Assembly (NCBI GenBank): GCA_004284765.1
Contig: NQJD01000010.1
Coordinates: 1-32,000, forward strand
Direction of reading: 5' to 3'
Length of the DNA: 32,000 nt
From: Candidatus Electronema aureum
GTDB taxonomy: Bacteria > Desulfobacterota > Desulfobulbia > Desulfobulbales > Desulfobulbaceae
In this document: one piece after another, positions 1-32,000 of the stretch
How the letters are laid out: the number at the start of each line of letters is the position of its first letter
How positions within the stretch are numbered: position 1 is the first letter of the stretch
Translations under genes and position numbers: made by a program
Notes under the pieces: model-generated
Seen by the model: the letters and a program-made list of their open reading frames with translations, nothing else
The model's database searches: none
What the model was told of the DNA's origin: nothing

Positions 1-426
1 TCCCAAGAGCCTTCATTCTTGCATAAACAGACTGATGCTTGACAGAAAAGAACATCGCTCTTTCCTCAAGAGTCGCTGAAGGATTTTTCAGAACATGCTC
101 AAGAAGAGCCTCGTCGCTGAATTTTTTCGCACGATATTTTGTCCTTTTATAAGGCTCAACACTTCCTGTCTCCTTGTATTTTCTTATCCATCTGTTCAGG
201 GTGTCCAAACTTATAATAAATAGGAGTTACGCAGTTCGATTGCCAAACCGTTGATTTTATTCAACTGGCGATTTATGCGACAAAAAGACAACTTACTGTA
301 ATGGTTGAGCTTCTCATTTCAACTGCGTAACTCCTAAAAAATATCAAGAATTTCTTTTTTGGATATCCGTGATTCATAACTCTTGATCACCCTTTTTCTC
401 AAGTCATTGCTGTATACTTTAGCCAT
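1..426 (-). pseudogene. IS630-family transposase gene, N-terminal part, split by a 116-bp insertion; continues past window start
   Basis: Minus-strand translation from ATG (426): MAKVYSNDLRKRVIKSYESRISKKEILDIF (426..337). It resumes after the insertion as SLDTLNRWIRKYKETGSVEPYKRTKYRAKKFSDEALLEHVLKNPSATLEERAMFFSVKHQSVYARMKALG (213..1). This is the typical HTH N-terminus of IS630/Tc1-type transposases. It is absent from the ORF track because it is interrupted. Confidence 0.7.
221..336. mobile_element. MITE-like 116-bp element with perfect 16-bp terminal inverted repeats, inserted in the IS630-type transposase gene
   Basis: TAGGAGTTACGCAGTT at 221..236 is the exact reverse complement of AACTGCGTAACTCCTA at 321..336. 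There is no coding capacity between them. Removing 221..336 rejoins the transposase reading frame (..ILDIF|FIISLDTLNRW..). Confidence 0.65.
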
Positions 427-516
427 TTCACGTAACATGTTAATTAGTTAAATAAAAAAATAACCTCTCAGGTTGTAAATTATAACACAACTGATTTAAA
501 ACTTAAACACTATATT

Positions 517-615
517 ATGGAAAAGCTCAACAACAGGCCTCGAAAATCTCTTGGATTTAAAACACCAAAAGAGCTATTTTTGGGAGACTACTTAACGGTT
601 GCACTTGGAACTTGA
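517..615 (+). pseudogene. IS30-family transposase C-terminal remnant (33 codons)
   Basis: Translation MEKLNNRPRKSLGFKTPKELFLGDYLTVALGT* matches the conserved C-terminal LNNRPRK-LG-KTP-E-F motif of IS30-family transposases. The rest of the gene is missing. Confidence 0.6.
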
Positions 616-671
616 ATTCACCCTCTAATATGTTGTCAGGAAAGCATTAATATCGTCAACACTTCAAGAAC

Positions 672-3600
672 ATGATTGATTTTTCCAAAATTCACGGATT
701 TCAGGCAGGACAACGCCATTCTTTTGAAGAGTTGGTCTGCCAACTGGCACGCAGGGAAGAATATCCCGCTGATGCGGAATTCAGACGAGTGGAAGGGGCC
801 GGTGGTGATGGAGGCGTTGAGGCGTATTGGAAGAAAGCAGATGACAGAGAGATAGGGTATCAGGCAAAGTATTTTCTGCGAACAGGCGATATTGATTGGG
901 GGCAAATAGACGAGTCCGTAGCTCAAGCGATTCAAACTCATGAGAAACTTGAGAAGTATGTAGTTGCCTTGCCTTGTGATCTTACGGATAGATCAGGAAA
1001 GAAAGAGCAGGGCAAACCCGGCTGGGAGCATTGGAAAACCCATGTTGCGAAATGGAAGAAACAAGCTGCCGAACAGGGCAATTCAAGCATTCAATTTAAT
1101 GTCTGGTCTCAGAGTGAGCTGCTCACCAGATTAACCAAGCCGACGGCTGAAGGTCTGCGACAGTATTGGTTTGGTGAAGTCGAGTTCTCACAACGATGGT
1201 TTAGGGAACATGTTCGGGAGGGCATTGTCTCTCTTGACGAGAGGTTTCACCCGGAAGATCATGTCGATGTTCATATCCAGAAGCTCTTTTCAGTCCTTGT
1301 CCGTCATCCATCATACGTTGATGAGCTGAAAAGTAAGCTCTCTGCTATTTTTGAGAATACACTATCGATCAACCAGTTTTCAGGCTTGCCCCAGCAGCCT
1401 GATCCAGCACTTCTTGCCAACTTATCCAAGGCACAGAAGCAATTGCTCGCTGTGCAGGAAGAGTTTGCTCTGCCTCTGTATAAAGATTGGAATATTGACC
1501 AATGGATACGTTTTGCCGATGAACTCATCTCGTTATTGGAAGCCTTGTCTGTTTGGTGTTGGGAGTATGCAAGAAAATTAGAACGGGAAAGTCCTGCGAA
1601 TAACGAAATATATCGACAAAGTAGTGTATTATCTTCACTCAAGGAGTCTGCGGAAGAGTTCCGTTCGCTCTGTGCAAGTGAATTCATGCAGGCAGAACAA
1701 GGCCGGATTGCATTCATTGAAGGACGGGCTGGAACTGGGAAAAGCCATCTGTTCGGCAAAGAGGCATCCAGAGTTGCAGATGAAGGCGGAGCCGTCATTC
1801 TTGCGCTTGGACAACGCATGAACAATGAAGAGCCTTGGTCGCAGTTTGCAAAACTTTTTCATCTGCCGAATAAAAATGCTGATGTTTTACTTGGTACCCT
1901 TGATGCCGCTGGCGAGGCAAGTGGTAAAAGAGCATTGTTGTTGATTGATGCCATCAATGAGGGGCCAGGCAGCAGATACTGGCAGAACCATATCTTGAGT
2001 TTTGTCGAGACGGTGCAGAAACACAAAAACATTGCTTGCATTATCTCTTGCCGATCAGAATATTTTCCCGTTGCCATACCAGATTCCCTTGCCCAGAAAA
2101 CCCCGACTTTTTCCATCAGAGGCTTTGAGACGCATGACGAACAGGTGAATGCAGCCAAGGTTTTTCTTGATCGCCGAGGAATAGCTCGTCCAAGCACACC
2201 TTGGTTGGCCCCTGAATTCGTCAATCCGCTGTTTTTGCGTTCGGTCTGCGTGTCCTTGGCGCGGGATGGAAAATCAGAATTCCCAACAGGTCTGCATGGA
2301 ACACGTCATATTCTCAGCTATTATTTAGACAGCGTTGGAAAGAACATCAAGGCTGCGGAAGGAAGTTTGGCTTCCTTGCCTGCTGCTGTAAAAAATTCTG
2401 TCGTGCAACTTGCCAACACGATGGTTTCTCATCGCAATGATTATCTCACAATGAGTGAGGCGGAACAAGTCATCGGCAAATGTTTTCCACCAGCAGCACC
2501 GCATTCCGAAGCCAGCTGGCTTCTTGTTCTGTTGAGCAATGGTCTCATTCGTCGTGATCCAAATCCACAGGCAAGCAACGATCCTTTGGCAGAAGCTGAA
2601 GACGTGATTCGTTTCAGCTTTCAGCGATTCCAGGATTTCCTGATGGGCGATACGCTTGTTGCTGACCATAAAGACGCAGGCACGCTGTTCAGTGATTCAG
2701 GTCCGCTGCAATTCATACTCGATGAAGGAAGGATTTCTTGGCAATGGCGGGGTCTTTCCGAGGCATTGTCTTCAATTATCCCGGAGAAATTTGGCTGTGA
2801 GCTTATTGATATTTTGCCTGATAAACAATTAGTGCATAATCCTTGGGATATATTAGCGTATCATCCTTTAGAGATTAATGATTTATTTATTGAAAGTATT
2901 AAGTGGCGAGAGCGAAAAGCATTTAGTGAGCGTTCCTTAGAACTGTTTAACAAACTGGTGCAATATCCCCTTGAGGTGCTGCTTGAAATTTCGGTATCTT
3001 CTGATCATCCGTGGAATGCGGAACTGCTGCACCGTAATCTCGCAAAGCTCAAGCTCCCTGAGCGAGATGCCTTCTGGACGGTATGGCTGAACGAGCGATC
3101 GGCGGAAAATGACTCTTCTGTTGGACGATTGATTGACTGGTGTTTGTCTGGGCAGGTGCCGCATACAAACAGGGAGAATCAATTTTTGGCTGGATTGACG
3201 CTGTGTTGGTTTTTCACAGCATCGAATCGGATTATTCGCGATAAGGCAACCAAAGCTCTATCCTCACTTTTCATTGTGAGAGCGGATATTTTTCCCGACC
3301 TCTTGGAACGATTCAGAGATGTTGATGATCTGTATGTTCTTGAAAGGATCTTGGCCGCAGCCTATGGCGCAAGCTGTCGAGATCAAGAGCGGGGACGATT
3401 AGAAAGCTACAGCCGCGTAGTTTACAAGTATATTTTCGCTGATAACAAACCTCCTTTGGGACTTCTTCTGCGGGATTACGCCTTTGGGATTATTGAACTG
3501 GCACGATACCATGATGTGCTTGCGTCTGAAGTAGATTTTGATTGTTGCAACCCGCCGTACCAATCGAAAAGAGTCTGCTTTAATATCACTGAAGAACAAC

Positions 3601-5051
3601 TTAAAGCTGTTGCTAAAAAGGCAGGTGGTGACGAGATTCTTCGCTCGGCTACAGGTTATATGGGTGATTTCGCACGATACGAAATCGAACCAAGGGTGGA
3701 AAACTTTCTCTCAGTGCCATTGAGCAAAGATGTGCCGTTGAATTCAGAGGATATCAAAACAGTAGAGGATATTTTTTTACTTTTACTTTCCGATGCAAAG
3801 AAAAAACAATTTGAGAATGAAGTTATACCAGCCCGTTATGATCGAACCGAAAAAACAAAAAAGATTGATATTGCGGCGGCAATGCGTTGGGTCGCCAACC
3901 GTGTCTATCGAATGGGATGGACTGCAAAACGATTTGCTGATGATCGGTCTCGACACAAGGGAGGACACGCTTACTCTCGTGACAGGCCAATTGTCGAGCG
4001 GATAGGAAAGAAGTATCAGTGGTTGGCCTTAGATGAGCTGCTGTGCCGCTTGGCTGACAATCACTGGTTTACAGGTGAATATGGCGGTATGCCAAGACAT
4101 TATTCCCGCTCGACGGATGTTGATTTTCACCGAGACATAGACCCGACTATCATTGAGGAGGAAGAACTACGGGAACAGCGTAACGGAACGTCCCAAGAGT
4201 GGGTAGATCAACCCATAATTACGCTGCCGGAAGTTGCTGAAGATGAATTGGCAGCTTGGCCTTTTCAGGATGATCCCGCCTGCCAACTGAAAAATATGAT
4301 AGAACGTCAGGATAATACAGGGACAGATTGGATGGTTCTCTATGAGCATCAAGTTGCAACTAAAAAATATCCTAAAGAACAACGAGGAGAGCATGGTCTT
4401 CGTCAACAAGAATTCCGGTTTCTTATGTCTGTTGTTGTGCGGAAAGATGAGATTAAAGATATAATCAATTCACTGAAAACAAAAGAGAAATTTGAGCTTG
4501 GCAGTTTGAGATGGGAGCCTCGTAACATGACTGACGAGGCTTTCCTCTATGAAGCCCCTTGGAGAACGACTTGGCCAGATTCCAAATGGAAATTTAACAA
4601 TTGGGATGTGCCAGAAGGAGTGGGGATAGCTTATCCTGTATGGGGCTATAACTGGGAATCACACATGGATGCCTCGCTGCCGAACGGATTCAATACCTAT
4701 CTCCCGGCTCCTTGGCTGGCAAAGGAACTAAAACTTACCCCGAAATTCAATCAAACAGGTTGCTGGGCAGCTCCAAATGGTGAAACAGTATTCAGGGAAA
4801 TTGCTGGAGAAAAAGGCGGCAGCCTCTGTTTGCTGCGTAAAGATTTTGCCGATCAACTGCTTGGTGATGATCTCTGCATTCTTTGGCTGTTGATTGCTGA
4901 AAGAAATGCTTGGCCCGGCGGAAGCAATAACAATCCCGCTTGGCGACGTTCGGAAGGACTATGCTGGCACGATGGGAAGAAACTAAGAACAGCTACTTGG
5001 AAAAGGGATAACGGCAACGGCACTTCTGCCAAATATACTGGCAAGGAGTAA
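672..5051 (+). CDS. Large P-loop NTPase (STAND/Avs-like) with N-terminal Mrr/PD-(D/E)xK-like nuclease motif and ~1000-aa C-terminal region of unknown fold
   Basis: 1459-aa ORF. Walker A is GRAGTGKSH (about nt 1725..1751) and Walker B-like is ALLLIDAINEG (about nt 1932..1964). The N-terminus has GGDGGVEAYW..IGYQAKYF, resembling the DGG-(D/E)..Q-x-K core of Mrr-type restriction nuclease domains. GC is lower than the neighbours, IS debris lies on the left flank, and there are no partner genes. Confidence 0.75.
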   Translation: MIDFSKIHGFQAGQRHSFEELVCQLARREEYPADAEFRRVEGAGGDGGVEAYWKKADDREIGYQAKYFLRTGDIDWGQIDESVAQAIQTHEKLEKYVVALPCDLTDRSGKKEQGKPGWEHWKTHVAKWKKQAAEQGNSSIQFNVWSQSELLTRLTKPTAEGLRQYWFGEVEFSQRWFREHVREGIVSLDERFHPEDHVDVHIQKLFSVLVRHPSYVDELKSKLSAIFENTLSINQFSGLPQQPDPALLANLSKAQKQLLAVQEEFALPLYKDWNIDQWIRFADELISLLEALSVWCWEYARKLERESPANNEIYRQSSVLSSLKESAEEFRSLCASEFMQAEQGRIAFIEGRAGTGKSHLFGKEASRVADEGGAVILALGQRMNNEEPWSQFAKLFHLPNKNADVLLGTLDAAGEASGKRALLLIDAINEGPGSRYWQNHILSFVETVQKHKNIACIISCRSEYFPVAIPDSLAQKTPTFSIRGFETHDEQVNAAKVFLDRRGIARPSTPWLAPEFVNPLFLRSVCVSLARDGKSEFPTGLHGTRHILSYYLDSVGKNIKAAEGSLASLPAAVKNSVVQLANTMVSHRNDYLTMSEAEQVIGKCFPPAAPHSEASWLLVLLSNGLIRRDPNPQASNDPLAEAEDVIRFSFQRFQDFLMGDTLVADHKDAGTLFSDSGPLQFILDEGRISWQWRGLSEALSSIIPEKFGCELIDILPDKQLVHNPWDILAYHPLEINDLFIESIKWRERKAFSERSLELFNKLVQYPLEVLLEISVSSDHPWNAELLHRNLAKLKLPERDAFWTVWLNERSAENDSSVGRLIDWCLSGQVPHTNRENQFLAGLTLCWFFTASNRIIRDKATKALSSLFIVRADIFPDLLERFRDVDDLYVLERILAAAYGASCRDQERGRLESYSRVVYKYIFADNKPPLGLLLRDYAFGIIELARYHDVLASEVDFDCCNPPYQSKRVCFNITEEQLKAVAKKAGGDEILRSATGYMGDFARYEIEPRVENFLSVPLSKDVPLNSEDIKTVEDIFLLLLSDAKKKQFENEVIPARYDRTEKTKKIDIAAAMRWVANRVYRMGWTAKRFADDRSRHKGGHAYSRDRPIVERIGKKYQWLALDELLCRLADNHWFTGEYGGMPRHYSRSTDVDFHRDIDPTIIEEEELREQRNGTSQEWVDQPIITLPEVAEDELAAWPFQDDPACQLKNMIERQDNTGTDWMVLYEHQVATKKYPKEQRGEHGLRQQEFRFLMSVVVRKDEIKDIINSLKTKEKFELGSLRWEPRNMTDEAFLYEAPWRTTWPDSKWKFNNWDVPEGVGIAYPVWGYNWESHMDASLPNGFNTYLPAPWLAKELKLTPKFNQTGCWAAPNGETVFREIAGEKGGSLCLLRKDFADQLLGDDLCILWLLIAERNAWPGGSNNNPAWRRSEGLCWHDGKKLRTATWKRDNGNGTSAKYTGKE

Positions 5052-5054
5052 GAA

Positions 5055-5077
5055 AAGGGCGAATTTATTTCGCCCTT
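5055..5077 (-). terminator. Hairpin between convergent genes, probable intrinsic terminator of the truncated purL transcript
   Basis: AAGGGCGAA-tttat-TTCGCCCTT forms a 9-bp stem. On the minus strand it is followed by TTTTCTT. It sits between the stop at 5051 (+) and the stop at 5094 (-). Confidence 0.55.
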
Positions 5078-5093
5078 CCAATATCATCTCAAG

Positions 5094-7645
5094 TTACTTC
5101 GCACACCATTCATACGCATTCTGAAACATCCGCAGCCACGGCGAGACCTCCATCTCTTGCATCTCCCTCGGCAGCCAATGGCATTGCCACGGCAGGAAGG
5201 CCCGCTCCGGGTGCGGCATCAGGGCTAAGTGGCGGCCATCAGGCGAGCACAGACCGGCGAATCCGTCCGGCGAGCCGTTGGGGTTGAAGGGATAGGCTTC
5301 CGTGGCCGCGCCGCTGTCGTCGGCATAGACCAGCGGCACCAGCTTCTGGCTGATCACCTCGGCCCGCACCGCCGCGTCCGGGAAGTGCAGCAGGCCCTCG
5401 CCATGCGCCACGTGAATGCCGAAGACGAGGCCGCTCATACCGCGCAGCATCATGGCCGGGCTGTCGGTCACGCGCACGGTCGTCCAGCGCGACTCGAAGC
5501 GGCCCGATGTGTTATGCACGAAACGCGGCTGCTTCTCCGCCGCTAAGCCGCGCCACGGCACCCAGCCGAGCAGTCCAAAGAGCTGGCAGCCGTTGCAGAT
5601 GCCGAGGGTGAACGTGTCGGGCCGATTCAGAAACTCGTCGAACATTGCCCGCAGCCGCTCGTTGAAGAGGATGGTTGCGGCCCAGCCCTTGGCCGAGTCC
5701 GGCACGTCGGCGTAGGAGAAGCCCCCGACTGCCGCGATGCCCCGGAAGCCGTCCAGCGTCACCCGCCCGGCCAGCAGGTCGGTCATGGTGATGTCCCACG
5801 GCTCGAAGCCCGCAGCGTAGAAGGCGGAACTCATCTCGCGGTCGGAGTTGGAGCCTTCATCGCGGAGGATGGCGACCTTGGGCTTGCGCTCAGCGGTGAG
5901 CAGAGCCTTGGGTGAGGACTGCGGCGAGAAGGGCAGATGATAGGCCGGAGCGGCGCGATCGAAGACGTTCGTTTTTTCCTGATCAGCACAGGCGGGATTC
6001 ACTTGCAGCCGCTCAAGCTGGTAGCTGGTCTCTTCCCACTCCTGCCGCAGGACGCGCATGTCCTCATTCAGCACAAGCGTATCATTGCAGCGGATGCGGA
6101 TGCGCTTCTCCGCCGTCGTTGTGCCCAGCACTTCGCAGCTCACCTCGGCCACAGCGAGACGGTGCCTGATCTGCTCAAGCTGCTCCTGCCGACATTCGAT
6201 CACCAAGCCCAGCTCCTCAGCGAAGAGGGTGGGAACAGCCTCGCCCTGAACTTCGATCTCCACGCCGCAGTTGCCCGCAAAGGCCATCTCCAGAACGGTG
6301 GTGATCAGGCCGCCGTCGCTGCGGTCGTGACCAGCGAGAATCAAGTCTCGGTCGATCAGCTCCTGCACCGCAGCGAATGCCTGCCGAAGCAGCACTGAAT
6401 CGTCCATGTCCGGGCTTTCGTCGCCAAGGCTGCCGAGGGTCTGCGCCAAAGCTGAACCACCCAGCCGCGCCTTGCCCGGTGCCAGATCAATCAGCAGCAA
6501 TGCCGAACCTGGCTCCTTGATGTCCGGCGTGACTGCCTTGCGTATGTCGCTCATCGCGGCATACGCGGAGATGACTAACTCACGAGGGGACTTCACCGTC
6601 TCCGCGCCGACCTTGGTCGCCATCGAGAGCGAGTCCTTGCCGCCGTCAACCGCCATGCCGGTGGCGATCATCGCATCGCGCATGGCCCGCGCCGCGTCGT
6701 TCATCGCCGCGCCTTCGCCCGCCAGCTTGGGTGCCCACATCCAGTTGGCCGAGCACTTGACCTGCTCCGGGTCGTCAATCTTCGCCCAGACCAAGTTCGT
6801 CCACGCCTCGCCAACCGCCATGCGTGCGCCTGCTGCTGGGTTGATCAGCATCTTAATCGGTTGCTCGCCAATGGCTGTGGCAATGCCGGTCAGACCAAAG
6901 TGCGACTGCGCCACCACCGCCACATCACCGACGGTGAGCTGGAGCGGGCCGCAGCACTGCTGCCGGGCGATCAAGCCGGTGACGGAGCGGTCAACCTTGT
7001 TGGTCAGGAAGCGTTTCGAGCCGACCGAGACGAGGCGGAGGACGTTGCGGAGGTGATCGCGAAGGGATGTAGGGGCGAACCTTGTGTTCGCCCCTTGTTG
7101 CCCGGAGCCGGGTAGGGCGAATACAAGATTCGCCCCTACAGGTATGCGCTGATCCTCAAACGTCTTCTGCGGAATATGCCCCAGCACCTCCTTCAGCTCC
7201 ACGTCAACGGGCGTGCTGCCGTCCTGCTCGTCCGAGACCACAAAGCGCAGGTCGCCGGTGACTTCGCCCAGCACCTCGCAGGCCACTTTCTCCCGCTCGC
7301 AGATGGCGAGGAACTGCTGGATATTCTCCGGCTTGATCAGCAGGCCATTGCGTTCTTGATACTCGGCCACGTAGATTTCCAGCACCGACATGGTGGGGTC
7401 GCCGACCCGTATCTTGCGGATTTCGATGCGCCCGCCGGAGTGCTCGACCAGCTCCTTGAGCACGTTGGCCGGGCCGCCTGCGCCCTGGTCGTGGATGACC
7501 TCGATCAGCGTCCTGCCGCCCATCTCATTGCAGGCGCGGATGACCCGGTTCATCTTCTGCTCCATCTCCGCGTCGCCGCGCTGCACCGCGTTGAAGTCCA
7601 GCTCCGCTGCGTTCTCGCCTTGGAGCATGGACGAGGCCGCGCACG
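5094..7645 (-). pseudogene. purL: 5'-truncated copy of phosphoribosylformylglycinamidine synthase (large single-chain PurL), C-terminal two thirds, ORF still intact
   Basis: The 844-aa ORF aligns colinearly with residues ~439..1282 of the full copy at 13908..17756 (MLQGENAAELDFNAVQRGDAEMEQK.. onward; the first ~100 residues are identical). Homology (AASSMLQ) runs upstream of the ATG up to the stop codon of the preceding gene. It therefore starts inside the synthetase domain and lacks the N-terminal third. Confidence 0.9.
7069..7139. repeat. REP doublet (REPIN/BIME-like): two inverted GTAG-type palindromic units inside the truncated purL ORF
   Basis: Unit 1 is GTAGGGGCGAACCTTGTGTTCGCCCCT (stem 7071..7080 / 7086..7095). 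The reverse complement of 7112..7139 is GTAGGGGCGAATCTTGTATTCGCCCTAC, near-identical to unit 1 but inverted. The ORF stays open through it (..PVGANLVFALPGSGQQGANTRFAPTS..). Confidence 0.7.
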
Positions 7646-7649
7646 CCTG

Positions 7650-8726
7650 TCAATTCATCTTCAGCACCAGCACCTCCACCAGCCTGCTGGAATACCCGCT
7701 CCTGATCATCTTCACCAGATCAGCGAAGTTATTCACTGTGATATTCAGACTGCTGAGAGCAGAGCCGCTGAAGCCCGGCAGCACGTATGCGCCATTGGCG
7801 AGAACCTGCACCGCCGCGCCCGCCCTGCCGCCTTCCGTCATATCGAGCAAATTGAGCGACAAGCTGCCGGTGTGCAGATCAAGGATGGCCTGAATGCGCA
7901 CGGTCTCATCCGCGCTCAAGCTGCCGCCGGTGACGGTGACATACGGCGACGCGGCCTTGTCCGTCAGGATGCCGACATCCGGCGGATTGGGGTGGCCGAA
8001 ATTGGTCAGCGTCAATGGGGTGCGCAGCTTGCGGCGGTAGATGCCAGTGCGCAAAGTGCCGTTCGCGGTGTAATGGGTGGCGATGGAGAGGGTGTACTCG
8101 TTGTTCCACGGGTCGTTCTGCGCCGGGATGTCAGGCAGCAGCGTGACTTCCGTGTTGGCGATGCCGACAAAGCGCGTCTGCACGGTTCGCCCACTCCGTG
8201 TGCCCTCGATCACGCAGGCTTCGTCCGGCTTCTTTGGGTCAAAGAGCAGATTGCTGCCGGTGAGCTGCAAGGCCCCGCCGCTGTGCAAGATATCTTTCAG
8301 GCCCAGCACTGTGTCTTCCGCCGCCGTGATCAGCGGGGCCTTTTCGGTCATGGGCAGACGTTCAATCTGCACCGCCCGCTGCACGGTCTCGGTGCAGGCT
8401 TTGGACGCATGGACGCGCACATTGAGCATGTCCTCAACCGGCGGCAGCGGGTCGTCCGGCGACTCCAGCCGTGCGCTGAAGGAGAGGCCGAAGGTGAAGG
8501 CATCCGGCAGTACGGTCTGGTTGCCGTTGATCAGGTTTGCGCCAATCCGCTCCATCGCCGCCATGATGATGGTTTTGGCATCCTCTTGGGCGTAATTGGG
8601 GTGCATCTGCACCACCTCGGCGGCCAGCTCATCATAGCCGAGCGTGTCTTTAGGCACAAAACGGACGGAATACGACGGGGGCGTGGTCAGGGCATTGCCC
8701 TCGATCCGCACTTGCACAGTTGCCAT
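7650..8726 (-). CDS. HU-like DNA-binding domain protein with DUF4469-type Ig-like domain(s), copy A
   Basis: 358-aa ORF with RBS AAGGAGAAG upstream. The N-terminus MATVQVRIEGNALTTPPSYSVRFVPKDTLGYDELAAEVV..LINGNQTV..F.GLSFSARLESPDDPL follows the pattern of Bacteroidetes-type HU-HIG proteins (N-LT-P-Y-ARV, then L-G-V, then G-F). The middle part (LQLTGSNLLFDPKKPDEACVIEG..NEYTLSI) follows the DUF4469 pattern. It is a paralogue of 17818..18891. The family assignment is from memory of motif patterns, not a search. Confidence 0.7.
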   Translation of the reverse strand: MATVQVRIEGNALTTPPSYSVRFVPKDTLGYDELAAEVVQMHPNYAQEDAKTIIMAAMERIGANLINGNQTVLPDAFTFGLSFSARLESPDDPLPPVEDMLNVRVHASKACTETVQRAVQIERLPMTEKAPLITAAEDTVLGLKDILHSGGALQLTGSNLLFDPKKPDEACVIEGTRSGRTVQTRFVGIANTEVTLLPDIPAQNDPWNNEYTLSIATHYTANGTLRTGIYRRKLRTPLTLTNFGHPNPPDVGILTDKAASPYVTVTGGSLSADETVRIQAILDLHTGSLSLNLLDMTEGGRAGAAVQVLANGAYVLPGFSGSALSSLNITVNNFADLVKMIRSGYSSRLVEVLVLKMN

Positions 8727-8771
8727 AATTCTTCTCCTTGAGGAAAAAATTGAGCTGCATGTATGAAAGCC

Positions 8772-8800
8772 AGCGTAAGACGGGCTGCGGCTTCTGTCAA
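8772..8800 (-). promoter_or_regulatory. Putative sigma70-type promoter of HU-like gene A
   Basis: On the minus strand, TTGACA (8800..8795), a 17-nt spacer, then TACGCT (8777..8772). The layout is equivalent to the promoter of copy B. Confidence 0.4.
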
Positions 8801-8836
8801 CAGAAAAGATAAGGAAAGCGGTCTGCTGGATGATGA

Positions 8837-8997
8837 CACCAGTGAGGAGGAAGTCTTCTCACTAGTGTGAAGGACGGCTGCACACCAGTGTCGAGACGCG
8901 GACATCACTGGTGTGTAGCGTGGCTCCTCACTGGTGAGGAGAGGGAGAGATAAGCAGTGAGGAGAGTGGCTGGACACTGGTGAGGAGAAGCGGCGGC
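8837..8997. repeat. Array A: 7 tandem units with exact 23-bp phasing and a near-palindromic CACYRGTG core
   Basis: Unit starts are 8837, 8860, 8883, 8906, 8929, 8952 and 8975. Units: CACCAGTGAGGAGGAAGTCTTCT / CACTAGTGTGAAGGACGGCTGCA / CACCAGTGTCGAGACGCGGACAT / CACTGGTGTGTAGCGTGGCTCCT / CACTGGTGAGGAGAGGGAGAGAT / AAGCAGTGAGGAGAGTGGCTGGA / CACTGGTGAGGAGAAGCGGCGGC. Confidence 0.85.
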
Positions 8998-9027
8998 AGG
9001 CAGAGCGCAGCCTGCTGACCTTCCTCG

Positions 9028-9816
9028 TCAGGATTTTTCAGCGATGATCACGGCGGAGCGGATGTAGTTCTCAATGCCGCTGTCAGCCATCCAGTCCTTG
9101 ATGAAGGCCCGGCTGTCCTCCTTGATCTCCACCGAGACTGCGCTGAAGCCTGCCTGCTTCAGCATGGCCTCTATCTCGGCAACGGGCGCGGCCCCAGCAG
9201 CGCAGCAGGTGTAGGCTTCAGTGATTGCCCCCAGCTCCGGCGGCAGCGGGGCAACAGCCACCACATCGGAGATGGCCAATCTGCCGCCCGGACGCAGCAC
9301 CCGGCAGGTCTCGGCAAAGACCTGCGCCTTGTCCGGCGAGAGGTTGATGACGCAGTTGGAGATGATCACGTCCACGCTGCTGTCGGCCACCGGCAGATGC
9401 TCGATCTCGCCCAGCCTGAACTCGACATTGGCATAGCCGCCTTTCCGCGCGTTGTCACGGGCCTTGGCCAGCATCTCCGGGGTCATGTCCACGCCGATGA
9501 CCCGGCCTGCCGCGCCCACCTGCCGGGCGGCAAGGAAGCAGTCAAAGCCGCCGCCGCTGCCCAGATCGAGCACGGTCTCACCGGCTTGCAGCTCCGCTAT
9601 CGCCTGCGGATTGCCGCAGCCTAAGCCCATGTTGGCCCCATCCGGCACAGCGGCCATCTCCTCCGCCGCATAGCCGACGCTGGCCGAGGCTAACGGGTTG
9701 CCTAACGGCTGCGGAGCGCATTGAGAGGCACCGCAGCAGGAGCCGCCTGCAACCGCAATCCCACCGTATCTGGCCCGCACCTCAGCGCGGAGGGCATCCT
9801 TCACTTGATCAGACAT
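9028..9816 (-). CDS. arsM: Arsenite S-adenosylmethionine methyltransferase
   Basis: SAM-binding motif VLDLGSGGGFDCF, plus VDVIISNCVINL, RPGGRLAISD and N-terminal cysteines (GGSCCG). Start chosen at MSDQVKD (ATG 9816) because AAGGAG lies 5-10 nt upstream; the ORF-track start at 9873 would overlap the upstream gene. Confidence 0.85.
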   Translation of the reverse strand: MSDQVKDALRAEVRARYGGIAVAGGSCCGASQCAPQPLGNPLASASVGYAAEEMAAVPDGANMGLGCGNPQAIAELQAGETVLDLGSGGGFDCFLAARQVGAAGRVIGVDMTPEMLAKARDNARKGGYANVEFRLGEIEHLPVADSSVDVIISNCVINLSPDKAQVFAETCRVLRPGGRLAISDVVAVAPLPPELGAITEAYTCCAAGAAPVAEIEAMLKQAGFSAVSVEIKEDSRAFIKDWMADSGIENYIRSAVIIAEKS

Positions 9817-9829
9817 AACGCAGCTCCTT

Positions 9830-10513
9830 TTAGAAGAAATAGACAGCACAGTAATAGCCGCCGATGAGAACAAACAGCAGGCCGGTTATTCGCCGCGCCC
9901 AGATTTCAAAGGCAGCAATCCGGTTGAAGGCTTGGGCGACCTTGTTGGTGCCAAAGGCCAGCAGCAGGGCGAAGAGCAGCACCGGCAAGCCCGTCGCCAG
10001 CCCGTACACGCCGGGCAGCAGTATTCCTGACTGCTGCTGCACAGCCAGCGGCAGGAGCGAGCCGAAGAACAGGGCTGCTGAGGTCGGGCAGAAGGAGAGG
10101 GCGAAGACCATGCCCAGCAGCCCGGCCCCGCCGATGCCCAGAGAGTCCGCCTTGTTCTGCAAGGCCGCGCTCAGGCCGCTGGAGCCGACAGGCAAGGGAA
10201 TCAGCTCCAGCAGAATCAAGCCAACCACGATCAGCATCGGGCCAAGGGCCATGTTCATGTGCTTCTGGAGCACCTGCGACAGCGAGGGCGCGGAGAGCAG
10301 GCTGCCGACCAAGAGCATTCCTAAGAGCAGATAGGCCAGGGTGCGTCCGGCGGTGTAGAGCAGGCCCGCTTGCAAGACGCTGGCCGGTTTACCCACGCGG
10401 CGGCCCACATAAGATATCGCCGCGATGTTGGTGGTCAGCGGGCAGGGGCTGATGGAGGTGAGGATGCCGAGCCAGAAGGCCGAGGCCAAAGGCACGAGGA
10501 TGGACTCGCTCAT
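9830..10513 (-). CDS. CcdA/DsbD_2-like thiol-disulfide transfer membrane protein
   Basis: 227-aa polytopic membrane protein with LTSISPCPL in the first helix, typical of DsbD/CcdA transmembrane-domain proteins. Its ATG overlaps the upstream stop (ATGA at 10511..10515). Confidence 0.65.
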   Translation of the reverse strand: MSESILVPLASAFWLGILTSISPCPLTTNIAAISYVGRRVGKPASVLQAGLLYTAGRTLAYLLLGMLLVGSLLSAPSLSQVLQKHMNMALGPMLIVVGLILLELIPLPVGSSGLSAALQNKADSLGIGGAGLLGMVFALSFCPTSAALFFGSLLPLAVQQQSGILLPGVYGLATGLPVLLFALLLAFGTNKVAQAFNRIAAFEIWARRITGLLFVLIGGYYCAVYFF

Positions 10514-10995
10514 CAGCCTTTCCCGTTGAGCAGCAGGTTGATTTCATCGCGGAGGTATTGCGCAAAGGCCGCTTCATCATGGACAAGCTGCCAGACCTTA
10601 TCCAGCCGCCGCCACTTGGCCTCCTTGCCCTGCTTGATCTGGGAGACCACCACCGAGCGAGTGGCTAACTGATACTCTTCAACAAAGTGCTCGTTCTCGC
10701 TCTTGTCCACGTTGACCACCTGCACTTCCATCGAGCCGTCCTTGAGCTGTCCGGCAAACGACTCCTCCACGGTTTTCTTCGTCAGTGCCTCAATCTTCTT
10801 GCAGGTTGTGCAGCGCTGGTTGCCGTGGAAGTAATAGACCCGCGTCGTGCTCTGCTCAGTCTTCTGGGCCGCTGCGGGTGGCTGACTGCTGCCAGCAGCA
10901 CTCGTTTCCGCTGCTGACTCTGCGAAGCTGCCGCCCGCAGCAATGAATAAGGCCAGCAGGACGGCTGCAATGCTTTTGCTCTTTATCGTGCTCAT
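10513..10995 (-). CDS. Secreted thioredoxin-fold protein (ArsF-like family, tentative)
   Basis: 160 aa with N-terminal signal peptide MSTIKSKSIAAVLLALFIAAGGSFA and a C-x-x-C motif in YYFHGNQRCTTCKKIE. Located in the ars operon. Confidence 0.6.
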   Translation of the reverse strand: MSTIKSKSIAAVLLALFIAAGGSFAESAAETSAAGSSQPPAAAQKTEQSTTRVYYFHGNQRCTTCKKIEALTKKTVEESFAGQLKDGSMEVQVVNVDKSENEHFVEEYQLATRSVVVSQIKQGKEAKWRRLDKVWQLVHDEAAFAQYLRDEINLLLNGKG

Positions 10996-11008
10996 CGTGC
11001 CGCGCTCC

Positions 11009-11242
11009 TTATGCAGACAGCATCTTCTTGAGTTCCTCGACAGAAGGCACCATGCCGAGAAGTTTCACCTCACCATCCACAACCAAGGCAGGTGTCGTCA
11101 TCACACCAAACGATATGATCTGACTGATGTCCGTGATCTTCTCCAGCTCGAAATCAAGCTGAAGGGCTTTGGCGGCAGCTTCGGCGTGTTCCGTCAGCTT
11201 CTTGCACTTGGGGCAGCCAGTGCCCAGTATTTGGATTTTCAT
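11009..11242 (-). CDS. Small thioredoxin-family protein (redox-active disulfide protein 2 type)
   Basis: 77 aa, MKIQILGTGCPKCKKL...TPALVVDGEVK: a canonical CPxC glutaredoxin-like small protein often linked to arsenic permease genes. Confidence 0.8.
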   Translation of the reverse strand: MKIQILGTGCPKCKKLTEHAEAAAKALQLDFELEKITDISQIISFGVMTTPALVVDGEVKLLGMVPSVEELKKMLSA

Positions 11243-11285
11243 TGCATTACCCTTGTTATTTGTTTATCCGAACAGAGTACAGAAA

Positions 11286-11735
11286 TCACTGCGCCTTTCC
11301 AAGAGCGTTGATGAAATCCCTGGCAGTGTCGCCGCGAAGATTCTCTGCGAGTCCGACCAGTCCGTCGGTCAGGTATCTCGCCTCAAGACCTTTTGAGCGG
11401 AGGTACACCATAGCGATGATTGCGCGGTCTTTGTGCGGACATGCGGTAACAATCATCTTGCCCTTGTCAAGCTCTGCAAGCCTTTTCGGCAGCTCGTTCA
11501 AAGGGATGTTGATTGACGGCATGACCTTCCACGCTGCATATTCCTCTGCAAACCTGATGTCAATCAATTGCGCTTTCCCTTCCTTCAAGAGTTTGACAAG
11601 CTCTTTGCTGTCAACATTCATTTCCTCCTTTGCGGCATAATCAAAGGCGGCAATGTATTTCTCCAGCGGGGCATCGCTTGCGTATGCAGGCAGGCACATT
11701 GCCGCCAGCAGGAAGATGAGTGTCAGCTTTTTCAT
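11286..11735 (-). CDS. Secreted rhodanese-domain protein
   Basis: Start chosen at MKKLTLIFLLAAMCLPAYA (ATG 11735, RBS AAGGAGAA upstream). Carries LIDIRFAEEY and the active-site loop region VTACPHKDRA, as in rhodanese/ArsC-like sulfurtransferase domains. Confidence 0.7.
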   Translation of the reverse strand: MKKLTLIFLLAAMCLPAYASDAPLEKYIAAFDYAAKEEMNVDSKELVKLLKEGKAQLIDIRFAEEYAAWKVMPSINIPLNELPKRLAELDKGKMIVTACPHKDRAIIAMVYLRSKGLEARYLTDGLVGLAENLRGDTARDFINALGKAQ

Positions 11736-11811
11736 ACGGTTCTCCTTGTTGATGAACGCCCCCGCAGGACGGGGGATCGTTGATTGCGTCGAACAGCCCG
11801 CCTTGGTTGCG

Positions 11812-12339
11812 CTACATCTCCTCGAAATTGAACTGAGCGAGATATTCAGCCAGCATCTTCCGCTGGTCATCGCCCAAGGCAGGGCAGGCATCCGGCCCCA
11901 TTGCGCCTTGCACAGCCAGCGAAGCGAAAACGATGCAGGTTGCTTGGCCGCACTGCCCGCAGTTCGTTTTCGGCAGCAGCTTCAACACCGCCAGCGGCTG
12001 CGGCCTGCTGACCGCGCTGTATTTCGGCGTGATGCTGGCCCGCTGCTCCCACGCCTCGTTGATCTCCCGCTTCAGCCACTCAACGATCTTCACCGCTTCT
12101 TCAGCGTCCTTCAGGGCGTTGATGGATATCTTCCGCGAATGCACAGAAATCATGCGGCCATGCACTTTGAACATCACCGAAGGCGGCGATTGGACGAAGC
12201 ACGTCCCGCCCAGCACCGCGTTCAGATACGGAATGACCTCGCTGATGTCTTCCTCAAGATGCGCGTGGCAGTGCAATGACTGAAAACTGGCGTTGCACGT
12301 CGGCCTGACCATCTCTATCGTGTAGTTTTTCAGCAGCAT
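11812..12339 (-). CDS. Fe-S cluster-binding protein (C-terminal RnfB/CODH-type 4Fe-4S domain)
   Basis: 175 aa. The C-terminal LPKTNCGQCGQATCIVFA...CP motif is characteristic of the putative Fe-S cluster domain. Confidence 0.6.
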   Translation of the reverse strand: MLLKNYTIEMVRPTCNASFQSLHCHAHLEEDISEVIPYLNAVLGGTCFVQSPPSVMFKVHGRMISVHSRKISINALKDAEEAVKIVEWLKREINEAWEQRASITPKYSAVSRPQPLAVLKLLPKTNCGQCGQATCIVFASLAVQGAMGPDACPALGDDQRKMLAEYLAQFNFEEM

Positions 12340-12352
12340 TGTTTACCTGCCC

Positions 12353-13405
12353 TCAATTCCCCACGAACATCCGCTTCCGCAGCATGAACGCCGCATTGAC
12401 CAAGGCAATCATCACCGGCACTTCGATCAGCGGGCCGATGACTGCGGCAAAGGCCGCGCCTGAATTGATGCCGAACACGGCCACGGCCACCGCAATCGCC
12501 AGCTCAAAGTTGTTGCTGGCAGCAGTGAAGGCCAGCGTGACGGTCTGGCTGTAATTCGCCCCGGCCATGCGCCCCATGAAGAAGGAGACAAAGAACATGA
12601 TCAGGAAGTAGATCAGCAGCGGCACAGCAATCCGCACCACGTCCAAAGGCAGCGAGACAATAACATCACCCTTGAGCGAGAACATGACCACAATGGTGAA
12701 GAGCAGGGCAATCAGGGTGATCGGGCTGATACGCGGCACAAAGACGCTGTGATACCAGTCTTTGCCTTTGGCTTTGACCAAGAAGAAGCGGGTCAGGAAG
12801 CCTGCAAGAAAAGGGATGCCCAGATAGATGAACACGCTTTTGGCGATCTCGCCGATGGTGATGTCAACGATGCTGCCTGTCAGCCCGAACCATGCTGGCA
12901 GAACGGTGATGAAGAGATAGGCGTACAGGCTGTAGAACAGAACTTGGAAGATACTGTTGAAGGCCACCAGACCGGCGGCGTACTCAGTATCGCCTTTTGC
13001 AAGATCATTCCAGACGATGACCATCGCGATGCAGCGGGCCAGACCGATAAGAATCAGACCGGTCATGTATTCGGGATAGCCACGCAGGAAGATGATAGCC
13101 AGCAGGAACATCAGCACCGGGCCGATCAGCCAGTTCTGAATCAGGGACAAGCCAAGAATTTTCCAGTTGCGGAACACATCGCCCAGCTCTTCGTAGCGCA
13201 CCTTGGCCAAGGGCGGGTACATCATGAGGATTAGGCCGAGGGCTATGGGGATATTGGTTGTGCCGACTGAGACCGCACTGTTTACGCTGCTGACAGCGCG
13301 GGGGAAGAGAAAGCCTATGCCAACCCCGATGCCCATTGCCAGAAATATCCACAAGGTCAGGTAGTGGTCAAGAAAGGACAGCTCTTTCGGTGATTCCTGC
13401 GTCAT
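12353..13405 (-). CDS. acr3: ACR3-family arsenite efflux transporter
   Basis: 350-aa polytopic membrane protein. [20 protein letters not shown] at the N-terminus and overall colinearity with Acr3/ArsB(ACR3) proteins; located directly downstream of arsR. Confidence 0.85.
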
Positions 13406-13423
13406 CGCGTTTTCTCCTGAGAA

Positions 13424-13750
13424 TTAAAGGTGCCGCATCAGCGCGGCTTGGTCTTTGCCCTGCGCTTTGATCACCGCCTCCACGCAGTTCATGAAGTTCA
13501 GCACGCATGGAACCTTCAGCCGGTAGAAGACCTGCTTGCCGCGTTTGTCAACCTCAACGATCCCGGCCTGTTTCAGCACGGCAAGGTGCTTAGAGATGGT
13601 GGAGAAGTCGAAGTCCATCGCCCCGACAAACTCGCAGACGCATTTCTCGCCGCCTGCAAGCTGTTCGGCCATCCACAGGCGGGTGGGGTGGGCAAGGGCT
13701 TTGAGCACAGCGGCCTTGGCTTCGCACAGTGTCTTTTCCTGTTCGTTCAT
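13424..13750 (-). CDS. arsR: ArsR/SmtB-family metalloregulator
   Basis: 108 aa. LKALAHPTRLWMAEQL and the metal-site ELCVCDL-type variant (EKCVCEF), followed by a winged-HTH region. Confidence 0.85.
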   Translation of the reverse strand: MNEQEKTLCEAKAAVLKALAHPTRLWMAEQLAGGEKCVCEFVGAMDFDFSTISKHLAVLKQAGIVEVDKRGKQVFYRLKVPCVLNFMNCVEAVIKAQGKDQAALMRHL

Positions 13751-13764
13751 GGAGAGAGCAGAGG

Positions 13765-13806
13765 TTGCATGTTTGGCATAATATGCAAATGTTAGAGCTG
13801 CGTCAA
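13765..13806 (-). promoter_or_regulatory. ars operon promoter with overlapping candidate ArsR operator
   Basis: On the minus strand, -35 TTGACG (13806..13801), a 17-nt spacer, then -10 TATTAT (13783..13778). The inverted repeat TTGCAT-N12-ATGCAA (13765..13788) spans the -10. Confidence 0.55.
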
Positions 13807-13907
13807 GTGTAATTTACAGGCAGCAGAATCCATTGCCCGGCCAGACACAGCTGGGCAATGTCCTGCTTCAGCAGAGGTCTCCAGCGTCAAACTGGTGACA
13901 GGGCAGA

Positions 13908-16900
13908 TTAAACAGACCTCCCGCACCACTCTCTCGCATTCTGGAACATCCTCAGCCACGGCGAGACCTCCAGCCCCTGCATCTCCCTTGGCAGCCAATG
14001 GCACTGCCACGGCAGGAAGGCCCGCTCCGGGTGCGGCATCAGGGCTAAGTGGCGGCCATCAGGCGAGCACAGCCCGGCGAAGCCGTCCGGCGAGCTGTTG
14101 GGGTTGAAGGGATAGATTTCCGTGGCCGCGCCGCTGTCGTCGGCATAGACCAGCGGCACCAGCCGCTGCCCGATCACCTCGGCCCGCACCGCCGCGTCCG
14201 GGAAGTGCAGCAGGCCTTCGCCGTGCGCCACATGAATGCCGAAGACCAGGCCGCTCATGCCGCGCAGCATCATGGTCGGGCTGTCGGTCACGCGCACGGT
14301 CGTCCAGCGCGACTCGAATCTGCCCGATCTGTTGTGGATGAAGCGCGGCTGCGCCTCTGCGTCTAATCCGCGCCAAGGCACCCAGCCGAGCAGACCAAAG
14401 AGCTGGCAGCCGTTGCAGATGCCGAGGGTGAAGGTGTCGGGCCGATTAAGAAACTCATCGAACATGGCCCGCAGCCGCTCGTTGAAGAGGATGGTCGCGG
14501 CCCAGCCTTTGGCCGACTCCGGCACGTCGGCGTAGGAGAAGCCACCCACAGCCGCGATGCCCCGGAAGCCGTCCAGTGTCACCCGCCCGGCCAGCAGGTC
14601 GGTCATGGTGATATCCCACGGCTCGAAGCCAGCGGCATAAAAGGCGGAACTCATCTCGCGGTCGGAGTTGGAACCCTCATCGCGAAGTATGGCGACCTTG
14701 GGCTTGCTTGCCGCAGTCAGCAGAGCCTTGAGCGTAGGCTGCGGGGTGAACGGCAGATGATAGGCCGGAGCGATGCGGTCATAGATGCTCTGCCGTTCCG
14801 CTTCCGCACAGGCAGGGTTCACTTGCAGCCGTTCGAGTTGATAGCTGGTCTCCTCCCATTCTTGACGGAGGACGCGCATGTCCTCATCCAGCACCAGCTC
14901 GCCGTTGCAGCGGATGCGGATGTACTTGTCTGCCAGCGAAGTTCCCAACAGCATACAAGGCACCTCAGCGACGGCCAATATCTGCCTGATCTCCTCAAGC
15001 TGCTCCTGCCTGCATTCCAGCACCAAGCCCAGCTCCTCAGCAAAGAGAGTGGGAATTGCTTCGCCCTCAATCGCAAGCTCCAGCCCGCAGTTGCCCGCAA
15101 AGGCCATCTCCAGCAGAGTGACGATCAGGCCGCCGTCGCTGCAGTCGTGGCCGGATAAGATCAGGTCTTGCGCGATCAGCTCCTGCACCGCTGCGAATGC
15201 CTGCCGGAGCAGCACTGGGTCGTCCATGTCCGGGCTTTCGTCGCCAAGGCTGCCCAGTGTTTGCGCCAGAGCTGAACCGCCCAGCCGAGTCTTGCCCGGA
15301 GCTAAGTCTATGAGCAGCAGAACCGACCCCGGCTCTTTAATATCCGCTGTGACGACCTTGCGGATGTCGCTCATGGCCGCGTATGCGGATATAACCAGCT
15401 CGCGGGGCGACTTCACCGTCTCGCTGCCCACCTTGGTGGCCATTGAGAGCGAGTCCTTGCCGCCATCCACGGCCATTCCAGTGGCGATCATCGCGTCACG
15501 CATGGCCCGCGCCGCGTCGTTGAGGGCCGCGCCTTCGCCGGGCAGTTTGGGCGCCCACATCCAGTTGGCCGAGCACTTCACCTGCTCCGGGTCGTCAATC
15601 TTGGCCCAGACAAGGTTCGTCCATGCCTCGCCGACGGCCATGCGCGCCCCTGCCGCTGGGTTGAGCAGCATCTTGATCGGCTGCTCGCCGATAGCTGTGG
15701 CAATGCCTGTCAGACCAAAGTGCGACTGCGCCACCACGGCCACATCGCCCACCGTGAGCTGAAGCGGGCCGCAGCACTGCTGCTGCGCAATCAGGCCGGT
15801 GACGGAGCGGTCAACCTTGTTGGTGAGGAAGCGTTTGGAGCCGACCGAGACGAGGCGGAGGACGTTGCGGAGGTGATCACGGACGGATGGGCAATGCCGT
15901 AGGGGCAATTCATGAATTGCCCCTACGGGTACACGCCTGTCCTCAAAGGTCTTCTGTGGGATATGCCCCAGCACCTCCTTCAGCTCCACGTCCACGGGCG
16001 TGCTGCCGTCCTGCTCGTCCGAGACGACAAAGCGCAGATCGCCGGTGACTTCGCCCAGCACCTCGCAGGCCACCTTCTCGCGCTCACAGATAGAGAGGAA
16101 CTGCCCGATATTCTCCGGCTTGATCAGCAGGCCGTTGCGCTCCTGATACTCGGCCACGTAGATTTCCAGCACCGACATGGTGGGGTCGCCGACGCGAATC
16201 TTGCGGATCTCGATGCGCCCGCCGGAGTGCTCGACCAGCTCCTTGAGCACGTTGGCCGGGCCGCCCGCGCCTTGGTCGTGGATGACCTCGATCAGCGTCC
16301 TGCCGCCCATCTCGTTGCAAGCGCGGATGACCCGGTTCATCTTCTGCTCCATCTCCGCGTCGCCGCGCTGCACCGCGTTGAAGTCCAGCTCCGCCGCGTT
16401 CTCGCCTTGGAGCATAGAGGAAGCCGCGCCGCCGCCGAAGCCCACCCGGTACGCAGGCCCGCCGACCTGCACGATCAGCATCCCCTTGGCCGCCTGCTCC
16501 TTCTTAATATGGCGGTCGTCAATCTGGCCGATGCCGCCGGTGAACATGATCGGCTTGAGCCAGGCCCAGCGTTCGCCGCCCTCCACGCGCAGGTCAAAGG
16601 AGCGGGTGAAGCCCTGAATCAGCGGCTCGCCGAACTTGTTGCCGTAGTCGGACGCGCCGTTGCTGGCTTCGATCTCGATGGTCAGGGCCGAGGCGAGGTT
16701 GGAGGGGCAAGGATGGTGCTGCTCCCAAGGCAGCTCGTAGCCGGGAATGTGCAGATTGCCCACGCAGTAGCCTGCCGTGCCTGCCATGACAAAGCCGCCC
16801 TTGCCTGTGCCTTGCACGTCACGGATGCGCCCGCCAGTGCCGGTCTCTGCGCCGGGGAAGGGTGCCACGCCAGTGGGGAAGTTGTGCGTCTCGGCAGTCA

Positions 16901-17756
16901 GCAAAGGATGAAAGCGGACATCCACCGCCCGCAGCGGCGAGGGCTGACCGGGCTGCTCCGGCTGCAAGGTGCTGATGTCATGCCCGGCGACCACGCTGGA
17001 GTTGTCGCCAAAGGCCACCAGCGAGCCTTTCGGGTTGGCCTTCAGGGTCGCCTTGACCACATCGAAGAGCGTGCCGTCCTGCTCCACGCCGTCTACCACC
17101 TGCTTGCCCCGGAAATAGCCGTGCCGCGAGTGCTCGGAGTTGGCGTTGTTGAGATCCATGATCTCGACAATGGTCGGGTTGCGCTGGTGCTTGCCGACAA
17201 AGTAGTCGTAATAGAACTGGCGGTCGCGCTCGTCCATCGAGATGCCGGGCAGATTGAGCAGCGCGTCCGGCCCCTTGCCGAGCAGGTCAACCTCGTACAC
17301 CGGTTCTGGCTGGATGCCGGTCTCGAAGGTGGTGAGCGGGTGCGAGTAGTGGCACTCAGTCATCCGGTCGTGGTGTGCGGCGATGAAGGCGGCCATGTCC
17401 TCGCCCTCTGGCACCACGTACACGCGGGAACGCTCGGCGCGGGTGACGCAGTCCAAGCCAGTCGCCCGGCAGATGGAAACGAGGTTGGACGACCAAGCGG
17501 TGGCGAAGTTCAGGCGCGGGCCAACCTCAACCACGCGCCCGCCGGTCAGCACCGGTTCAAGCGAGACGGTCTCGGCAATGAAGCCGTCGGCCAGCAGAAG
17601 GAGCAGGCGGCGCAGCTCCTCGTCAGTCAGCGGGCGGGCAGATTCGATGTTGAAGCAGTAAGCGCGGGCCGTGTCAAGGCGGCGGTGCAGGCGGGTGATG
17701 GGCATGATATGGTTCCGGGTTTTTATAAATGAAAGGGCCGTCCGCTCCCCGTGCAT
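13908..17756 (-). CDS. purL: Phosphoribosylformylglycinamidine synthase, single-chain large PurL (synthetase plus glutaminase domains)
   Basis: 1282-aa ORF. It carries AIR-synthase-like repeats (DVQGTGKGG, GGAASS, DQGAGG) and a C-terminal class-I glutamine amidotransferase (LGICNGCQL, HPER). An alternative start MPITRLH at 17705 is possible and would place the 17735..17772 hairpin in the leader. Confidence 0.95.
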   Translation of the reverse strand: MHGERTALSFIKTRNHIMPITRLHRRLDTARAYCFNIESARPLTDEELRRLLLLLADGFIAETVSLEPVLTGGRVVEVGPRLNFATAWSSNLVSICRATGLDCVTRAERSRVYVVPEGEDMAAFIAAHHDRMTECHYSHPLTTFETGIQPEPVYEVDLLGKGPDALLNLPGISMDERDRQFYYDYFVGKHQRNPTIVEIMDLNNANSEHSRHGYFRGKQVVDGVEQDGTLFDVVKATLKANPKGSLVAFGDNSSVVAGHDISTLQPEQPGQPSPLRAVDVRFHPLLTAETHNFPTGVAPFPGAETGTGGRIRDVQGTGKGGFVMAGTAGYCVGNLHIPGYELPWEQHHPCPSNLASALTIEIEASNGASDYGNKFGEPLIQGFTRSFDLRVEGGERWAWLKPIMFTGGIGQIDDRHIKKEQAAKGMLIVQVGGPAYRVGFGGGAASSMLQGENAAELDFNAVQRGDAEMEQKMNRVIRACNEMGGRTLIEVIHDQGAGGPANVLKELVEHSGGRIEIRKIRVGDPTMSVLEIYVAEYQERNGLLIKPENIGQFLSICEREKVACEVLGEVTGDLRFVVSDEQDGSTPVDVELKEVLGHIPQKTFEDRRVPVGAIHELPLRHCPSVRDHLRNVLRLVSVGSKRFLTNKVDRSVTGLIAQQQCCGPLQLTVGDVAVVAQSHFGLTGIATAIGEQPIKMLLNPAAGARMAVGEAWTNLVWAKIDDPEQVKCSANWMWAPKLPGEGAALNDAARAMRDAMIATGMAVDGGKDSLSMATKVGSETVKSPRELVISAYAAMSDIRKVVTADIKEPGSVLLLIDLAPGKTRLGGSALAQTLGSLGDESPDMDDPVLLRQAFAAVQELIAQDLILSGHDCSDGGLIVTLLEMAFAGNCGLELAIEGEAIPTLFAEELGLVLECRQEQLEEIRQILAVAEVPCMLLGTSLADKYIRIRCNGELVLDEDMRVLRQEWEETSYQLERLQVNPACAEAERQSIYDRIAPAYHLPFTPQPTLKALLTAASKPKVAILRDEGSNSDREMSSAFYAAGFEPWDITMTDLLAGRVTLDGFRGIAAVGGFSYADVPESAKGWAATILFNERLRAMFDEFLNRPDTFTLGICNGCQLFGLLGWVPWRGLDAEAQPRFIHNRSGRFESRWTTVRVTDSPTMMLRGMSGLVFGIHVAHGEGLLHFPDAAVRAEVIGQRLVPLVYADDSGAATEIYPFNPNSSPDGFAGLCSPDGRHLALMPHPERAFLPWQCHWLPREMQGLEVSPWLRMFQNAREWCGRSV
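15899..15926. repeat. Perfect 28-bp GTAG-type palindrome (REP-like) inside full-length purL
   Basis: GTAGGGGCAATTCA|TGAATTGCCCCTAC is an exact 14+14 palindrome, translated in frame as ..VGAIHELPL... It occupies the same linker position as the REP doublet in the truncated copy. Confidence 0.75.
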
Positions 17757-17772
17757 AAAGGACAGACGGCCC
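17735..17772 (-). terminator. Hairpin between HU-like gene B and purL (possible terminator or attenuator)
   Basis: GGGCCGTC (17735..17742) pairs with GACGGCCC (17765..17772). On the minus strand it is followed by CTTTCATTTAT. The loop is long (22 nt), so this is weak. Confidence 0.3.
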
Positions 17773-17817
17773 GCATTCTACCCTATCAGCCCGGAAAATT
17801 CTATGGCAAGAGCAGGG

Positions 17818-18891
17818 CTACGCCGTCTCAACCTTCAGGACATCCACCACCCGCCCGCCGTAGTTGTTGCGGATCATCTCTTTCAGTCCTGCGTACTCAT
17901 TCACCCGGATGCTCAGGCTGGAGACCGCCGAGCCGCTGAATCCTTGCAACGTCACTGCCCCGTTCGCGGTCACGCTCACTGCTGCGCCCACCGCTCCGCC
18001 CTCTTTCATATCTAACAGGCTGAAGAGCAGCGCGTCGGTGCGCGCATCAAAGACCGCCTGAATGCGCAGGGTCGTATCTGCCGCCACGCTGCCGCTGGTG
18101 ACGCTGACATGCGCGCTGGCCTCCTTGCCCGTGAGAATGCCAACCTCTGGCGGATTCGGGTGGCCCATCTTGGTCAAGGTCAGCGGCGAGCGCAGCATCC
18201 GTCCATACGTTCCAGTGCGCAGCGTCCCGTGTTCGCTGTAGCGCGTGCTGACGGAGACCGTGTATTCGTTGTTCCACGGATGCGGCGGCGCAGGCAGGTC
18301 CGGCATGACGATGATCTCGCTGTCCTCAATCTTGCCGAAGCGGGTCTGCGTGATCTTGCCGCCTGCCGTGCCTTCGATCACGCAGCCGCTCCCCTGCTTG
18401 CGGTCGAAATGCAAATCAGCACCAGTAAGCTGGAGCAGGCCCGCCGGATTGAGCACATCCTTCAGTTCCAGCACCGTGTCCTGTACTGTGCTGATGAGCG
18501 GTAGCTTCTTCTCCTCCGGCAGGCGTTCAGTTTTGGCATCTCGGCGGATGGCTTCAATAAAGGGCTGGGAGGCATGGATGCGGACTTGCAGGCATTCGTC
18601 TAACGGCGGCAACGGGTCGTCCGGGCTGTTGAGTTTGCCGGTGAAGGAAAGGGAGTAGGTCACGGCGTTCTCCTCAGTCACCTGCTCGCCATTGAGCAGG
18701 CTTTCGGCGATGAGCTGGTTGTGGAGGTCAATGAAGGTGCGGAACTCCTCCTCGCTGTAGTTGGGCAAAGCCTTGGCCATCCGGGCGGCCATGTCCGCCT
18801 TACCAAGCACGTTGCGGGCTATGAAGCGGGGCCGCCAGGACGGCGGGGTGGTGAGGGCGTTGACTTCCGGTCTCCATTGAATCGTTGCCAT
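17818..18891 (-). CDS. HU-like DNA-binding domain protein with DUF4469-type Ig-like domain(s), copy B
   Basis: 357-aa ORF with RBS AAGGAGAAA upstream. It is colinear with copy A over the full length (MATIQWRPEVNALTTPPSW.., LNSPDDPLPP, LQLTGADLHFD, PWNNEYTVSV, GHPNPPEVGILT), with roughly half the residues identical by manual alignment. It lies directly upstream of purL on the same strand. Confidence 0.7.
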   Translation of the reverse strand: MATIQWRPEVNALTTPPSWRPRFIARNVLGKADMAARMAKALPNYSEEEFRTFIDLHNQLIAESLLNGEQVTEENAVTYSLSFTGKLNSPDDPLPPLDECLQVRIHASQPFIEAIRRDAKTERLPEEKKLPLISTVQDTVLELKDVLNPAGLLQLTGADLHFDRKQGSGCVIEGTAGGKITQTRFGKIEDSEIIVMPDLPAPPHPWNNEYTVSVSTRYSEHGTLRTGTYGRMLRSPLTLTKMGHPNPPEVGILTGKEASAHVSVTSGSVAADTTLRIQAVFDARTDALLFSLLDMKEGGAVGAAVSVTANGAVTLQGFSGSAVSSLSIRVNEYAGLKEMIRNNYGGRVVDVLKVETA

Positions 18892-18941
18892 GACGTTTCT
18901 CCTTGCTTAGATGGTTGAGATAACCGCGCAAATGATATCCC

Positions 18942-18970
18942 ATCCTAAGAAGCTGCCGCTGTTTTGTCAA
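18942..18970 (-). promoter_or_regulatory. Putative sigma70-type promoter of HU-like gene B (possibly also driving purL)
   Basis: On the minus strand, TTGACA (18970..18965), a 17-nt spacer, then TAGGAT (18947..18942). Array B begins 14 bp upstream of the -35. Confidence 0.45.
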
Positions 18971-18983
18971 GACAAAGAACAGC

Positions 18984-19121
18984 GTGGAGGCATAGGAAAA
19001 AACAGTATGCCTCGATATCGTAGAACGCTATGCCTGCATACCGTCCAGCGTCATGCCTGCATGAAGGAAAACAGTATGCCTCGATACCGTTTTGCGCTAT
19101 GGAGGCATGGCGCGGAAGAGC
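18984..19121. repeat. Array B: 6 tandem units with exact 23-bp phasing and an ATGC-NN-GCAT-type core
   Basis: Unit starts are 18984, 19007, 19030, 19053, 19076 and 19099. Units: GTGGAGGCATAGGAAAAAACAGT / ATGCCTCGATATCGTAGAACGCT / ATGCCTGCATACCGTCCAGCGTC / ATGCCTGCATGAAGGAAAACAGT / ATGCCTCGATACCGTTTTGCGCT / ATGGAGGCATGGCGCGGAAGAGC. Units 1 and 6 carry the core in flipped orientation. Units 1/4 and 2/5 also share their tails, giving a 69-bp super-period. Confidence 0.85.
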
Positions 19122-19162
19122 GACGGGCAAAGAGCGTGCTGCGCTGGCCGCTCATTTTTTCT

Positions 19163-19190
19163 TTGACAGTGGCTGGTTAAGAGGTATTCT
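19163..19190 (+). promoter_or_regulatory. Possible sigma70-type promoter of the FG-GAP gene
   Basis: TTGACA (19163..19168), a 16-nt spacer, then TATTCT (19185..19190), about 60 nt upstream of ATG 19254. Confidence 0.3.
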
Positions 19191-19253
19191 GAGCGGCGTG
19201 CGCTGCGCGGCATTCCGCTGGCAGTGCCTGAAAACATCACAAGGAGAAGCACT

Positions 19254-20438
19254 ATGAGAAGAGACACATCATGGCGGATGCTGCTTGCGGCATTCTTTCT
19301 GCTCATGCTGACTGGCGGCACGGCGCAGGCGGCTATTGACCCCGCCAAGGTGCAGAAGCTGCTGGCCAGTGACGGGGCTGGTTTCAACAGGTTCGGCATC
19401 AGCGTGGCTGTGTCCGGGGACACGGCGGTTATCGGGATAAACCGAAGTATCAACGACGACAAGGTCGGCTCGGCGTATGTCTTTGTCCGTGCAGCGGACG
19501 GCTCTTGGAGCCAGCAGGCCAAGCTCACCGCCGCTGACGGAGTGTTTCGCGACCAGTTCGGCTCCAGCGTGGCTGTGTCCGGGGACACCGCAGTCATCGG
19601 GGCTGCTAATTCCGGCTCTGTCTATGTCTTTGTTCGGGCATCGGACGGCTCTTGGAGCCAGCAGGCCAAGCTCACCGCCGCTAGCACGAGCGTGGCTGTG
19701 GATGGGGACACGGCAGTCATCGGGGCTGCTGCTGCCTATGTCTTTGTCCGTGCAGCGGACGGCACGTGGAGCCAGCAGGCCAAGCTCACCGCCGCTGATG
19801 GCGACAGGTTCGGCTCCAGCAGCGTGGCTATGTCCGGGGACACGGCGGTCATCGGGGCTTCAGGAGATGACGACAAGGGCGAGAATTCCGGCTCGGCATA
19901 CGTGTTTATCCGGGCAGCGGACGGCTCTTGGAGCCAGCAGGCCAAGCTCATTGCCGCTGACGGGGGTGATAACGACTATTTCGGCAATAGCGTGGCAGTG
20001 TCCGGGGACACGGCGGTCATCGGGGCCTATGGAGATGACGACAAGGGCAGCAGTTCCGGCTCGGCATACGTGTTTGTCCGGGCTGCGGACGGCACTTGGC
20101 AACAGCATAATAAGCTCACTGCCGCTGACGGGGCTGCTGACGACAACTTCGGCTGGAGCGTTGCTCTGTCCGGGGACACGGCGGTCATCGGGGCTAGGTT
20201 CGATGACGACAAGGGCGACTGGTCTGGCTCGGCATACGTCTTTGTCCGATGGGCAGCAAACTGCACTTGGAGCCAGCAAGCGAAGCTCACTGCCGCTGAC
20301 GGGGCTGCTAGCGACCACTTCGGCTGGAGCGTTGCTCTGTCCGGGGAAACAGCGGTCATCGGGGCAATTGGCGATAATGCCAAAGGCCATCTTTCCGGCT
20401 CGGCCTATGTCTATGGCAGCACTGCCGTCAAGCCTTAG
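19254..20438 (+). CDS. Secreted seven-bladed FG-GAP/integrin-alpha-type beta-propeller repeat protein
   Basis: Start chosen at MRRDTSWRMLLAAFFLLMLTGGTAQA (signal peptide; RBS AAGGAGAAG upstream). There are seven repeats of FG.SVA.SGDTAVIGA...GSAYVF.RAADGSWSQQAKLTAADG. The repeats are also conspicuous at the nucleotide level. Confidence 0.85.
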   Translation: MRRDTSWRMLLAAFFLLMLTGGTAQAAIDPAKVQKLLASDGAGFNRFGISVAVSGDTAVIGINRSINDDKVGSAYVFVRAADGSWSQQAKLTAADGVFRDQFGSSVAVSGDTAVIGAANSGSVYVFVRASDGSWSQQAKLTAASTSVAVDGDTAVIGAAAAYVFVRAADGTWSQQAKLTAADGDRFGSSSVAMSGDTAVIGASGDDDKGENSGSAYVFIRAADGSWSQQAKLIAADGGDNDYFGNSVAVSGDTAVIGAYGDDDKGSSSGSAYVFVRAADGTWQQHNKLTAADGAADDNFGWSVALSGDTAVIGARFDDDKGDWSGSAYVFVRWAANCTWSQQAKLTAADGAASDHFGWSVALSGETAVIGAIGDNAKGHLSGSAYVYGSTAVKP

Positions 20439-20533
20439 CAGAGCACTGGGGGCAGGAGGATTTCTGCCCCCTCATCGCCCGCACAAACCACCGTGCCGCT
20501 TCCGGGCTTCCGCCTCTGTGCGGCATCCCCAGC

Positions 20534-21232
20534 TTAACGGGTCTCTTCGATGAAGCGACGGATTTCCGCGCTGAGACCCAAGGCTGCACCCAACTCGTCT
20601 AACCACTGCCGTTCGCTGTCTGTGTCCACGCTCATTGCAGACAGAGCAACCGCATACGTGGTCTGGGCTAAACGGAGATCGCTGATGCCTGCGGTCAGTT
20701 CAGCAATCGGGCGGGGATGATGTAGCTCCTCCAGCAGAAACATCTTCTCTTCTTGGGACAACTCCACGCCACGCAGCCGGTCGAGAATGCGTTTCTCCTC
20801 ATCTGCATCTAAGATGCCGTCGGCATGGGCTGCGCTGATCATCACCCGAATGAGACGACAGGCTACGTCTTGATTGCCATTCGATGAAGCAGCCACCGGA
20901 GGAGCGGCTACTGCACGAACAGGTGTCGGAGGAGAAGAAGGCGGAGGAGGAGGCATTGGCGCAGACGGTGCGGTACTACCCCAGTTTTGCGCGGCCTGCT
21001 GGGGCTGCTGCCCGCCGCTGCGGAAGATTTCATATGCTCCCACGCCCAGACCGATAGCAGTCATCAGGCCCTTGCCGGAAGTCAGCTGATTCGTCAGGCT
21101 GCCCAGCAGCGAACCTGTACCCGATGAGCTGCGTTGATTGCTGCTGTGATATCCATCTCTATTCTTGAACTGACTGCCGCTGGAACCCATTGCTTCTTGG
21201 AGCAGCTTGCCCAGCAGTTTTTCGATGTCCAT
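20534..21232 (-). CDS. TerB-like/DUF533 (YebE-type) protein
   Basis: 232 aa. An N-terminal low-complexity S/G/Q region, a central hydrophobic segment (LMTAIGLGVGAY), a P-rich linker, and a C-terminal TerB-like domain (MISAAHADGILDADEEKRIL). Confidence 0.65.
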   Translation of the reverse strand: MDIEKLLGKLLQEAMGSSGSQFKNRDGYHSSNQRSSSGTGSLLGSLTNQLTSGKGLMTAIGLGVGAYEIFRSGGQQPQQAAQNWGSTAPSAPMPPPPPSSPPTPVRAVAAPPVAASSNGNQDVACRLIRVMISAAHADGILDADEEKRILDRLRGVELSQEEKMFLLEELHHPRPIAELTAGISDLRLAQTTYAVALSAMSVDTDSERQWLDELGAALGLSAEIRRFIEETR

Positions 21233-21264
21233 AAGGTTCTCCTGTTGAATGTTCTCTGTCCGCG

Positions 21265-23391
21265 TTATATCTTCTTCCTTCTTCTCACCGGTTTCACTTC
21301 CTCACTCTGCAAGACTACGCAACCCATCGGAGCCAGTTTGACCGCTGCGCCCACGGCAATCCGAGGAGCTTGTCTTAGATCAAGGAAATCCCCTGGGGCA
21401 TCCAAGTTCGTGTCGATAATCTTCTTCCAGACACCGTTATGCGTGCCAGTGGCGGTGTCCGGTACTGTGAAGAACACGGTCTCCTCCGGCTGGCCATTCA
21501 GCATGACAAAGAAGTTGGCATCAGTGCCGTCGTCCGGCGTGATGTCCTTGAGGAGGAAGGCTAAGGTGCTGCTCTGGTCTGACCAGTCCGGCTCTCCTGG
21601 TTGTAAGCCGTGCCAAAGGATTTCCTGTGAGGAGGGCGGTGTGCCTGTGCTGCTGATCTCGAAGAACTCGGCCCGACGGAAGATAGCATGGTCGCGGCGC
21701 AGGCGGATCAGCTTCTGGAAGAAGCGGAGGAGGCCCTTGTTCTTCTCTGCCAGTCGCCAGTCTATCCAACTGATCTCGTTGTCCTGGCACCAAGCGTTGT
21801 TGTTACCCTGCTGCGTCCTGCCGAATTCATCACCTGCCACCAGCATCGGTACGCCCTGCGAGAGCAACAGGATAGCCGCCATTGTTTTCACCCGGCGCAG
21901 ACGGAGCCGCTGAAGAGCCGGATCGTTGGTTGGCCCTTCTACCCCAGAGTTCCAGCTCAGGTTGTGGTTGTCGCCGTCACGGTTGTCCTCGCCGTTGGCC
22001 CGGTTGTCCTTCTCGCTGTAGCTGACTAAGTCAGCCAAGGTGAAGCCGTCGTGGCTGGTGATGAAGTTGATTGAATTGCAGGGGCGACGGCCATTGTGCT
22101 GGTAGAGGTCTGAGCTGCCCGCAATCCGGGTGGCGAGCGCACCACTCAGGCCGGGTGTGCCGTTCATGAAGCGGCGGACATCGTCGCGGAATTTGCCATT
22201 CCACTCGGCCCAGCGGTGGTGATCGGAAAAATGCCCCACTTGATACAAGCCCGCTGCATCCCATGCTTCAGCGATGATTTTGGTGTCAGCCAGCACCGGG
22301 TCTTCGGCGATCATCTCCACCATCGGCGGGTTACTGAGAACATGGCCCTGCTGGTCGCGGCCTAAGATCGAGGCCAGATCAAAGCGGAAGCCATCGACGT
22401 GCATTTCGATCACCCACCAGCGGAGTGCGTCCATAATCAAGCTGCGGACAATGGGATGATTGCAGTTACAGGTGTTACCGCAGCCGGAGAAATTGAGGTA
22501 GGCCTTTGTCCACGGGTCGAGCAGATAATAAATGGGGTTATCGATACCACGGAAGGAAGTAGTCGGCCCGTTCCAGCCGCCCTCTGAGGTGTGATTGAAG
22601 ACCATATCGAGGATGACTTCGATCCCAGCCCGGTGCAAGGCTTTGACCGTGTCGCGGAACTCGTGCAGGGGATGGCTGCTGTCGCTGGAGTAAGCGGCCT
22701 TAGGCGCGAAAAAGGAGAGCGGGTTGTAACCCCAGTAGTTTTTTAGCTGCTCACCGGTCTCTGGGTTGTGGAACACGCAGTCGGTCTCATCAAACTCCGT
22801 CACCGGCATCAGCTCCACCGCCGTGATACCTAATGCCTGCAAGTAAGGAATCTTCTCCGTGAGGCCACGGAACGTACCGGGGAAGCTGCACCTTGACGAC
22901 TTATGCACGGTGAAGCCCCGCACGTGCATCTCGTAGATGATGGAATCCTGCAAGGGAATGTTCAGAGGCCGGTCGCCCTCCCAGTCGTAGAATTCATCAG
23001 GAATGAGACCGAAAGTCTGCTTACCTGTACCGCTGTGCGGCTGGCCCCAGCGTGGTGAGCGCAGCTCCTTGGCGTAAGGATCAAGCAGGATCAGGCTGCT
23101 GTCATAGGCTAAACCAGAAGTTTCCGGCTCGTAAGGGCCAGAGATTCGCCAACCGTAACGGATGCCCGGCGGTAGATCACTGACTAAGACATGCCAGATA
23201 TCGCCGGTTTTATGTAGCTTAGGATCAAGCTGGATTGCAAGTCTGGCTGCTTCAAAATCCTCTTTCAGGCCGAGAACCAAGGAAACGCTTCGTGCATGAC
23301 GAGAGAAAAGGGCAAAGTTAATGCCAGATGGCATGAATGTCGCACCCAACGGCTGGGGGATGCCTTGAAAGGTAGAAAATTCTATTTTCAT
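21265..23391 (-). CDS. glgX: Glycogen debranching enzyme (isoamylase type)
   Basis: 708 aa. GH13 signature regions VILDMVFNHT, DGFRFDLASIL, IAEAWD and FITSHDGFTL, plus the N-terminal CBM48-like PLGATF..GINFALFS. Confidence 0.92.
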   Translation of the reverse strand: MKIEFSTFQGIPQPLGATFMPSGINFALFSRHARSVSLVLGLKEDFEAARLAIQLDPKLHKTGDIWHVLVSDLPPGIRYGWRISGPYEPETSGLAYDSSLILLDPYAKELRSPRWGQPHSGTGKQTFGLIPDEFYDWEGDRPLNIPLQDSIIYEMHVRGFTVHKSSRCSFPGTFRGLTEKIPYLQALGITAVELMPVTEFDETDCVFHNPETGEQLKNYWGYNPLSFFAPKAAYSSDSSHPLHEFRDTVKALHRAGIEVILDMVFNHTSEGGWNGPTTSFRGIDNPIYYLLDPWTKAYLNFSGCGNTCNCNHPIVRSLIMDALRWWVIEMHVDGFRFDLASILGRDQQGHVLSNPPMVEMIAEDPVLADTKIIAEAWDAAGLYQVGHFSDHHRWAEWNGKFRDDVRRFMNGTPGLSGALATRIAGSSDLYQHNGRRPCNSINFITSHDGFTLADLVSYSEKDNRANGEDNRDGDNHNLSWNSGVEGPTNDPALQRLRLRRVKTMAAILLLSQGVPMLVAGDEFGRTQQGNNNAWCQDNEISWIDWRLAEKNKGLLRFFQKLIRLRRDHAIFRRAEFFEISSTGTPPSSQEILWHGLQPGEPDWSDQSSTLAFLLKDITPDDGTDANFFVMLNGQPEETVFFTVPDTATGTHNGVWKKIIDTNLDAPGDFLDLRQAPRIAVGAAVKLAPMGCVVLQSEEVKPVRRRKKI

Positions 23392-23508
23392 ATTGACGTG
23401 ATGCAGTGAATTGTCGTATTCTTTTTCTTCGCTGTAACTGCATCCTACACCACCGACAGTATTTTCCCAACGCTGAAAACTCTTCTACAAACAAAAGGAG
23501 TCTGCGAA

Positions 23509-23925
23509 ATGACCCGCCAAGCAACCCTTATCCACCGTGTTACCCTGCTTGCCTCTGTCGGCTTTCTCGCCTTTATTTTATGGCTCATTTATATGGCTGA
23601 CACTGGCACAGGTGCAAGCAATATTTTGTTTAAAATGAGTTACAGGCTGTCTTATGGAGACAAAATTGGTCATTTGCTCCTCTTCGGCCCGCTCACCCTT
23701 GGAGTCAATGCTTCACTGAAATTCAAAAAAATCCAGCTCGGCGGCAGAGGCAACATCTATCTCGGCACTCTGCTGGTTGCTTGTTTTGTCCTGACAGAGG
23801 AACTCAGTCAGTATTTTCTGCCAACCCGGACCGTAGAAGCGTTGGATTTACTCGCGGACAGTGTAGGCATCACTTTTTTCACTTGGCTGTCTTTCTGGAT
23901 TGATCGGCGACAGAACCAGCCCTGA
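23509..23925 (+). CDS. VanZ-family membrane protein
   Basis: 138 aa, four hydrophobic helices, with DKIGHLLLFGPL and the EELSQYF..R..E..DLLADSVG motifs typical of VanZ-like proteins. Confidence 0.7.
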   Translation: MTRQATLIHRVTLLASVGFLAFILWLIYMADTGTGASNILFKMSYRLSYGDKIGHLLLFGPLTLGVNASLKFKKIQLGGRGNIYLGTLLVACFVLTEELSQYFLPTRTVEALDLLADSVGITFFTWLSFWIDRRQNQP

Positions 23926-23973
23926 CAGGCGACGGAAAAGCTCCTGCCTGCGCCTTCTTTCCCCTCTTTCGCC

Positions 23974-24002
23974 TTGACAGTGTTTTTCTGGGCTTATATA
24001 GT
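23974..24002 (+). promoter_or_regulatory. Putative sigma70 promoter of ilvBN
   Basis: TTGACA (23974..23979), a 17-nt spacer, then TATAGT (23997..24002), about 90 nt upstream of the ilvB ATG. Confidence 0.5.
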
Positions 24003-24092
24003 CCTGTGTACTTTTCACACAATATAAACTGCACGTTTTAGACTCTGCGCACGGACAGACCGGGCGTTCACAACCAAGGAAGGGAATATCCG

Positions 24093-25796
24093 ATGAGCAA
24101 AATCACAGGCGCACAGGCCATCGTAAAATGTCTGCAAGAAGAAGGGGTTGACACCATTTTTGGTTTTCCGGGCGGCGTGATCCTTGATCTGTATGACGAA
24201 CTGATGGATTCCCCGATCAAAAATCTGCTCGTCCGCCACGAACAGGGGGCTGTCCACGCAGCGGACGGCTATGCGCGGGCCAGCGGCAAAGTCGGTGTCG
24301 CTCTGCTTACTTCAGGGCCAGGAGCCACCAACGGGGTGACAGGCATTGCCACTGCCTATATGGATTCCATCCCGATAGTGGTGCTGACTGGCCAAGTGCC
24401 GAGGGCACTGATCGGCAACGATGCCTTTCAAGAGGTTGATATTGTTGGCATCACTCGGCCTTGCACTAAGCACAACTACTTAGTGAATGACCCAGATGAT
24501 CTGGTGCGTGTCCTGCGTGAGGCCTTCTATCTTGCGGCTTCTGGGCGGCCTGGCCCGGTGTTGGTCGATATGCCCAAAGATGTGATGGCTGCCAAGATTG
24601 ATTTCCCGGAGCGGAAAGAAATCAGGATGAAGACCTACCAGCCCACGGTGGAGCCGCATCCGGGCCAAGTTGCCAAAGCCTGCAAGGCATTTTTCAAAGC
24701 CAAACGCCCGGTGTTGTACGTGGGCGGCGGGGTTATTCTGTCCAACTCCAGCAAGGAACTAACCGAACTGGCTGAGAAAACCCAAATTCCCGTAACCATG
24801 ACCCTTATGGGTTTGGGTGCTTTTCCCGGTACCAATCCCCTGTCGATGGGAATGTTGGGAATGCACGGCTCGTATGCTGCTAATATGATGGTGGCAAAAA
24901 GCGATTTGCTGATTGCAGTCGGCGCACGTTTTGATGACCGGATCACAGGTCGCCTTGACACCTTTGCTAAGGAAGCTGAGATTATCCATATTGACATTGA
25001 TCCAACATCGATTTCTAAAAACGTCAAAGTCGATATCCCCTTGGTTGCTGATTGCAAAAACGCGTTACAGGCAATGAATGCTTGGTTTGACAGCAACCCT
25101 GATTTTAGCACCATTGCCTTTGCCGAAAAACACAAACCTTGGCTTGAACAGGTCAATGAGTGGAACAACAAACACCCGCTTTCTTATATTGATGAAGGCG
25201 AGATTATCAAGCCGCAATTCGTGATCGAAACCATCAACCGACTCACTGGCGGCGATGCGATCATCACCACCGAGGTTGGGCAGAATCAGATGTGGACGGC
25301 CCAGTTTTACAAGTTCAACCAACCGCGCCAGCTACTGACTTCTGGCGGTCTTGGCACGATGGGCTACGGCCTGCCAGCGGCTATCGGCGCAAAAATTGCC
25401 TTCCCGGATGCGACCGTCATTGATATCGCGGGCGACGGCTCAATTCAGATGAATATTCAAGAGTTAGCCACGGCCAAGCAGTACGGTGCAGCGGTCAAGG
25501 TGGCGATTCTCAACAACGGCTATCTTGGTATGGTACGGCAGTGGCAGGAGCTGTTCTACGACCGACGTTATTCTGGCACGCCGATGGAAGTCACGCCTGA
25601 TTTTGTTGAACTGGCGAAAGCCTACGGCGCAGTCGGACTGCGGGCTAAGACCAAAAGTGAGGTAGAAGCGGTGGTCAAAGAGGCTTTAGCGATCAAAGAT
25701 AAGGTCGTGATCATGGATTTCGTCATCAAGCGTGAAGAGTGTGTATTCCCGATGGTTCCTGCTGGAAGATCGACCACGGAAATGCTGCTTGTCTAA
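24093..25796 (+). CDS. ilvB: Acetolactate synthase (biosynthetic), large catalytic subunit
   Basis: 567 aa. ThDP-enzyme motifs: GFPGG, HEQGAVHAADGYARASGK, and the GLGTMGYGLPAAIGAK..GDGSIQMNIQEL ThDP-binding fold. Confidence 0.95.
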   Translation: MSKITGAQAIVKCLQEEGVDTIFGFPGGVILDLYDELMDSPIKNLLVRHEQGAVHAADGYARASGKVGVALLTSGPGATNGVTGIATAYMDSIPIVVLTGQVPRALIGNDAFQEVDIVGITRPCTKHNYLVNDPDDLVRVLREAFYLAASGRPGPVLVDMPKDVMAAKIDFPERKEIRMKTYQPTVEPHPGQVAKACKAFFKAKRPVLYVGGGVILSNSSKELTELAEKTQIPVTMTLMGLGAFPGTNPLSMGMLGMHGSYAANMMVAKSDLLIAVGARFDDRITGRLDTFAKEAEIIHIDIDPTSISKNVKVDIPLVADCKNALQAMNAWFDSNPDFSTIAFAEKHKPWLEQVNEWNNKHPLSYIDEGEIIKPQFVIETINRLTGGDAIITTEVGQNQMWTAQFYKFNQPRQLLTSGGLGTMGYGLPAAIGAKIAFPDATVIDIAGDGSIQMNIQELATAKQYGAAVKVAILNNGYLGMVRQWQELFYDRRYSGTPMEVTPDFVELAKAYGAVGLRAKTKSEVEAVVKEALAIKDKVVIMDFVIKREECVFPMVPAGRSTTEMLLV

Positions 25797-25848
25797 CCTT
25801 GCTACGGTTCTTCTTTAGGAATCAAGAATATCGAACAGGATTAAACCC

Positions 25849-26331
25849 ATGAAACACACTCTTTCTGTTTTGCTTCAGAATAAACCCGGCGCACTGTCGC
25901 GGGTGACTGGTCTTTTTAGCGGTCGCGGCTTCAATATCGAGAGCCTTTGCGTGGCAGAAACCCTTGATCCCAAGGTTTCAAGCCTAACTGTGGTGACTCG
26001 CGGTAGTGATGCTATCATTGAGCAGATCATTAAGCAGCTGCACAAGCTGATTGATGTCATCAAAGTCACAGATATTAGCGAAGGCGAATATGTCGAGCGC
26101 GAGATGGTATTGATTCGGGTTAATGCCGAAGCATCTACCCGTGCTGAAGTGCTGCGAGTGATCGACATCTTCCGGGGCAAGGTGGTAGATGTCAGTCCGA
26201 CTTCCTATGCGGTGGAAATCACCGGTTCAGAGTCTAAAGTGCGGGCGGTAATTGACATTCTCCGGCCCATCGGCATTAAGGAGATTGTTCGCACTGGCAC
26301 CGTGGCTATGGCCCGCGCCCCGAAGAAGTAG
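25849..26331 (+). CDS. ilvN: Acetolactate synthase small regulatory subunit
   Basis: 160 aa. ACT domain HTLSVLLQNKPGALSRVTGLFSGRGFNIESL, located directly downstream of ilvB. Confidence 0.93.
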   Translation: MKHTLSVLLQNKPGALSRVTGLFSGRGFNIESLCVAETLDPKVSSLTVVTRGSDAIIEQIIKQLHKLIDVIKVTDISEGEYVEREMVLIRVNAEASTRAEVLRVIDIFRGKVVDVSPTSYAVEITGSESKVRAVIDILRPIGIKEIVRTGTVAMARAPKK

Positions 26332-26348
26332 CAGTAGCTCCCTCCGTA

Positions 26349-26382
26349 AGAGGCATGACGACCTGTCATGCCTCTTTTTTTT
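26349..26382 (+). terminator. Rho-independent terminator after ilvN
   Basis: AGAGGCATGAC-gacct-GTCATGCCTCT forms an 11-bp stem and is followed by a run of 7 T. Confidence 0.8.
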
Positions 26383-26400
26383 CCTTCACGAAGCGAATAA

Positions 26401-27045
26401 ATGAAAGCACCTGAATTCTCCGTGGCCAAAGAGGGGTTTCCCTTCATCCTATTCTGCGGCTTTGTTGCCCTGATCTGTGCGATTTTGCAATACCGGATTG
26501 CCGCGTTTGCCGGATTGACGGTCACAGCCTTTGTTACGTGGTTTTTCCGCGACCCGGAACGCACGCTACCTGAAGGCGAAAATGCCGTGGTTTCTCCGGC
26601 AGATGGCAAGGTTATCCGAGTGGAGGAGATGTTTGATGACCGTTTTCTGCATCAAGAGGTACTTAGGATTTCTATTTTCATGAATGTTTTCAACGTCCAC
26701 GTCAACCGAATTCCCTGCGCTGGCAGGGTGCGGCGGGTGCTGTTTCAGCCGGGTCGCTTTTACGCTGCTGATCAGGATAAGGCCGCTTTGCACAACGAGC
26801 ATTGTGCCTTAGTTGTCAGCACCGCTTCTGGTCAAGAATACGCCGCAGTGCAGATTGCTGGCCTGATCGCCCGCCGTATCGTCTGTCGGGCTGAACCGGG
26901 TGATCAGGTGCGGACTGGCGAACGGTATGGCTTGATCCGCTTTGGCTCGCGGGTTGATTTGTATTTACCCAAAGGAAGCGAGGCAGCGGTCAAGGTTGGG
27001 CAGAAGGTGAAGTCAGGCGAGACAGTGCTGGTGTGGGCGAAGTAA
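26401..27045 (+). CDS. psd: Phosphatidylserine decarboxylase proenzyme (short, archaetidylserine-decarboxylase-like type)
   Basis: 214 aa. Two N-terminal TM helices, FMNVFNVHVNR, and the C-terminal self-cleavage region LIRFGSRVDLYLP. Confidence 0.85.
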   Translation: MKAPEFSVAKEGFPFILFCGFVALICAILQYRIAAFAGLTVTAFVTWFFRDPERTLPEGENAVVSPADGKVIRVEEMFDDRFLHQEVLRISIFMNVFNVHVNRIPCAGRVRRVLFQPGRFYAADQDKAALHNEHCALVVSTASGQEYAAVQIAGLIARRIVCRAEPGDQVRTGERYGLIRFGSRVDLYLPKGSEAAVKVGQKVKSGETVLVWAK

Positions 27046-27315
27046 TTTCCTTTTGGTAGTGTCTTGGCCACTGAGCCAGCGGAAGGGATTGTCATAGATT
27101 ATGGCAGAAAGATCGCCGATGGTAGCACAGAGGAAGTACGGTAAAATCAGGCGGTGATCAGGGTATATTGGGTGGCGGATTGACAAAATAGTTTCGTCAA
27201 ATTACTTGACAAAAAGCACTATAAAATATAGTGTGTAATTTGTAGTCATGCTTATAAGCATAATTAATGTTTATGAGAAAAGATTATTAATCTTTAAGAG
27301 GAATTTTTGATTATT

Positions 27316-27879
27316 ATGAAAGCATTTAAAGTGGTCTTCGCCTCCGCAGCACTGTTATTTATTGCCAGTCAGGTTTCTGCCAACGTAACTTTTAATGCAC
27401 CTATGGAGTTTGCGGGAACAGGCTGCAAACCCGGTTCATATTCTTTCTCAGGCGAAGGTACCGACACTCTCAGCGTTCTATTCAGTGCGTATGATGCTGG
27501 CAATCCAGCCAGTAAAGCTGCCAGCACTATGGGACGCACCGCCTGTAGTTTTGTCGTACCCGTCAACGTGCCGCCAGGTTTTCAAGTATCCACAATGACT
27601 TCGGACTGGCGAGGATATGCTGAAGGTAAGACCGAACTGTTCCGCGAATATTTCTTTGCCGGTCAGCGTGGACCGAAAAAAGTCACAAAACCCAATGGTA
27701 ACTACACAGAACGTGATACTCTGATGCATGCTACTTGGAGTGGTTGCGGCGGAGGAACTGTACCTATGCGAATTAACAGTTCTGTAAGAGCAGTGGGCAA
27801 ACCAAGTTATATTGCAGTAGATACGGTTGACCTTCAAAACAAGGTTGAATTTCATCTGCTGTGGAAAAAATGTCAATAA
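27316..27879 (+). CDS. Secreted DUF4360-like protein, paralogue 1
   Basis: Signal peptide MKAFKVVFASAALLFIASQVSA. Motifs GTGCKPGS, FSAYDA, ACSF..P.GFQVS, DWRGYAEG and REYFFAG, plus 4 conserved Cys shared by all three paralogues. The pattern recalls Pfam DUF4360 (tentative). The ORF track offers TTG 27307 as an alternative start. Confidence 0.6.
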   Translation: MKAFKVVFASAALLFIASQVSANVTFNAPMEFAGTGCKPGSYSFSGEGTDTLSVLFSAYDAGNPASKAASTMGRTACSFVVPVNVPPGFQVSTMTSDWRGYAEGKTELFREYFFAGQRGPKKVTKPNGNYTERDTLMHATWSGCGGGTVPMRINSSVRAVGKPSYIAVDTVDLQNKVEFHLLWKKCQ

Positions 27880-27978
27880 CGTTAACACGGATAGCTATTT
27901 CCTCATGAATTTACTCCAAAGGAAATGATGAAATACCGCAATGCGGTAAAAAAGTAGCTTACCTGTTCATAAGCAGAT

Positions 27979-28012
27979 GAAGCCCATGCTATTTAGCATG
28001 GGCTTCTTTTTT
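27979..28012 (+). terminator. Rho-independent terminator after DUF4360-like paralogue 1
   Basis: GAAGCCCATGCT-attt-AGCATGGGCTTC forms a 12-bp stem and is followed by TTTTTT. Confidence 0.8.
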
Positions 28013-28026
28013 AGAGGATGATAACC

Positions 28027-28599
28027 ATGAAGAAAAATATTTTTGCTGCGGCTTTAACTATTGCTGCCAGTTTTGCGTTCTCTGCTGAAGCCTCACCGTA
28101 CGCTCCAGTTTATTTTAAATCCGTGCAATATGCAGGAACAGGCTGTAAACCAAGTTCAGCTGTTGTTGTAGGAAAAGGCTTTTCAATCATGACCATTGCA
28201 TTGGATAAATATGATGCTGCCAATCCTCGTTCTAAAGCTCGTAGTAAAATGGAACGAGCCTCTTGCAACTTTACAGTGCCTATCCATGCAACACGAGGTT
28301 ATCAGGTCTCCGTCATGACCATAACTTGGCGAGGATACACCAAAGGTTCAACCGAGCTGCGGCGCGAATATTTCATTGCCGATCAACGTGGAGCTGCAAA
28401 GACTTCACATCATAGTGGTCGCTTTATAAAACAGGACAATTTGCCGAAAAGTTATTTCAGTCAATGCGGTCAAAATGTTACCCTGCGGATCAACAGTTCA
28501 GTACGCGCAACTGATCCTAACAGTTATATCGCAGTTGGAAAGACTGAACAGTCCGGTAAGATGACTTTTCAGCTGAAATGGCGAAAATGTCATTCATGA
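28027..28599 (+). CDS. Secreted DUF4360-like protein, paralogue 2
   Basis: Signal peptide MKKNIFAAALTIAASFAFSAEA. It has the same motif skeleton (GTGCKPSS, KYDAANP, SCNFTVP, TWRGY, REYFIA, INSSVRA) and is the most divergent of the three. Confidence 0.6.
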   Translation: MKKNIFAAALTIAASFAFSAEASPYAPVYFKSVQYAGTGCKPSSAVVVGKGFSIMTIALDKYDAANPRSKARSKMERASCNFTVPIHATRGYQVSVMTITWRGYTKGSTELRREYFIADQRGAAKTSHHSGRFIKQDNLPKSYFSQCGQNVTLRINSSVRATDPNSYIAVGKTEQSGKMTFQLKWRKCHS

Positions 28600-28695
28600 G
28601 ATCGAATAAACAACTATGTTGTATTATTCTGAATAGGTAAAATTCTTGCTGATATAACCGGCAATTTTTTATCTTCAGGAAAGGAAGAAGTATTT

Positions 28696-29295
28696 ATGAA
28701 GAAAATTATTGTCGCCACATTAGCCGCAGCTTTCTGCATTGTTACTGCTGAAGCAGATGCACAAGTATATTTCAATTCACCCATTGATTTTGCCGGAACA
28801 GGCTGCAAATTAGGTTCATATATTTTCTCAGGTGAAAAAACTGACACCTTGACTGTCATGTTCAGCGCGTATGATGCAGCTAACCCAAGTTCTAATGCTG
28901 TCAGCGGCCTACAGAACACCTCTTGTAACTTTGTCATACCTCTTTATGTGCCGCAAGGTTATCAGGTCTCCACTATGACTGCGGATTGGAGGGGGTATGC
29001 TGAAGGCTCAACCGAGCTATTTCGTGAATATTTCTTTGCCGGAGCGAAAGGGATCGATAAAATCTCAAATCCTTCCGGGAATTATACAGAAAGAGACGAT
29101 GATCTGATCTATACGACTTGCAGTTCATACGGAGAAGACGTATTCCTGCGGATCAATACTTCAGTGCGGGCAATAGGCAGCAAGAGTTATATTGTCGTGG
29201 ACACCGCTGATCTCCAGAACAATGTCGTTTTTCATCTAAACTGGAAGAAATGTGACCCAATACCACTTCCTTCTATTTTTATGCTTCTTTTGTAG
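28696..29295 (+). CDS. Secreted DUF4360-like protein, paralogue 3
   Basis: Signal peptide MKKIIVATLAAAFCIVTAEA. It is closest to paralogue 1 (FAGTGCK.GSY.FSGE.TDTL, DWRGYAEG.TELFREYFFAG, GNYTERD) and has an extra hydrophobic C-terminal tail, PIPLPSIFMLLL. Confidence 0.6.
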   Translation: MKKIIVATLAAAFCIVTAEADAQVYFNSPIDFAGTGCKLGSYIFSGEKTDTLTVMFSAYDAANPSSNAVSGLQNTSCNFVIPLYVPQGYQVSTMTADWRGYAEGSTELFREYFFAGAKGIDKISNPSGNYTERDDDLIYTTCSSYGEDVFLRINTSVRAIGSKSYIVVDTADLQNNVVFHLNWKKCDPIPLPSIFMLLL

Positions 29296-29460
29296 ATTTT
29301 TTGGTAGCCTTCAAGGAGTAGTGGCTCAAGTTGGAGCAATATTTTGTTATAATTTAACCCGAGTTTCTACCTATTTTTGAATAAAATTCCACAGTTCCCC
29401 GGTATGAGTTATATTTTTGATGTCAAAGTCAGAACAAACACATACGGAGAGGAACTGTAG

Positions 29461-29935
29461 ATATCGAGATCACTGCATTTTACTGCGTCTGCGATGATTT
29501 GCTGAAATCTTTGAATTATCAAGATCATTTTCAATGCCAGATGAGCACTGCGGAAGTCATGACAGCAGCCTTAACAGCAGTGGCCTTTTTCGGCGGAGAC
29601 CATGAGAAAAGCTGCAATTTTCTCAAAGAATACCAATATATTCCCTGTATGATCTCAAAAAGCCGATTCAATCGGCGGGTTGCCGGAATCCCTGAATTTG
29701 TCTGGCGCGGTCTGGCGGACTGGCTTGCCTCCGCTGCTCACGGGGCAGATTCACCGAAAATTTATATTGCTGACAGCTTTCCTGTCCCTGTCTGCCGGAA
29801 CATCCGCATAAAACGCTGCAAAATTTACAATGGGAATGTTTCAGAGGATATATTGCCAGTCAGCGGAAATATTTTTACGGGATAAAAGTTCATGCTTTAA
29901 TGAATGAATCAGGAATCAACGATTGCATTTTATTC
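29461..29935 (+). pseudogene. IS982-family transposase remnant (no ATG start, frameshifted, 3'-truncated)
   Basis: Translation ..EITAFYCVCDDLLKSLNYQDH..DSFPVPVCRNIRIKRCKIY matches the IS982-family N-terminal half. After about 29845 the family motif continues in another frame (FRGYIASQRKYFYGIKVHALMNESG) and then stops. The catalytic C-terminal half is absent. Confidence 0.65.
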
Positions 29936-30127
29936 CATTGATCACTTACAGTTCACCTTTACCCACTTGCCTGCCTTCCCCTAATGCAGGGTTTTTCCCT
30001 TGGCTACCGTTCAGTATCGATACTGGCGTGGGAGTGAGTTAGGGGGCTTTGTCTACAAATCAAGGTTGAAGACCTTAGGGGTAGCCCCCTGTATCTGCCC
30101 TGCTTATGCATATGCACGAGGTCTGCC

Positions 30128-30649
30128 TTACAACCAGCTTACCCGTTCTATTTCCTCTTGCCCAGTCAACAGCTCTATGTCTGTCAGCAGCTCGGCAATG
30201 GTTTTATTCAGCAGAGGATGTCGGAGCTGCGGGGCAATTTCCGTTAGCGGCACCAGCACAAACCTACGCTCATGGATCGCTGGATGCGGCAAGACTAACC
30301 GTTCTGTCTGTATGATGCGCTGATCAAATAGCAGTAAATCCAAGTCAATCGTTCTGTCCTGATAGCCCTCTCGGTCGGCAAAACGAACTCTGCCGAAACG
30401 GAGTTCAGTGGCAAGAAGAACCTCCAACAAGGCTTCTGGCGCAAGTGAAGTGTGCAGCAGCCCAGCAGCGTTAATAAACCAGTGCGGGCTGTCCATTGCT
30501 ACCGGCTTGGTGCGGTAAGGCGAGGACAGCGTGTGCGGGAAAATATCCGGGTGTTCATCAAGGGCTTGCCAAGCCTCAAGCAGGAGTTTGCGCGACTGGC
30601 CAAGATTAGAGCCAAGACCGATACAGGCGAAAGAACGAGGTAGCTGCAT
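30128..30649 (-). CDS. folK: 2-amino-4-hydroxy-6-hydroxymethyldihydropteridine diphosphokinase
   Basis: Motifs IGLGSNLG, SSPYRTKPV, WFINAAGLL, RTIDLDLLLF and LPHPAIHERRFVLVPL. Start placed at MQLPRSFACIGLGSN (30649); the ORF-track start at 30688 adds 13 residues. Confidence 0.88.
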   Translation of the reverse strand: MQLPRSFACIGLGSNLGQSRKLLLEAWQALDEHPDIFPHTLSSPYRTKPVAMDSPHWFINAAGLLHTSLAPEALLEVLLATELRFGRVRFADREGYQDRTIDLDLLLFDQRIIQTERLVLPHPAIHERRFVLVPLTEIAPQLRHPLLNKTIAELLTDIELLTGQEEIERVSWL

Positions 30650-30823
30650 CACTGAACTACCACTGCCCGCCAAAGACTGATTGTCCATTTTCCATCCTTA
30701 TGCTCAAGAAAACGCCGCCGCGCGTGTGGGAATAGCTCCAACGTGTACAAGTCCGCCGGAGCAACGTATGTAAGTCTCCAAGACTTACATATATAGCTGA
30801 AGCAGCATAAAGTGAACTTGAAT

Positions 30824-30894
30824 GTCATTCCGAGCGGAGCGAGGAATCTCCTCTTCGTCCTTGGCATGAGATTTCTCGCTTTGCTCGAAATGAC
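30824..30894 (+). repeat. 27-bp-arm imperfect inverted repeat (hairpin element) upstream of folK
   Basis: GTCATTCCGAGCGGAGCGAGGAATCTC (30824..30850) pairs with GAGATTTCTCGCTTTGCTCGAAATGAC (30868..30894). As plus-strand RNA this gives 23 Watson-Crick pairs, 3 G-U pairs and 1 mismatch. As minus-strand RNA it gives 3 mismatches. Confidence 0.6.
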
Positions 30895-31022
30895 AGATAT
30901 GACGGTTCAAATTATGTTGCTCTGGCTATACAAGTCCGGCGGACATATATACGTTCGAGCGGCGCGGCACTTCATGTCGCCAGCCAGTCAGTGCCAGCGG
31001 CTGGCCGCTTCCTCTTCAGCCG

Positions 31023-32000
31023 TTACTGCTGCCCCCGCAGCTTGGCGCGAACTGCCGCCAATGCCTCGCGCCAATCTTTCAGCTTCGGGTGTTCAAGTTG
31101 CTCCATCAACTCTACAGCCCGGCTGATGTATGGCTCGGCCTTGGCAAGCTCGCCTTGCTGGACGTACAGACTGCCCATATTCCAGCTAATGCCAGCCTCT
31201 TCCGTTTTTGCGCCAATCTCCTGCGCTATGGCCAGAGCTTGTTCATACTGCTTCAGAGCGGCTGGGTAATCTCCTTTAGCCTTATAAATCGCAGAAATAT
31301 TGTTCAGACTTCCTCCCTCGCCTCGTCGGTCGCCGATTTGCCGGGTGATCGCCAAGTCCTGCTCTGCATACTCCAAGGCGGCATCATAGTTTCCTTGCGC
31401 ATGATACACTTGGCCGATGTTGTTCAACACCTTGCTTTCCGTAGCCTTATCCTTGATTTTGCGGGCTATAGCCAAAGCCTGCTTGTAGTAGTCCAAGGCT
31501 GCCGTATCGTCACCTTGCGCAAAGTGAATCGCGCCAATATTGGTTAAGGTGCTGCCTTCACCTTCCTTGTCATCTATCTCTCTCCGCAGCGGCAGGCTTT
31601 GTTCAAGATACTTCAGAGCCTGCGGATAATCGCCCTTGCTCCAATAAATTCCTGCGATATTGTTCAGTATCACGCCTTCAAATTCCTTGTCGCCGACTTC
31701 CAGGCATATAGGCAGGCTCTGCTCCAGATAGTCCAAGGCATTGTCGTACTCACCTTGGACATCGTAAATCTGGCTGATGTTATTCAGCATCTTGGCTTCA
31801 CCCTTGCGGTCGCCGATTTCACGGTAGATGGACAGGCTTTGCTCATCTAAGCGCAGAGCCTCAGCATAGCGGGCAATATTGTCAAGGTCTTGTCCTGCCC
31901 AGCCAAGACAGTCCGCTCGTTCCCATTCATATCCTTCAGGCAAGGCAGCCGCAGCCTCTTGGAAATACTGGGCAGATTTCTCGTAGCGATATTGCAGCCG
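31023..32000 (-). CDS. Tetratricopeptide-repeat protein (partial; ORF is open to the window end)
   Basis: Tandem ~40-aa TPR units (..NNI..IY...G.Y..AL.Y.EQ.L.I..EIGD..GE..). The frame has no stop between 31943 and 32000, so the true start lies outside the window. Confidence 0.8.
   Translation of the reverse strand, partial: RLQYRYEKSAQYFQEAAAALPEGYEWERADCLGWAGQDLDNIARYAEALRLDEQSLSIYREIGDRKGEAKMLNNISQIYDVQGEYDNALDYLEQSLPICLEVGDKEFEGVILNNIAGIYWSKGDYPQALKYLEQSLPLRREIDDKEGEGSTLTNIGAIHFAQGDDTAALDYYKQALAIARKIKDKATESKVLNNIGQVYHAQGNYDAALEYAEQDLAITRQIGDRRGEGGSLNNISAIYKAKGDYPAALKQYEQALAIAQEIGAKTEEAGISWNMGSLYVQQGELAKAEPYISRAVELMEQLEHPKLKDWREALAAVRAKLRGQQ

Follow-up and report, generated by a model that had tools for sequence, protein, structure and literature searches.

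How did an arsenic-resistance island come to lie between a complete and a headless copy of the housekeeping gene purL in Candidatus Electronema aureum, and which of the two copies is the native one? Our analysis covers a window of 32,000 nt (the whole stretch of DNA studied here, NQJD01000010.1:1-32000 of assembly GCA_004284765.1). BLAST, ORF, and Pfam results bear out the layout described in the initial annotation, in which the minus strand reads complete purL, arsR through arsM, array A, HU-like gene A, and 5′-truncated purL. In a self-BLAST of the window, 13916..16433 aligns with 5096..7647 in direct orientation, with 86.8% identity over 2552 columns (E = 0). The initial annotation explained this arrangement by the single-crossover, Campbell-type integration of one circular molecule carrying the ars genes. 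The features of the locus are collected in Table 1.

Table 1. Features of the purL locus, with positions counted from the first nucleotide of the window.
Feature	Position	Strand	Basis or remark
Avs2 (antiviral STAND NTPase), convergent with truncated purL	672..5051	plus	PADLOC Avs2, 1839 bits
Native purL downstream sequence with terminator-like hairpin (GGGCGAAATAAATTCGCCC)	5057..5093	minus	common to sp. JC and G001
5′-truncated purL	5094..7647 (frame 5094..7628)	minus	residues 439-1280 of 1282-aa frame
Right island joint, between 7648 and 7647	7645..7652	minus	..AAT TGA CA then GGCG(T)GCGCGGCC..
HU-like/DUF4469 gene A, last gene of the island	7650..8726	minus	Pfam
Array A, 23-bp phased CACYRGTG repeats, upstream of HU-like gene A	8837..8997 (about)	minus	sequence, TRF
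Arsenic block (arsR, acr3, FeS-domain gene, rhodanese, thioredoxin-like gene, DsbD_2, arsM)	9028..13750	minus	Pfam
ArsM-type methyltransferase	9028..9873	minus	Pfam
Acr3/SBF	12353..13405	minus	Pfam
ArsR	13424..13750	minus	Pfam
Spacer between purL stop and arsR	13751..13907	minus	sequence; extent of ars homology
Complete purL (large FGAM synthase)	13908..17756	minus	1282-aa ORF, all Pfam domains
Mosaic stretch of the full copy	15018..15960	minus	quartet site patterns
Full-copy counterpart of the truncation joint	16420..16437	minus	joint alignment; GC-only run CGGCGGCGGCGCGGC
HU-like/DUF4469 gene B, upstream of full purL	17818..18891	minus	Pfam, synteny

The complete gene encodes the entire FGAM-synthase domain set (FGAR-AT_N, linker, two AIRS_C domains, PurM_N-like, and GATase_5), is 93% identical to its orthologues, and is promoter-proximal, lying behind HU-like gene B and its upstream region. 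Orthologue alignments begin at residue 11-20, which makes the Met at 17705 the probable true start. The truncated copy lacks about 438 codons and begins within the first AIRS_C domain, and its 844-aa frame is open, without a stop or frameshift. A decaying duplicate would be expected to show either relaxed selection (dN/dS towards 1, frameshifts) or near-identity to its parent, neither of which is seen. In fact, the two copies differ by a dS of 0.445 with a dN/dS of 0.131, values typical of between-species orthologues (dS 0.35-0.47, dN/dS 0.12-0.14). Together with the open frame, this indicates that the truncated copy was part of a working gene until recently. The same values and the open 844-codon frame contradict a tandem duplication in place whose dead copy then decayed; the two copies are thus not the product of recent local duplication. 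In the purL tree, the truncated copy clusters with the full purL of Electronema sp. JC that precedes Avs2 (UFBoot 90).

The 3′ ends of the copies and the DNA behind them reveal which end is native. Homology between the copies stops about 18 nt ahead of both stop codons, at the gene’s 3′ end as previously annotated, and the tails read ..AYEWCAK* in the truncated and ..AREWCGRSV* in the full copy. The former, followed by CTTGAGATGAT..GGGCGAAA, also ends the sp. JC full copy and the only purL in the closed genome of E. halotolerans. The first half of the downstream sequence with its terminator-like hairpin is also present in E. halotolerans. The latter belongs to a group of island-type tails, ..AREWC plus 2-4 codons, found in the full copy here, in G003, on contig C60 of G007, and on contig C50 of sp. 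JC, with differing DNA after each. The truncated copy thus has the native, E. halotolerans-type tail and terminator, and its downstream neighbor Avs2 sits behind the full purL in sp. JC. At its 3′ end, if not throughout, it is therefore the resident copy, and it is the full copy whose 3′ end came in. The initial proposal that the second, truncated copy came from a related genome is right in that this copy is no recent local duplicate (dS 0.445, dN/dS 0.13), but needs changing in that at least its 3′ end is resident.

The arsenic block is cargo, with genes 79-91% identical to ars genes located elsewhere in relatives, and neither a genus search nor the ArsR loci showed purL linkage of ars genes in those relatives. 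In the spacer between purL and arsR, about 13765-13815 matches sequence near a relative’s ars locus, and 13816-13907 is without a match near relatives’ ars loci. We note that this spacer also contains a TTGAC.. promoter-like site, and that a second, partial ars locus is present on contig C12 of the same genome. HU-like gene A is full length when compared with >20 paralogues, and its orthologue in Ca. E. nielsenii F5 is 90% identical with an identical joint. HU-like gene B has an orthologue in G003 and a 65-aa remnant in E. halotolerans, which indicates that the HU-like B/purL adjacency is ancestral. Arrays resembling array A are found elsewhere in the genus, and on contig C3 of the genome studied here, an array and then an HU-like gene come after a 3′ remnant of purL.

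At the right joint of the island, purL homology begins 2 nt past the natural stop of HU-like gene A. The GC-only run CGGCGGCGGCGCGGC at the counterpart of this joint in the full copy (purL nt 1269-1283) codes for GGGAA and is the gene’s second-longest G/C-only run; right after it, the full copy carries three consecutive synonymous changes that are unique to it. Truncated purL in three other Electronema assemblies starts within 1-3 nt of the same run. The joint of HU-like A with purL occurs in this genome (G000) and in Ca. E. nielsenii, a joint of vapC with purL occurs in sp. JC, and G001 has the sp. JC-type vapC joint with a few further nt deleted. Both island ends, HU-like A and vapC, reach purL 2 nt past the natural stop of their last gene, and the two joints are 1-3 nt apart, such that different islands share one insertion point. 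Elsewhere, the cargo at this break point is either Avs2 with vapBC or GIY-YIG with vapBC; in G001, Avs2 and vapBC are followed by another truncated purL.

No integrase-like ORF was found among the main frames scanned in 5-19 kb, every one of which was otherwise assigned by Pfam, and no integrase or recombinase gene was found among the ORFs of this island and those of G001 and sp. JC. Likewise, there was no tRNA or Rfam match, and no short att-like repeat or core at the joints beyond the purL homology itself. Transposase fragments in the window are restricted to 1..630, in agreement with the earlier statement that the joints carry no integrase, att-like repeat, or transposase.

Related genomes contain further configurations of the same elements. 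Contig C50 of sp. JC (4446 nt) has identical 141-nt ends and comprises truncated purL, GIY-YIG, and vapBC in a circularly permuted unit of 4.3 kb, which assembles as a circle or tandem repeat. This contig breaks exactly where purL homology ends, suggesting a branch in the assembly graph, so that the unit could be a tandem repeat in the chromosome rather than a free circle. Older, distal purL copies in G001 and sp. JC have decayed through frameshift, internal deletion, or repeat insertion, which fits successive displacement. In Ca. Electrothrix marina, a purL 3′ remnant lies 3 kb downstream of purL. A like layout is seen at valS on contig C4 of the genome studied here, with a valS fragment 3.6 kb downstream of valS, around NLR/TPR-like genes.

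Comparison of the two copies reveals the mosaic that the initial annotation had proposed to look for, with no visible single crossover point. The truncated copy resembles the sp. JC full copy at purL nt 1746-1920 and 2364-2688, and the full copy of this genome does so at nt 2016-2359. The sharpest switch lies near 15346, equivalent to about 6526 of the truncated copy. These blocks are reciprocal (chi-square p = 7e-5; runs test z = -3.9) and involve at least three switches. The signal is weaker with E. halotolerans as the fourth taxon (runs test p = 0.05), and recombination in the comparison genomes could yield part of it.

In sum, the 3′ two-thirds of purL looks like a recombination hotspot at which accessory islands are added without an integrase in Candidatus Electronema. 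We lean towards homology-driven insertion-duplication or 3′-end displacement, repeated at this hotspot, as the process behind it. The incoming DNA would join cargo to a stretch of purL that extends from the GC run (~codon 439) to just ahead of the stop. Host homologous recombination within the 2.5-kb homology, either as a Campbell-type insertion-duplication or as its linear, homology-facilitated equivalent, would join the incoming purL end to the resident 5′ part, leaving the gene whole, and displace the resident 3′ part downstream as a headless copy. The last event here may have added ~8.8 kb (16433..7648), that is, the purL 3′ segment, the ars genes, array A, and HU-like gene A, so that the ars island would have landed ahead of the resident purL end, which retained its native tail, terminator, and Avs2 neighbor. 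The direct repeats could later recombine with one another, resulting in circle excision, tandem amplification, or reciprocal exchange, which would explain the mosaic as well as the sp. JC unit, be it circular or tandem. The data directly show the structure, the age of the copies and their past selection, the native end, the common break point, the lack of recombinase genes, and the mosaic. We infer that the crossover was of the RecA type and the donor a circle, and the mode of DNA transfer is likewise deduced.

The Campbell-type integration initially proposed retains much of its appeal, given the layout, the lack of machinery, the circularly permuted unit of truncated purL and island in sp. 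JC, which is of the sort that such an event requires, and the reciprocal mosaic. The placement of the tails, native on the distal copy and island-type on the proximal one, also agrees with its prediction. It does not account for at least three switches or for the shared break point. Its single ars-bearing circle has to be abandoned: truncated copies without the ars block, which the initial annotation had named as refuting its proposal, occur in G001 and G006, where they start at this break point and the cargo is Avs2/vapBC or GIY-YIG/vapBC. Together with ars genes that are unlinked to purL in relatives, these copies point to a recurrent hotspot. We also note that pure homologous insertion gives no reason for a break point shared within 1-3 nt, and we know of no transfer route for uncultured filamentous cable bacteria, which also counts against it. 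For two cargo types to share the break point, the purL module must either have descended from a common ancestor and had its cargo exactly replaced, or have arisen by a break that prefers this site.

A break of the latter kind is central to an alternative that we regard as unlikely, in which integration is directed to the purL GC run and each island supplies a replacement 3′ purL, as e14 does at icd. The specificity would come either from a site-specific cut, for which a free-standing homing endonuclease like the GIY-YIG protein of the sp. JC island is one candidate, or from a recombinase acting in trans. This would account for the break point common to two cargo types and for its position in a prominent G/C-only run with a conserved GGGAASS-coding motif, and homing endonucleases favor conserved coding-motif targets of such kind. 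The three unique synonymous changes of the full copy occupy the three codons adjoining the site, the element-borne 3′ ends form one related tail class, and the GIY-YIG protein, which is cargo of one island, has repeated DNA-binding-like modules. However, none of the three islands has a recombinase gene, GIY-YIG is missing from the island of this genome and from G001, and the site in the full-length purL of sp. JC is unchanged beside its own endonuclease-bearing unit. Moreover, the like layout at valS would call for another site-specific enzyme, and a replacement segment of 2.5 kb is far larger than att-linked gene ends.

HU-like genes lie ahead of both purL copies, an adjacency that, at ~20-25 such genes per few thousand, we estimate to arise by chance in ~1% of cases. 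This hints that a whole unit of array, HU-like gene, and purL was imported and its 5′ part later lost. Under such a scenario, to which we give rather little credence, the import of a foreign array-HU-purL(-ars) unit, or its old tandem duplication, created two complete purL genes, and a later deletion ran from the HU-like stop to codon 438; the ars genes arrived with the unit or inserted later. The array and HU-like module preceding both copies, the remnant on contig C3, and a low dN/dS, as for genes each working in a different lineage, fit this history. HU-like A and B are 53.5% identical, roughly what an age equal to that of the purL copies would predict, since HU-like B of G000 and G003 is 72.6% identical where purL is 93.5%. 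However, each HU-like gene is more similar to paralogues at other places in the genome (67-68% for A, 73% for B), and the same break point behind vapC without an HU-like gene, in G001 and sp. JC, would demand independent deletions ending at one nucleotide. For the tandem duplication variant, a dead copy predicts a dN/dS near 0.5 and frameshifts, neither of which is seen. It is very improbable that the purL regions of two co-occurring strains were fused in one contig by assembly or binning, even though the genome is metagenome-assembled, in 73 contigs, and related assemblies repeatedly break at purL. The joints lie within unique sequence, and both joint types are present in independent assemblies of other species. 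Furthermore, the longest exact run common to the copies is 74 nt, shorter than the inferred k of 127, taken as the assembler’s largest k-mer from a 127-nt terminal overlap on contig C48.

Beyond homology-driven insertion at purL itself, we raise the tentative idea that cable bacteria host an undescribed class of integrase-free mobile islands, whose attachment module is the kilobase-sized 3′ part of an essential gene such as purL or valS. If so, such islands would enter by host homologous recombination, replace the gene end and thereby leave the gene intact, and exit as circles via the repeats; with defence and resistance genes as cargo, they would accumulate in tandem. The exactly conserved joint, always right behind the last stop and across cargo lineages, would then imply a dedicated step that forms or re-uses this joint.

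Several known systems share parts of this pattern. Non-replicating plasmids with an internal or 5′-truncated gene fragment integrate by Campbell-type single crossover. As here, the insert ends up between direct repeats of the shared segment, of which one is full-length and the other 5′-truncated, no site-specific recombinase is involved, and the repeats permit later excision or amplification; a relative has a circular (or tandem) unit of fragment and cargo. In contrast, the purL islands are natural and recurrent, with several of them in tandem; at least four species and two cargo types have the break point in common, and the islands display several exchange points and no plasmid backbone or replication gene. 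Cis-mobilizable elements (CIMEs) accreted with ICESt at the 3′ end of the housekeeping gene fda in Streptococcus thermophilus are likewise integrase-less. They resemble the purL islands as tandem islands devoid of recombination genes, with repeats between them, but they use short att sites and the integrase of a neighboring element, whereas the repeats here are kilobase-long gene segments and no such element was seen.

Hill, Gray, and Brody are said to have reported in 1989 that e14 and phage 21 insert in E. coli icd. The gene end borne by e14 is 165 bp, and the duplicated ends of such elements are about 0.1-0.2 kb. As at purL, the element keeps the gene whole by supplying a new 3′ end that differs at synonymous sites, the resident end stays behind as a pseudogene on the far side, and different elements use one insertion point. 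Unlike those elements, which encode an integrase and recombine at a short core, the purL islands have neither, and their duplicated end is 2.5 kb.

At Rhs, CdiA, and T6SS effector-immunity loci, 3′ ends are displaced by what has been proposed to be homology-facilitated illegitimate recombination (Jackson et al. 2009, PMC2935791; Kirchberger et al. 2017, PMC5361080; Koskiniemi et al. 2014, PMC3967940). The displaced gene is a polymorphic toxin there and a housekeeping enzyme here. In addition, the purL segments are homologous over all 2.5 kb, without variable toxin tips and immunity genes, and the cargo between the copies, be it arsenic resistance, Avs2, or toxin-antitoxin pairs, has no relation to the gene. 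In both settings, however, a full gene is followed on the same strand by orphan 3′ fragments without a 5′ part, which stem from a foreign lineage and are not local duplicates, and no integrase takes part. As at purL, the newest fragment adjoins the gene, older ones are pushed downstream and decay, and the orphans can recombine back.

The source genome is metagenome-assembled (2.76 Mb in 73 contigs, with the window forming the opening 32 kb of contig C10), and the relatives with which it was compared are Candidatus Electronema, which makes the host a freshwater cable bacterium. Self-BLAST of the window reveals one long direct repeat with 86.8% identity over 2552 columns, and BLAST, ORFs and domains bear out the layout proposed in the initial annotation: a full purL, the ars block, a repeat array, an HU-like gene (HU-like A) and a 5'-truncated purL (see table). 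The 5' limit of purL homology lies 2 nt past the stop codon of HU-like A (..AAT TGA CA/GGCG.., the slash marking the joint between island and purL). At the 3' end, homology stops ~18 nt ahead of both stop codons, in keeping with the limit claimed there. The claimed absence of site-specific machinery holds likewise, since no tRNA, Rfam element, short att-like repeat or integrase-like ORF was found around the island and its joints. The only mobile-element traces in the searched region are IS630/IS30 fragments and a small repeated element within window 1..630, at the contig end. The contig begins there in IS630- and IS30-family transposase gene fragments, and a ~120-nt repeat (220-337) recurs in >30 places in the genome; the contig break and the concealed sequence beyond Avs2 are due to these elements. 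Farther along the window, low-GC DNA at 27307-29295 (+) holds three tandem paralogous secreted-protein genes (~190-199 aa), the first and third sharing ~70% nt identity.

Features of the purL-ars region and of comparable loci (G000, the Ca. Electronema aureum genome; G001, another Electronema assembly)
Feature	Location	Strand	Description
Avs2	window 672-5051	+	1459 aa; antiviral STAND NTPase; PADLOC PDLC02161, 1839 bits
Truncated purL	window 5094..7647	-	downstream copy; open 844-codon frame, starts inside first AIRS_C domain
HU-like A	window 7650..8726	-	HU-like/DUF4469 gene
Genes between purL copies	window		arsR, acr3, FeS-domain gene, rhodanese, thioredoxin-like gene, DsbD_2 membrane protein, arsM; then 23-bp repeat array (array A) and HU-like A
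Full purL	window 13908..17756	-	upstream copy; large purL, all FGAM-synthase domains present
HU-like B	window 17818..18891	-	upstream of full purL
Direct repeat	window 5096..7647 and 13916..16433		
valS	G000:C4:112901-115651	-	complete gene; locus C4:108816-115651
valS fragment	G000:C4:109104-109277	as valS	88% identical to valS nt 1586-1762
G001 purL locus	contig C69		in purL sense: purL 3' end, Avs2, vapB/vapC pair, truncated purL from residue 445
sp. JC purL locus	contig C50		purL 3' end, 582-aa GIY-YIG protein, vapBC as in G001, truncated purL from same place

For a copy dead since a local duplication, pairwise dN/dS should approach 0.5 and frameshifts should be numerous. The truncated copy has zero frameshifts, and its comparison with the full copy gives dS 0.445 and dN/dS 0.131 (Nei-Gojobori, ~837 shared codons); purL orthologue pairs from four Electronema species give dS 0.35-0.47 and dN/dS 0.12-0.14. 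We therefore find that nearly all divergence of the truncated copy arose within a working gene. This speaks against in-situ duplication followed by decay of a dead copy, as the initial annotation had anticipated for a recent duplicate.

Two classes of purL 3' tail were distinguished. The native class (..NAYEWCAK and stop, then CTTGAGATGAT..GGGCGAAA, a terminator-like hairpin) is common to the truncated copy in the window, the full-length copy of Ca. Electronema sp. JC and the sole purL of the closed E. halotolerans genome, and the Electrothrix tail (..AYEWCVK and stop) resembles it. The island-type class (..NAREWC plus 2-4 more codons) is carried by the full copy in the window, which is followed by ars, by sp. 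JC contig C50, where the GIY-YIG gene follows, by two further Electronema assemblies (G003 and contig C60 of G007), and by a 54-nt purL remnant on contig C3 of G000. The truncated copy is followed by Avs2; in sp. JC, the same Avs2 comes after the full-length purL, and it is with precisely this sp. JC copy that the truncated one clusters in a tree built on the shared 2.5 kb (UFBoot 90). From the tails, the Avs2 neighbour and the tree it follows that the window has ~8.8 kb extra relative to sp. JC (16433..7648), that the 3' end of the full copy is the incoming one, and that the truncated copy retains the resident end. The 'empty site' comparison with E. halotolerans covers purL itself only, apart from ~28 nt past the stop; the purL flanks are rearranged relative to that genome, with yjeF and telA on other contigs in G000. 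We note that Avs2 DNA is low in GC (0.44-0.47 vs 0.52 for the genome).

A single ars-bearing insertion, as initially proposed, did not survive comparison with relatives: truncated copies occur there without the ars block, an outcome that the initial annotation had itself named as refuting its proposal, and purL is therefore a recurrent hotspot. The C50 copy is frameshifted and has lost an internal stretch. An HU-like A orthologue (90% identical) on contig209 of Ca. E. nielsenii F5 is followed by ..AAT TGA TA/GGCGGCGCGGCC... The joints TGA CA/GGCG, TGA TA/GGCG and TAG TT/GCGG lie within 1-3 nt of each other, all of them within CGGCGGCGGCGCGGC, the second-longest G/C-only run of purL, and every joint follows the last island gene's natural stop by 2 nt; the G001 joint equals the sp. 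JC vapC joint minus a few further nt. When a degenerate joint pattern was scanned over genome and metagenome contigs, the sole new joint was that of F5. The ars genes of relatives do not adjoin purL. Several relatives' assemblies are fragmented exactly at that gene. The vapC found at the G001 and sp. JC joints has close copies (96-100%) only at purL, and the distant E. halotolerans vapC is not beside a truncated gene; vapC was consequently rejected as a general island end.

Just 3' of the joint-equivalent site, the full copy has three consecutive codons with synonymous changes unique to it (window 16420-16433; gcggcTtcCtcTatg, where all other full and truncated copies seen have gcggcctcgtccatg), which could be coincidental or a mark left by selection there. 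In both the truncated (7068-7140) and the full copy (15897-15928), the reading frame of the purL linker runs through GC-rich palindromes headed by GTAG (GTAGGGGCGAA..TTCGCCCCTAC). At the same linker spot, the truncated purL of G001 is interrupted by at least six tandem 23-nt units (ACACCAAGCAGAACTTGGTGGGT; C69, 1-157); the internal deletion of the sp. JC copy falls there too (C50, ~3397; residues 613-933). A second site in purL that is fragile or open to insertions seems to lie in this linker. The genome also has another ars locus, a partial one (G000:C12:5380-9599), whose acr3 shares 91% aa identity with the window copy and has no more than the final 23 arsR codons in front of it; thioredoxin-like and DsbD_2 genes at 81-85% nt identity are present as well.

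The HU-like/DUF4469 family has >20 copies in the 2.76-Mb genome, several of them frameshifted, and a search of eight further Electronema genomes gave 3-24 strong matches in each. In the window, either purL copy has an HU-like module ahead of it. As general island ends these genes were rejected, given that the genes downstream of the 12 other G000 copies (10 complete, 2 frameshifted) are unrelated. The purL remnant on C3 (G000:C3:25921-28272; ..PWLRMFQNAREWCKE and stop) ends an unrelated 335-aa ORF ~250 nt upstream of another HU-like gene, a second purL end preceding an HU-like module. Array A-like sequences also occur away from HU-like genes (e.g. G000:C33:23094-23275), and ~26 kb of tandem repeats at G000:C31:2800-28770 (period ~66 nt, ~69% identity between shifted copies) presumably form one giant repetitive gene.

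Identity along the repeat is 96% at its start, 75-85% mid-repeat and ~92% at its end. This sliding-window profile matches that of orthologue pairs, whose identity dips alike; the dips reflect constraint, and a single crossover point was rejected. Sliding-window identity, from which the initial annotation expected a crossover or mosaic, thus gave no crossover, and a mosaic emerged only in quartet site patterns (full copy, truncated copy, sp. JC full copy and G003), which fall in blocks along the repeat. The truncated copy resembles sp. JC, and the full copy G003, over purL nt 1746-1920; the roles are switched over nt 2016-2359 and switched back over nt 2364-2688. Heterogeneity between blocks is significant (chi-square p = 7e-5; runs test, 24 runs vs 41 expected, z = -3.9), though the signal weakens when E. 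halotolerans serves as the fourth taxon (p = 0.05). Crossovers between two repeats would leave such reciprocal blocks, and gene conversion would leave none. The copies show at least three switches, against the one expected from a lone Campbell event. For purL of G000 against sp. JC, dS rises from 0.27 over the 5' part to 0.37-0.39 over the 3' part, a weak hint of discordance between the two parts.

Contig C50 of sp. JC (4446 nt) has identical 141-nt ends. Its assembly is therefore that of a circular or tandem unit comprising truncated purL, the GIY-YIG gene and vapBC, and the contig is a candidate for an excised circle or a tandem unit. Its purL allele was found on no other contig of the sp. 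JC bin. Its break falls exactly at the end of purL homology, which suggests an assembly-graph branch; a chromosomal tandem repeat is consequently as likely as a free circle. The GIY-YIG protein has three repeated DNA-binding-like modules.

Similar layouts occur elsewhere. The valS fragment lies 3.6 kb downstream of valS with NLR/TPR-like ORFs between, as at purL. In Ca. Electrothrix marina (locus L026, 4715-7895), a 48-codon purL 3' remnant (58% aa identity) lies 3 kb downstream of purL, so that such remnants occur in the marine sister genus too; the 3-kb island encodes a 295-aa membrane protein and a 352-aa ParA-like ATPase, and no integrase was found in it. Among the direct partial duplications searched for in G000, purL is the largest by far. 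At G000:C2:24497-33927, two genes (1593 aa and 454 aa) lie between an MmeI-like gene of 896 aa and a 190-aa duplicate of its 5' end (85.6% identity over 333 nt); as a duplicated 5' fragment, this is the mirror image of purL and was rejected as a purL-type layout.

On evidence that is comparative throughout, we consider it somewhat more probable than not that an incoming purL segment with cargo entered resident purL by homologous recombination, repeatedly and at a hotspot. The incoming DNA would comprise cargo and a purL stretch that begins at the GC run and ends shortly ahead of the stop, and would recombine with resident purL through the host's homologous recombination; the incoming end would complete the gene and the resident end would be displaced downstream. 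Repeated insertions would stack islands, and the resulting repeats would permit excision, amplification and exchange. The Campbell-type integration first proposed is thereby retained in a broader, corrected form, without its single ars insertion and lone crossover.

Homologous recombination leaves two observations unaccounted for, the conserved joint in two cargo lineages and the HU-like modules before both purL copies, and these keep two alternatives alive. The shared joint would fit a site-directed step at the GC run, in which the GIY-YIG protein may take part; we regard this as unlikely, and a mechanism operating at more than one gene speaks for homology rather than for a single sequence-specific enzyme. 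The HU-like modules would in turn fit a history in which a complete array-HU-purL unit was imported and later underwent a 5' deletion, which appears slightly less likely still. An assembly artefact is highly improbable: the longest exact run common to both purL copies (74 nt) is shorter than the 127-nt terminal overlap on a circular contig of the G000 assembly, and a repeat-induced chimera is therefore unlikely.

If recurrent homologous recombination is correct, essential housekeeping genes would serve cable bacteria, in species so far without a pure culture, as safe landing pads for accessory DNA, and landing would proceed without integrase, tRNA site or transposase. The cargo so far comprises arsenic resistance, the Avs2 antiviral gene and toxin-antitoxin pairs. 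Such landing would also explain why recombinase-based island finders miss these islands and account for the breaks of Electronema assemblies at purL and valS, and stacked displaced gene ends would be a readable record of past interspecies transfer. The idea of 3'-end displacement would then extend from polymorphic toxin genes to core metabolism. At Rhs and T6SS effector loci, such displacement has been proposed to proceed by homology-facilitated illegitimate recombination (PMC2935791; PMC5361080), and the purL case would be its housekeeping-gene counterpart.

Follow-up and report, generated by a model that had tools for sequence, protein, structure and literature searches.

What links two HU-like genes of Candidatus Electronema aureum to the tandem repeats upstream of them and to the purL sequences beside them? 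The 32,000-nt stretch of its genome analysed here (the window) carries the same order of repeat array, HU-like gene and purL sequence twice on the minus strand, as array 1, HU1 and purL' in copy 1 and as array 2, HU2 and purL in copy 2. The preliminary description, which recognised this order, read the two copies as one type of locus in which a DNA-binding protein and its repeats diverge fast together beside a slowly evolving housekeeping gene, and compared it to incompatibility and specificity determinants.

Two HU-like loci beside purL sequences

In copy 1, the seven 23-bp units of array 1 (cores 8835..8984, minus strand) lie upstream of HU1 (CDV28_1103; 7650..8726, minus strand), whose 358-aa product matches the Ca. 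Electronema aureum protein P0001 at 100%. A putative HU1 promoter can be read from the sequence at 8772..8800 (minus strand), with TTGACA at 8800-8795, a 17-nt spacer and TACGCT at 8777-8772, although it scores under the threshold of the consensus scan; an AGGAG ribosome-binding site follows. In copy 2, array 2 has six 23-bp units (cores 18983..19109, minus strand) upstream of HU2 (17818..18891, minus strand; 357 aa), and the predicted HU2 promoter (18942..18970, minus strand; TTGACA, 17-nt spacer, TAGGAT) has 10/12 matches in the consensus scan. The full-length purL for FGAM synthase (13908..17756, minus strand) is listed as an ORF of 1282 aa, with its true start probably a few codons inside. 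An FG-GAP repeat gene (19224-20438) diverges from HU2 and has a promoter-like site on the plus strand (19163..19190; TTGACA-16-TATTCT, 10/12 in the consensus scan), so array 2 sits between two divergent promoters in an intergenic region common to both genes; an FG-GAP gene is likewise divergent from the HU gene at another family locus (L018). Besides purL and the FG-GAP protein, the neighbours of the HU genes include an ArsM-like methyltransferase, while an Avs2 defence gene adjoins HU1 within a low-GC island. No known RNA families were found within the 32-kb window.

The purL sequences had been estimated to be about nine-tenths identical in protein, and the computed values agree (90.7% amino-acid and 87.3% nucleotide identity over 839 codons; dN 0.059, dS 0.46, omega 0.13). 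Their first 100 or so residues, described as identical, are nearly so, with 98 of 100 aligned codons identical. The preliminary description had missed that the copy-1 sequence is a fragment without the first 441 codons: purL' (5094..7647, minus strand) is an intact 844-codon ORF corresponding to purL codons 442-1282, begins 3 nt past the HU1 stop, covers positions 455-1306 of the NCBIfam FGAM_synt profile and matches 16433-13916 at 86.8% over 2552 nt in blastn. An assembly artefact at the HU1/purL' junction was ruled out, as the protein maps to the closed 2.94-Mb chromosome OW818638.1 and an independent assembly of E. nielsenii (contig L001) has the identical junction. The two purL sequences of the window and the purL of a related locus in MAG S01.Bin068 (L025) are roughly equidistant (88-90% nucleotide identity), a pattern that favours no particular origin for the partial second copy.

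The HU-like proteins are indeed about half identical, with differences over their whole length (52.9% amino-acid and 61.5% nucleotide identity; dN 0.42, dS 1.11, omega 0.38), and are far more divergent than the purL pair. However, this does not reflect fast divergence of one locus, since HU1 and HU2 are paralogs from different old lineages. Their dS is 2.4 times that of the purL pair, and HU2 is closer to L011 from another species (78%), to L025 (73%) and to CDV28_11746 of E. aureum (73%) than to HU1. The true HU1 ortholog in E. nielsenii (L001) is 90% identical to HU1 (116 of 120 N-terminal residues; omega 0.17), and its array retains the motif and register of array 1. The contrast between the two gene pairs therefore stems from old paralogy combined with a partial second purL copy, rather than from unusually fast evolution of a single locus. 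One positional pair does fit the picture of a fast-changing HU gene and array beside a slow purL: HU2 is 73% identical to its counterpart in L025, which likewise precedes a full-length purL, and the two have different arrays, while their purL proteins are 93.4% identical. Orthologs are under ordinary purifying selection (omega 0.17-0.35), and dN/dS exceeds 1 in no region. Positive selection on the N-terminal hairpin found no support, with pooled dN/dS of 0.26 for pairs with different arrays versus 0.19 for pairs with the same array; a raised hairpin value was found only for HU2 versus L025 (0.80, from approximately 9 non-synonymous and 4 synonymous changes). Linkage to purL, which the earlier picture took as part of the locus, is present at just 2 of 79 family loci, an outcome that the preliminary description had itself listed as counting against its reading, and the purL adjacency is incidental. 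When two adjoining gene pairs are compared within one genome, old paralogy can thus be taken for rapid evolution.

A 23-bp lattice of palindromes in register with the promoter

The cores of the two arrays are unrelated, as had been noted (CTCAC-YR-GTGAG in array 1 versus TATGC-NN-GCATA in array 2), but they share a design that the first reading missed: six or seven units, a 23-bp period and palindromic cores, just upstream of a TTGACA-N17 promoter. The full array 1 site is CTCCTCAC..GTGAGGAG in unit 3, and the array 1 dyads lie approximately 114, 138, 160, 184, 206, 230 and 252 nt before the HU1 ATG. Motif matches fall at exact 23-bp multiples in array 1 (8835/8858/8904/8927/8973) and at exact 23-bp steps in array 2 (19006/19029/19052/19075/19098). 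Within the window each motif clusters in its own array only, far above chance given the approximately 3.6 (array 1) and 12.7 (array 2) matches expected over the whole window. Tandem Repeats Finder (TRF) reported period 23 for just 2.4 units of array 1 (8836-8891) and missed array 2, since outside the core the units have degenerated, so that an analysis of motif and periodicity was required.

The same lattice was found across the family. The periodic-segment score exceeded the 99th percentile of shuffled sequence at 58 of 67 loci, and the mean best score was 30.3 at period 23 versus 4.4-6.6 at the other periods from 8 to 35. Arrays hold 2-9 (median 5) palindromic sites of 12-18 bp, and the palindrome differs from array to array. 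An identical 23-bp lattice also occurs in Electrothrix in a subfamily only 31% identical to HU1. Some members (P0020/L080, L002, L003 and L030) were found to have no adjacent array.

A TTGACA-N17-TAnGnT element is conserved at the 67 family loci, and distances from dyad to ATG are alike across paralogs. In approximately 34 of 48 scored loci, the distance from the proximal dyad downstream to the first base of the -35 hexamer is 23n + ~2.5 nt; HU1 and HU2 deviate, with an array-to-promoter phase of 17.5-18.5. For the family as a whole, the 23-bp sites keep register with a promoter of sigma-70 type that is itself conserved.

A cable-bacteria branch of HU-HIG proteins

HU1 and HU2 belong to a set of HU-HIG/DUF4469-type proteins that has expanded specifically in cable bacteria. 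All 79 family loci come from Electronema, Electrothrix or Desulfobulbaceae MAGs, with 4-17 copies per genome in the better-sampled genomes (most of 14), counts that are lower bounds. On closed chromosomes the copies are dispersed (at least five in E. halotolerans and four in Electrothrix YB6). Mean pairwise identity is 0.46 in the N-terminal part and 0.55 in the C-terminal part. The genes are solitary, and when the ORFs lying up to 4 kb from 70 loci were all clustered, no conserved neighbour or partner gene emerged. Variable genes, those for TPR_10/12 proteins among them, are frequent neighbours of the family, and in distant relatives fusions to beta-propeller or PPC-type domains occur. The expansion marks cable-bacteria genomes, and our literature searches gave no description of it: neither DUF4469 nor the locus tags were mentioned, and no account of the family in cable bacteria was found.

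The AlphaFold model of HU1 (pLDDT 90.9) comprises an N-terminal beta-hairpin, an HU-like domain and two Ig-like domains. Its best structural match is 4FMR (Foldseek E = 1e-11), which is also the best PDB sequence match (E = 0.003; residues 28-223 of the family profile align to 4FMR 32-223). HU/IHF chains match the N-terminal domain in Foldseek (TM 0.66-0.82), and the family profile matches PDB HU proteins at E = 0.01-0.04. Pfam HU-DNA_bdg is sub-threshold in both proteins (HU1 18.7 and HU2 22.3 bits; cut-off 30), while DUF4469 reaches 22.6 bits in HU1, exactly at the cut-off, with no match in HU2. Among relatives, P0283 and P0286 pass the PF18291 and PF00216 cut-offs, P0283 passes PF14848 as well, and DUF4469 scores 35.7 bits in P0259 and 28.7 bits in P0286.

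These features are shared with the Ig subclade of HU-HIG proteins (PF18291/PF14848 with DUF4469, PF14734; BVU_2165, PDB 4FMR), in which an HU/IHF-like N-terminal domain with an N-x-L/V-T-T extension is likewise followed by a C-terminal Ig-like DUF4469 domain that packs against the HU domain, and which shows the same lineage-specific expansion, rapid divergence and lack of a conserved operon partner. The cable-bacteria proteins differ in having a second Ig-like domain (~358 versus ~260 aa), in their taxonomic distribution, which is not that of Bacteroidetes, and in their private 23-bp-lattice arrays. Such arrays were rejected as a general HU-HIG trait, with no period from 6 to 44 standing out in the upstream regions of 29 non-redundant BVU_2165-like Bacteroides loci. 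Within HU-HIG, the cable-bacteria proteins form a separate branch marked by the extra Ig domain.

The HU/IHF fold of the N-terminal domain is by nature dimeric, and IHF shows that it can carry a sequence preference. However, classical HU and IHF are small, basic proteins with long beta-ribbon arms, whereas the family proteins are of about 358 aa and acidic (mean pI 5.35), confine net positive charge to residues 1-30, carry a conserved acidic loop (SPDDPLPP) in place of the DNA-binding arms and add two Ig domains. For the Bacteroides relative 4FMR, the Ig domain was argued to occlude the DNA cleft, and the clade was considered unlikely to be made up of sequence-specific factors (Burroughs et al. 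2017, PMC5499826). This was the only analysis found of what is a large family without a known function, and it argued against sequence-specific binding.

Co-variation of proteins and arrays, and its explanations

Protein and repeats vary together, as expected of the specificity pair that the preliminary description had envisaged: arrays tend to be more alike the more identical their proteins are (Mantel r = 0.40, p = 0.0005). Arrays were shared by 25 of 48 pairs with N-terminal identity of at least 0.70 and by 13 of 1046 pairs below 0.60. Pairs with similar N-termini and less similar C-termini had arrays in common in 11 of 23 cases, as against 0 of 8 pairs with similar C-termini and dissimilar N-termini, and pairs 88% identical C-terminally and 58% identical N-terminally have unrelated arrays. 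Among related pairs, a shared array was best predicted by residues 12-26 (AUC 0.85) and the first Ig domain (AUC 0.83), in contrast to the helices (AUC 0.61). For example, near-identical helices with different hairpins go with different arrays, while L011 and L039 have both hairpin and array in common. Specificity here thus tracks the added N-terminal hairpin and first Ig domain, not the arms. No array was shared by any of 114 within-genome paralog pairs, compared with 39 of 1014 between-genome pairs. Co-variation could arise partly from physical linkage and shared descent, as C-terminal identity, too, goes with similar arrays (Mantel r = 0.36). Together, these patterns suggest that each family protein is the partner of its own private array, giving many protein-DNA pairs that do not cross-react.

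Based on this co-variation and on the position of the arrays, we consider it reasonably probable that each paralog binds its own array and autoregulates. A dimer would read its palindrome chiefly via the basic N-terminal hairpin (approximately residues 12-26) and the first Ig domain, and dimers would load side by side every 23 bp to form a cooperative nucleoprotein stack reaching up to the -35 hexamer, setting transcription of the gene, by repression or activation, and sometimes that of a divergent neighbour. As the sites are tandem, slippage or unequal exchange may carry a new site variant along an array; we propose that such spreading would let protein and array shift specificity together, so that paralogs within a cell stay orthogonal. 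From the private array and the 15-residue hairpin one can predict the DNA partner of each protein and the residues that determine the choice. If correct, the family would supply dozens of naturally occurring orthogonal pairs of protein and operator, of use for studying the evolution of specificity and possibly for synthetic biology.

More speculatively, and in our judgement improbably, the up to ~17 orthogonal 'address' pairs per chromosome could serve as landmarks and do more than autoregulate: multi-dimer complexes on the 23-bp lattice might, for example, help to organise, anchor or segregate the nucleoid in filaments that are long and probably polyploid, while the two Ig domains would attach them to other structures of the cell. 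This would provide the first concrete molecular function for the enigmatic HU-HIG family and a new mode of DNA reading, by an N-terminal hairpin and an Ig domain on an HU scaffold.

The incompatibility or specificity determinant originally suggested (partition, iteron-Rep or phage immunity) has several parallels here, in that tandem sites at approximately two helical turns adjoin the promoter of the presumed binder, in register with it, and specificities within a genome are orthogonal. The omega repressor of pSM19035, ParR/parC and ParG are likewise small dimers thought to act cooperatively on 4-10 short repeats in either orientation at their own promoter, with a beta-strand element as the likely sequence reader and an array that doubles as operator, as proposed here. 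Similarly, iteron replicons (R6K, RK2, pPS10) carry four to nine sites at a ~22-bp spacing, close to the 23 bp seen here, beside an autoregulated binder gene, and their proteins and sites co-evolve and define specificity groups. However, the partition proteins have a ribbon-helix-helix fold, are plasmid-borne with a partition ATPase and bind contiguous units of 7-20 bp, whereas the proteins here combine HU-like and Ig-like domains, are neither ribbon-helix-helix nor HTH, and are chromosomal with many paralogs per cell; no ParA, ParM or TubZ NTPase recurs near the 70 loci. In an iteron replicon, winged-helix Rep monomers bind asymmetric direct repeats at the origin, whereas the units here are palindromes, found in both orientations, and the HU proteins match no Rep family in Pfam or NCBIfam; 4-17 copies on one chromosome make an origin role unlikely. 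Neither HU1 nor HU2 matches PHROGs or PADLOC, no phage genes recur among the neighbours, and neither a Rep nor an integrase gene is conserved nearby. Given also the dispersal of copies over closed chromosomes and neighbours such as purL, the ArsM-like methyltransferase and the FG-GAP gene, this explanation is highly unlikely.

The arrays might instead be read by another common factor, or be curvature-type structural elements, with the co-variation due to linkage alone, each array being duplicated and diverging along with its gene. This would fit the C-terminal correlation, which shared descent predicts, the acidic, armless proteins and the array-free Bacteroides relatives. We regard it as unlikely, if less so than the other alternatives, as a single factor cannot account for dozens of unrelated palindromes on one lattice, and neutral repeats would not hold 6-9 palindrome copies between species amid diverging flanks. 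Linkage is also at odds with the unrelated arrays of C-terminally similar pairs, with arrays that differ exactly where the hairpin differs between near-identical helices, and with the lack of shared arrays within genomes. A role in biological conflict has been proposed for the HU-HIG proteins of Bacteroidetes, and the pattern described for them, of lineage-specific expansion and diversification without operons (Burroughs et al. 2017, PMC5499826), is repeated here. On this reading, foreign DNA or other molecules would be intercepted by the proteins, with the arrays as self-titration or sensing sites that set expression. The Avs2 gene beside HU1 in its low-GC island, the variable genes and TPR_10/12 proteins around the family and the fusions in distant relatives are in keeping with such a role. 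Nevertheless, it appears doubtful, and about as improbable as the landmark function, because the HU-like proteins are without a PADLOC match, the orthologs are under purifying selection throughout, and each array is closely coupled to the promoter of its gene.

Private palindrome arrays on a 23-bp lattice

Each of the two HU-like/Ig protein genes of the window, HU1 (7650-8726, minus strand; CDV28_1103) and its paralog HU2 (17818-18891, minus strand), is preceded by its own array of palindromic 23-bp units. Array 1 (8835-8984) contains seven units upstream of HU1, with the core CTCAC-YR-GTGAG when read in register, while array 2 (18983-19109) contains six units upstream of HU2, with the core TATGC-NN-GCATA, and the two cores are unrelated, as a preliminary description had stated. 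In the 32-kb window, clustering of either motif is confined to its own array, where it recurs at exact 23-bp steps. That description had overlooked that the arrays are alike in architecture and that both end just upstream of a TTGACA-N17 promoter.

The lattice extends across the family. The best periodic-segment score, averaged over 67 upstream regions, was 30.3 at period 23 versus 4.4-6.6 at other periods from 8 to 35, and the period-23 score exceeded the 99th percentile of shuffled sequence in 58 of the 67 loci. The palindrome (12-18 bp) is different for each array (e.g. CGAGCAAGC|GCTTGCTCG, CTCCATGC..GCATGGAG and CCACTATAGTGG), but unrelated arrays have common dyad distances from the ATG (approximately -112, -135, -158, -181, -204, -227 and -250). 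Measured from the start of the -35 hexamer, the proximal dyad of most scored loci is offset upstream by 23n + ~2.5 nt (n = 0 in 2 loci, 1 in 10, 2 in 12, 3 in 6 and 4 in 4), and the promoter (cTTGACA-N17-TAnGnT) and a GGAG ribosome-binding site are conserved family-wide. HU1 and HU2 are exceptions, as their array-to-promoter phase differs from that of most loci, and at two loci (L040 and L046) a real array unit overlaps the -35 hexamer. Arrays were absent from L002, L003 and L030, and from the proximal promoter of the E. aureum paralog CDV28_1606 (L080 3280-4010, OW818638.1). Here, the gene is separated by a 155-aa low-GC ORF from an upstream TTGACAG-N17-TAGGAT promoter, and remnants of CGAGCGTTCC-like repeats are present; the arrangement looks like an insertion splitting an older array-promoter from its gene.

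The same lattice occurs at Electrothrix loci (L162, GAGCATGCTC; L163; L167, GCAAGCATGCAATCG) of another subfamily, whose HU and first Ig-like (Ig1) domains are only 31% identical to those of HU1 and whose promoter type differs; at L165, three family genes occur in tandem without arrays, one of them an 837-aa fusion. For BVU_2165-like genes of Bacteroides, 29 non-redundant upstream sequences gave no periodic array at periods 6 to 44. Together, these distributions indicate that the lattice is an old trait of the cable-bacterial branch, and not of the HU-HIG clade overall.

Candidatus Electronema aureum is a freshwater cable bacterium. Its CDV28_1103 is a 100% match to the HU1 product, and a closed 2.94-Mb chromosome carries this protein. 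A protein search returned 889 relatives, including at least four paralogs within E. aureum, and scanning a single genome for each species identified 79 loci, all in Electronema, Electrothrix or Desulfobulbaceae MAGs, with copy numbers of ~4-17 per genome as lower bounds. Among 1.84 billion cluster representatives searched, 850 clusters were related, and more distant members scored above the Pfam cut-offs for HU-HIG, DUF4469 and Bac_DNA_binding (one protein also for HU-DNA_bdg). The literature yielded no paper on DUF4469, these locus tags or the HU1/HU2 family in cable bacteria. This cable-bacteria-specific HU-Ig expansion, each member with a private 23-bp-lattice array, appears to be undescribed, and it is directly testable.

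Co-variation of arrays with the N-terminal hairpin

Array profile similarity rose with the identity of the proteins (Mantel r = 0.40, p = 0.0005) and followed the N-terminus, which supports the earlier proposal that protein and repeats form a specificity pair. Where N-terminal identity was 0.70 or more, 25 of 48 pairs shared arrays, against 13 of 1046 below 0.60; pairs with similar C-termini and dissimilar N-termini never shared arrays (0/8), while the reverse combination did so in 11 of 23. Among related pairs, the best predictors of a shared array were identity in the N-terminal hairpin (residues 12-26; AUC 0.85) and in Ig1 (0.83), with the HU helices (0.61) and second Ig domain (0.57) being weaker. 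The clearest case is that of HU2, L025 and L011/L039, whose helices are nearly identical. Their palindromes are of three kinds, with an array in common only between L011 and L039, which have a common hairpin (MTTPQSYWIRF, versus LTTPPSWRPRF in HU2 and LTTPQSYRMLF in L025). Within genomes the arrays are orthogonal: none of 114 paralog pairs shared an array type, compared with 39 of 1014 pairs between genomes (Fisher p = 0.027), and the absence of sharing within genomes extends even to paralogs with 76-81% N-terminal identity.

The AlphaFold model of HU1 (pLDDT 90.9) comprises a beta-hairpin at the N-terminus (residues 2-24), a pair of HU-type helices with a small sheet, an acidic loop (SPDDPLPP) that is conserved and takes the position of the DNA-binding arms of HU, and two Ig-like domains. 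The nearest structure was 4FMR (BVU_2165 of Bacteroides vulgatus, HU-HIG Ig subclade), the top Foldseek match (E = 1e-11), which the family profile also matched by sequence (E = 0.003); HU and IHF chains aligned to the N-terminal domain (TM 0.66-0.82). Family proteins are acidic (mean pI 5.35) and net positive only at residues 1-30, a charge pattern that fits the hairpin as a putative DNA reader and argues against nucleoid coating. In some distant relatives (P0286, 642 aa; P0334, 837 aa; P0297, P0304 and others), the HU-Ig-Ig module is fused to long C-terminal regions, in which repeats match DUF6242 and EPTP models and a PPC pre-peptidase-type match is weak (below threshold); this architecture hints that the Ig part docks to non-DNA partners.

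Paralog lineages and the purL neighbour

HU1 and HU2 are 52.9% identical in amino acids and 61.5% in nucleotides (dN 0.42, dS 1.11, omega 0.38), while the adjoining partial purL copy (purL', 5094-7647, minus strand) and the full-length purL beside HU2 (13908-17756, minus strand) are 90.7% and 87.3% identical over 839 aligned codons (dN 0.059, dS 0.46, omega 0.13), including 98% of the first 100. These values bear out the earlier estimates by eye of about half and nine-tenths (the first ~100 purL residues had been called identical) and confirm the observation as a whole that the HU pair is far more diverged; its interpretation was only partly supported. In dS, the HU pair is 2.4 times as diverged as the purL pair, and HU1 and HU2 differ greatly because they are separate paralog lineages. 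HU1 is a more distant relative of HU2 than are L011 (78%) and L025 (73%), both from other species, and a further E. aureum paralog (73%), and the true E. nielsenii HU1 ortholog (L001) is 90% identical (dS 0.35, omega 0.17; 116 of 120 N-terminal residues) with the motif and lattice of array 1 retained. Rapid evolution of a single locus, as previously proposed, is thus not what the pair records.

The proposed tie to purL was likewise not upheld, since purL adjoins a family gene in only two of the 79 loci and its linkage is therefore incidental. These are L025 (MAG S01.Bin068), where purL is full length, and L001, which reproduces the HU1/purL-codon-442 junction of the window; the missing first 441 codons of purL', and its start 3 nt past the HU1 stop codon, had previously been overlooked. 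The idea of a syntenic locus with a fast-changing HU gene fails for HU1/HU2 but holds in weaker form for one positional pair, HU2 and L025, each directly upstream of a full-length purL. Their proteins are 72.8% identical (dN 0.21, dS 0.60) versus 93.4% for the purL products (dN 0.042, dS 0.35), DNA similarity ends at 12 nt upstream of the ATG, and their arrays bear no relation to each other. Their dN/dS is 0.80 in the hairpin versus 0.14 in the rest of the N-terminal domain, with only ~13 changes; pooled over many pairs, no region exceeded 0.32.

The 844-codon ORF of purL' is still intact, and comparison with the E. nielsenii copy (L001 1311-1758) over 149 codons gave 26 synonymous and 10 non-synonymous changes (omega ~0.10), such that the fragment may either still be under purifying selection or be homogenised by gene conversion. 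As no terminator separates the two, purL' is possibly co-transcribed with HU1. The N-terminal part of HU1 (1-125) resembles L001 only, while its C-terminal part (126-358) is 82% identical to L002; similarly, the N-terminal part of HU2 resembles L025 and L039, and its C-terminal part CDV28_11746. These differing nearest relatives suggest recombination between paralogs.

Possible functions and neighbouring genes

On this sequence evidence, each paralog probably recognises its own array and regulates its own gene. Dimers would bind cooperatively to their palindromes every 23 bp, successive dimers spiralling around the DNA because 23 bp is ~2.2 helical turns, and the stack would extend to the -35 region. 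Tandem sites could also allow all copies to change in concert as protein specificity shifts. That the adjacent protein does not read the arrays is unlikely. Burroughs et al. 2017 (PMC5499826) described HU-HIG as expanded, fast-diverging and operon-less, considered sequence specificity unlikely and put forward a biological-conflict function; a conflict-type role has a rather low probability here, as does the idea that paralog-array pairs act as orthogonal landmarks on the chromosome that organise the nucleoid within filaments. Least likely is an interpretation as a partition, iteron or immunity system, originally drawn from the co-divergence of protein and repeats. Partition and iteron roles do not hold, and no conserved partner gene emerged when all ORFs within 4 kb were clustered across 70 loci.

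TPR_12/TPR_10 proteins homologous to a window ORF (31023-31943, minus strand) occur immediately upstream of the array-gene module in ~9-12 of 70 loci (L019, L026, L040, L047, L048, L054 and others), which could reflect chance, since these TPR proteins themselves form a multi-copy family. The window also encodes an Avs2 (AVAST type 2) anti-phage protein of 1459 aa (672-5051, plus strand; PADLOC 1839 bits, NCBIfam Avs2 740 bits), which has no Pfam match; its gene is in a low-GC island (46% GC, 1-5050; adjoining DNA 60-64%) abutting purL' at the 3' end of the latter. HU2 is divergent from a gene for an FG-GAP repeat protein (19224-20438, plus strand) with a 168-bp internal tandem repeat in 3.7 copies (19743-20365). 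Array 2 is located in their common intergenic region, between the two divergent promoters, and could also control the FG-GAP gene; at L018, the family gene likewise has a divergent FG-GAP neighbour. The interval from purL to array 1 holds an arsenic/redox-type block (9028-13750, minus strand) encoding an ArsR-family HTH protein, an ACR3-type (SBF) transporter, an Fe-S protein, a rhodanese, a glutaredoxin-like protein, a DsbD_2 membrane protein and an ArsM-like methyltransferase, and ACR3 homologs (88% amino acid identity) lie directly downstream of the family genes at L006 and L004.

Follow-up and report, generated by a model that had tools for sequence, protein, structure and literature searches.

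Arrays of phased repeats to which the product of a neighboring gene binds are an already known kind of element. Among the partition systems, parC of plasmid R1 consists of ten 11-bp iterons arranged around the parMR promoter, and the centromere of pSK41 of eight 20-bp repeats. The lambda operators OR1-3 and OL1-3 are 17-bp palindromes with centres 23-24 bp apart, and their immunity specificities diverge among lambdoid phages. Iterons are a further case, with seven repeats of 22 bp in R6K and 17-mers at a pitch of 22-23 bp in RK2. On the protein side, the nearest structural relative of the gene products discussed here is 4FMR (BVU_2165), an HU-plus-Ig protein of the HU-HIG clade of Bacteroidetes (PMC5499826). 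Its Ig domain fills part of the usual DNA cleft, and for Ig-fused HU-HIG proteins DNA binding by the clasp was argued to be improbable and a role as sequence-specific transcription factors unlikely (Burroughs et al. 2017, PMC5499826). No cis-elements were reported in the HU-HIG paper (PMC5499826).

The window, i.e. the whole stretch of 32,000 nucleotides from Candidatus Electronema aureum that was analyzed, contains two paralogous genes, A and B, for proteins with an HU-like N-terminal domain and Ig-like domains (HU-Ig proteins), each with an array of 23-bp units upstream. The features to which we refer are the following:

7650..8726, minus strand: gene A, 358 aa, with an HU/IHF-like N-terminal fold, an Ig-like DUF4469 domain and a conserved beta-rich C-terminal part
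8732..8739, minus strand: ribosome-binding site of gene A, AAGGAGAA, kept in the alignment of orthologues
8772..8777, minus strand: -10-like hexamer of gene A, TACGCT, 17 nt past the -35 hexamer (family consensus TAnGCT(G))
8795..8800, minus strand: -35 hexamer of gene A, TTGACA, 74 nt upstream of the ATG
8837..8997, no strand: array A, seven units at a pitch of 23 bp, upstream of gene A
8924..8941, no strand: best-kept unit of array A, with perfectly complementary arms CTCCTCAC and GTGAGGAG and a central TG
9028-9873, minus strand: arsM-like methyltransferase gene, with its stop codon facing array A
17818..18891, minus strand: gene B, 357 aa, a paralogue of gene A with 54% identity
18942..18947, minus strand: -10-like hexamer of gene B, TAGGAT, after a 17-nt spacer from the -35 hexamer
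18965..18970, minus strand: -35 hexamer of gene B, TTGACA, with the array upstream
18984..19121, no strand: array B, six units at a pitch of 23 bp, upstream of gene B

Like the ParR/parC, TubR/tubC and omega heptad arrays, the arrays of the HU-Ig loci are phased repeats located at the promoter of the binder's own gene, the binder being in our case a predicted one. The likeness to the ParR/parC type extends to repeats that are private to each system, to half-sites about 11 bp apart and to the assembly of cooperative dimers into a filament or superhelix, which for HU-Ig proteins is our proposal. However, the binders of the ParR/parC type are ribbon-helix-helix or winged-helix proteins and not proteins with an HU/IHF fold and Ig-like domains, they are adjoined by a motor NTPase (ParM, ParA or TubZ) which the HU-Ig loci lack, and partition systems belong to plasmid and phage replicons whereas HU-Ig modules are chromosomal, consist of a single gene and are present as several paralogues per genome. 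The lambda operators resemble the HU-Ig units as dyads of ~17-18 bp at a pitch of ~23 bp, a geometry that would permit contacts between dimers, and in both cases protein and operator specificity diverge jointly among relatives. They differ in that lambda has three units across divergent promoters, and HU-Ig arrays five to eight upstream of a single promoter; the helix-turn-helix protein and the phage setting of lambda have no counterpart here either. The iterons of theta plasmids are similar in copy number (5-8), pitch (22-23 bp), the adjoining gene for the presumed binder and private specificity, but they are direct asymmetric repeats while the HU-Ig units are palindromes, and the HU-Ig arrays come without the Rep protein, DnaA boxes and AT-rich unwinding element of iteron origins. 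With the HU-HIG proteins the HU-Ig proteins share the HU fold with an Ig-like DUF4469 domain, lineage-specific expansion, fast divergence of the HU domain and the lack of a conserved operon partner; the cable-bacterial proteins are, however, ~100 aa longer and are found in Desulfobulbaceae rather than Bacteroidetes, and their loci mostly have an array whereas four HU-HIG loci of Bacteroides that were examined have no phased one. New in this comparison are the HU-Ig fold, the chromosomal layout of single-gene modules in multiple paralogues and how widely specificity diverges while the pitch is fixed. Our literature search found no published description of the arrays and no mention of DUF4469 or CDV28 loci, and no histone-like or HU-Ig protein of such type was found in the cable-bacteria literature searched.

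Array A is flanked by the stop codon of the arsM-like methyltransferase gene on one side and by the promoter of gene A on the other. The first-pass annotation had described it as seven units exactly 23 bp apart, and when the unit starts were re-read in the sequence (8837, 8860, 8883, 8906, 8929, 8952 and 8975) the spacing was found to be exact throughout. The head CAC(C/T)(A/G)GTG, or CACYRGTG, that it had given as the core is present in six units (CACCAGTG, CACTAGTG, CACCAGTG, CACTGGTG, CACTGGTG and CACTGGTG), the tails are variable as it stated, and the sixth unit, at 8952, is indeed degenerate (AAGCAGTG). The conserved block is longer than this head: the full unit is an inverted repeat of 8+2+8 nucleotides, CTCCTCAC-YR-GTGAGGAG, and a spacer of ~5 bp, and most units retain one good half-site. 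Within the 23-bp period this amounts to a core of 8-18 bp and a tail of 5-15 bp. Tandem Repeats Finder reports positions 8836-8891 only (period 23, 2.4 copies), since the tails of the units vary, and a repeat search of the window gave array A families at spacings of 23, 46 and 92 bp together with many inverted repeats. A pattern search for CACYRGTG in the 32-kb window returned six matches, all six within array A and at multiples of 23 bp, against 1.7 per 32 kb expected from shuffles, which is in accordance with the earlier statement that the array is not chance low-complexity DNA. Dispersed palindromes of the REP/BIME type were also considered, and in the scan, which covered the window, the core did not occur outside the array.

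The arrays of three orthologues were aligned with array A, from L015 (92% protein identity), L001 (90%) and L012 (73%). CAC..GT is invariant in every unit of array A and of the orthologous arrays, the central YR flips among CA, TG and TA, the spacers drift, and whole units were gained or lost. On these alignments, retention of the core together with drifting tails is the pattern of selection on a putative protein-binding site with a flexible, uncontacted centre, and not that of recent tandem duplication.

Array B, to which array A had been likened, proved to be a comparable element, with units starting at 18984, 19007, 19030, 19053, 19076 and 19099 at the exact pitch of 23 bp, a palindromic core and a position upstream of a TTGACA promoter. 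Its core is ATGCCT-SS-AT or the reverse complement AT-SS-AGGCAT, the outer two units being inverted relative to the inner four, and an orthologous array with the same core is present in L037. The period, the logic of the palindromic core, the position relative to the promoter and the unrelatedness of the core sequences agree with what had been claimed for the pair; array A has seven units and array B six. The cores of the E. aureum paralogues A, B and CDV28_1606 are mutually unrelated, and the modules would therefore be mutually orthogonal. In several arrays (A and B, and also those of L002 and L012) autocorrelation at 46 bp is higher than at 23 bp, and the spacers of array B are of two alternating types, AGCG....ACGGT and ACTGTTTT.C.T.; the 46-bp signal suggests duplication in double units or else the footprint of a dimer of dimers. 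In the CDV28_1606 subfamily (L095 4830-4870, L017 and L003) the long array is replaced by one long inverted repeat, GGATTCCCATC...GATGGGAATCC, immediately upstream of the -35 hexamer, which may be a truncated array. Beyond this inverted repeat lies AT-rich, foreign-looking DNA, with integrase and transposase genes close by.

Homologous loci were sampled from species-representative genomes (14 loci) and metagenomes (80 loci), and in the 78 with sufficient upstream DNA the repeat period was taken as the best autocorrelation lag upstream of the gene. This period was 23 bp in 61 of the 78. A score of at least 0.5 was reached by 59 of the 78 loci, 57 of these at lag 23, while none of the 78 shuffled controls reached 0.45 and coding-sequence controls gave autocorrelation peaks at multiples of 3. 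The form of the array is directly observed to be shared by most of these loci, whereas the core sequences diverge widely, as the following examples illustrate:

Core of L040: TACGTAT.ACGACAAA.TCGT
Core of L065: GGAG.ATAACGTTAT.CTCC
Core of L084: GCATGGAG.....CTC.ATGC
Core of L011: GGATCGTACGATC
Core of L036: AAGG..CCTT

In 57 of 62 arrays the units have dyad symmetry (z >= 2 in comparison with column-permuted controls) and therefore two half-sites per period, ~11.5 bp apart, as would be expected for the binding sites of dimers. Across the family the arrays have 5-8 units. A clear array is absent from ~20% of the cable-bacterial loci, some of which keep one long palindrome, and a second, much more distant HU-Ig clade in Electrothrix also has 23-bp arrays (L102 and L103). 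This survey supports the earlier suggestion that the two arrays represent one kind of element in versions of different specificity, as homologous loci share the period, the dyads, the position and the promoter and differ in the core. In the four Bacteroides HU-HIG (4FMR-like) loci upstream periodicity was not above that of shuffled controls, and the idea that phased arrays are a general trait of HU-HIG loci was rejected on this ground. No recurrent neighboring gene was found among 76 loci. A shared trans-factor is unlikely since the cores differ between loci, and as the neighboring genes are not conserved, the adjacent HU-Ig gene is the sole locus-specific candidate for the binder.

Of 74 non-redundant homologous loci, 71 have an exact TTGACA, mostly 85-89 nt ahead of the ATG, and the family consensus of the promoter is TTGACA-N17-TAnGCTG with an A/T-rich stretch before it. 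A generic sigma-70 scan did not call the promoter of gene A because its -10 is weak, and the promoter was assigned on the basis of conservation across the homologous loci. The arrays and the promoters are in register: the distance from the dyad axes of the array to the centre of the -35 hexamer averages 5.4 bp (mod 11.5), which places the hexamer in the slot of a half-site (Rayleigh p ~2e-8, n=52, with loci that are not independent). At gene B the TTGACA fills the position where the next core of array B would begin. At gene A the proximal core ends 37 bp short of the -35 hexamer, and direct occlusion is therefore not obvious there.

Gene A is located on a 2.9-Mb chromosome amid housekeeping genes, its product is 100% identical to CDV28_1103 of Ca. 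Electronema aureum, and E. aureum has at least four HU-Ig paralogues. The identification of both genes as HU-like/DUF4469, made in the first pass, is marginal by Pfam, with a DUF4469 score equal to the cut-off in protein A (22.6 bits) and no detection in protein B, and with HU-DNA_bdg at 18.7 and 22.3 bits, below the cut-off of 30; it is upheld by predicted structure. The AlphaFold (AF2) model of the gene A protein has a mean pLDDT of 86. A Foldseek search with this model gave a match to 4FMR (E = 1e-12) over ~246 aligned columns including the Ig domain, and its N-terminal part was covered by HU/IHF chains with target TM-scores of 0.66-0.82. The model confirms an N-terminal HU/IHF-like fold as predicted for this protein. 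By sequence, the family profile gave weak matches to HU (E = 0.007) and to 4FMR (E = 0.011). Gene A shows the HU fold, the Ig-like DUF4469 domain and the partnerless expansion of the HU-HIG clade and departs from it in distribution, which is not that of Bacteroidetes: all named homologues come from cable bacteria (Ca. Electronema and Ca. Electrothrix) or other Desulfobulbaceae genomes. The family comprises 841 clusters at 50% identity (E <= 0.001). Mean identity between the proteins compared is 0.45 in the N-terminal domain and 0.56 in the C-terminal part. The arm region is acidic and nearly invariant (RLDSPDDPLPP) and therefore cannot determine specificity. Distant relatives of 640-840 aa are extended at the C-terminus, for instance by a repeat region with many SPDG..W motifs. 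On one metagenomic contig (L105 1-4664) three genes follow one another in tandem on the same strand, encoding an 837-aa fusion relative, a 346-aa HU-HIG protein and a 344-aa DUF4469 protein, and the middle gene has no array upstream.

The similarity of the arrays follows the N-terminal ~140 residues of the adjacent protein and not residues 141-358, a co-variation that is directly observed, although the array adjoins the N-terminal codons and recombination in the conserved C-terminal part would give the same pattern. When C-terminal identity was matched at 0.5-0.8, mean N-domain identity was 0.67 in pairs with the same core (n=23) and 0.46 in pairs with different cores (n=1053), and it exceeded C-terminal identity in 14 of the 23 same-core pairs versus 45 of the 1053 others. 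The fraction of pairs with a common array is ~0 below 60% N-domain identity, 0.71 at 80-90% and 1.0 above 90%. These contrasts were used in place of the global rank correlation between array similarity and protein identity, which is weak (rho ~0.09) because most pairs are unrelated. Gene B (winB) and L036 are 81% identical in the N-domain and have unrelated arrays, and their differences cluster at residues 10-31. More generally, switches of the array at matched N-domain identity go with changes at residues 11-20, 71-90 and 121-130, i.e. in the N-terminal beta-hairpin, the HU beta-strands and the linker, in a comparison whose sample is small and whose pairs are not independent. Residues ~11-31 and 71-90 are thereby suggested as candidate specificity determinants.

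On balance we favor, with modest confidence and from sequence comparison, the explanation that array A is a private operator array of gene A to which the HU-Ig protein is predicted to bind. The protein would dimerize via its HU-like N-terminal domain, each dimer would read one dyad unit of ~18 bp, which at array A is CTCCTCAC-YR-GTGAGGAG, and adjacent dimers would touch through the conserved C-terminal Ig-like part. Such contacts could fix the pitch of 23 bp family-wide, independently of the sequence of the core. A filament of 5-8 dimers would then extend in register to the -35 hexamer of its own promoter (TTGACA-N17-TAnGCT) and set the activity of this promoter. We infer that the adjacent protein binds, that its C-terminal part provides the cooperativity and which sign the regulation has. 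With ParR/parC, the omega repressor and TubR/tubC as analogues, the most likely sign would be cooperative negative feedback by the HU-Ig protein; activation is possible, given the perfect -35 and the weak -10. Several points speak against the private operator: the published view of Ig-fused HU-HIG proteins (PMC5499826), the acidic arm region, which seems ill suited to touching DNA, the adjacency of the array and the N-terminal codons, the exceptions (winB and L036, and the ~20% of loci that lack a clear array), the gap of 37 bp at array A and the weak -10.

A broader proposal, which we offer tentatively and regard as doubtful, is that cable bacteria hold lineage-specific, self-contained and mutually orthogonal modules of a protein plus its private DNA address, in which HU-Ig proteins polymerize at a pitch of 23 bp. 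If this were true, the address modules would be a family on the HU fold with dozens of distinct sequence specificities and a natural library of matched pairs of protein and operator, the arrays would be cooperative switches or chromosomal landmarks rather than simple operators, and the view that Ig-fused HU-HIG proteins do not read DNA sequence would be overturned. The arrays challenge the published prediction against sequence-specific binding by Ig-fused HU-HIG proteins (PMC5499826). An unannotated family would gain a concrete cis-element as a partner and a hypothesis on binding, dozens of protein/operator pairs at one geometry would be suited to the study of how DNA specificity evolves on the HU fold, and such pairs could furnish orthogonal regulator parts. 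Cable bacteria have no pure culture and are genetically intractable. The conserved promoter with its private operator is among the few regulatory elements that can be read straight from cable-bacterium genomes.

The private operator has to be weighed against other readings, of which the first, although we consider it unlikely, shares its central prediction. According to it the protein does bind its own array, and the main role of the array is non-transcriptional: a nucleation or centromere-like site that marks or tethers the locus, where the Ig-like C-terminal part would bind a common cellular partner and autoregulation would be a by-product, as in ParR/parC. Five to eight phased sites exceed what simple feedback needs, half-sites every ~11.5 bp recall parC of plasmid R1, and the C-terminal two thirds are conserved across paralogues while the DNA-facing domain diversifies; the extra C-terminal domains of distant relatives (SPDG..W repeats) would also suit a partner other than DNA. 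This partner is, however, hypothetical, no motor NTPase or other conserved partner gene lies nearby, at this locus or at the loci compared, and the strict tie to a conserved promoter together with the register of the -35 hexamer favors promoter control.

It is improbable that a factor other than the adjacent protein binds the arrays, or that DNA structure (curved, bent or cruciform) modulates the promoter without this protein. The palindromes could extrude cruciforms or hairpins, folding being better than that of shuffles on both strands (z = -4.6 and -4.9), and the literature doubts DNA binding by the clasp of the nearest structural relative (PMC5499826). However, dozens of unrelated cores in one architecture would require dozens of factors, the bases kept are specific ones (CAC..GT in all orthologous units) and not mere pairing potential, and the array type follows the N-terminal domain of the adjacent protein.

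Very improbable, in our estimate, is a role in DNA rearrangement, with the arrays as iterons of an integrated replicon, as multi-site ends of a mobile element or as substrates for the shuffling of N-terminal cassettes. They share their pitch of ~22-23 bp with plasmid iterons and Tn7-end sites, a truncated purL copy adjoins the stop codon of gene A, the array and the N-domain behave like one unit in recombination against the C-terminal part, and integrase and transposase genes lie near one paralogue. The module itself, on the other hand, carries no Rep, transposase, integrase or second inverted end, DnaA boxes and an AT-rich region are missing near the array, and no relatives were found among IMG/VR viral contigs. 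The context of arsM, array, gene A and purL' is kept in related species, so that identical flanks are partly seen, and dozens of chromosomal modules per lineage cannot all be origins. That the array is transcribed and acts as a series of RNA hairpins is hardly credible. The region does fold more stably than shuffles, but it does so equally well on either strand, which a palindrome in DNA would show anyway; its position is upstream of the conserved promoter, Rfam gave no match in the window, and the half-sites conserve sequence and not pairing.

Several known classes of element were considered and rejected separately. A replication origin was discarded as there is no Rep-like domain, TTWTNCACA occurs in the window only at 3210 and 27860, and GC content is 0.49-0.60 across the region. 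A partition system was discarded for want of an NTPase at the locus and of a conserved neighbor across loci, and a phage or defence element since IMG/VR gave no relatives, PADLOC no match, and PHROG and NCBIfam matches at chance level only. A CRISPR array is excluded on geometry, the whole period being 23 bp, and a known RNA family by the lack of an Rfam match in the window and by strand-symmetric folding.

With regard to the surroundings, the neighbors of the two modules in the window are purL', the arsM-like methyltransferase gene, purL and the gene for an FG-GAP protein. The truncated purL copy (5094-7647, corresponding to 13916-16433, residues ~442-1282) begins 2 bp past the stop of gene A and has 87% nucleotide and 90% amino-acid identity with the full purL (13908-17756). 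The junction of gene A with purL' is also present in Ca. Electronema nielsenii (L001), and in L040, L048 and L078 an HU-Ig module lies immediately downstream of the 3' end of purL. Because of these repeated junctions, the neighborhood of purL seems to be a recurrent site for HU-Ig modules. Between modules A and B, on the minus strand (9028-13750), is a cluster that resembles arsenic resistance, with genes for ArsR, an Acr3/SBF-type transporter, an Fe-S protein, a rhodanese, a glutaredoxin-like protein, DsbD_2 and the ArsM-like methyltransferase.

Elsewhere in the window, an ORF of 1459 aa on the plus strand (672-5051) has no Pfam match and matches the NCBIfam model Avs2 (AVAST type 2 anti-phage protein) with E = 5e-222 and 740 bits, under the curated cut-off of 1000. 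Self-BLAST revealed a perfect palindrome of 32 bp within the coding region of purL (15897-15928). The FG-GAP repeat protein gene (19255-20438, plus strand), divergent from gene B, contains a tandem repeat at 19743-20365 with 3.7 copies of a 168-bp coding repeat. Finally, three unannotated ORFs of 190, 193 and 199 aa lie in tandem on the plus strand (27307-29295), and two of these share ~70% DNA identity (27390-27873 and 28770-29253).

Follow-up and report, generated by a model that had tools for sequence, protein, structure and literature searches.

What reads the short array of phased repeats that stands just upstream of the promoter of a predicted HU-fold gene in Candidatus Electronema aureum, and to what end? 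We addressed this question by computational analysis of the window (the whole 32-kb stretch of DNA analysed) and of related loci in other cable bacteria. The product of the gene is identical to CDV28_11014 of Ca. Electronema aureum, and the literature that we searched makes no mention of a function for DUF4469, one of its domains, or of such arrays. The gene and the sequences around it, hereafter B, are laid out as follows.

17818..18891, minus strand: HU-HIG(Ig) gene B, 357 aa, assigned from an AlphaFold model, Foldseek and profile matches
18913..18923, minus strand: conserved 5'-leader motif TTATCTCAACC, ca. 25 nt upstream of the gene B ATG
18942..18970, minus strand: sigma-70-type promoter of gene B (TTGACA 18970..18965, 17-bp spacer, TAGGAT 18947..18942)
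18980..19112, no strand: array B, six 18-bp palindromes (putative operators), from periodicity and a palindromic-motif search
19163..19190, plus strand: divergent promoter-like site TTGACA-16-TATTCT, 51 bp past the distal operator of array B

The six units of array B start at 18984, 19007, 19030, 19053, 19076 and 19099, in exact 23-bp steps, as a sequence-only reading of this DNA had noted, and the core sequences quoted in that reading were found as given. However, its description of each unit as a 10-bp core followed by about 13 variable bp has to be replaced. The real unit is an 18-bp palindrome in an 8-2-8 format (consensus CGgTATGC-ag-GCATAcCG) with a 5-bp spacer after each site, so that the operator centres lie at 18988.5, 19011.5, 19034.5, 19057.5, 19080.5 and 19103.5; the outer two units have a flipped centre. 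Identity at lag 23 is 0.487 over 18984..19121, compared with 0.249±0.041 in 2000 dinucleotide shuffles (z 5.8; shuffle maximum, 0.39), and reaches 0.54 at each of lags 46 and 69. Because these longer lags are as strong as lag 23, the 69-bp super-period that had been suggested is real. When all 32 kb were scanned at lag 23, only 8831 (0.58) and 18975 (0.55) stood out from a background of 0.257±0.046 (the third-best place reached 0.41), and the array B motif has no other occurrence in the window. Tandem Repeats Finder, even at its lowest score, did not report array B, because similarity among its units is only about 50% overall; arrays were instead detected by autocorrelation and a custom palindromic EM search. 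An Rfam search of 17500..19500 returned only two chance-level miRNA matches (E 0.4-1), and no U-tracts were found in the sequence after the array units. A CRISPR array was considered and rejected: the spacers are 5 bp long, the units are about 50% alike, and cas genes are absent from the window. Thirteen base pairs beyond the end of the array lies the promoter of the 357-aa gene (TTGACA-17-TAGGAT), at the place where the earlier reading had seen a sigma70-like promoter.

The other place that stood out in the scan belongs to a parallel copy of this architecture, which the same reading had pointed out and which proved genuine, with seven 23-bp units, a TTGACA promoter and a 358-aa paralogue.

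7650..8726, minus strand: HU-HIG(Ig) gene A, 358 aa, product 54% identical to protein B
8772..8800, minus strand: promoter of paralogue A (TTGACA 8800..8795, 17-bp spacer, TACGCT 8777..8772)
8832..8987, no strand: array A, seven 18-bp palindromes (CTcctCAC-ta-GTGaggAG) at 23-bp spacing, centres 8840.5 to 8978.5

The lag-23 periodicity of array A has a z of 7.5; Tandem Repeats Finder found only part of it (period 23), and its motif likewise occurs nowhere else in the 32-kb window. In Pfam, protein A matches DUF4469 at threshold and HU-DNA_bdg weakly.

The HU fold predicted for protein B is well supported. In the AlphaFold model (pLDDT 92.9), residues ca. 1-125 form an N-terminal beta-hairpin followed by an HU/IHF fold, residues ca. 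126-240 an Ig-like DUF4469 domain and residues ca. 241-357 a second beta-sandwich domain. The HU/IHF core (two helices, a three-stranded sheet with arm, and a third helix) is present in the model, and Foldseek matched the N-domain to IHF and HU chains with a target TM of 0.67-0.83 and a probability of 1.0. Strands 4-11 and 18-24 precede helix 31-41, and strand 121-123 follows helix 109-118; from this order of secondary-structure elements, the packing of the extra HU-HIG strands may be deduced. The top match both by fold (E 9e-12) and by profile (E 2.6e-4, residues 25-223) is 4FMR. Against the Pfam HU-DNA_bdg/HU-HIG model, protein B scores 22.3 bits, where the gathering cutoff is 30; among its relatives at E<=0.01, PF14848 is matched by 63 of 67 and PF18291 by 8 of 67; DUF4469 is matched by 24 of the 67 family members. 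NCBIfam and PADLOC left protein B unmatched, the PHROGs match was weak (E 0.014), and tblastn against plasmids and phages returned no homologues. Protein B belongs to the HU-HIG clade, in which a hairpin-extended HU/IHF-fold domain is fused to Ig-like domains. It is not a classical HU/IHF nucleoid protein, since these are basic proteins of about 90-100 aa with long Arg/Lys-rich arms that carry an intercalating proline, whereas protein B has 357 aa, an acidic pI (5.7 for the whole protein and 5.4 for the N-domain) and an acidic arm. The stretch equivalent to the HU beta-arm tip reads SPDDPLPPLDE and is nearly invariant, and for this reason the canonical HU clasp is unlikely to be the means by which DNA is read.

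Burroughs, Kaur, Zhang and Aravind described the HU-HIG clade in 2017 as marked by lineage-specific expansion, fast divergence and a lack of conserved operon partners, and predicted that its members are not sequence-specific transcription factors (PMC5499826). The clade (PF18291/PF14848, with DUF4469 as PF14734) includes 4FMR (BVU_2165), our best structural and sequence match, and the HU-HIG/DUF4469 family is large, with 698 representatives; one Bacteroides genome has 22 copies. The same three traits recur in cable bacteria, where the clade has undergone a lineage-specific expansion of its own: each genome carries 4-10 HU-HIG paralogues of 42-80% identity. The cable-bacterial proteins nevertheless differ from those described in their hosts (Desulfobulbaceae rather than Bacteroidetes), in an additional C-terminal beta-sandwich (ca. 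355 aa versus ca. 265 aa) and in the phased palindromic arrays tied to the paralogues, none of which have been described for the clade.

The layout seen in the window is widespread among related cable-bacterial loci. At about 50 of 57, three to nine palindromes (typically five or six) are phased at 23 bp upstream of the promoter, and in 48 of the 57 the strongest upstream periodicity is at 23 or 46 bp, a positive outcome for the test by homologues that the earlier reading had proposed. The palindromic-motif search, which is independent of periodicity, likewise returned 18-bp sites at 23-bp spacing. Conversely, when strongly 23-periodic segments were collected from 493 kb of related DNA, 39 of 45 fell between -420 and -60 relative to the start codon of an HU-HIG gene. 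Taken singly, the sites have 5.63 of 9 mirror pairs complementary (2.25 are expected by chance); such true palindromes fit a homodimeric binder, and 4FMR has been described as a homodimer. A perfect TTGACA -35 element lies ca. -87 from the ATG in 53 of 57 loci. Measured from the site centre, the distance to the -35 is 0-5 modulo 23 in about 36 of 41 loci; the proximal operator there is centred 25-26 bp upstream of the -35, or ca. -61 relative to the predicted start, and in most loci the interval between the two is rich in A/T. In the window itself, both arrays lie ca. 8 bp nearer to the -35 than is usual in the family (register 17-18 versus 2-3); the proximal centre is 18 bp upstream of it for array B and 40 bp for array A. 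A few related loci (L027, L028 and L040) have no upstream array, and distant three-domain relatives have two palindromes or none. Nor were such arrays found at four sampled Bacteroides DUF4469 genes, so they do not characterize the Pfam family in its entirety. No element is conserved after the stop codon, as might mark a mobile cassette, beyond a G-rich tendency.

The half-sites fall into at least 22 classes among the related loci, and these are distributed with the proteins. Paralogues of one genome differ in motif (mean motif distance, 0.47), a third paralogue of Ca. Electronema aureum having a third motif, GCATACGC, whereas orthologues share their motif down to 49-62% protein identity. The covariation of core and protein that the earlier reading had asked about is therefore present. 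Proteins 60-78% identical can nonetheless have unrelated motifs, and in such pairs the extra substitutions concentrate at residues 20-60, 73-81 and 171-186. Motif distance tracks the N-domain best (Mantel r 0.22; 1 of 2000 permutations) and the C-domain least (r 0.10), the correlation between protein and motif being modest and confounded by shared descent.

This anatomy, with its conservation, fixed register and paralogue-specific sequences, points to a large, previously undescribed family of DNA binders with private sites. We consider it fairly probable, on the strength of linkage and covariation, that each paralogue binds its own adjacent array and autoregulates; the pairing of cognate binder and iterated sites proposed earlier is thereby supported, with the binding itself inferred. 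A homodimer of each paralogue would read the 18-bp palindrome as two 8-bp half-sites one helical turn apart. With three to nine sites placed head to tail every 23 bp, adjacent dimers would almost touch and would turn by about 68 degrees at each step, and would therefore be expected to form a cooperative nucleoprotein filament of about one helical turn immediately ahead of the sigma-70 promoter that belongs to the gene. Such a filament would set the transcription of the gene itself and, where there is a second array or a divergent promoter, that of a neighboring gene also. As to the sign of this presumed output, a proximal site at ca. -61 together with an A/T-rich gap is, by the predicted start sites, the geometry of a class-I-type activator, such as CRP at -61.5, and the alpha-CTD would occupy the position of the A/T-rich segment. 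However, unlike at a promoter of that class, the -35 is already a consensus element, the arrays of the window are offset by 8 bp, and the starts are predicted ones. A strong promoter repressed by its own product would be just as compatible with a perfect -35.

Arrays elsewhere in the related genomes are of interest in this regard. A second array with the same motif precedes kdpF-kdpA at L032, and arrays of the same format stand before an LRR-Roc gene at L040 and before serA at L059; arrays at other promoters are the output expected of a trans-acting regulator. Ordinary genes such as kdpFA and serA behind such arrays are also among the reasons why we regard as decidedly unlikely the best-surviving rival to autoregulation, namely, that the protein binds its array for a nonregulatory end, as a chromosomal landmark or anchor or as a sensor of or decoy against mobile elements, the promoter linkage merely securing action in cis. 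A role in conflict with mobile elements has been proposed for the HU-HIG expansion of the Bacteroidetes, and the rapid diversification and expansion seen here would be in keeping with it. So would the isolation of the modules, for which we found no conserved companion gene (178 Pfam families are represented among 143 neighbors), and the near-confinement of cognate sites to the arrays: within +/-4 kb of the related genes, 205 lie in arrays versus 3 outside, and the rate of extra sites is that of the background. Some distant relatives occur in phage-like contexts, and defense or toxin-antitoxin genes are found nearby in places (Avs2 in the window; HigBA and DUF4160/DUF2442 in L076; PIN beside 4 loci; NB-ARC/TPR beside up to 14 loci). 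The TPR/NB-ARC genes, which lie upstream, are the sole recurring neighbors, partly because those loci are orthologous. On the other hand, most neighbors are housekeeping genes, defense-island enrichment was not found around the related loci, and PADLOC has no model for the HU-HIG protein. The strict -35 register, together with a promoter that hardly varies and the A/T-rich gap, also speaks for contact with RNA polymerase.

Quite improbable, in our view, is the possibility that the HU-HIG protein does not read the arrays at all and that another factor does so, or that DNA shape alone matters, by phased curvature or cruciform extrusion. HU-family proteins prefer distorted or cruciform DNA, and the spacers are often A/T-rich; moreover, both the protein and its canonical arm are acidic, and it has been argued in print, on structural grounds, that the Ig-fused form does not bind DNA. 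Nevertheless, such a scheme leaves unexplained why a single 8-bp half-site is kept across units and orthologues yet differs in paralogues. At least 22 specificities would require at least 22 other readers, and no other gene co-occurs with the arrays.

It might also be supposed that the arrays are neutral tandem repeats, homogenized by slippage or unequal crossing-over, or hairpin insulators or terminators that guard against read-through. Unit number does vary among orthologues (e.g., 4, 6, 8 and 9 in the CTCCATGC class), the 46- or 69-bp super-periods show block duplication, and a same-strand upstream gene is present in about half of the loci. We nevertheless find this very improbable, as neither a single period, a single 8-2-8 format and a single -35 register across at least 22 unrelated sequences nor confinement to HU-HIG genes would be expected of such repeats, and neither an Rfam match above chance level nor U-tracts after the units were found. 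Last, of the three roles entertained in the sequence-only reading, an operator array fits the data, but a partition centromere or iteron cluster with a ParR/ParB-like or Rep-like partner is hardly credible despite the ca. 22-23-bp spacing of iterons and the iterated ParR/omega operators, which precede the promoters of their own genes and also serve as centromeres, because no ParA/ParM-type NTPase or Rep gene occurs in the window or among the 143 neighbors, tblastn returned no plasmid or phage homologues, several to ten modules per chromosome are scattered among housekeeping genes, the sites are palindromic rather than directional, DnaA boxes and an AT-rich unwinding region are absent, the flanks are ca. 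60% GC, and the fold is HU-like and not RHH or ParB.

Autoregulation through an adjacent array does have precedents in form. ParR, omega and ParG/parH are small dimeric proteins that bind repeated sites at their own promoters in a cooperative, filament-like manner, the sites being 10 x 11-bp repeats in ParR/parC of R1 and 7-bp heptads in either orientation in omega of pSM19035. As in those systems, repeat number and orientation vary, and protein and site make up a module complete in itself; here, too, iterated sites stand at the promoter of the putative binder, the autoregulation being predicted. However, those proteins are ribbon-helix-helix proteins with a partner NTPase, whereas ours are HU-like with no NTPase, and the modules here are chromosomal and multicopy, with 18-bp palindromes every 23 bp that lie wholly upstream of the -35. 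Iterons (RK2, F, P1, pSC101 and R6K) are sites of 17-22 bp whose spacing of ca. 22-23 bp corresponds to two helical turns plus a little, and their reader is encoded adjacently; unlike our sites, they are directional and belong to an origin with DnaA boxes, AT-rich DNA and a winged-helix Rep. IHF shares with protein B the HU fold (TM ca. 0.7 to the N-domain) and is a dimer that prefers particular sequences and plays an architectural part upstream of promoters. It is, however, a basic 2 x 10-kDa heterodimer with long basic arms that bends asymmetric single sites by about 160 degrees. Protein B, by contrast, has a short, acidic arm, and the sites in our family are symmetric, lie in tandem and differ in presumed specificity from one paralogue to the next.

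A bolder, admittedly speculative version, which we hold to be rather unlikely, is that the cable-bacterial HU-HIG(Ig) proteins are a naturally diversified set of mutually orthogonal sequence-specific binders that use a noncanonical HU surface and serve as filament switches or address marks. Helices 1 and 2 and the adjacent strands, rather than the arms, would read the 8-bp half-sites, and the proteins would polymerize on the 23-bp-phased arrays as one-turn helical filaments, acting as cooperative and possibly bistable, self-sustaining switches or as chromosomal address marks in a multicellular host. If so, the published view of HU-HIG proteins as not sequence specific would be overturned, and one would have a protein-DNA recognition code open to reading, with no fewer than 22 protein/operator pairs ready for use; for synthetic biology, the family would offer as many orthogonal regulator/operator pairs. 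Even the more modest claim of binding would, if true, add a new mode of DNA reading for the HU fold.

Whichever version holds, HU-HIG/DUF4469 is an orphan family with a solved structure, and the arrays give the first testable handle on its function. Because each paralogue has a defined, multicopy 18-bp site, binding, specificity swaps and the sign of regulation are directly testable, with noncognate arrays as built-in controls for binding. Cable bacteria are multicellular and do not grow in pure culture; lag-23 autocorrelation suffices to map the arrays, and hence candidate regulons, in any of their genomes. If binding is confirmed, cable bacteria would prove to have a regulatory or chromatin-like layer of their own.

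The sequence-only reading had also taken purL, which follows gene B, as part of the module. We did not find this to be the case.

13908..17756, minus strand: full-length purL (FGAM synthase), given for context only
17725..17772, minus strand: terminator-like hairpin GGGCCGUCUGUCCCC...GGGGAGCGGACGGCCC, then UUUCAUUUAU, between the HU-HIG stop and the likely purL start
5094..7628, minus strand: truncated purL copy (844-aa ORF), 87% (DNA) and 90% (protein) identical to residues 448-1282 of full-length PurL

Downstream genes vary from locus to locus (30 of 66 are convergent), and purL follows an HU-HIG gene only here and at the orthologous locus L001. Moreover, the hairpin that intervenes (-31.4 kcal/mol; z -3.25) is followed by a U-tract, and its sequence is kept in L001; we therefore rejected purL as an operon partner. 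The likely purL start is the ATG at 17707, the first 17 codons of the ORF translating into sequence that does not look like PurL. The truncated copy ceases to be homologous at 7647, at a distance of 3 bp from the gene A stop codon.

Two features around array B deserve mention. The divergent promoter-like site at 19163..19190 reads into an FG-GAP repeat gene (19254..20438) and may be a second target of array B, although its register to array B, as judged from the coordinates, differs from that typical of the family. In the 5' leader, the motif (T/C)ATCTCAA(A/C)C recurs at the equivalent position in many of the related loci, among them L001, L003, L007, L017, L018, L021, L022, L025, L046 and L064.

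The segment at 18984..19121 (array B) holds six units whose starts are spaced exactly 23 bp apart, with the cores quoted in the sequence-only reading, and its lag-23 identity of 0.487 compares with 0.249 ± 0.041 in 2,000 dinucleotide-preserving shuffles (z 5.8). Identity is 0.54 at lags 46 and 69, so the 69-bp super-period proposed at the same time is also real. When the whole window was scanned at lag 23, only array B (0.55) and position 8831 (0.58) were outstanding; the background was 0.257 ± 0.046, and the third-ranked place scored 0.41. A palindromic motif search resolved each unit into an 18-bp palindrome, whose two 8-bp arms flank a 2-bp centre, and a 5-bp spacer after it. The unit is thus not a 10-bp core with about 13 variable bp, since some of the supposed tail belongs to the site; the "flipped" units are the identical palindrome with its non-symmetric centre inverted. 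The consensus is CGgTATGC-ag-GCATAcCG in array B and CTcctCAC-ta-GTGaggAG in array A (8832..8987). An Rfam search of the region (17500..19500) found nothing.

Scanning one genome per species, we found 66 related loci, each with an HU-HIG gene, at 4 to 10 per genome; all are from cable bacteria (Electronema, Electrothrix and related Desulfobulbaceae bins) except for one bin labelled Fermentibacteraceae. For 57 of them enough sequence was available before the gene; over these 400 bp, autocorrelation peaked at lag 23 in 40 loci and at lag 46 in 8, and the check that had been suggested, a search for 23-bp phased repeats upstream of homologues, was therefore positive in 48 of 57. Read in phase, the arrays are obvious and comprise 3 to 9 units (typically 5 or 6), each an 18-bp palindrome whose arms are constant inside one array and different between loci (for example, GAGCAAGcgCTTGCTC, CTTGGTGtaCACCAAG, CTCCATGCtaGCATGGAG and TTCCACTATAGTGGAA). 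Within single sites, 5.63 of the 9 mirror positions are complementary, where chance predicts 2.25. In the 493 kb of these loci, 45 segments have a lag-23 identity of at least 0.55, and 39 of them lie at -420 to -60 of an HU-HIG start codon.

The idea that the cores change with the protein also gained support. There are at least 22 half-site classes, and paralogues of one genome fall into different ones (mean motif distance, 0.47); yet another motif, GCATACGC-n-GCGTATGC, precedes the TTGACA/TAGGAT of a third Ca. E. aureum paralogue. Between orthologues the motif is retained even where the proteins are no more than 49-62% identical, and unrelated motifs can occur in pairs with 60-78% identity. 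When pairs of similar overall identity were compared (0.69 against 0.65), those whose motif differs had additional substitutions in residues 20-60, 73-81 and 171-186. Proteins that are further apart also tend to have more distant motifs; the correlation is strongest for the N-domain (Mantel r 0.22; 1 of 2,000 permutations) and weakest for the C-domain (r 0.10; 119 of 2,000), although these correlations are modest and share common descent as a confound.

The arrays also keep a register with the promoter. That of gene B (17818..18891, minus strand), as predicted earlier, was recovered by consensus scan as TTGACA-17-TAGGAT at 18970..18942 on the minus strand; the same scan gave a divergent TTGACA-16-TATTCT (19163..19190) directed at an FG-GAP repeat gene. 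(The FG-GAP_2 repeats of this divergent secreted protein are encoded by a 168-bp tandem repeat at 19743..20365, plus strand, with 3.7 copies and 81% matches.) A perfect TTGACA is present in 53 of 57 related loci, about 87 bp before the ATG, with an A/T-rich stretch on its 5′ side, a 17-bp spacer and a TAnnnT -10 element. Taken modulo 23, the distance between operator centre and first -35 base falls within 0-5 for about 36 of the 41 well-defined arrays, a count that allows for four or five arrays in which the search locked on the inter-site symmetry centre. The nearest operator centre lies 25-26 bp upstream of the -35 and hence, using the predicted -10, at about -61 from the predicted transcription start. 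Arrays A and B are exceptions, with 17-18 instead of 0-5, some 8 bp closer to the -35, and both genes of the window have shorter leaders (-79 and -74, versus about -87 in relatives). Many paralogues share a leader motif, (T/C)ATCTCAA(A/C)C, often followed by AGTTGAA, some 25 nt ahead of their start codon (here at 18913..18923, minus strand).

The 357-aa product of gene B is identical to CDV28_11014 of the cable bacterium Candidatus Electronema aureum. Against Pfam it gave only a sub-threshold HU-DNA_bdg match, and paralogue A matched DUF4469 at threshold; across 67 relatives, the figures are 63 for HU-DNA_bdg, 24 for DUF4469 and 8 for HU-HIG. Its AlphaFold model (pLDDT 92.9) has an N-terminal hairpin, an HU/IHF-type domain and two beta-sandwich domains. 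The top structural match was 4FMR (BVU_2165 of Bacteroides vulgatus; E 9e-12), with IHF and HU chains ranking next, and 4FMR was the sole match in a sequence-profile search of the PDB, which places the protein in the HU-HIG clade (Burroughs et al. 2017). Our literature search found no reported function for DUF4469 and no mention of such arrays.

The comparative test of upstream regions supports the reading of a cognate binder and site pair, and, of the three kinds of array proposed earlier, we favor an operator array over a centromere or an iteron. Judged from sequence, the array is probably the private operator array of the adjoining HU-HIG protein, which is predicted to bind it and regulate its own gene. 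Direct binding has several points against it: the protein has an acidic pI of 5.7, the stretch equivalent to the HU arm is both acidic and short, and, according to Burroughs et al. (2017, PMC5499826), the DNA-binding clasp of 4FMR is taken up by its Ig domain. Given these, the reading surface would have to be non-canonical, and the variable helices 1-2 are the best candidate for it. An autoregulatory binder with iterated operators is a known type; here its predicted carrier is a protein family without known function. The operator-array reading contradicts the published prediction that HU-HIG proteins do not act as sequence-specific transcription factors, and it is directly testable.

Anatomy, conservation, register and the differences in site sequence between paralogues are observed; the mechanism that we propose on top of them is that a homodimer reads the 18-bp palindrome and that dimers on adjoining sites interact, probably through their Ig-like domains, to form a cooperative helical filament that would control the adjoining promoter and, occasionally, a second. 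With 5-bp gaps and 68 degrees of rotation per 23 bp, about 5.3 sites make one turn, close to the usual 5-6 units. The -61 geometry and the A/T-rich gap look activator-like; a consensus -35 would suit autorepression.

Arrays also occur at other genes. Six of the 45 periodic segments have no HU-HIG gene behind them and share the 23-bp palindromic format, and one locus has a second array.

Arrays at other genes (L numbers denote related loci)
L059 52..208, orphan array before serA
L033 58..238, orphan array before a secreted protein
L042 1804..2123, orphan array of 13 units before a secreted protein
L040 7222..7308, orphan array before an LRR-Roc GTPase gene
L027 1362..1514, orphan array before a small gene
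L028 1049..1227, orphan array before a small gene
L032 4641..4727, second array of four units before kdpF-kdpA, just past the HU-HIG stop codon, with the motif of the locus's own array

The L040 protein is an orthologue of the L032 protein (77% identical), and its array has the same motif in a different place. Such arrays are the trace expected of a trans-acting regulator with a small regulon; they are candidate regulon targets or rearrangement relics. Distant relatives with three domains (about 29% identity) occur outside the cable bacteria in settings that resemble phages or mobile elements (Phage_rep_O, DNA polymerase exonuclease, VapE, IstB) and have two palindromes at most. At L070 (2951..2988), GAATGCCTGCATTC occurs twice, 24 bp apart, and shares the ATGCCTGCAT core with array B; at L068, two palindromes lie about -122..-85 from the gene. 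No arrays were seen upstream of four Bacteroides DUF4469 genes. Long phased arrays are thus a feature of the cable-bacterial expansion.

The sequence-only reading placed purL in the same unit, which we reject. Downstream of an HU-HIG gene, purL is found only in the window and the orthologous locus L001; 30 of 66 loci have a convergent gene there, and neighbours vary (178 Pfam families among 143 neighbours), the sole recurring types being TPR/NB-ARC (in part from orthologous loci), PIN and receiver domains. A G+C-rich hairpin of 15 bp, with UUUCAUUUAU after it (-31.4 kcal/mol; z -3.25), separates the gene B stop from the probable purL start (ATG 17707), and its sequence is conserved in L001. 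Co-transcription of gene B and purL is therefore doubtful, and the module consists of array, promoter and gene. The strong hairpin and U-tract (17725..17790, minus strand), in the 112 bp from the HU-HIG stop codon to the probable purL start, could terminate the HU-HIG gene or serve purL as a leader or attenuator; immediately upstream of it is a weak TTGCCA-18-TAGGGT. In up to 14 loci (L010, L011, L013, L014, L015, L019, L022, L024, L055, L064 and others), an NB-ARC/TPR STAND NTPase gene directly precedes the array in the same orientation, an association that may be merely inherited, several of these loci being orthologous with the common motif TTCCACTATAGTGGAA.

The parallel copy noticed earlier is a true paralogous module (54% identity, motif unrelated to that of array B), but its "purL" is a truncated duplicate.

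Features around module A
672..5051, plus strand, Avs2 antiviral STAND NTPase (1459 aa; PADLOC E 0, 1840 bits; no Pfam match)
5094..7647 versus 13916..16433, purL duplicate versus full purL (87% DNA identity)
9028..13405, minus strand, arsenic-resistance-like/redox-type island between modules A and B (SBF/ACR3-like permease, rhodanese, glutaredoxin-like protein, DsbD_2, SAM methyltransferase)

The truncated copy is an intact 844-aa ORF corresponding to the 3′ two-thirds of full purL, and the homology breaks 3 bp from the gene A stop codon. The duplication is a scar of rearrangement or horizontal acquisition. It gives no support for purL being part of the system. No close orthologue of gene A was seen in the sampled genomes (best, 59.5%). 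The Avs2 gene adjoins the truncated copy and has about 46% G+C, versus about 60% nearby.

Several cable-bacterial loci share a REP-like hairpin, TAGGGGC...GCCCCTA, often directly ahead of an array (window 15900..15925; L001 6969..6994; also L004, L009, L010, L013, L026, L037, L038 and L061). In the window and L001 it lies in frame inside purL, and its site is the single indel-rich difference between the two purL copies, around residues 611-625. Three tandem DUF4360 paralogues occupy a stretch of 42-43% G+C at 27307..29295 (plus strand).
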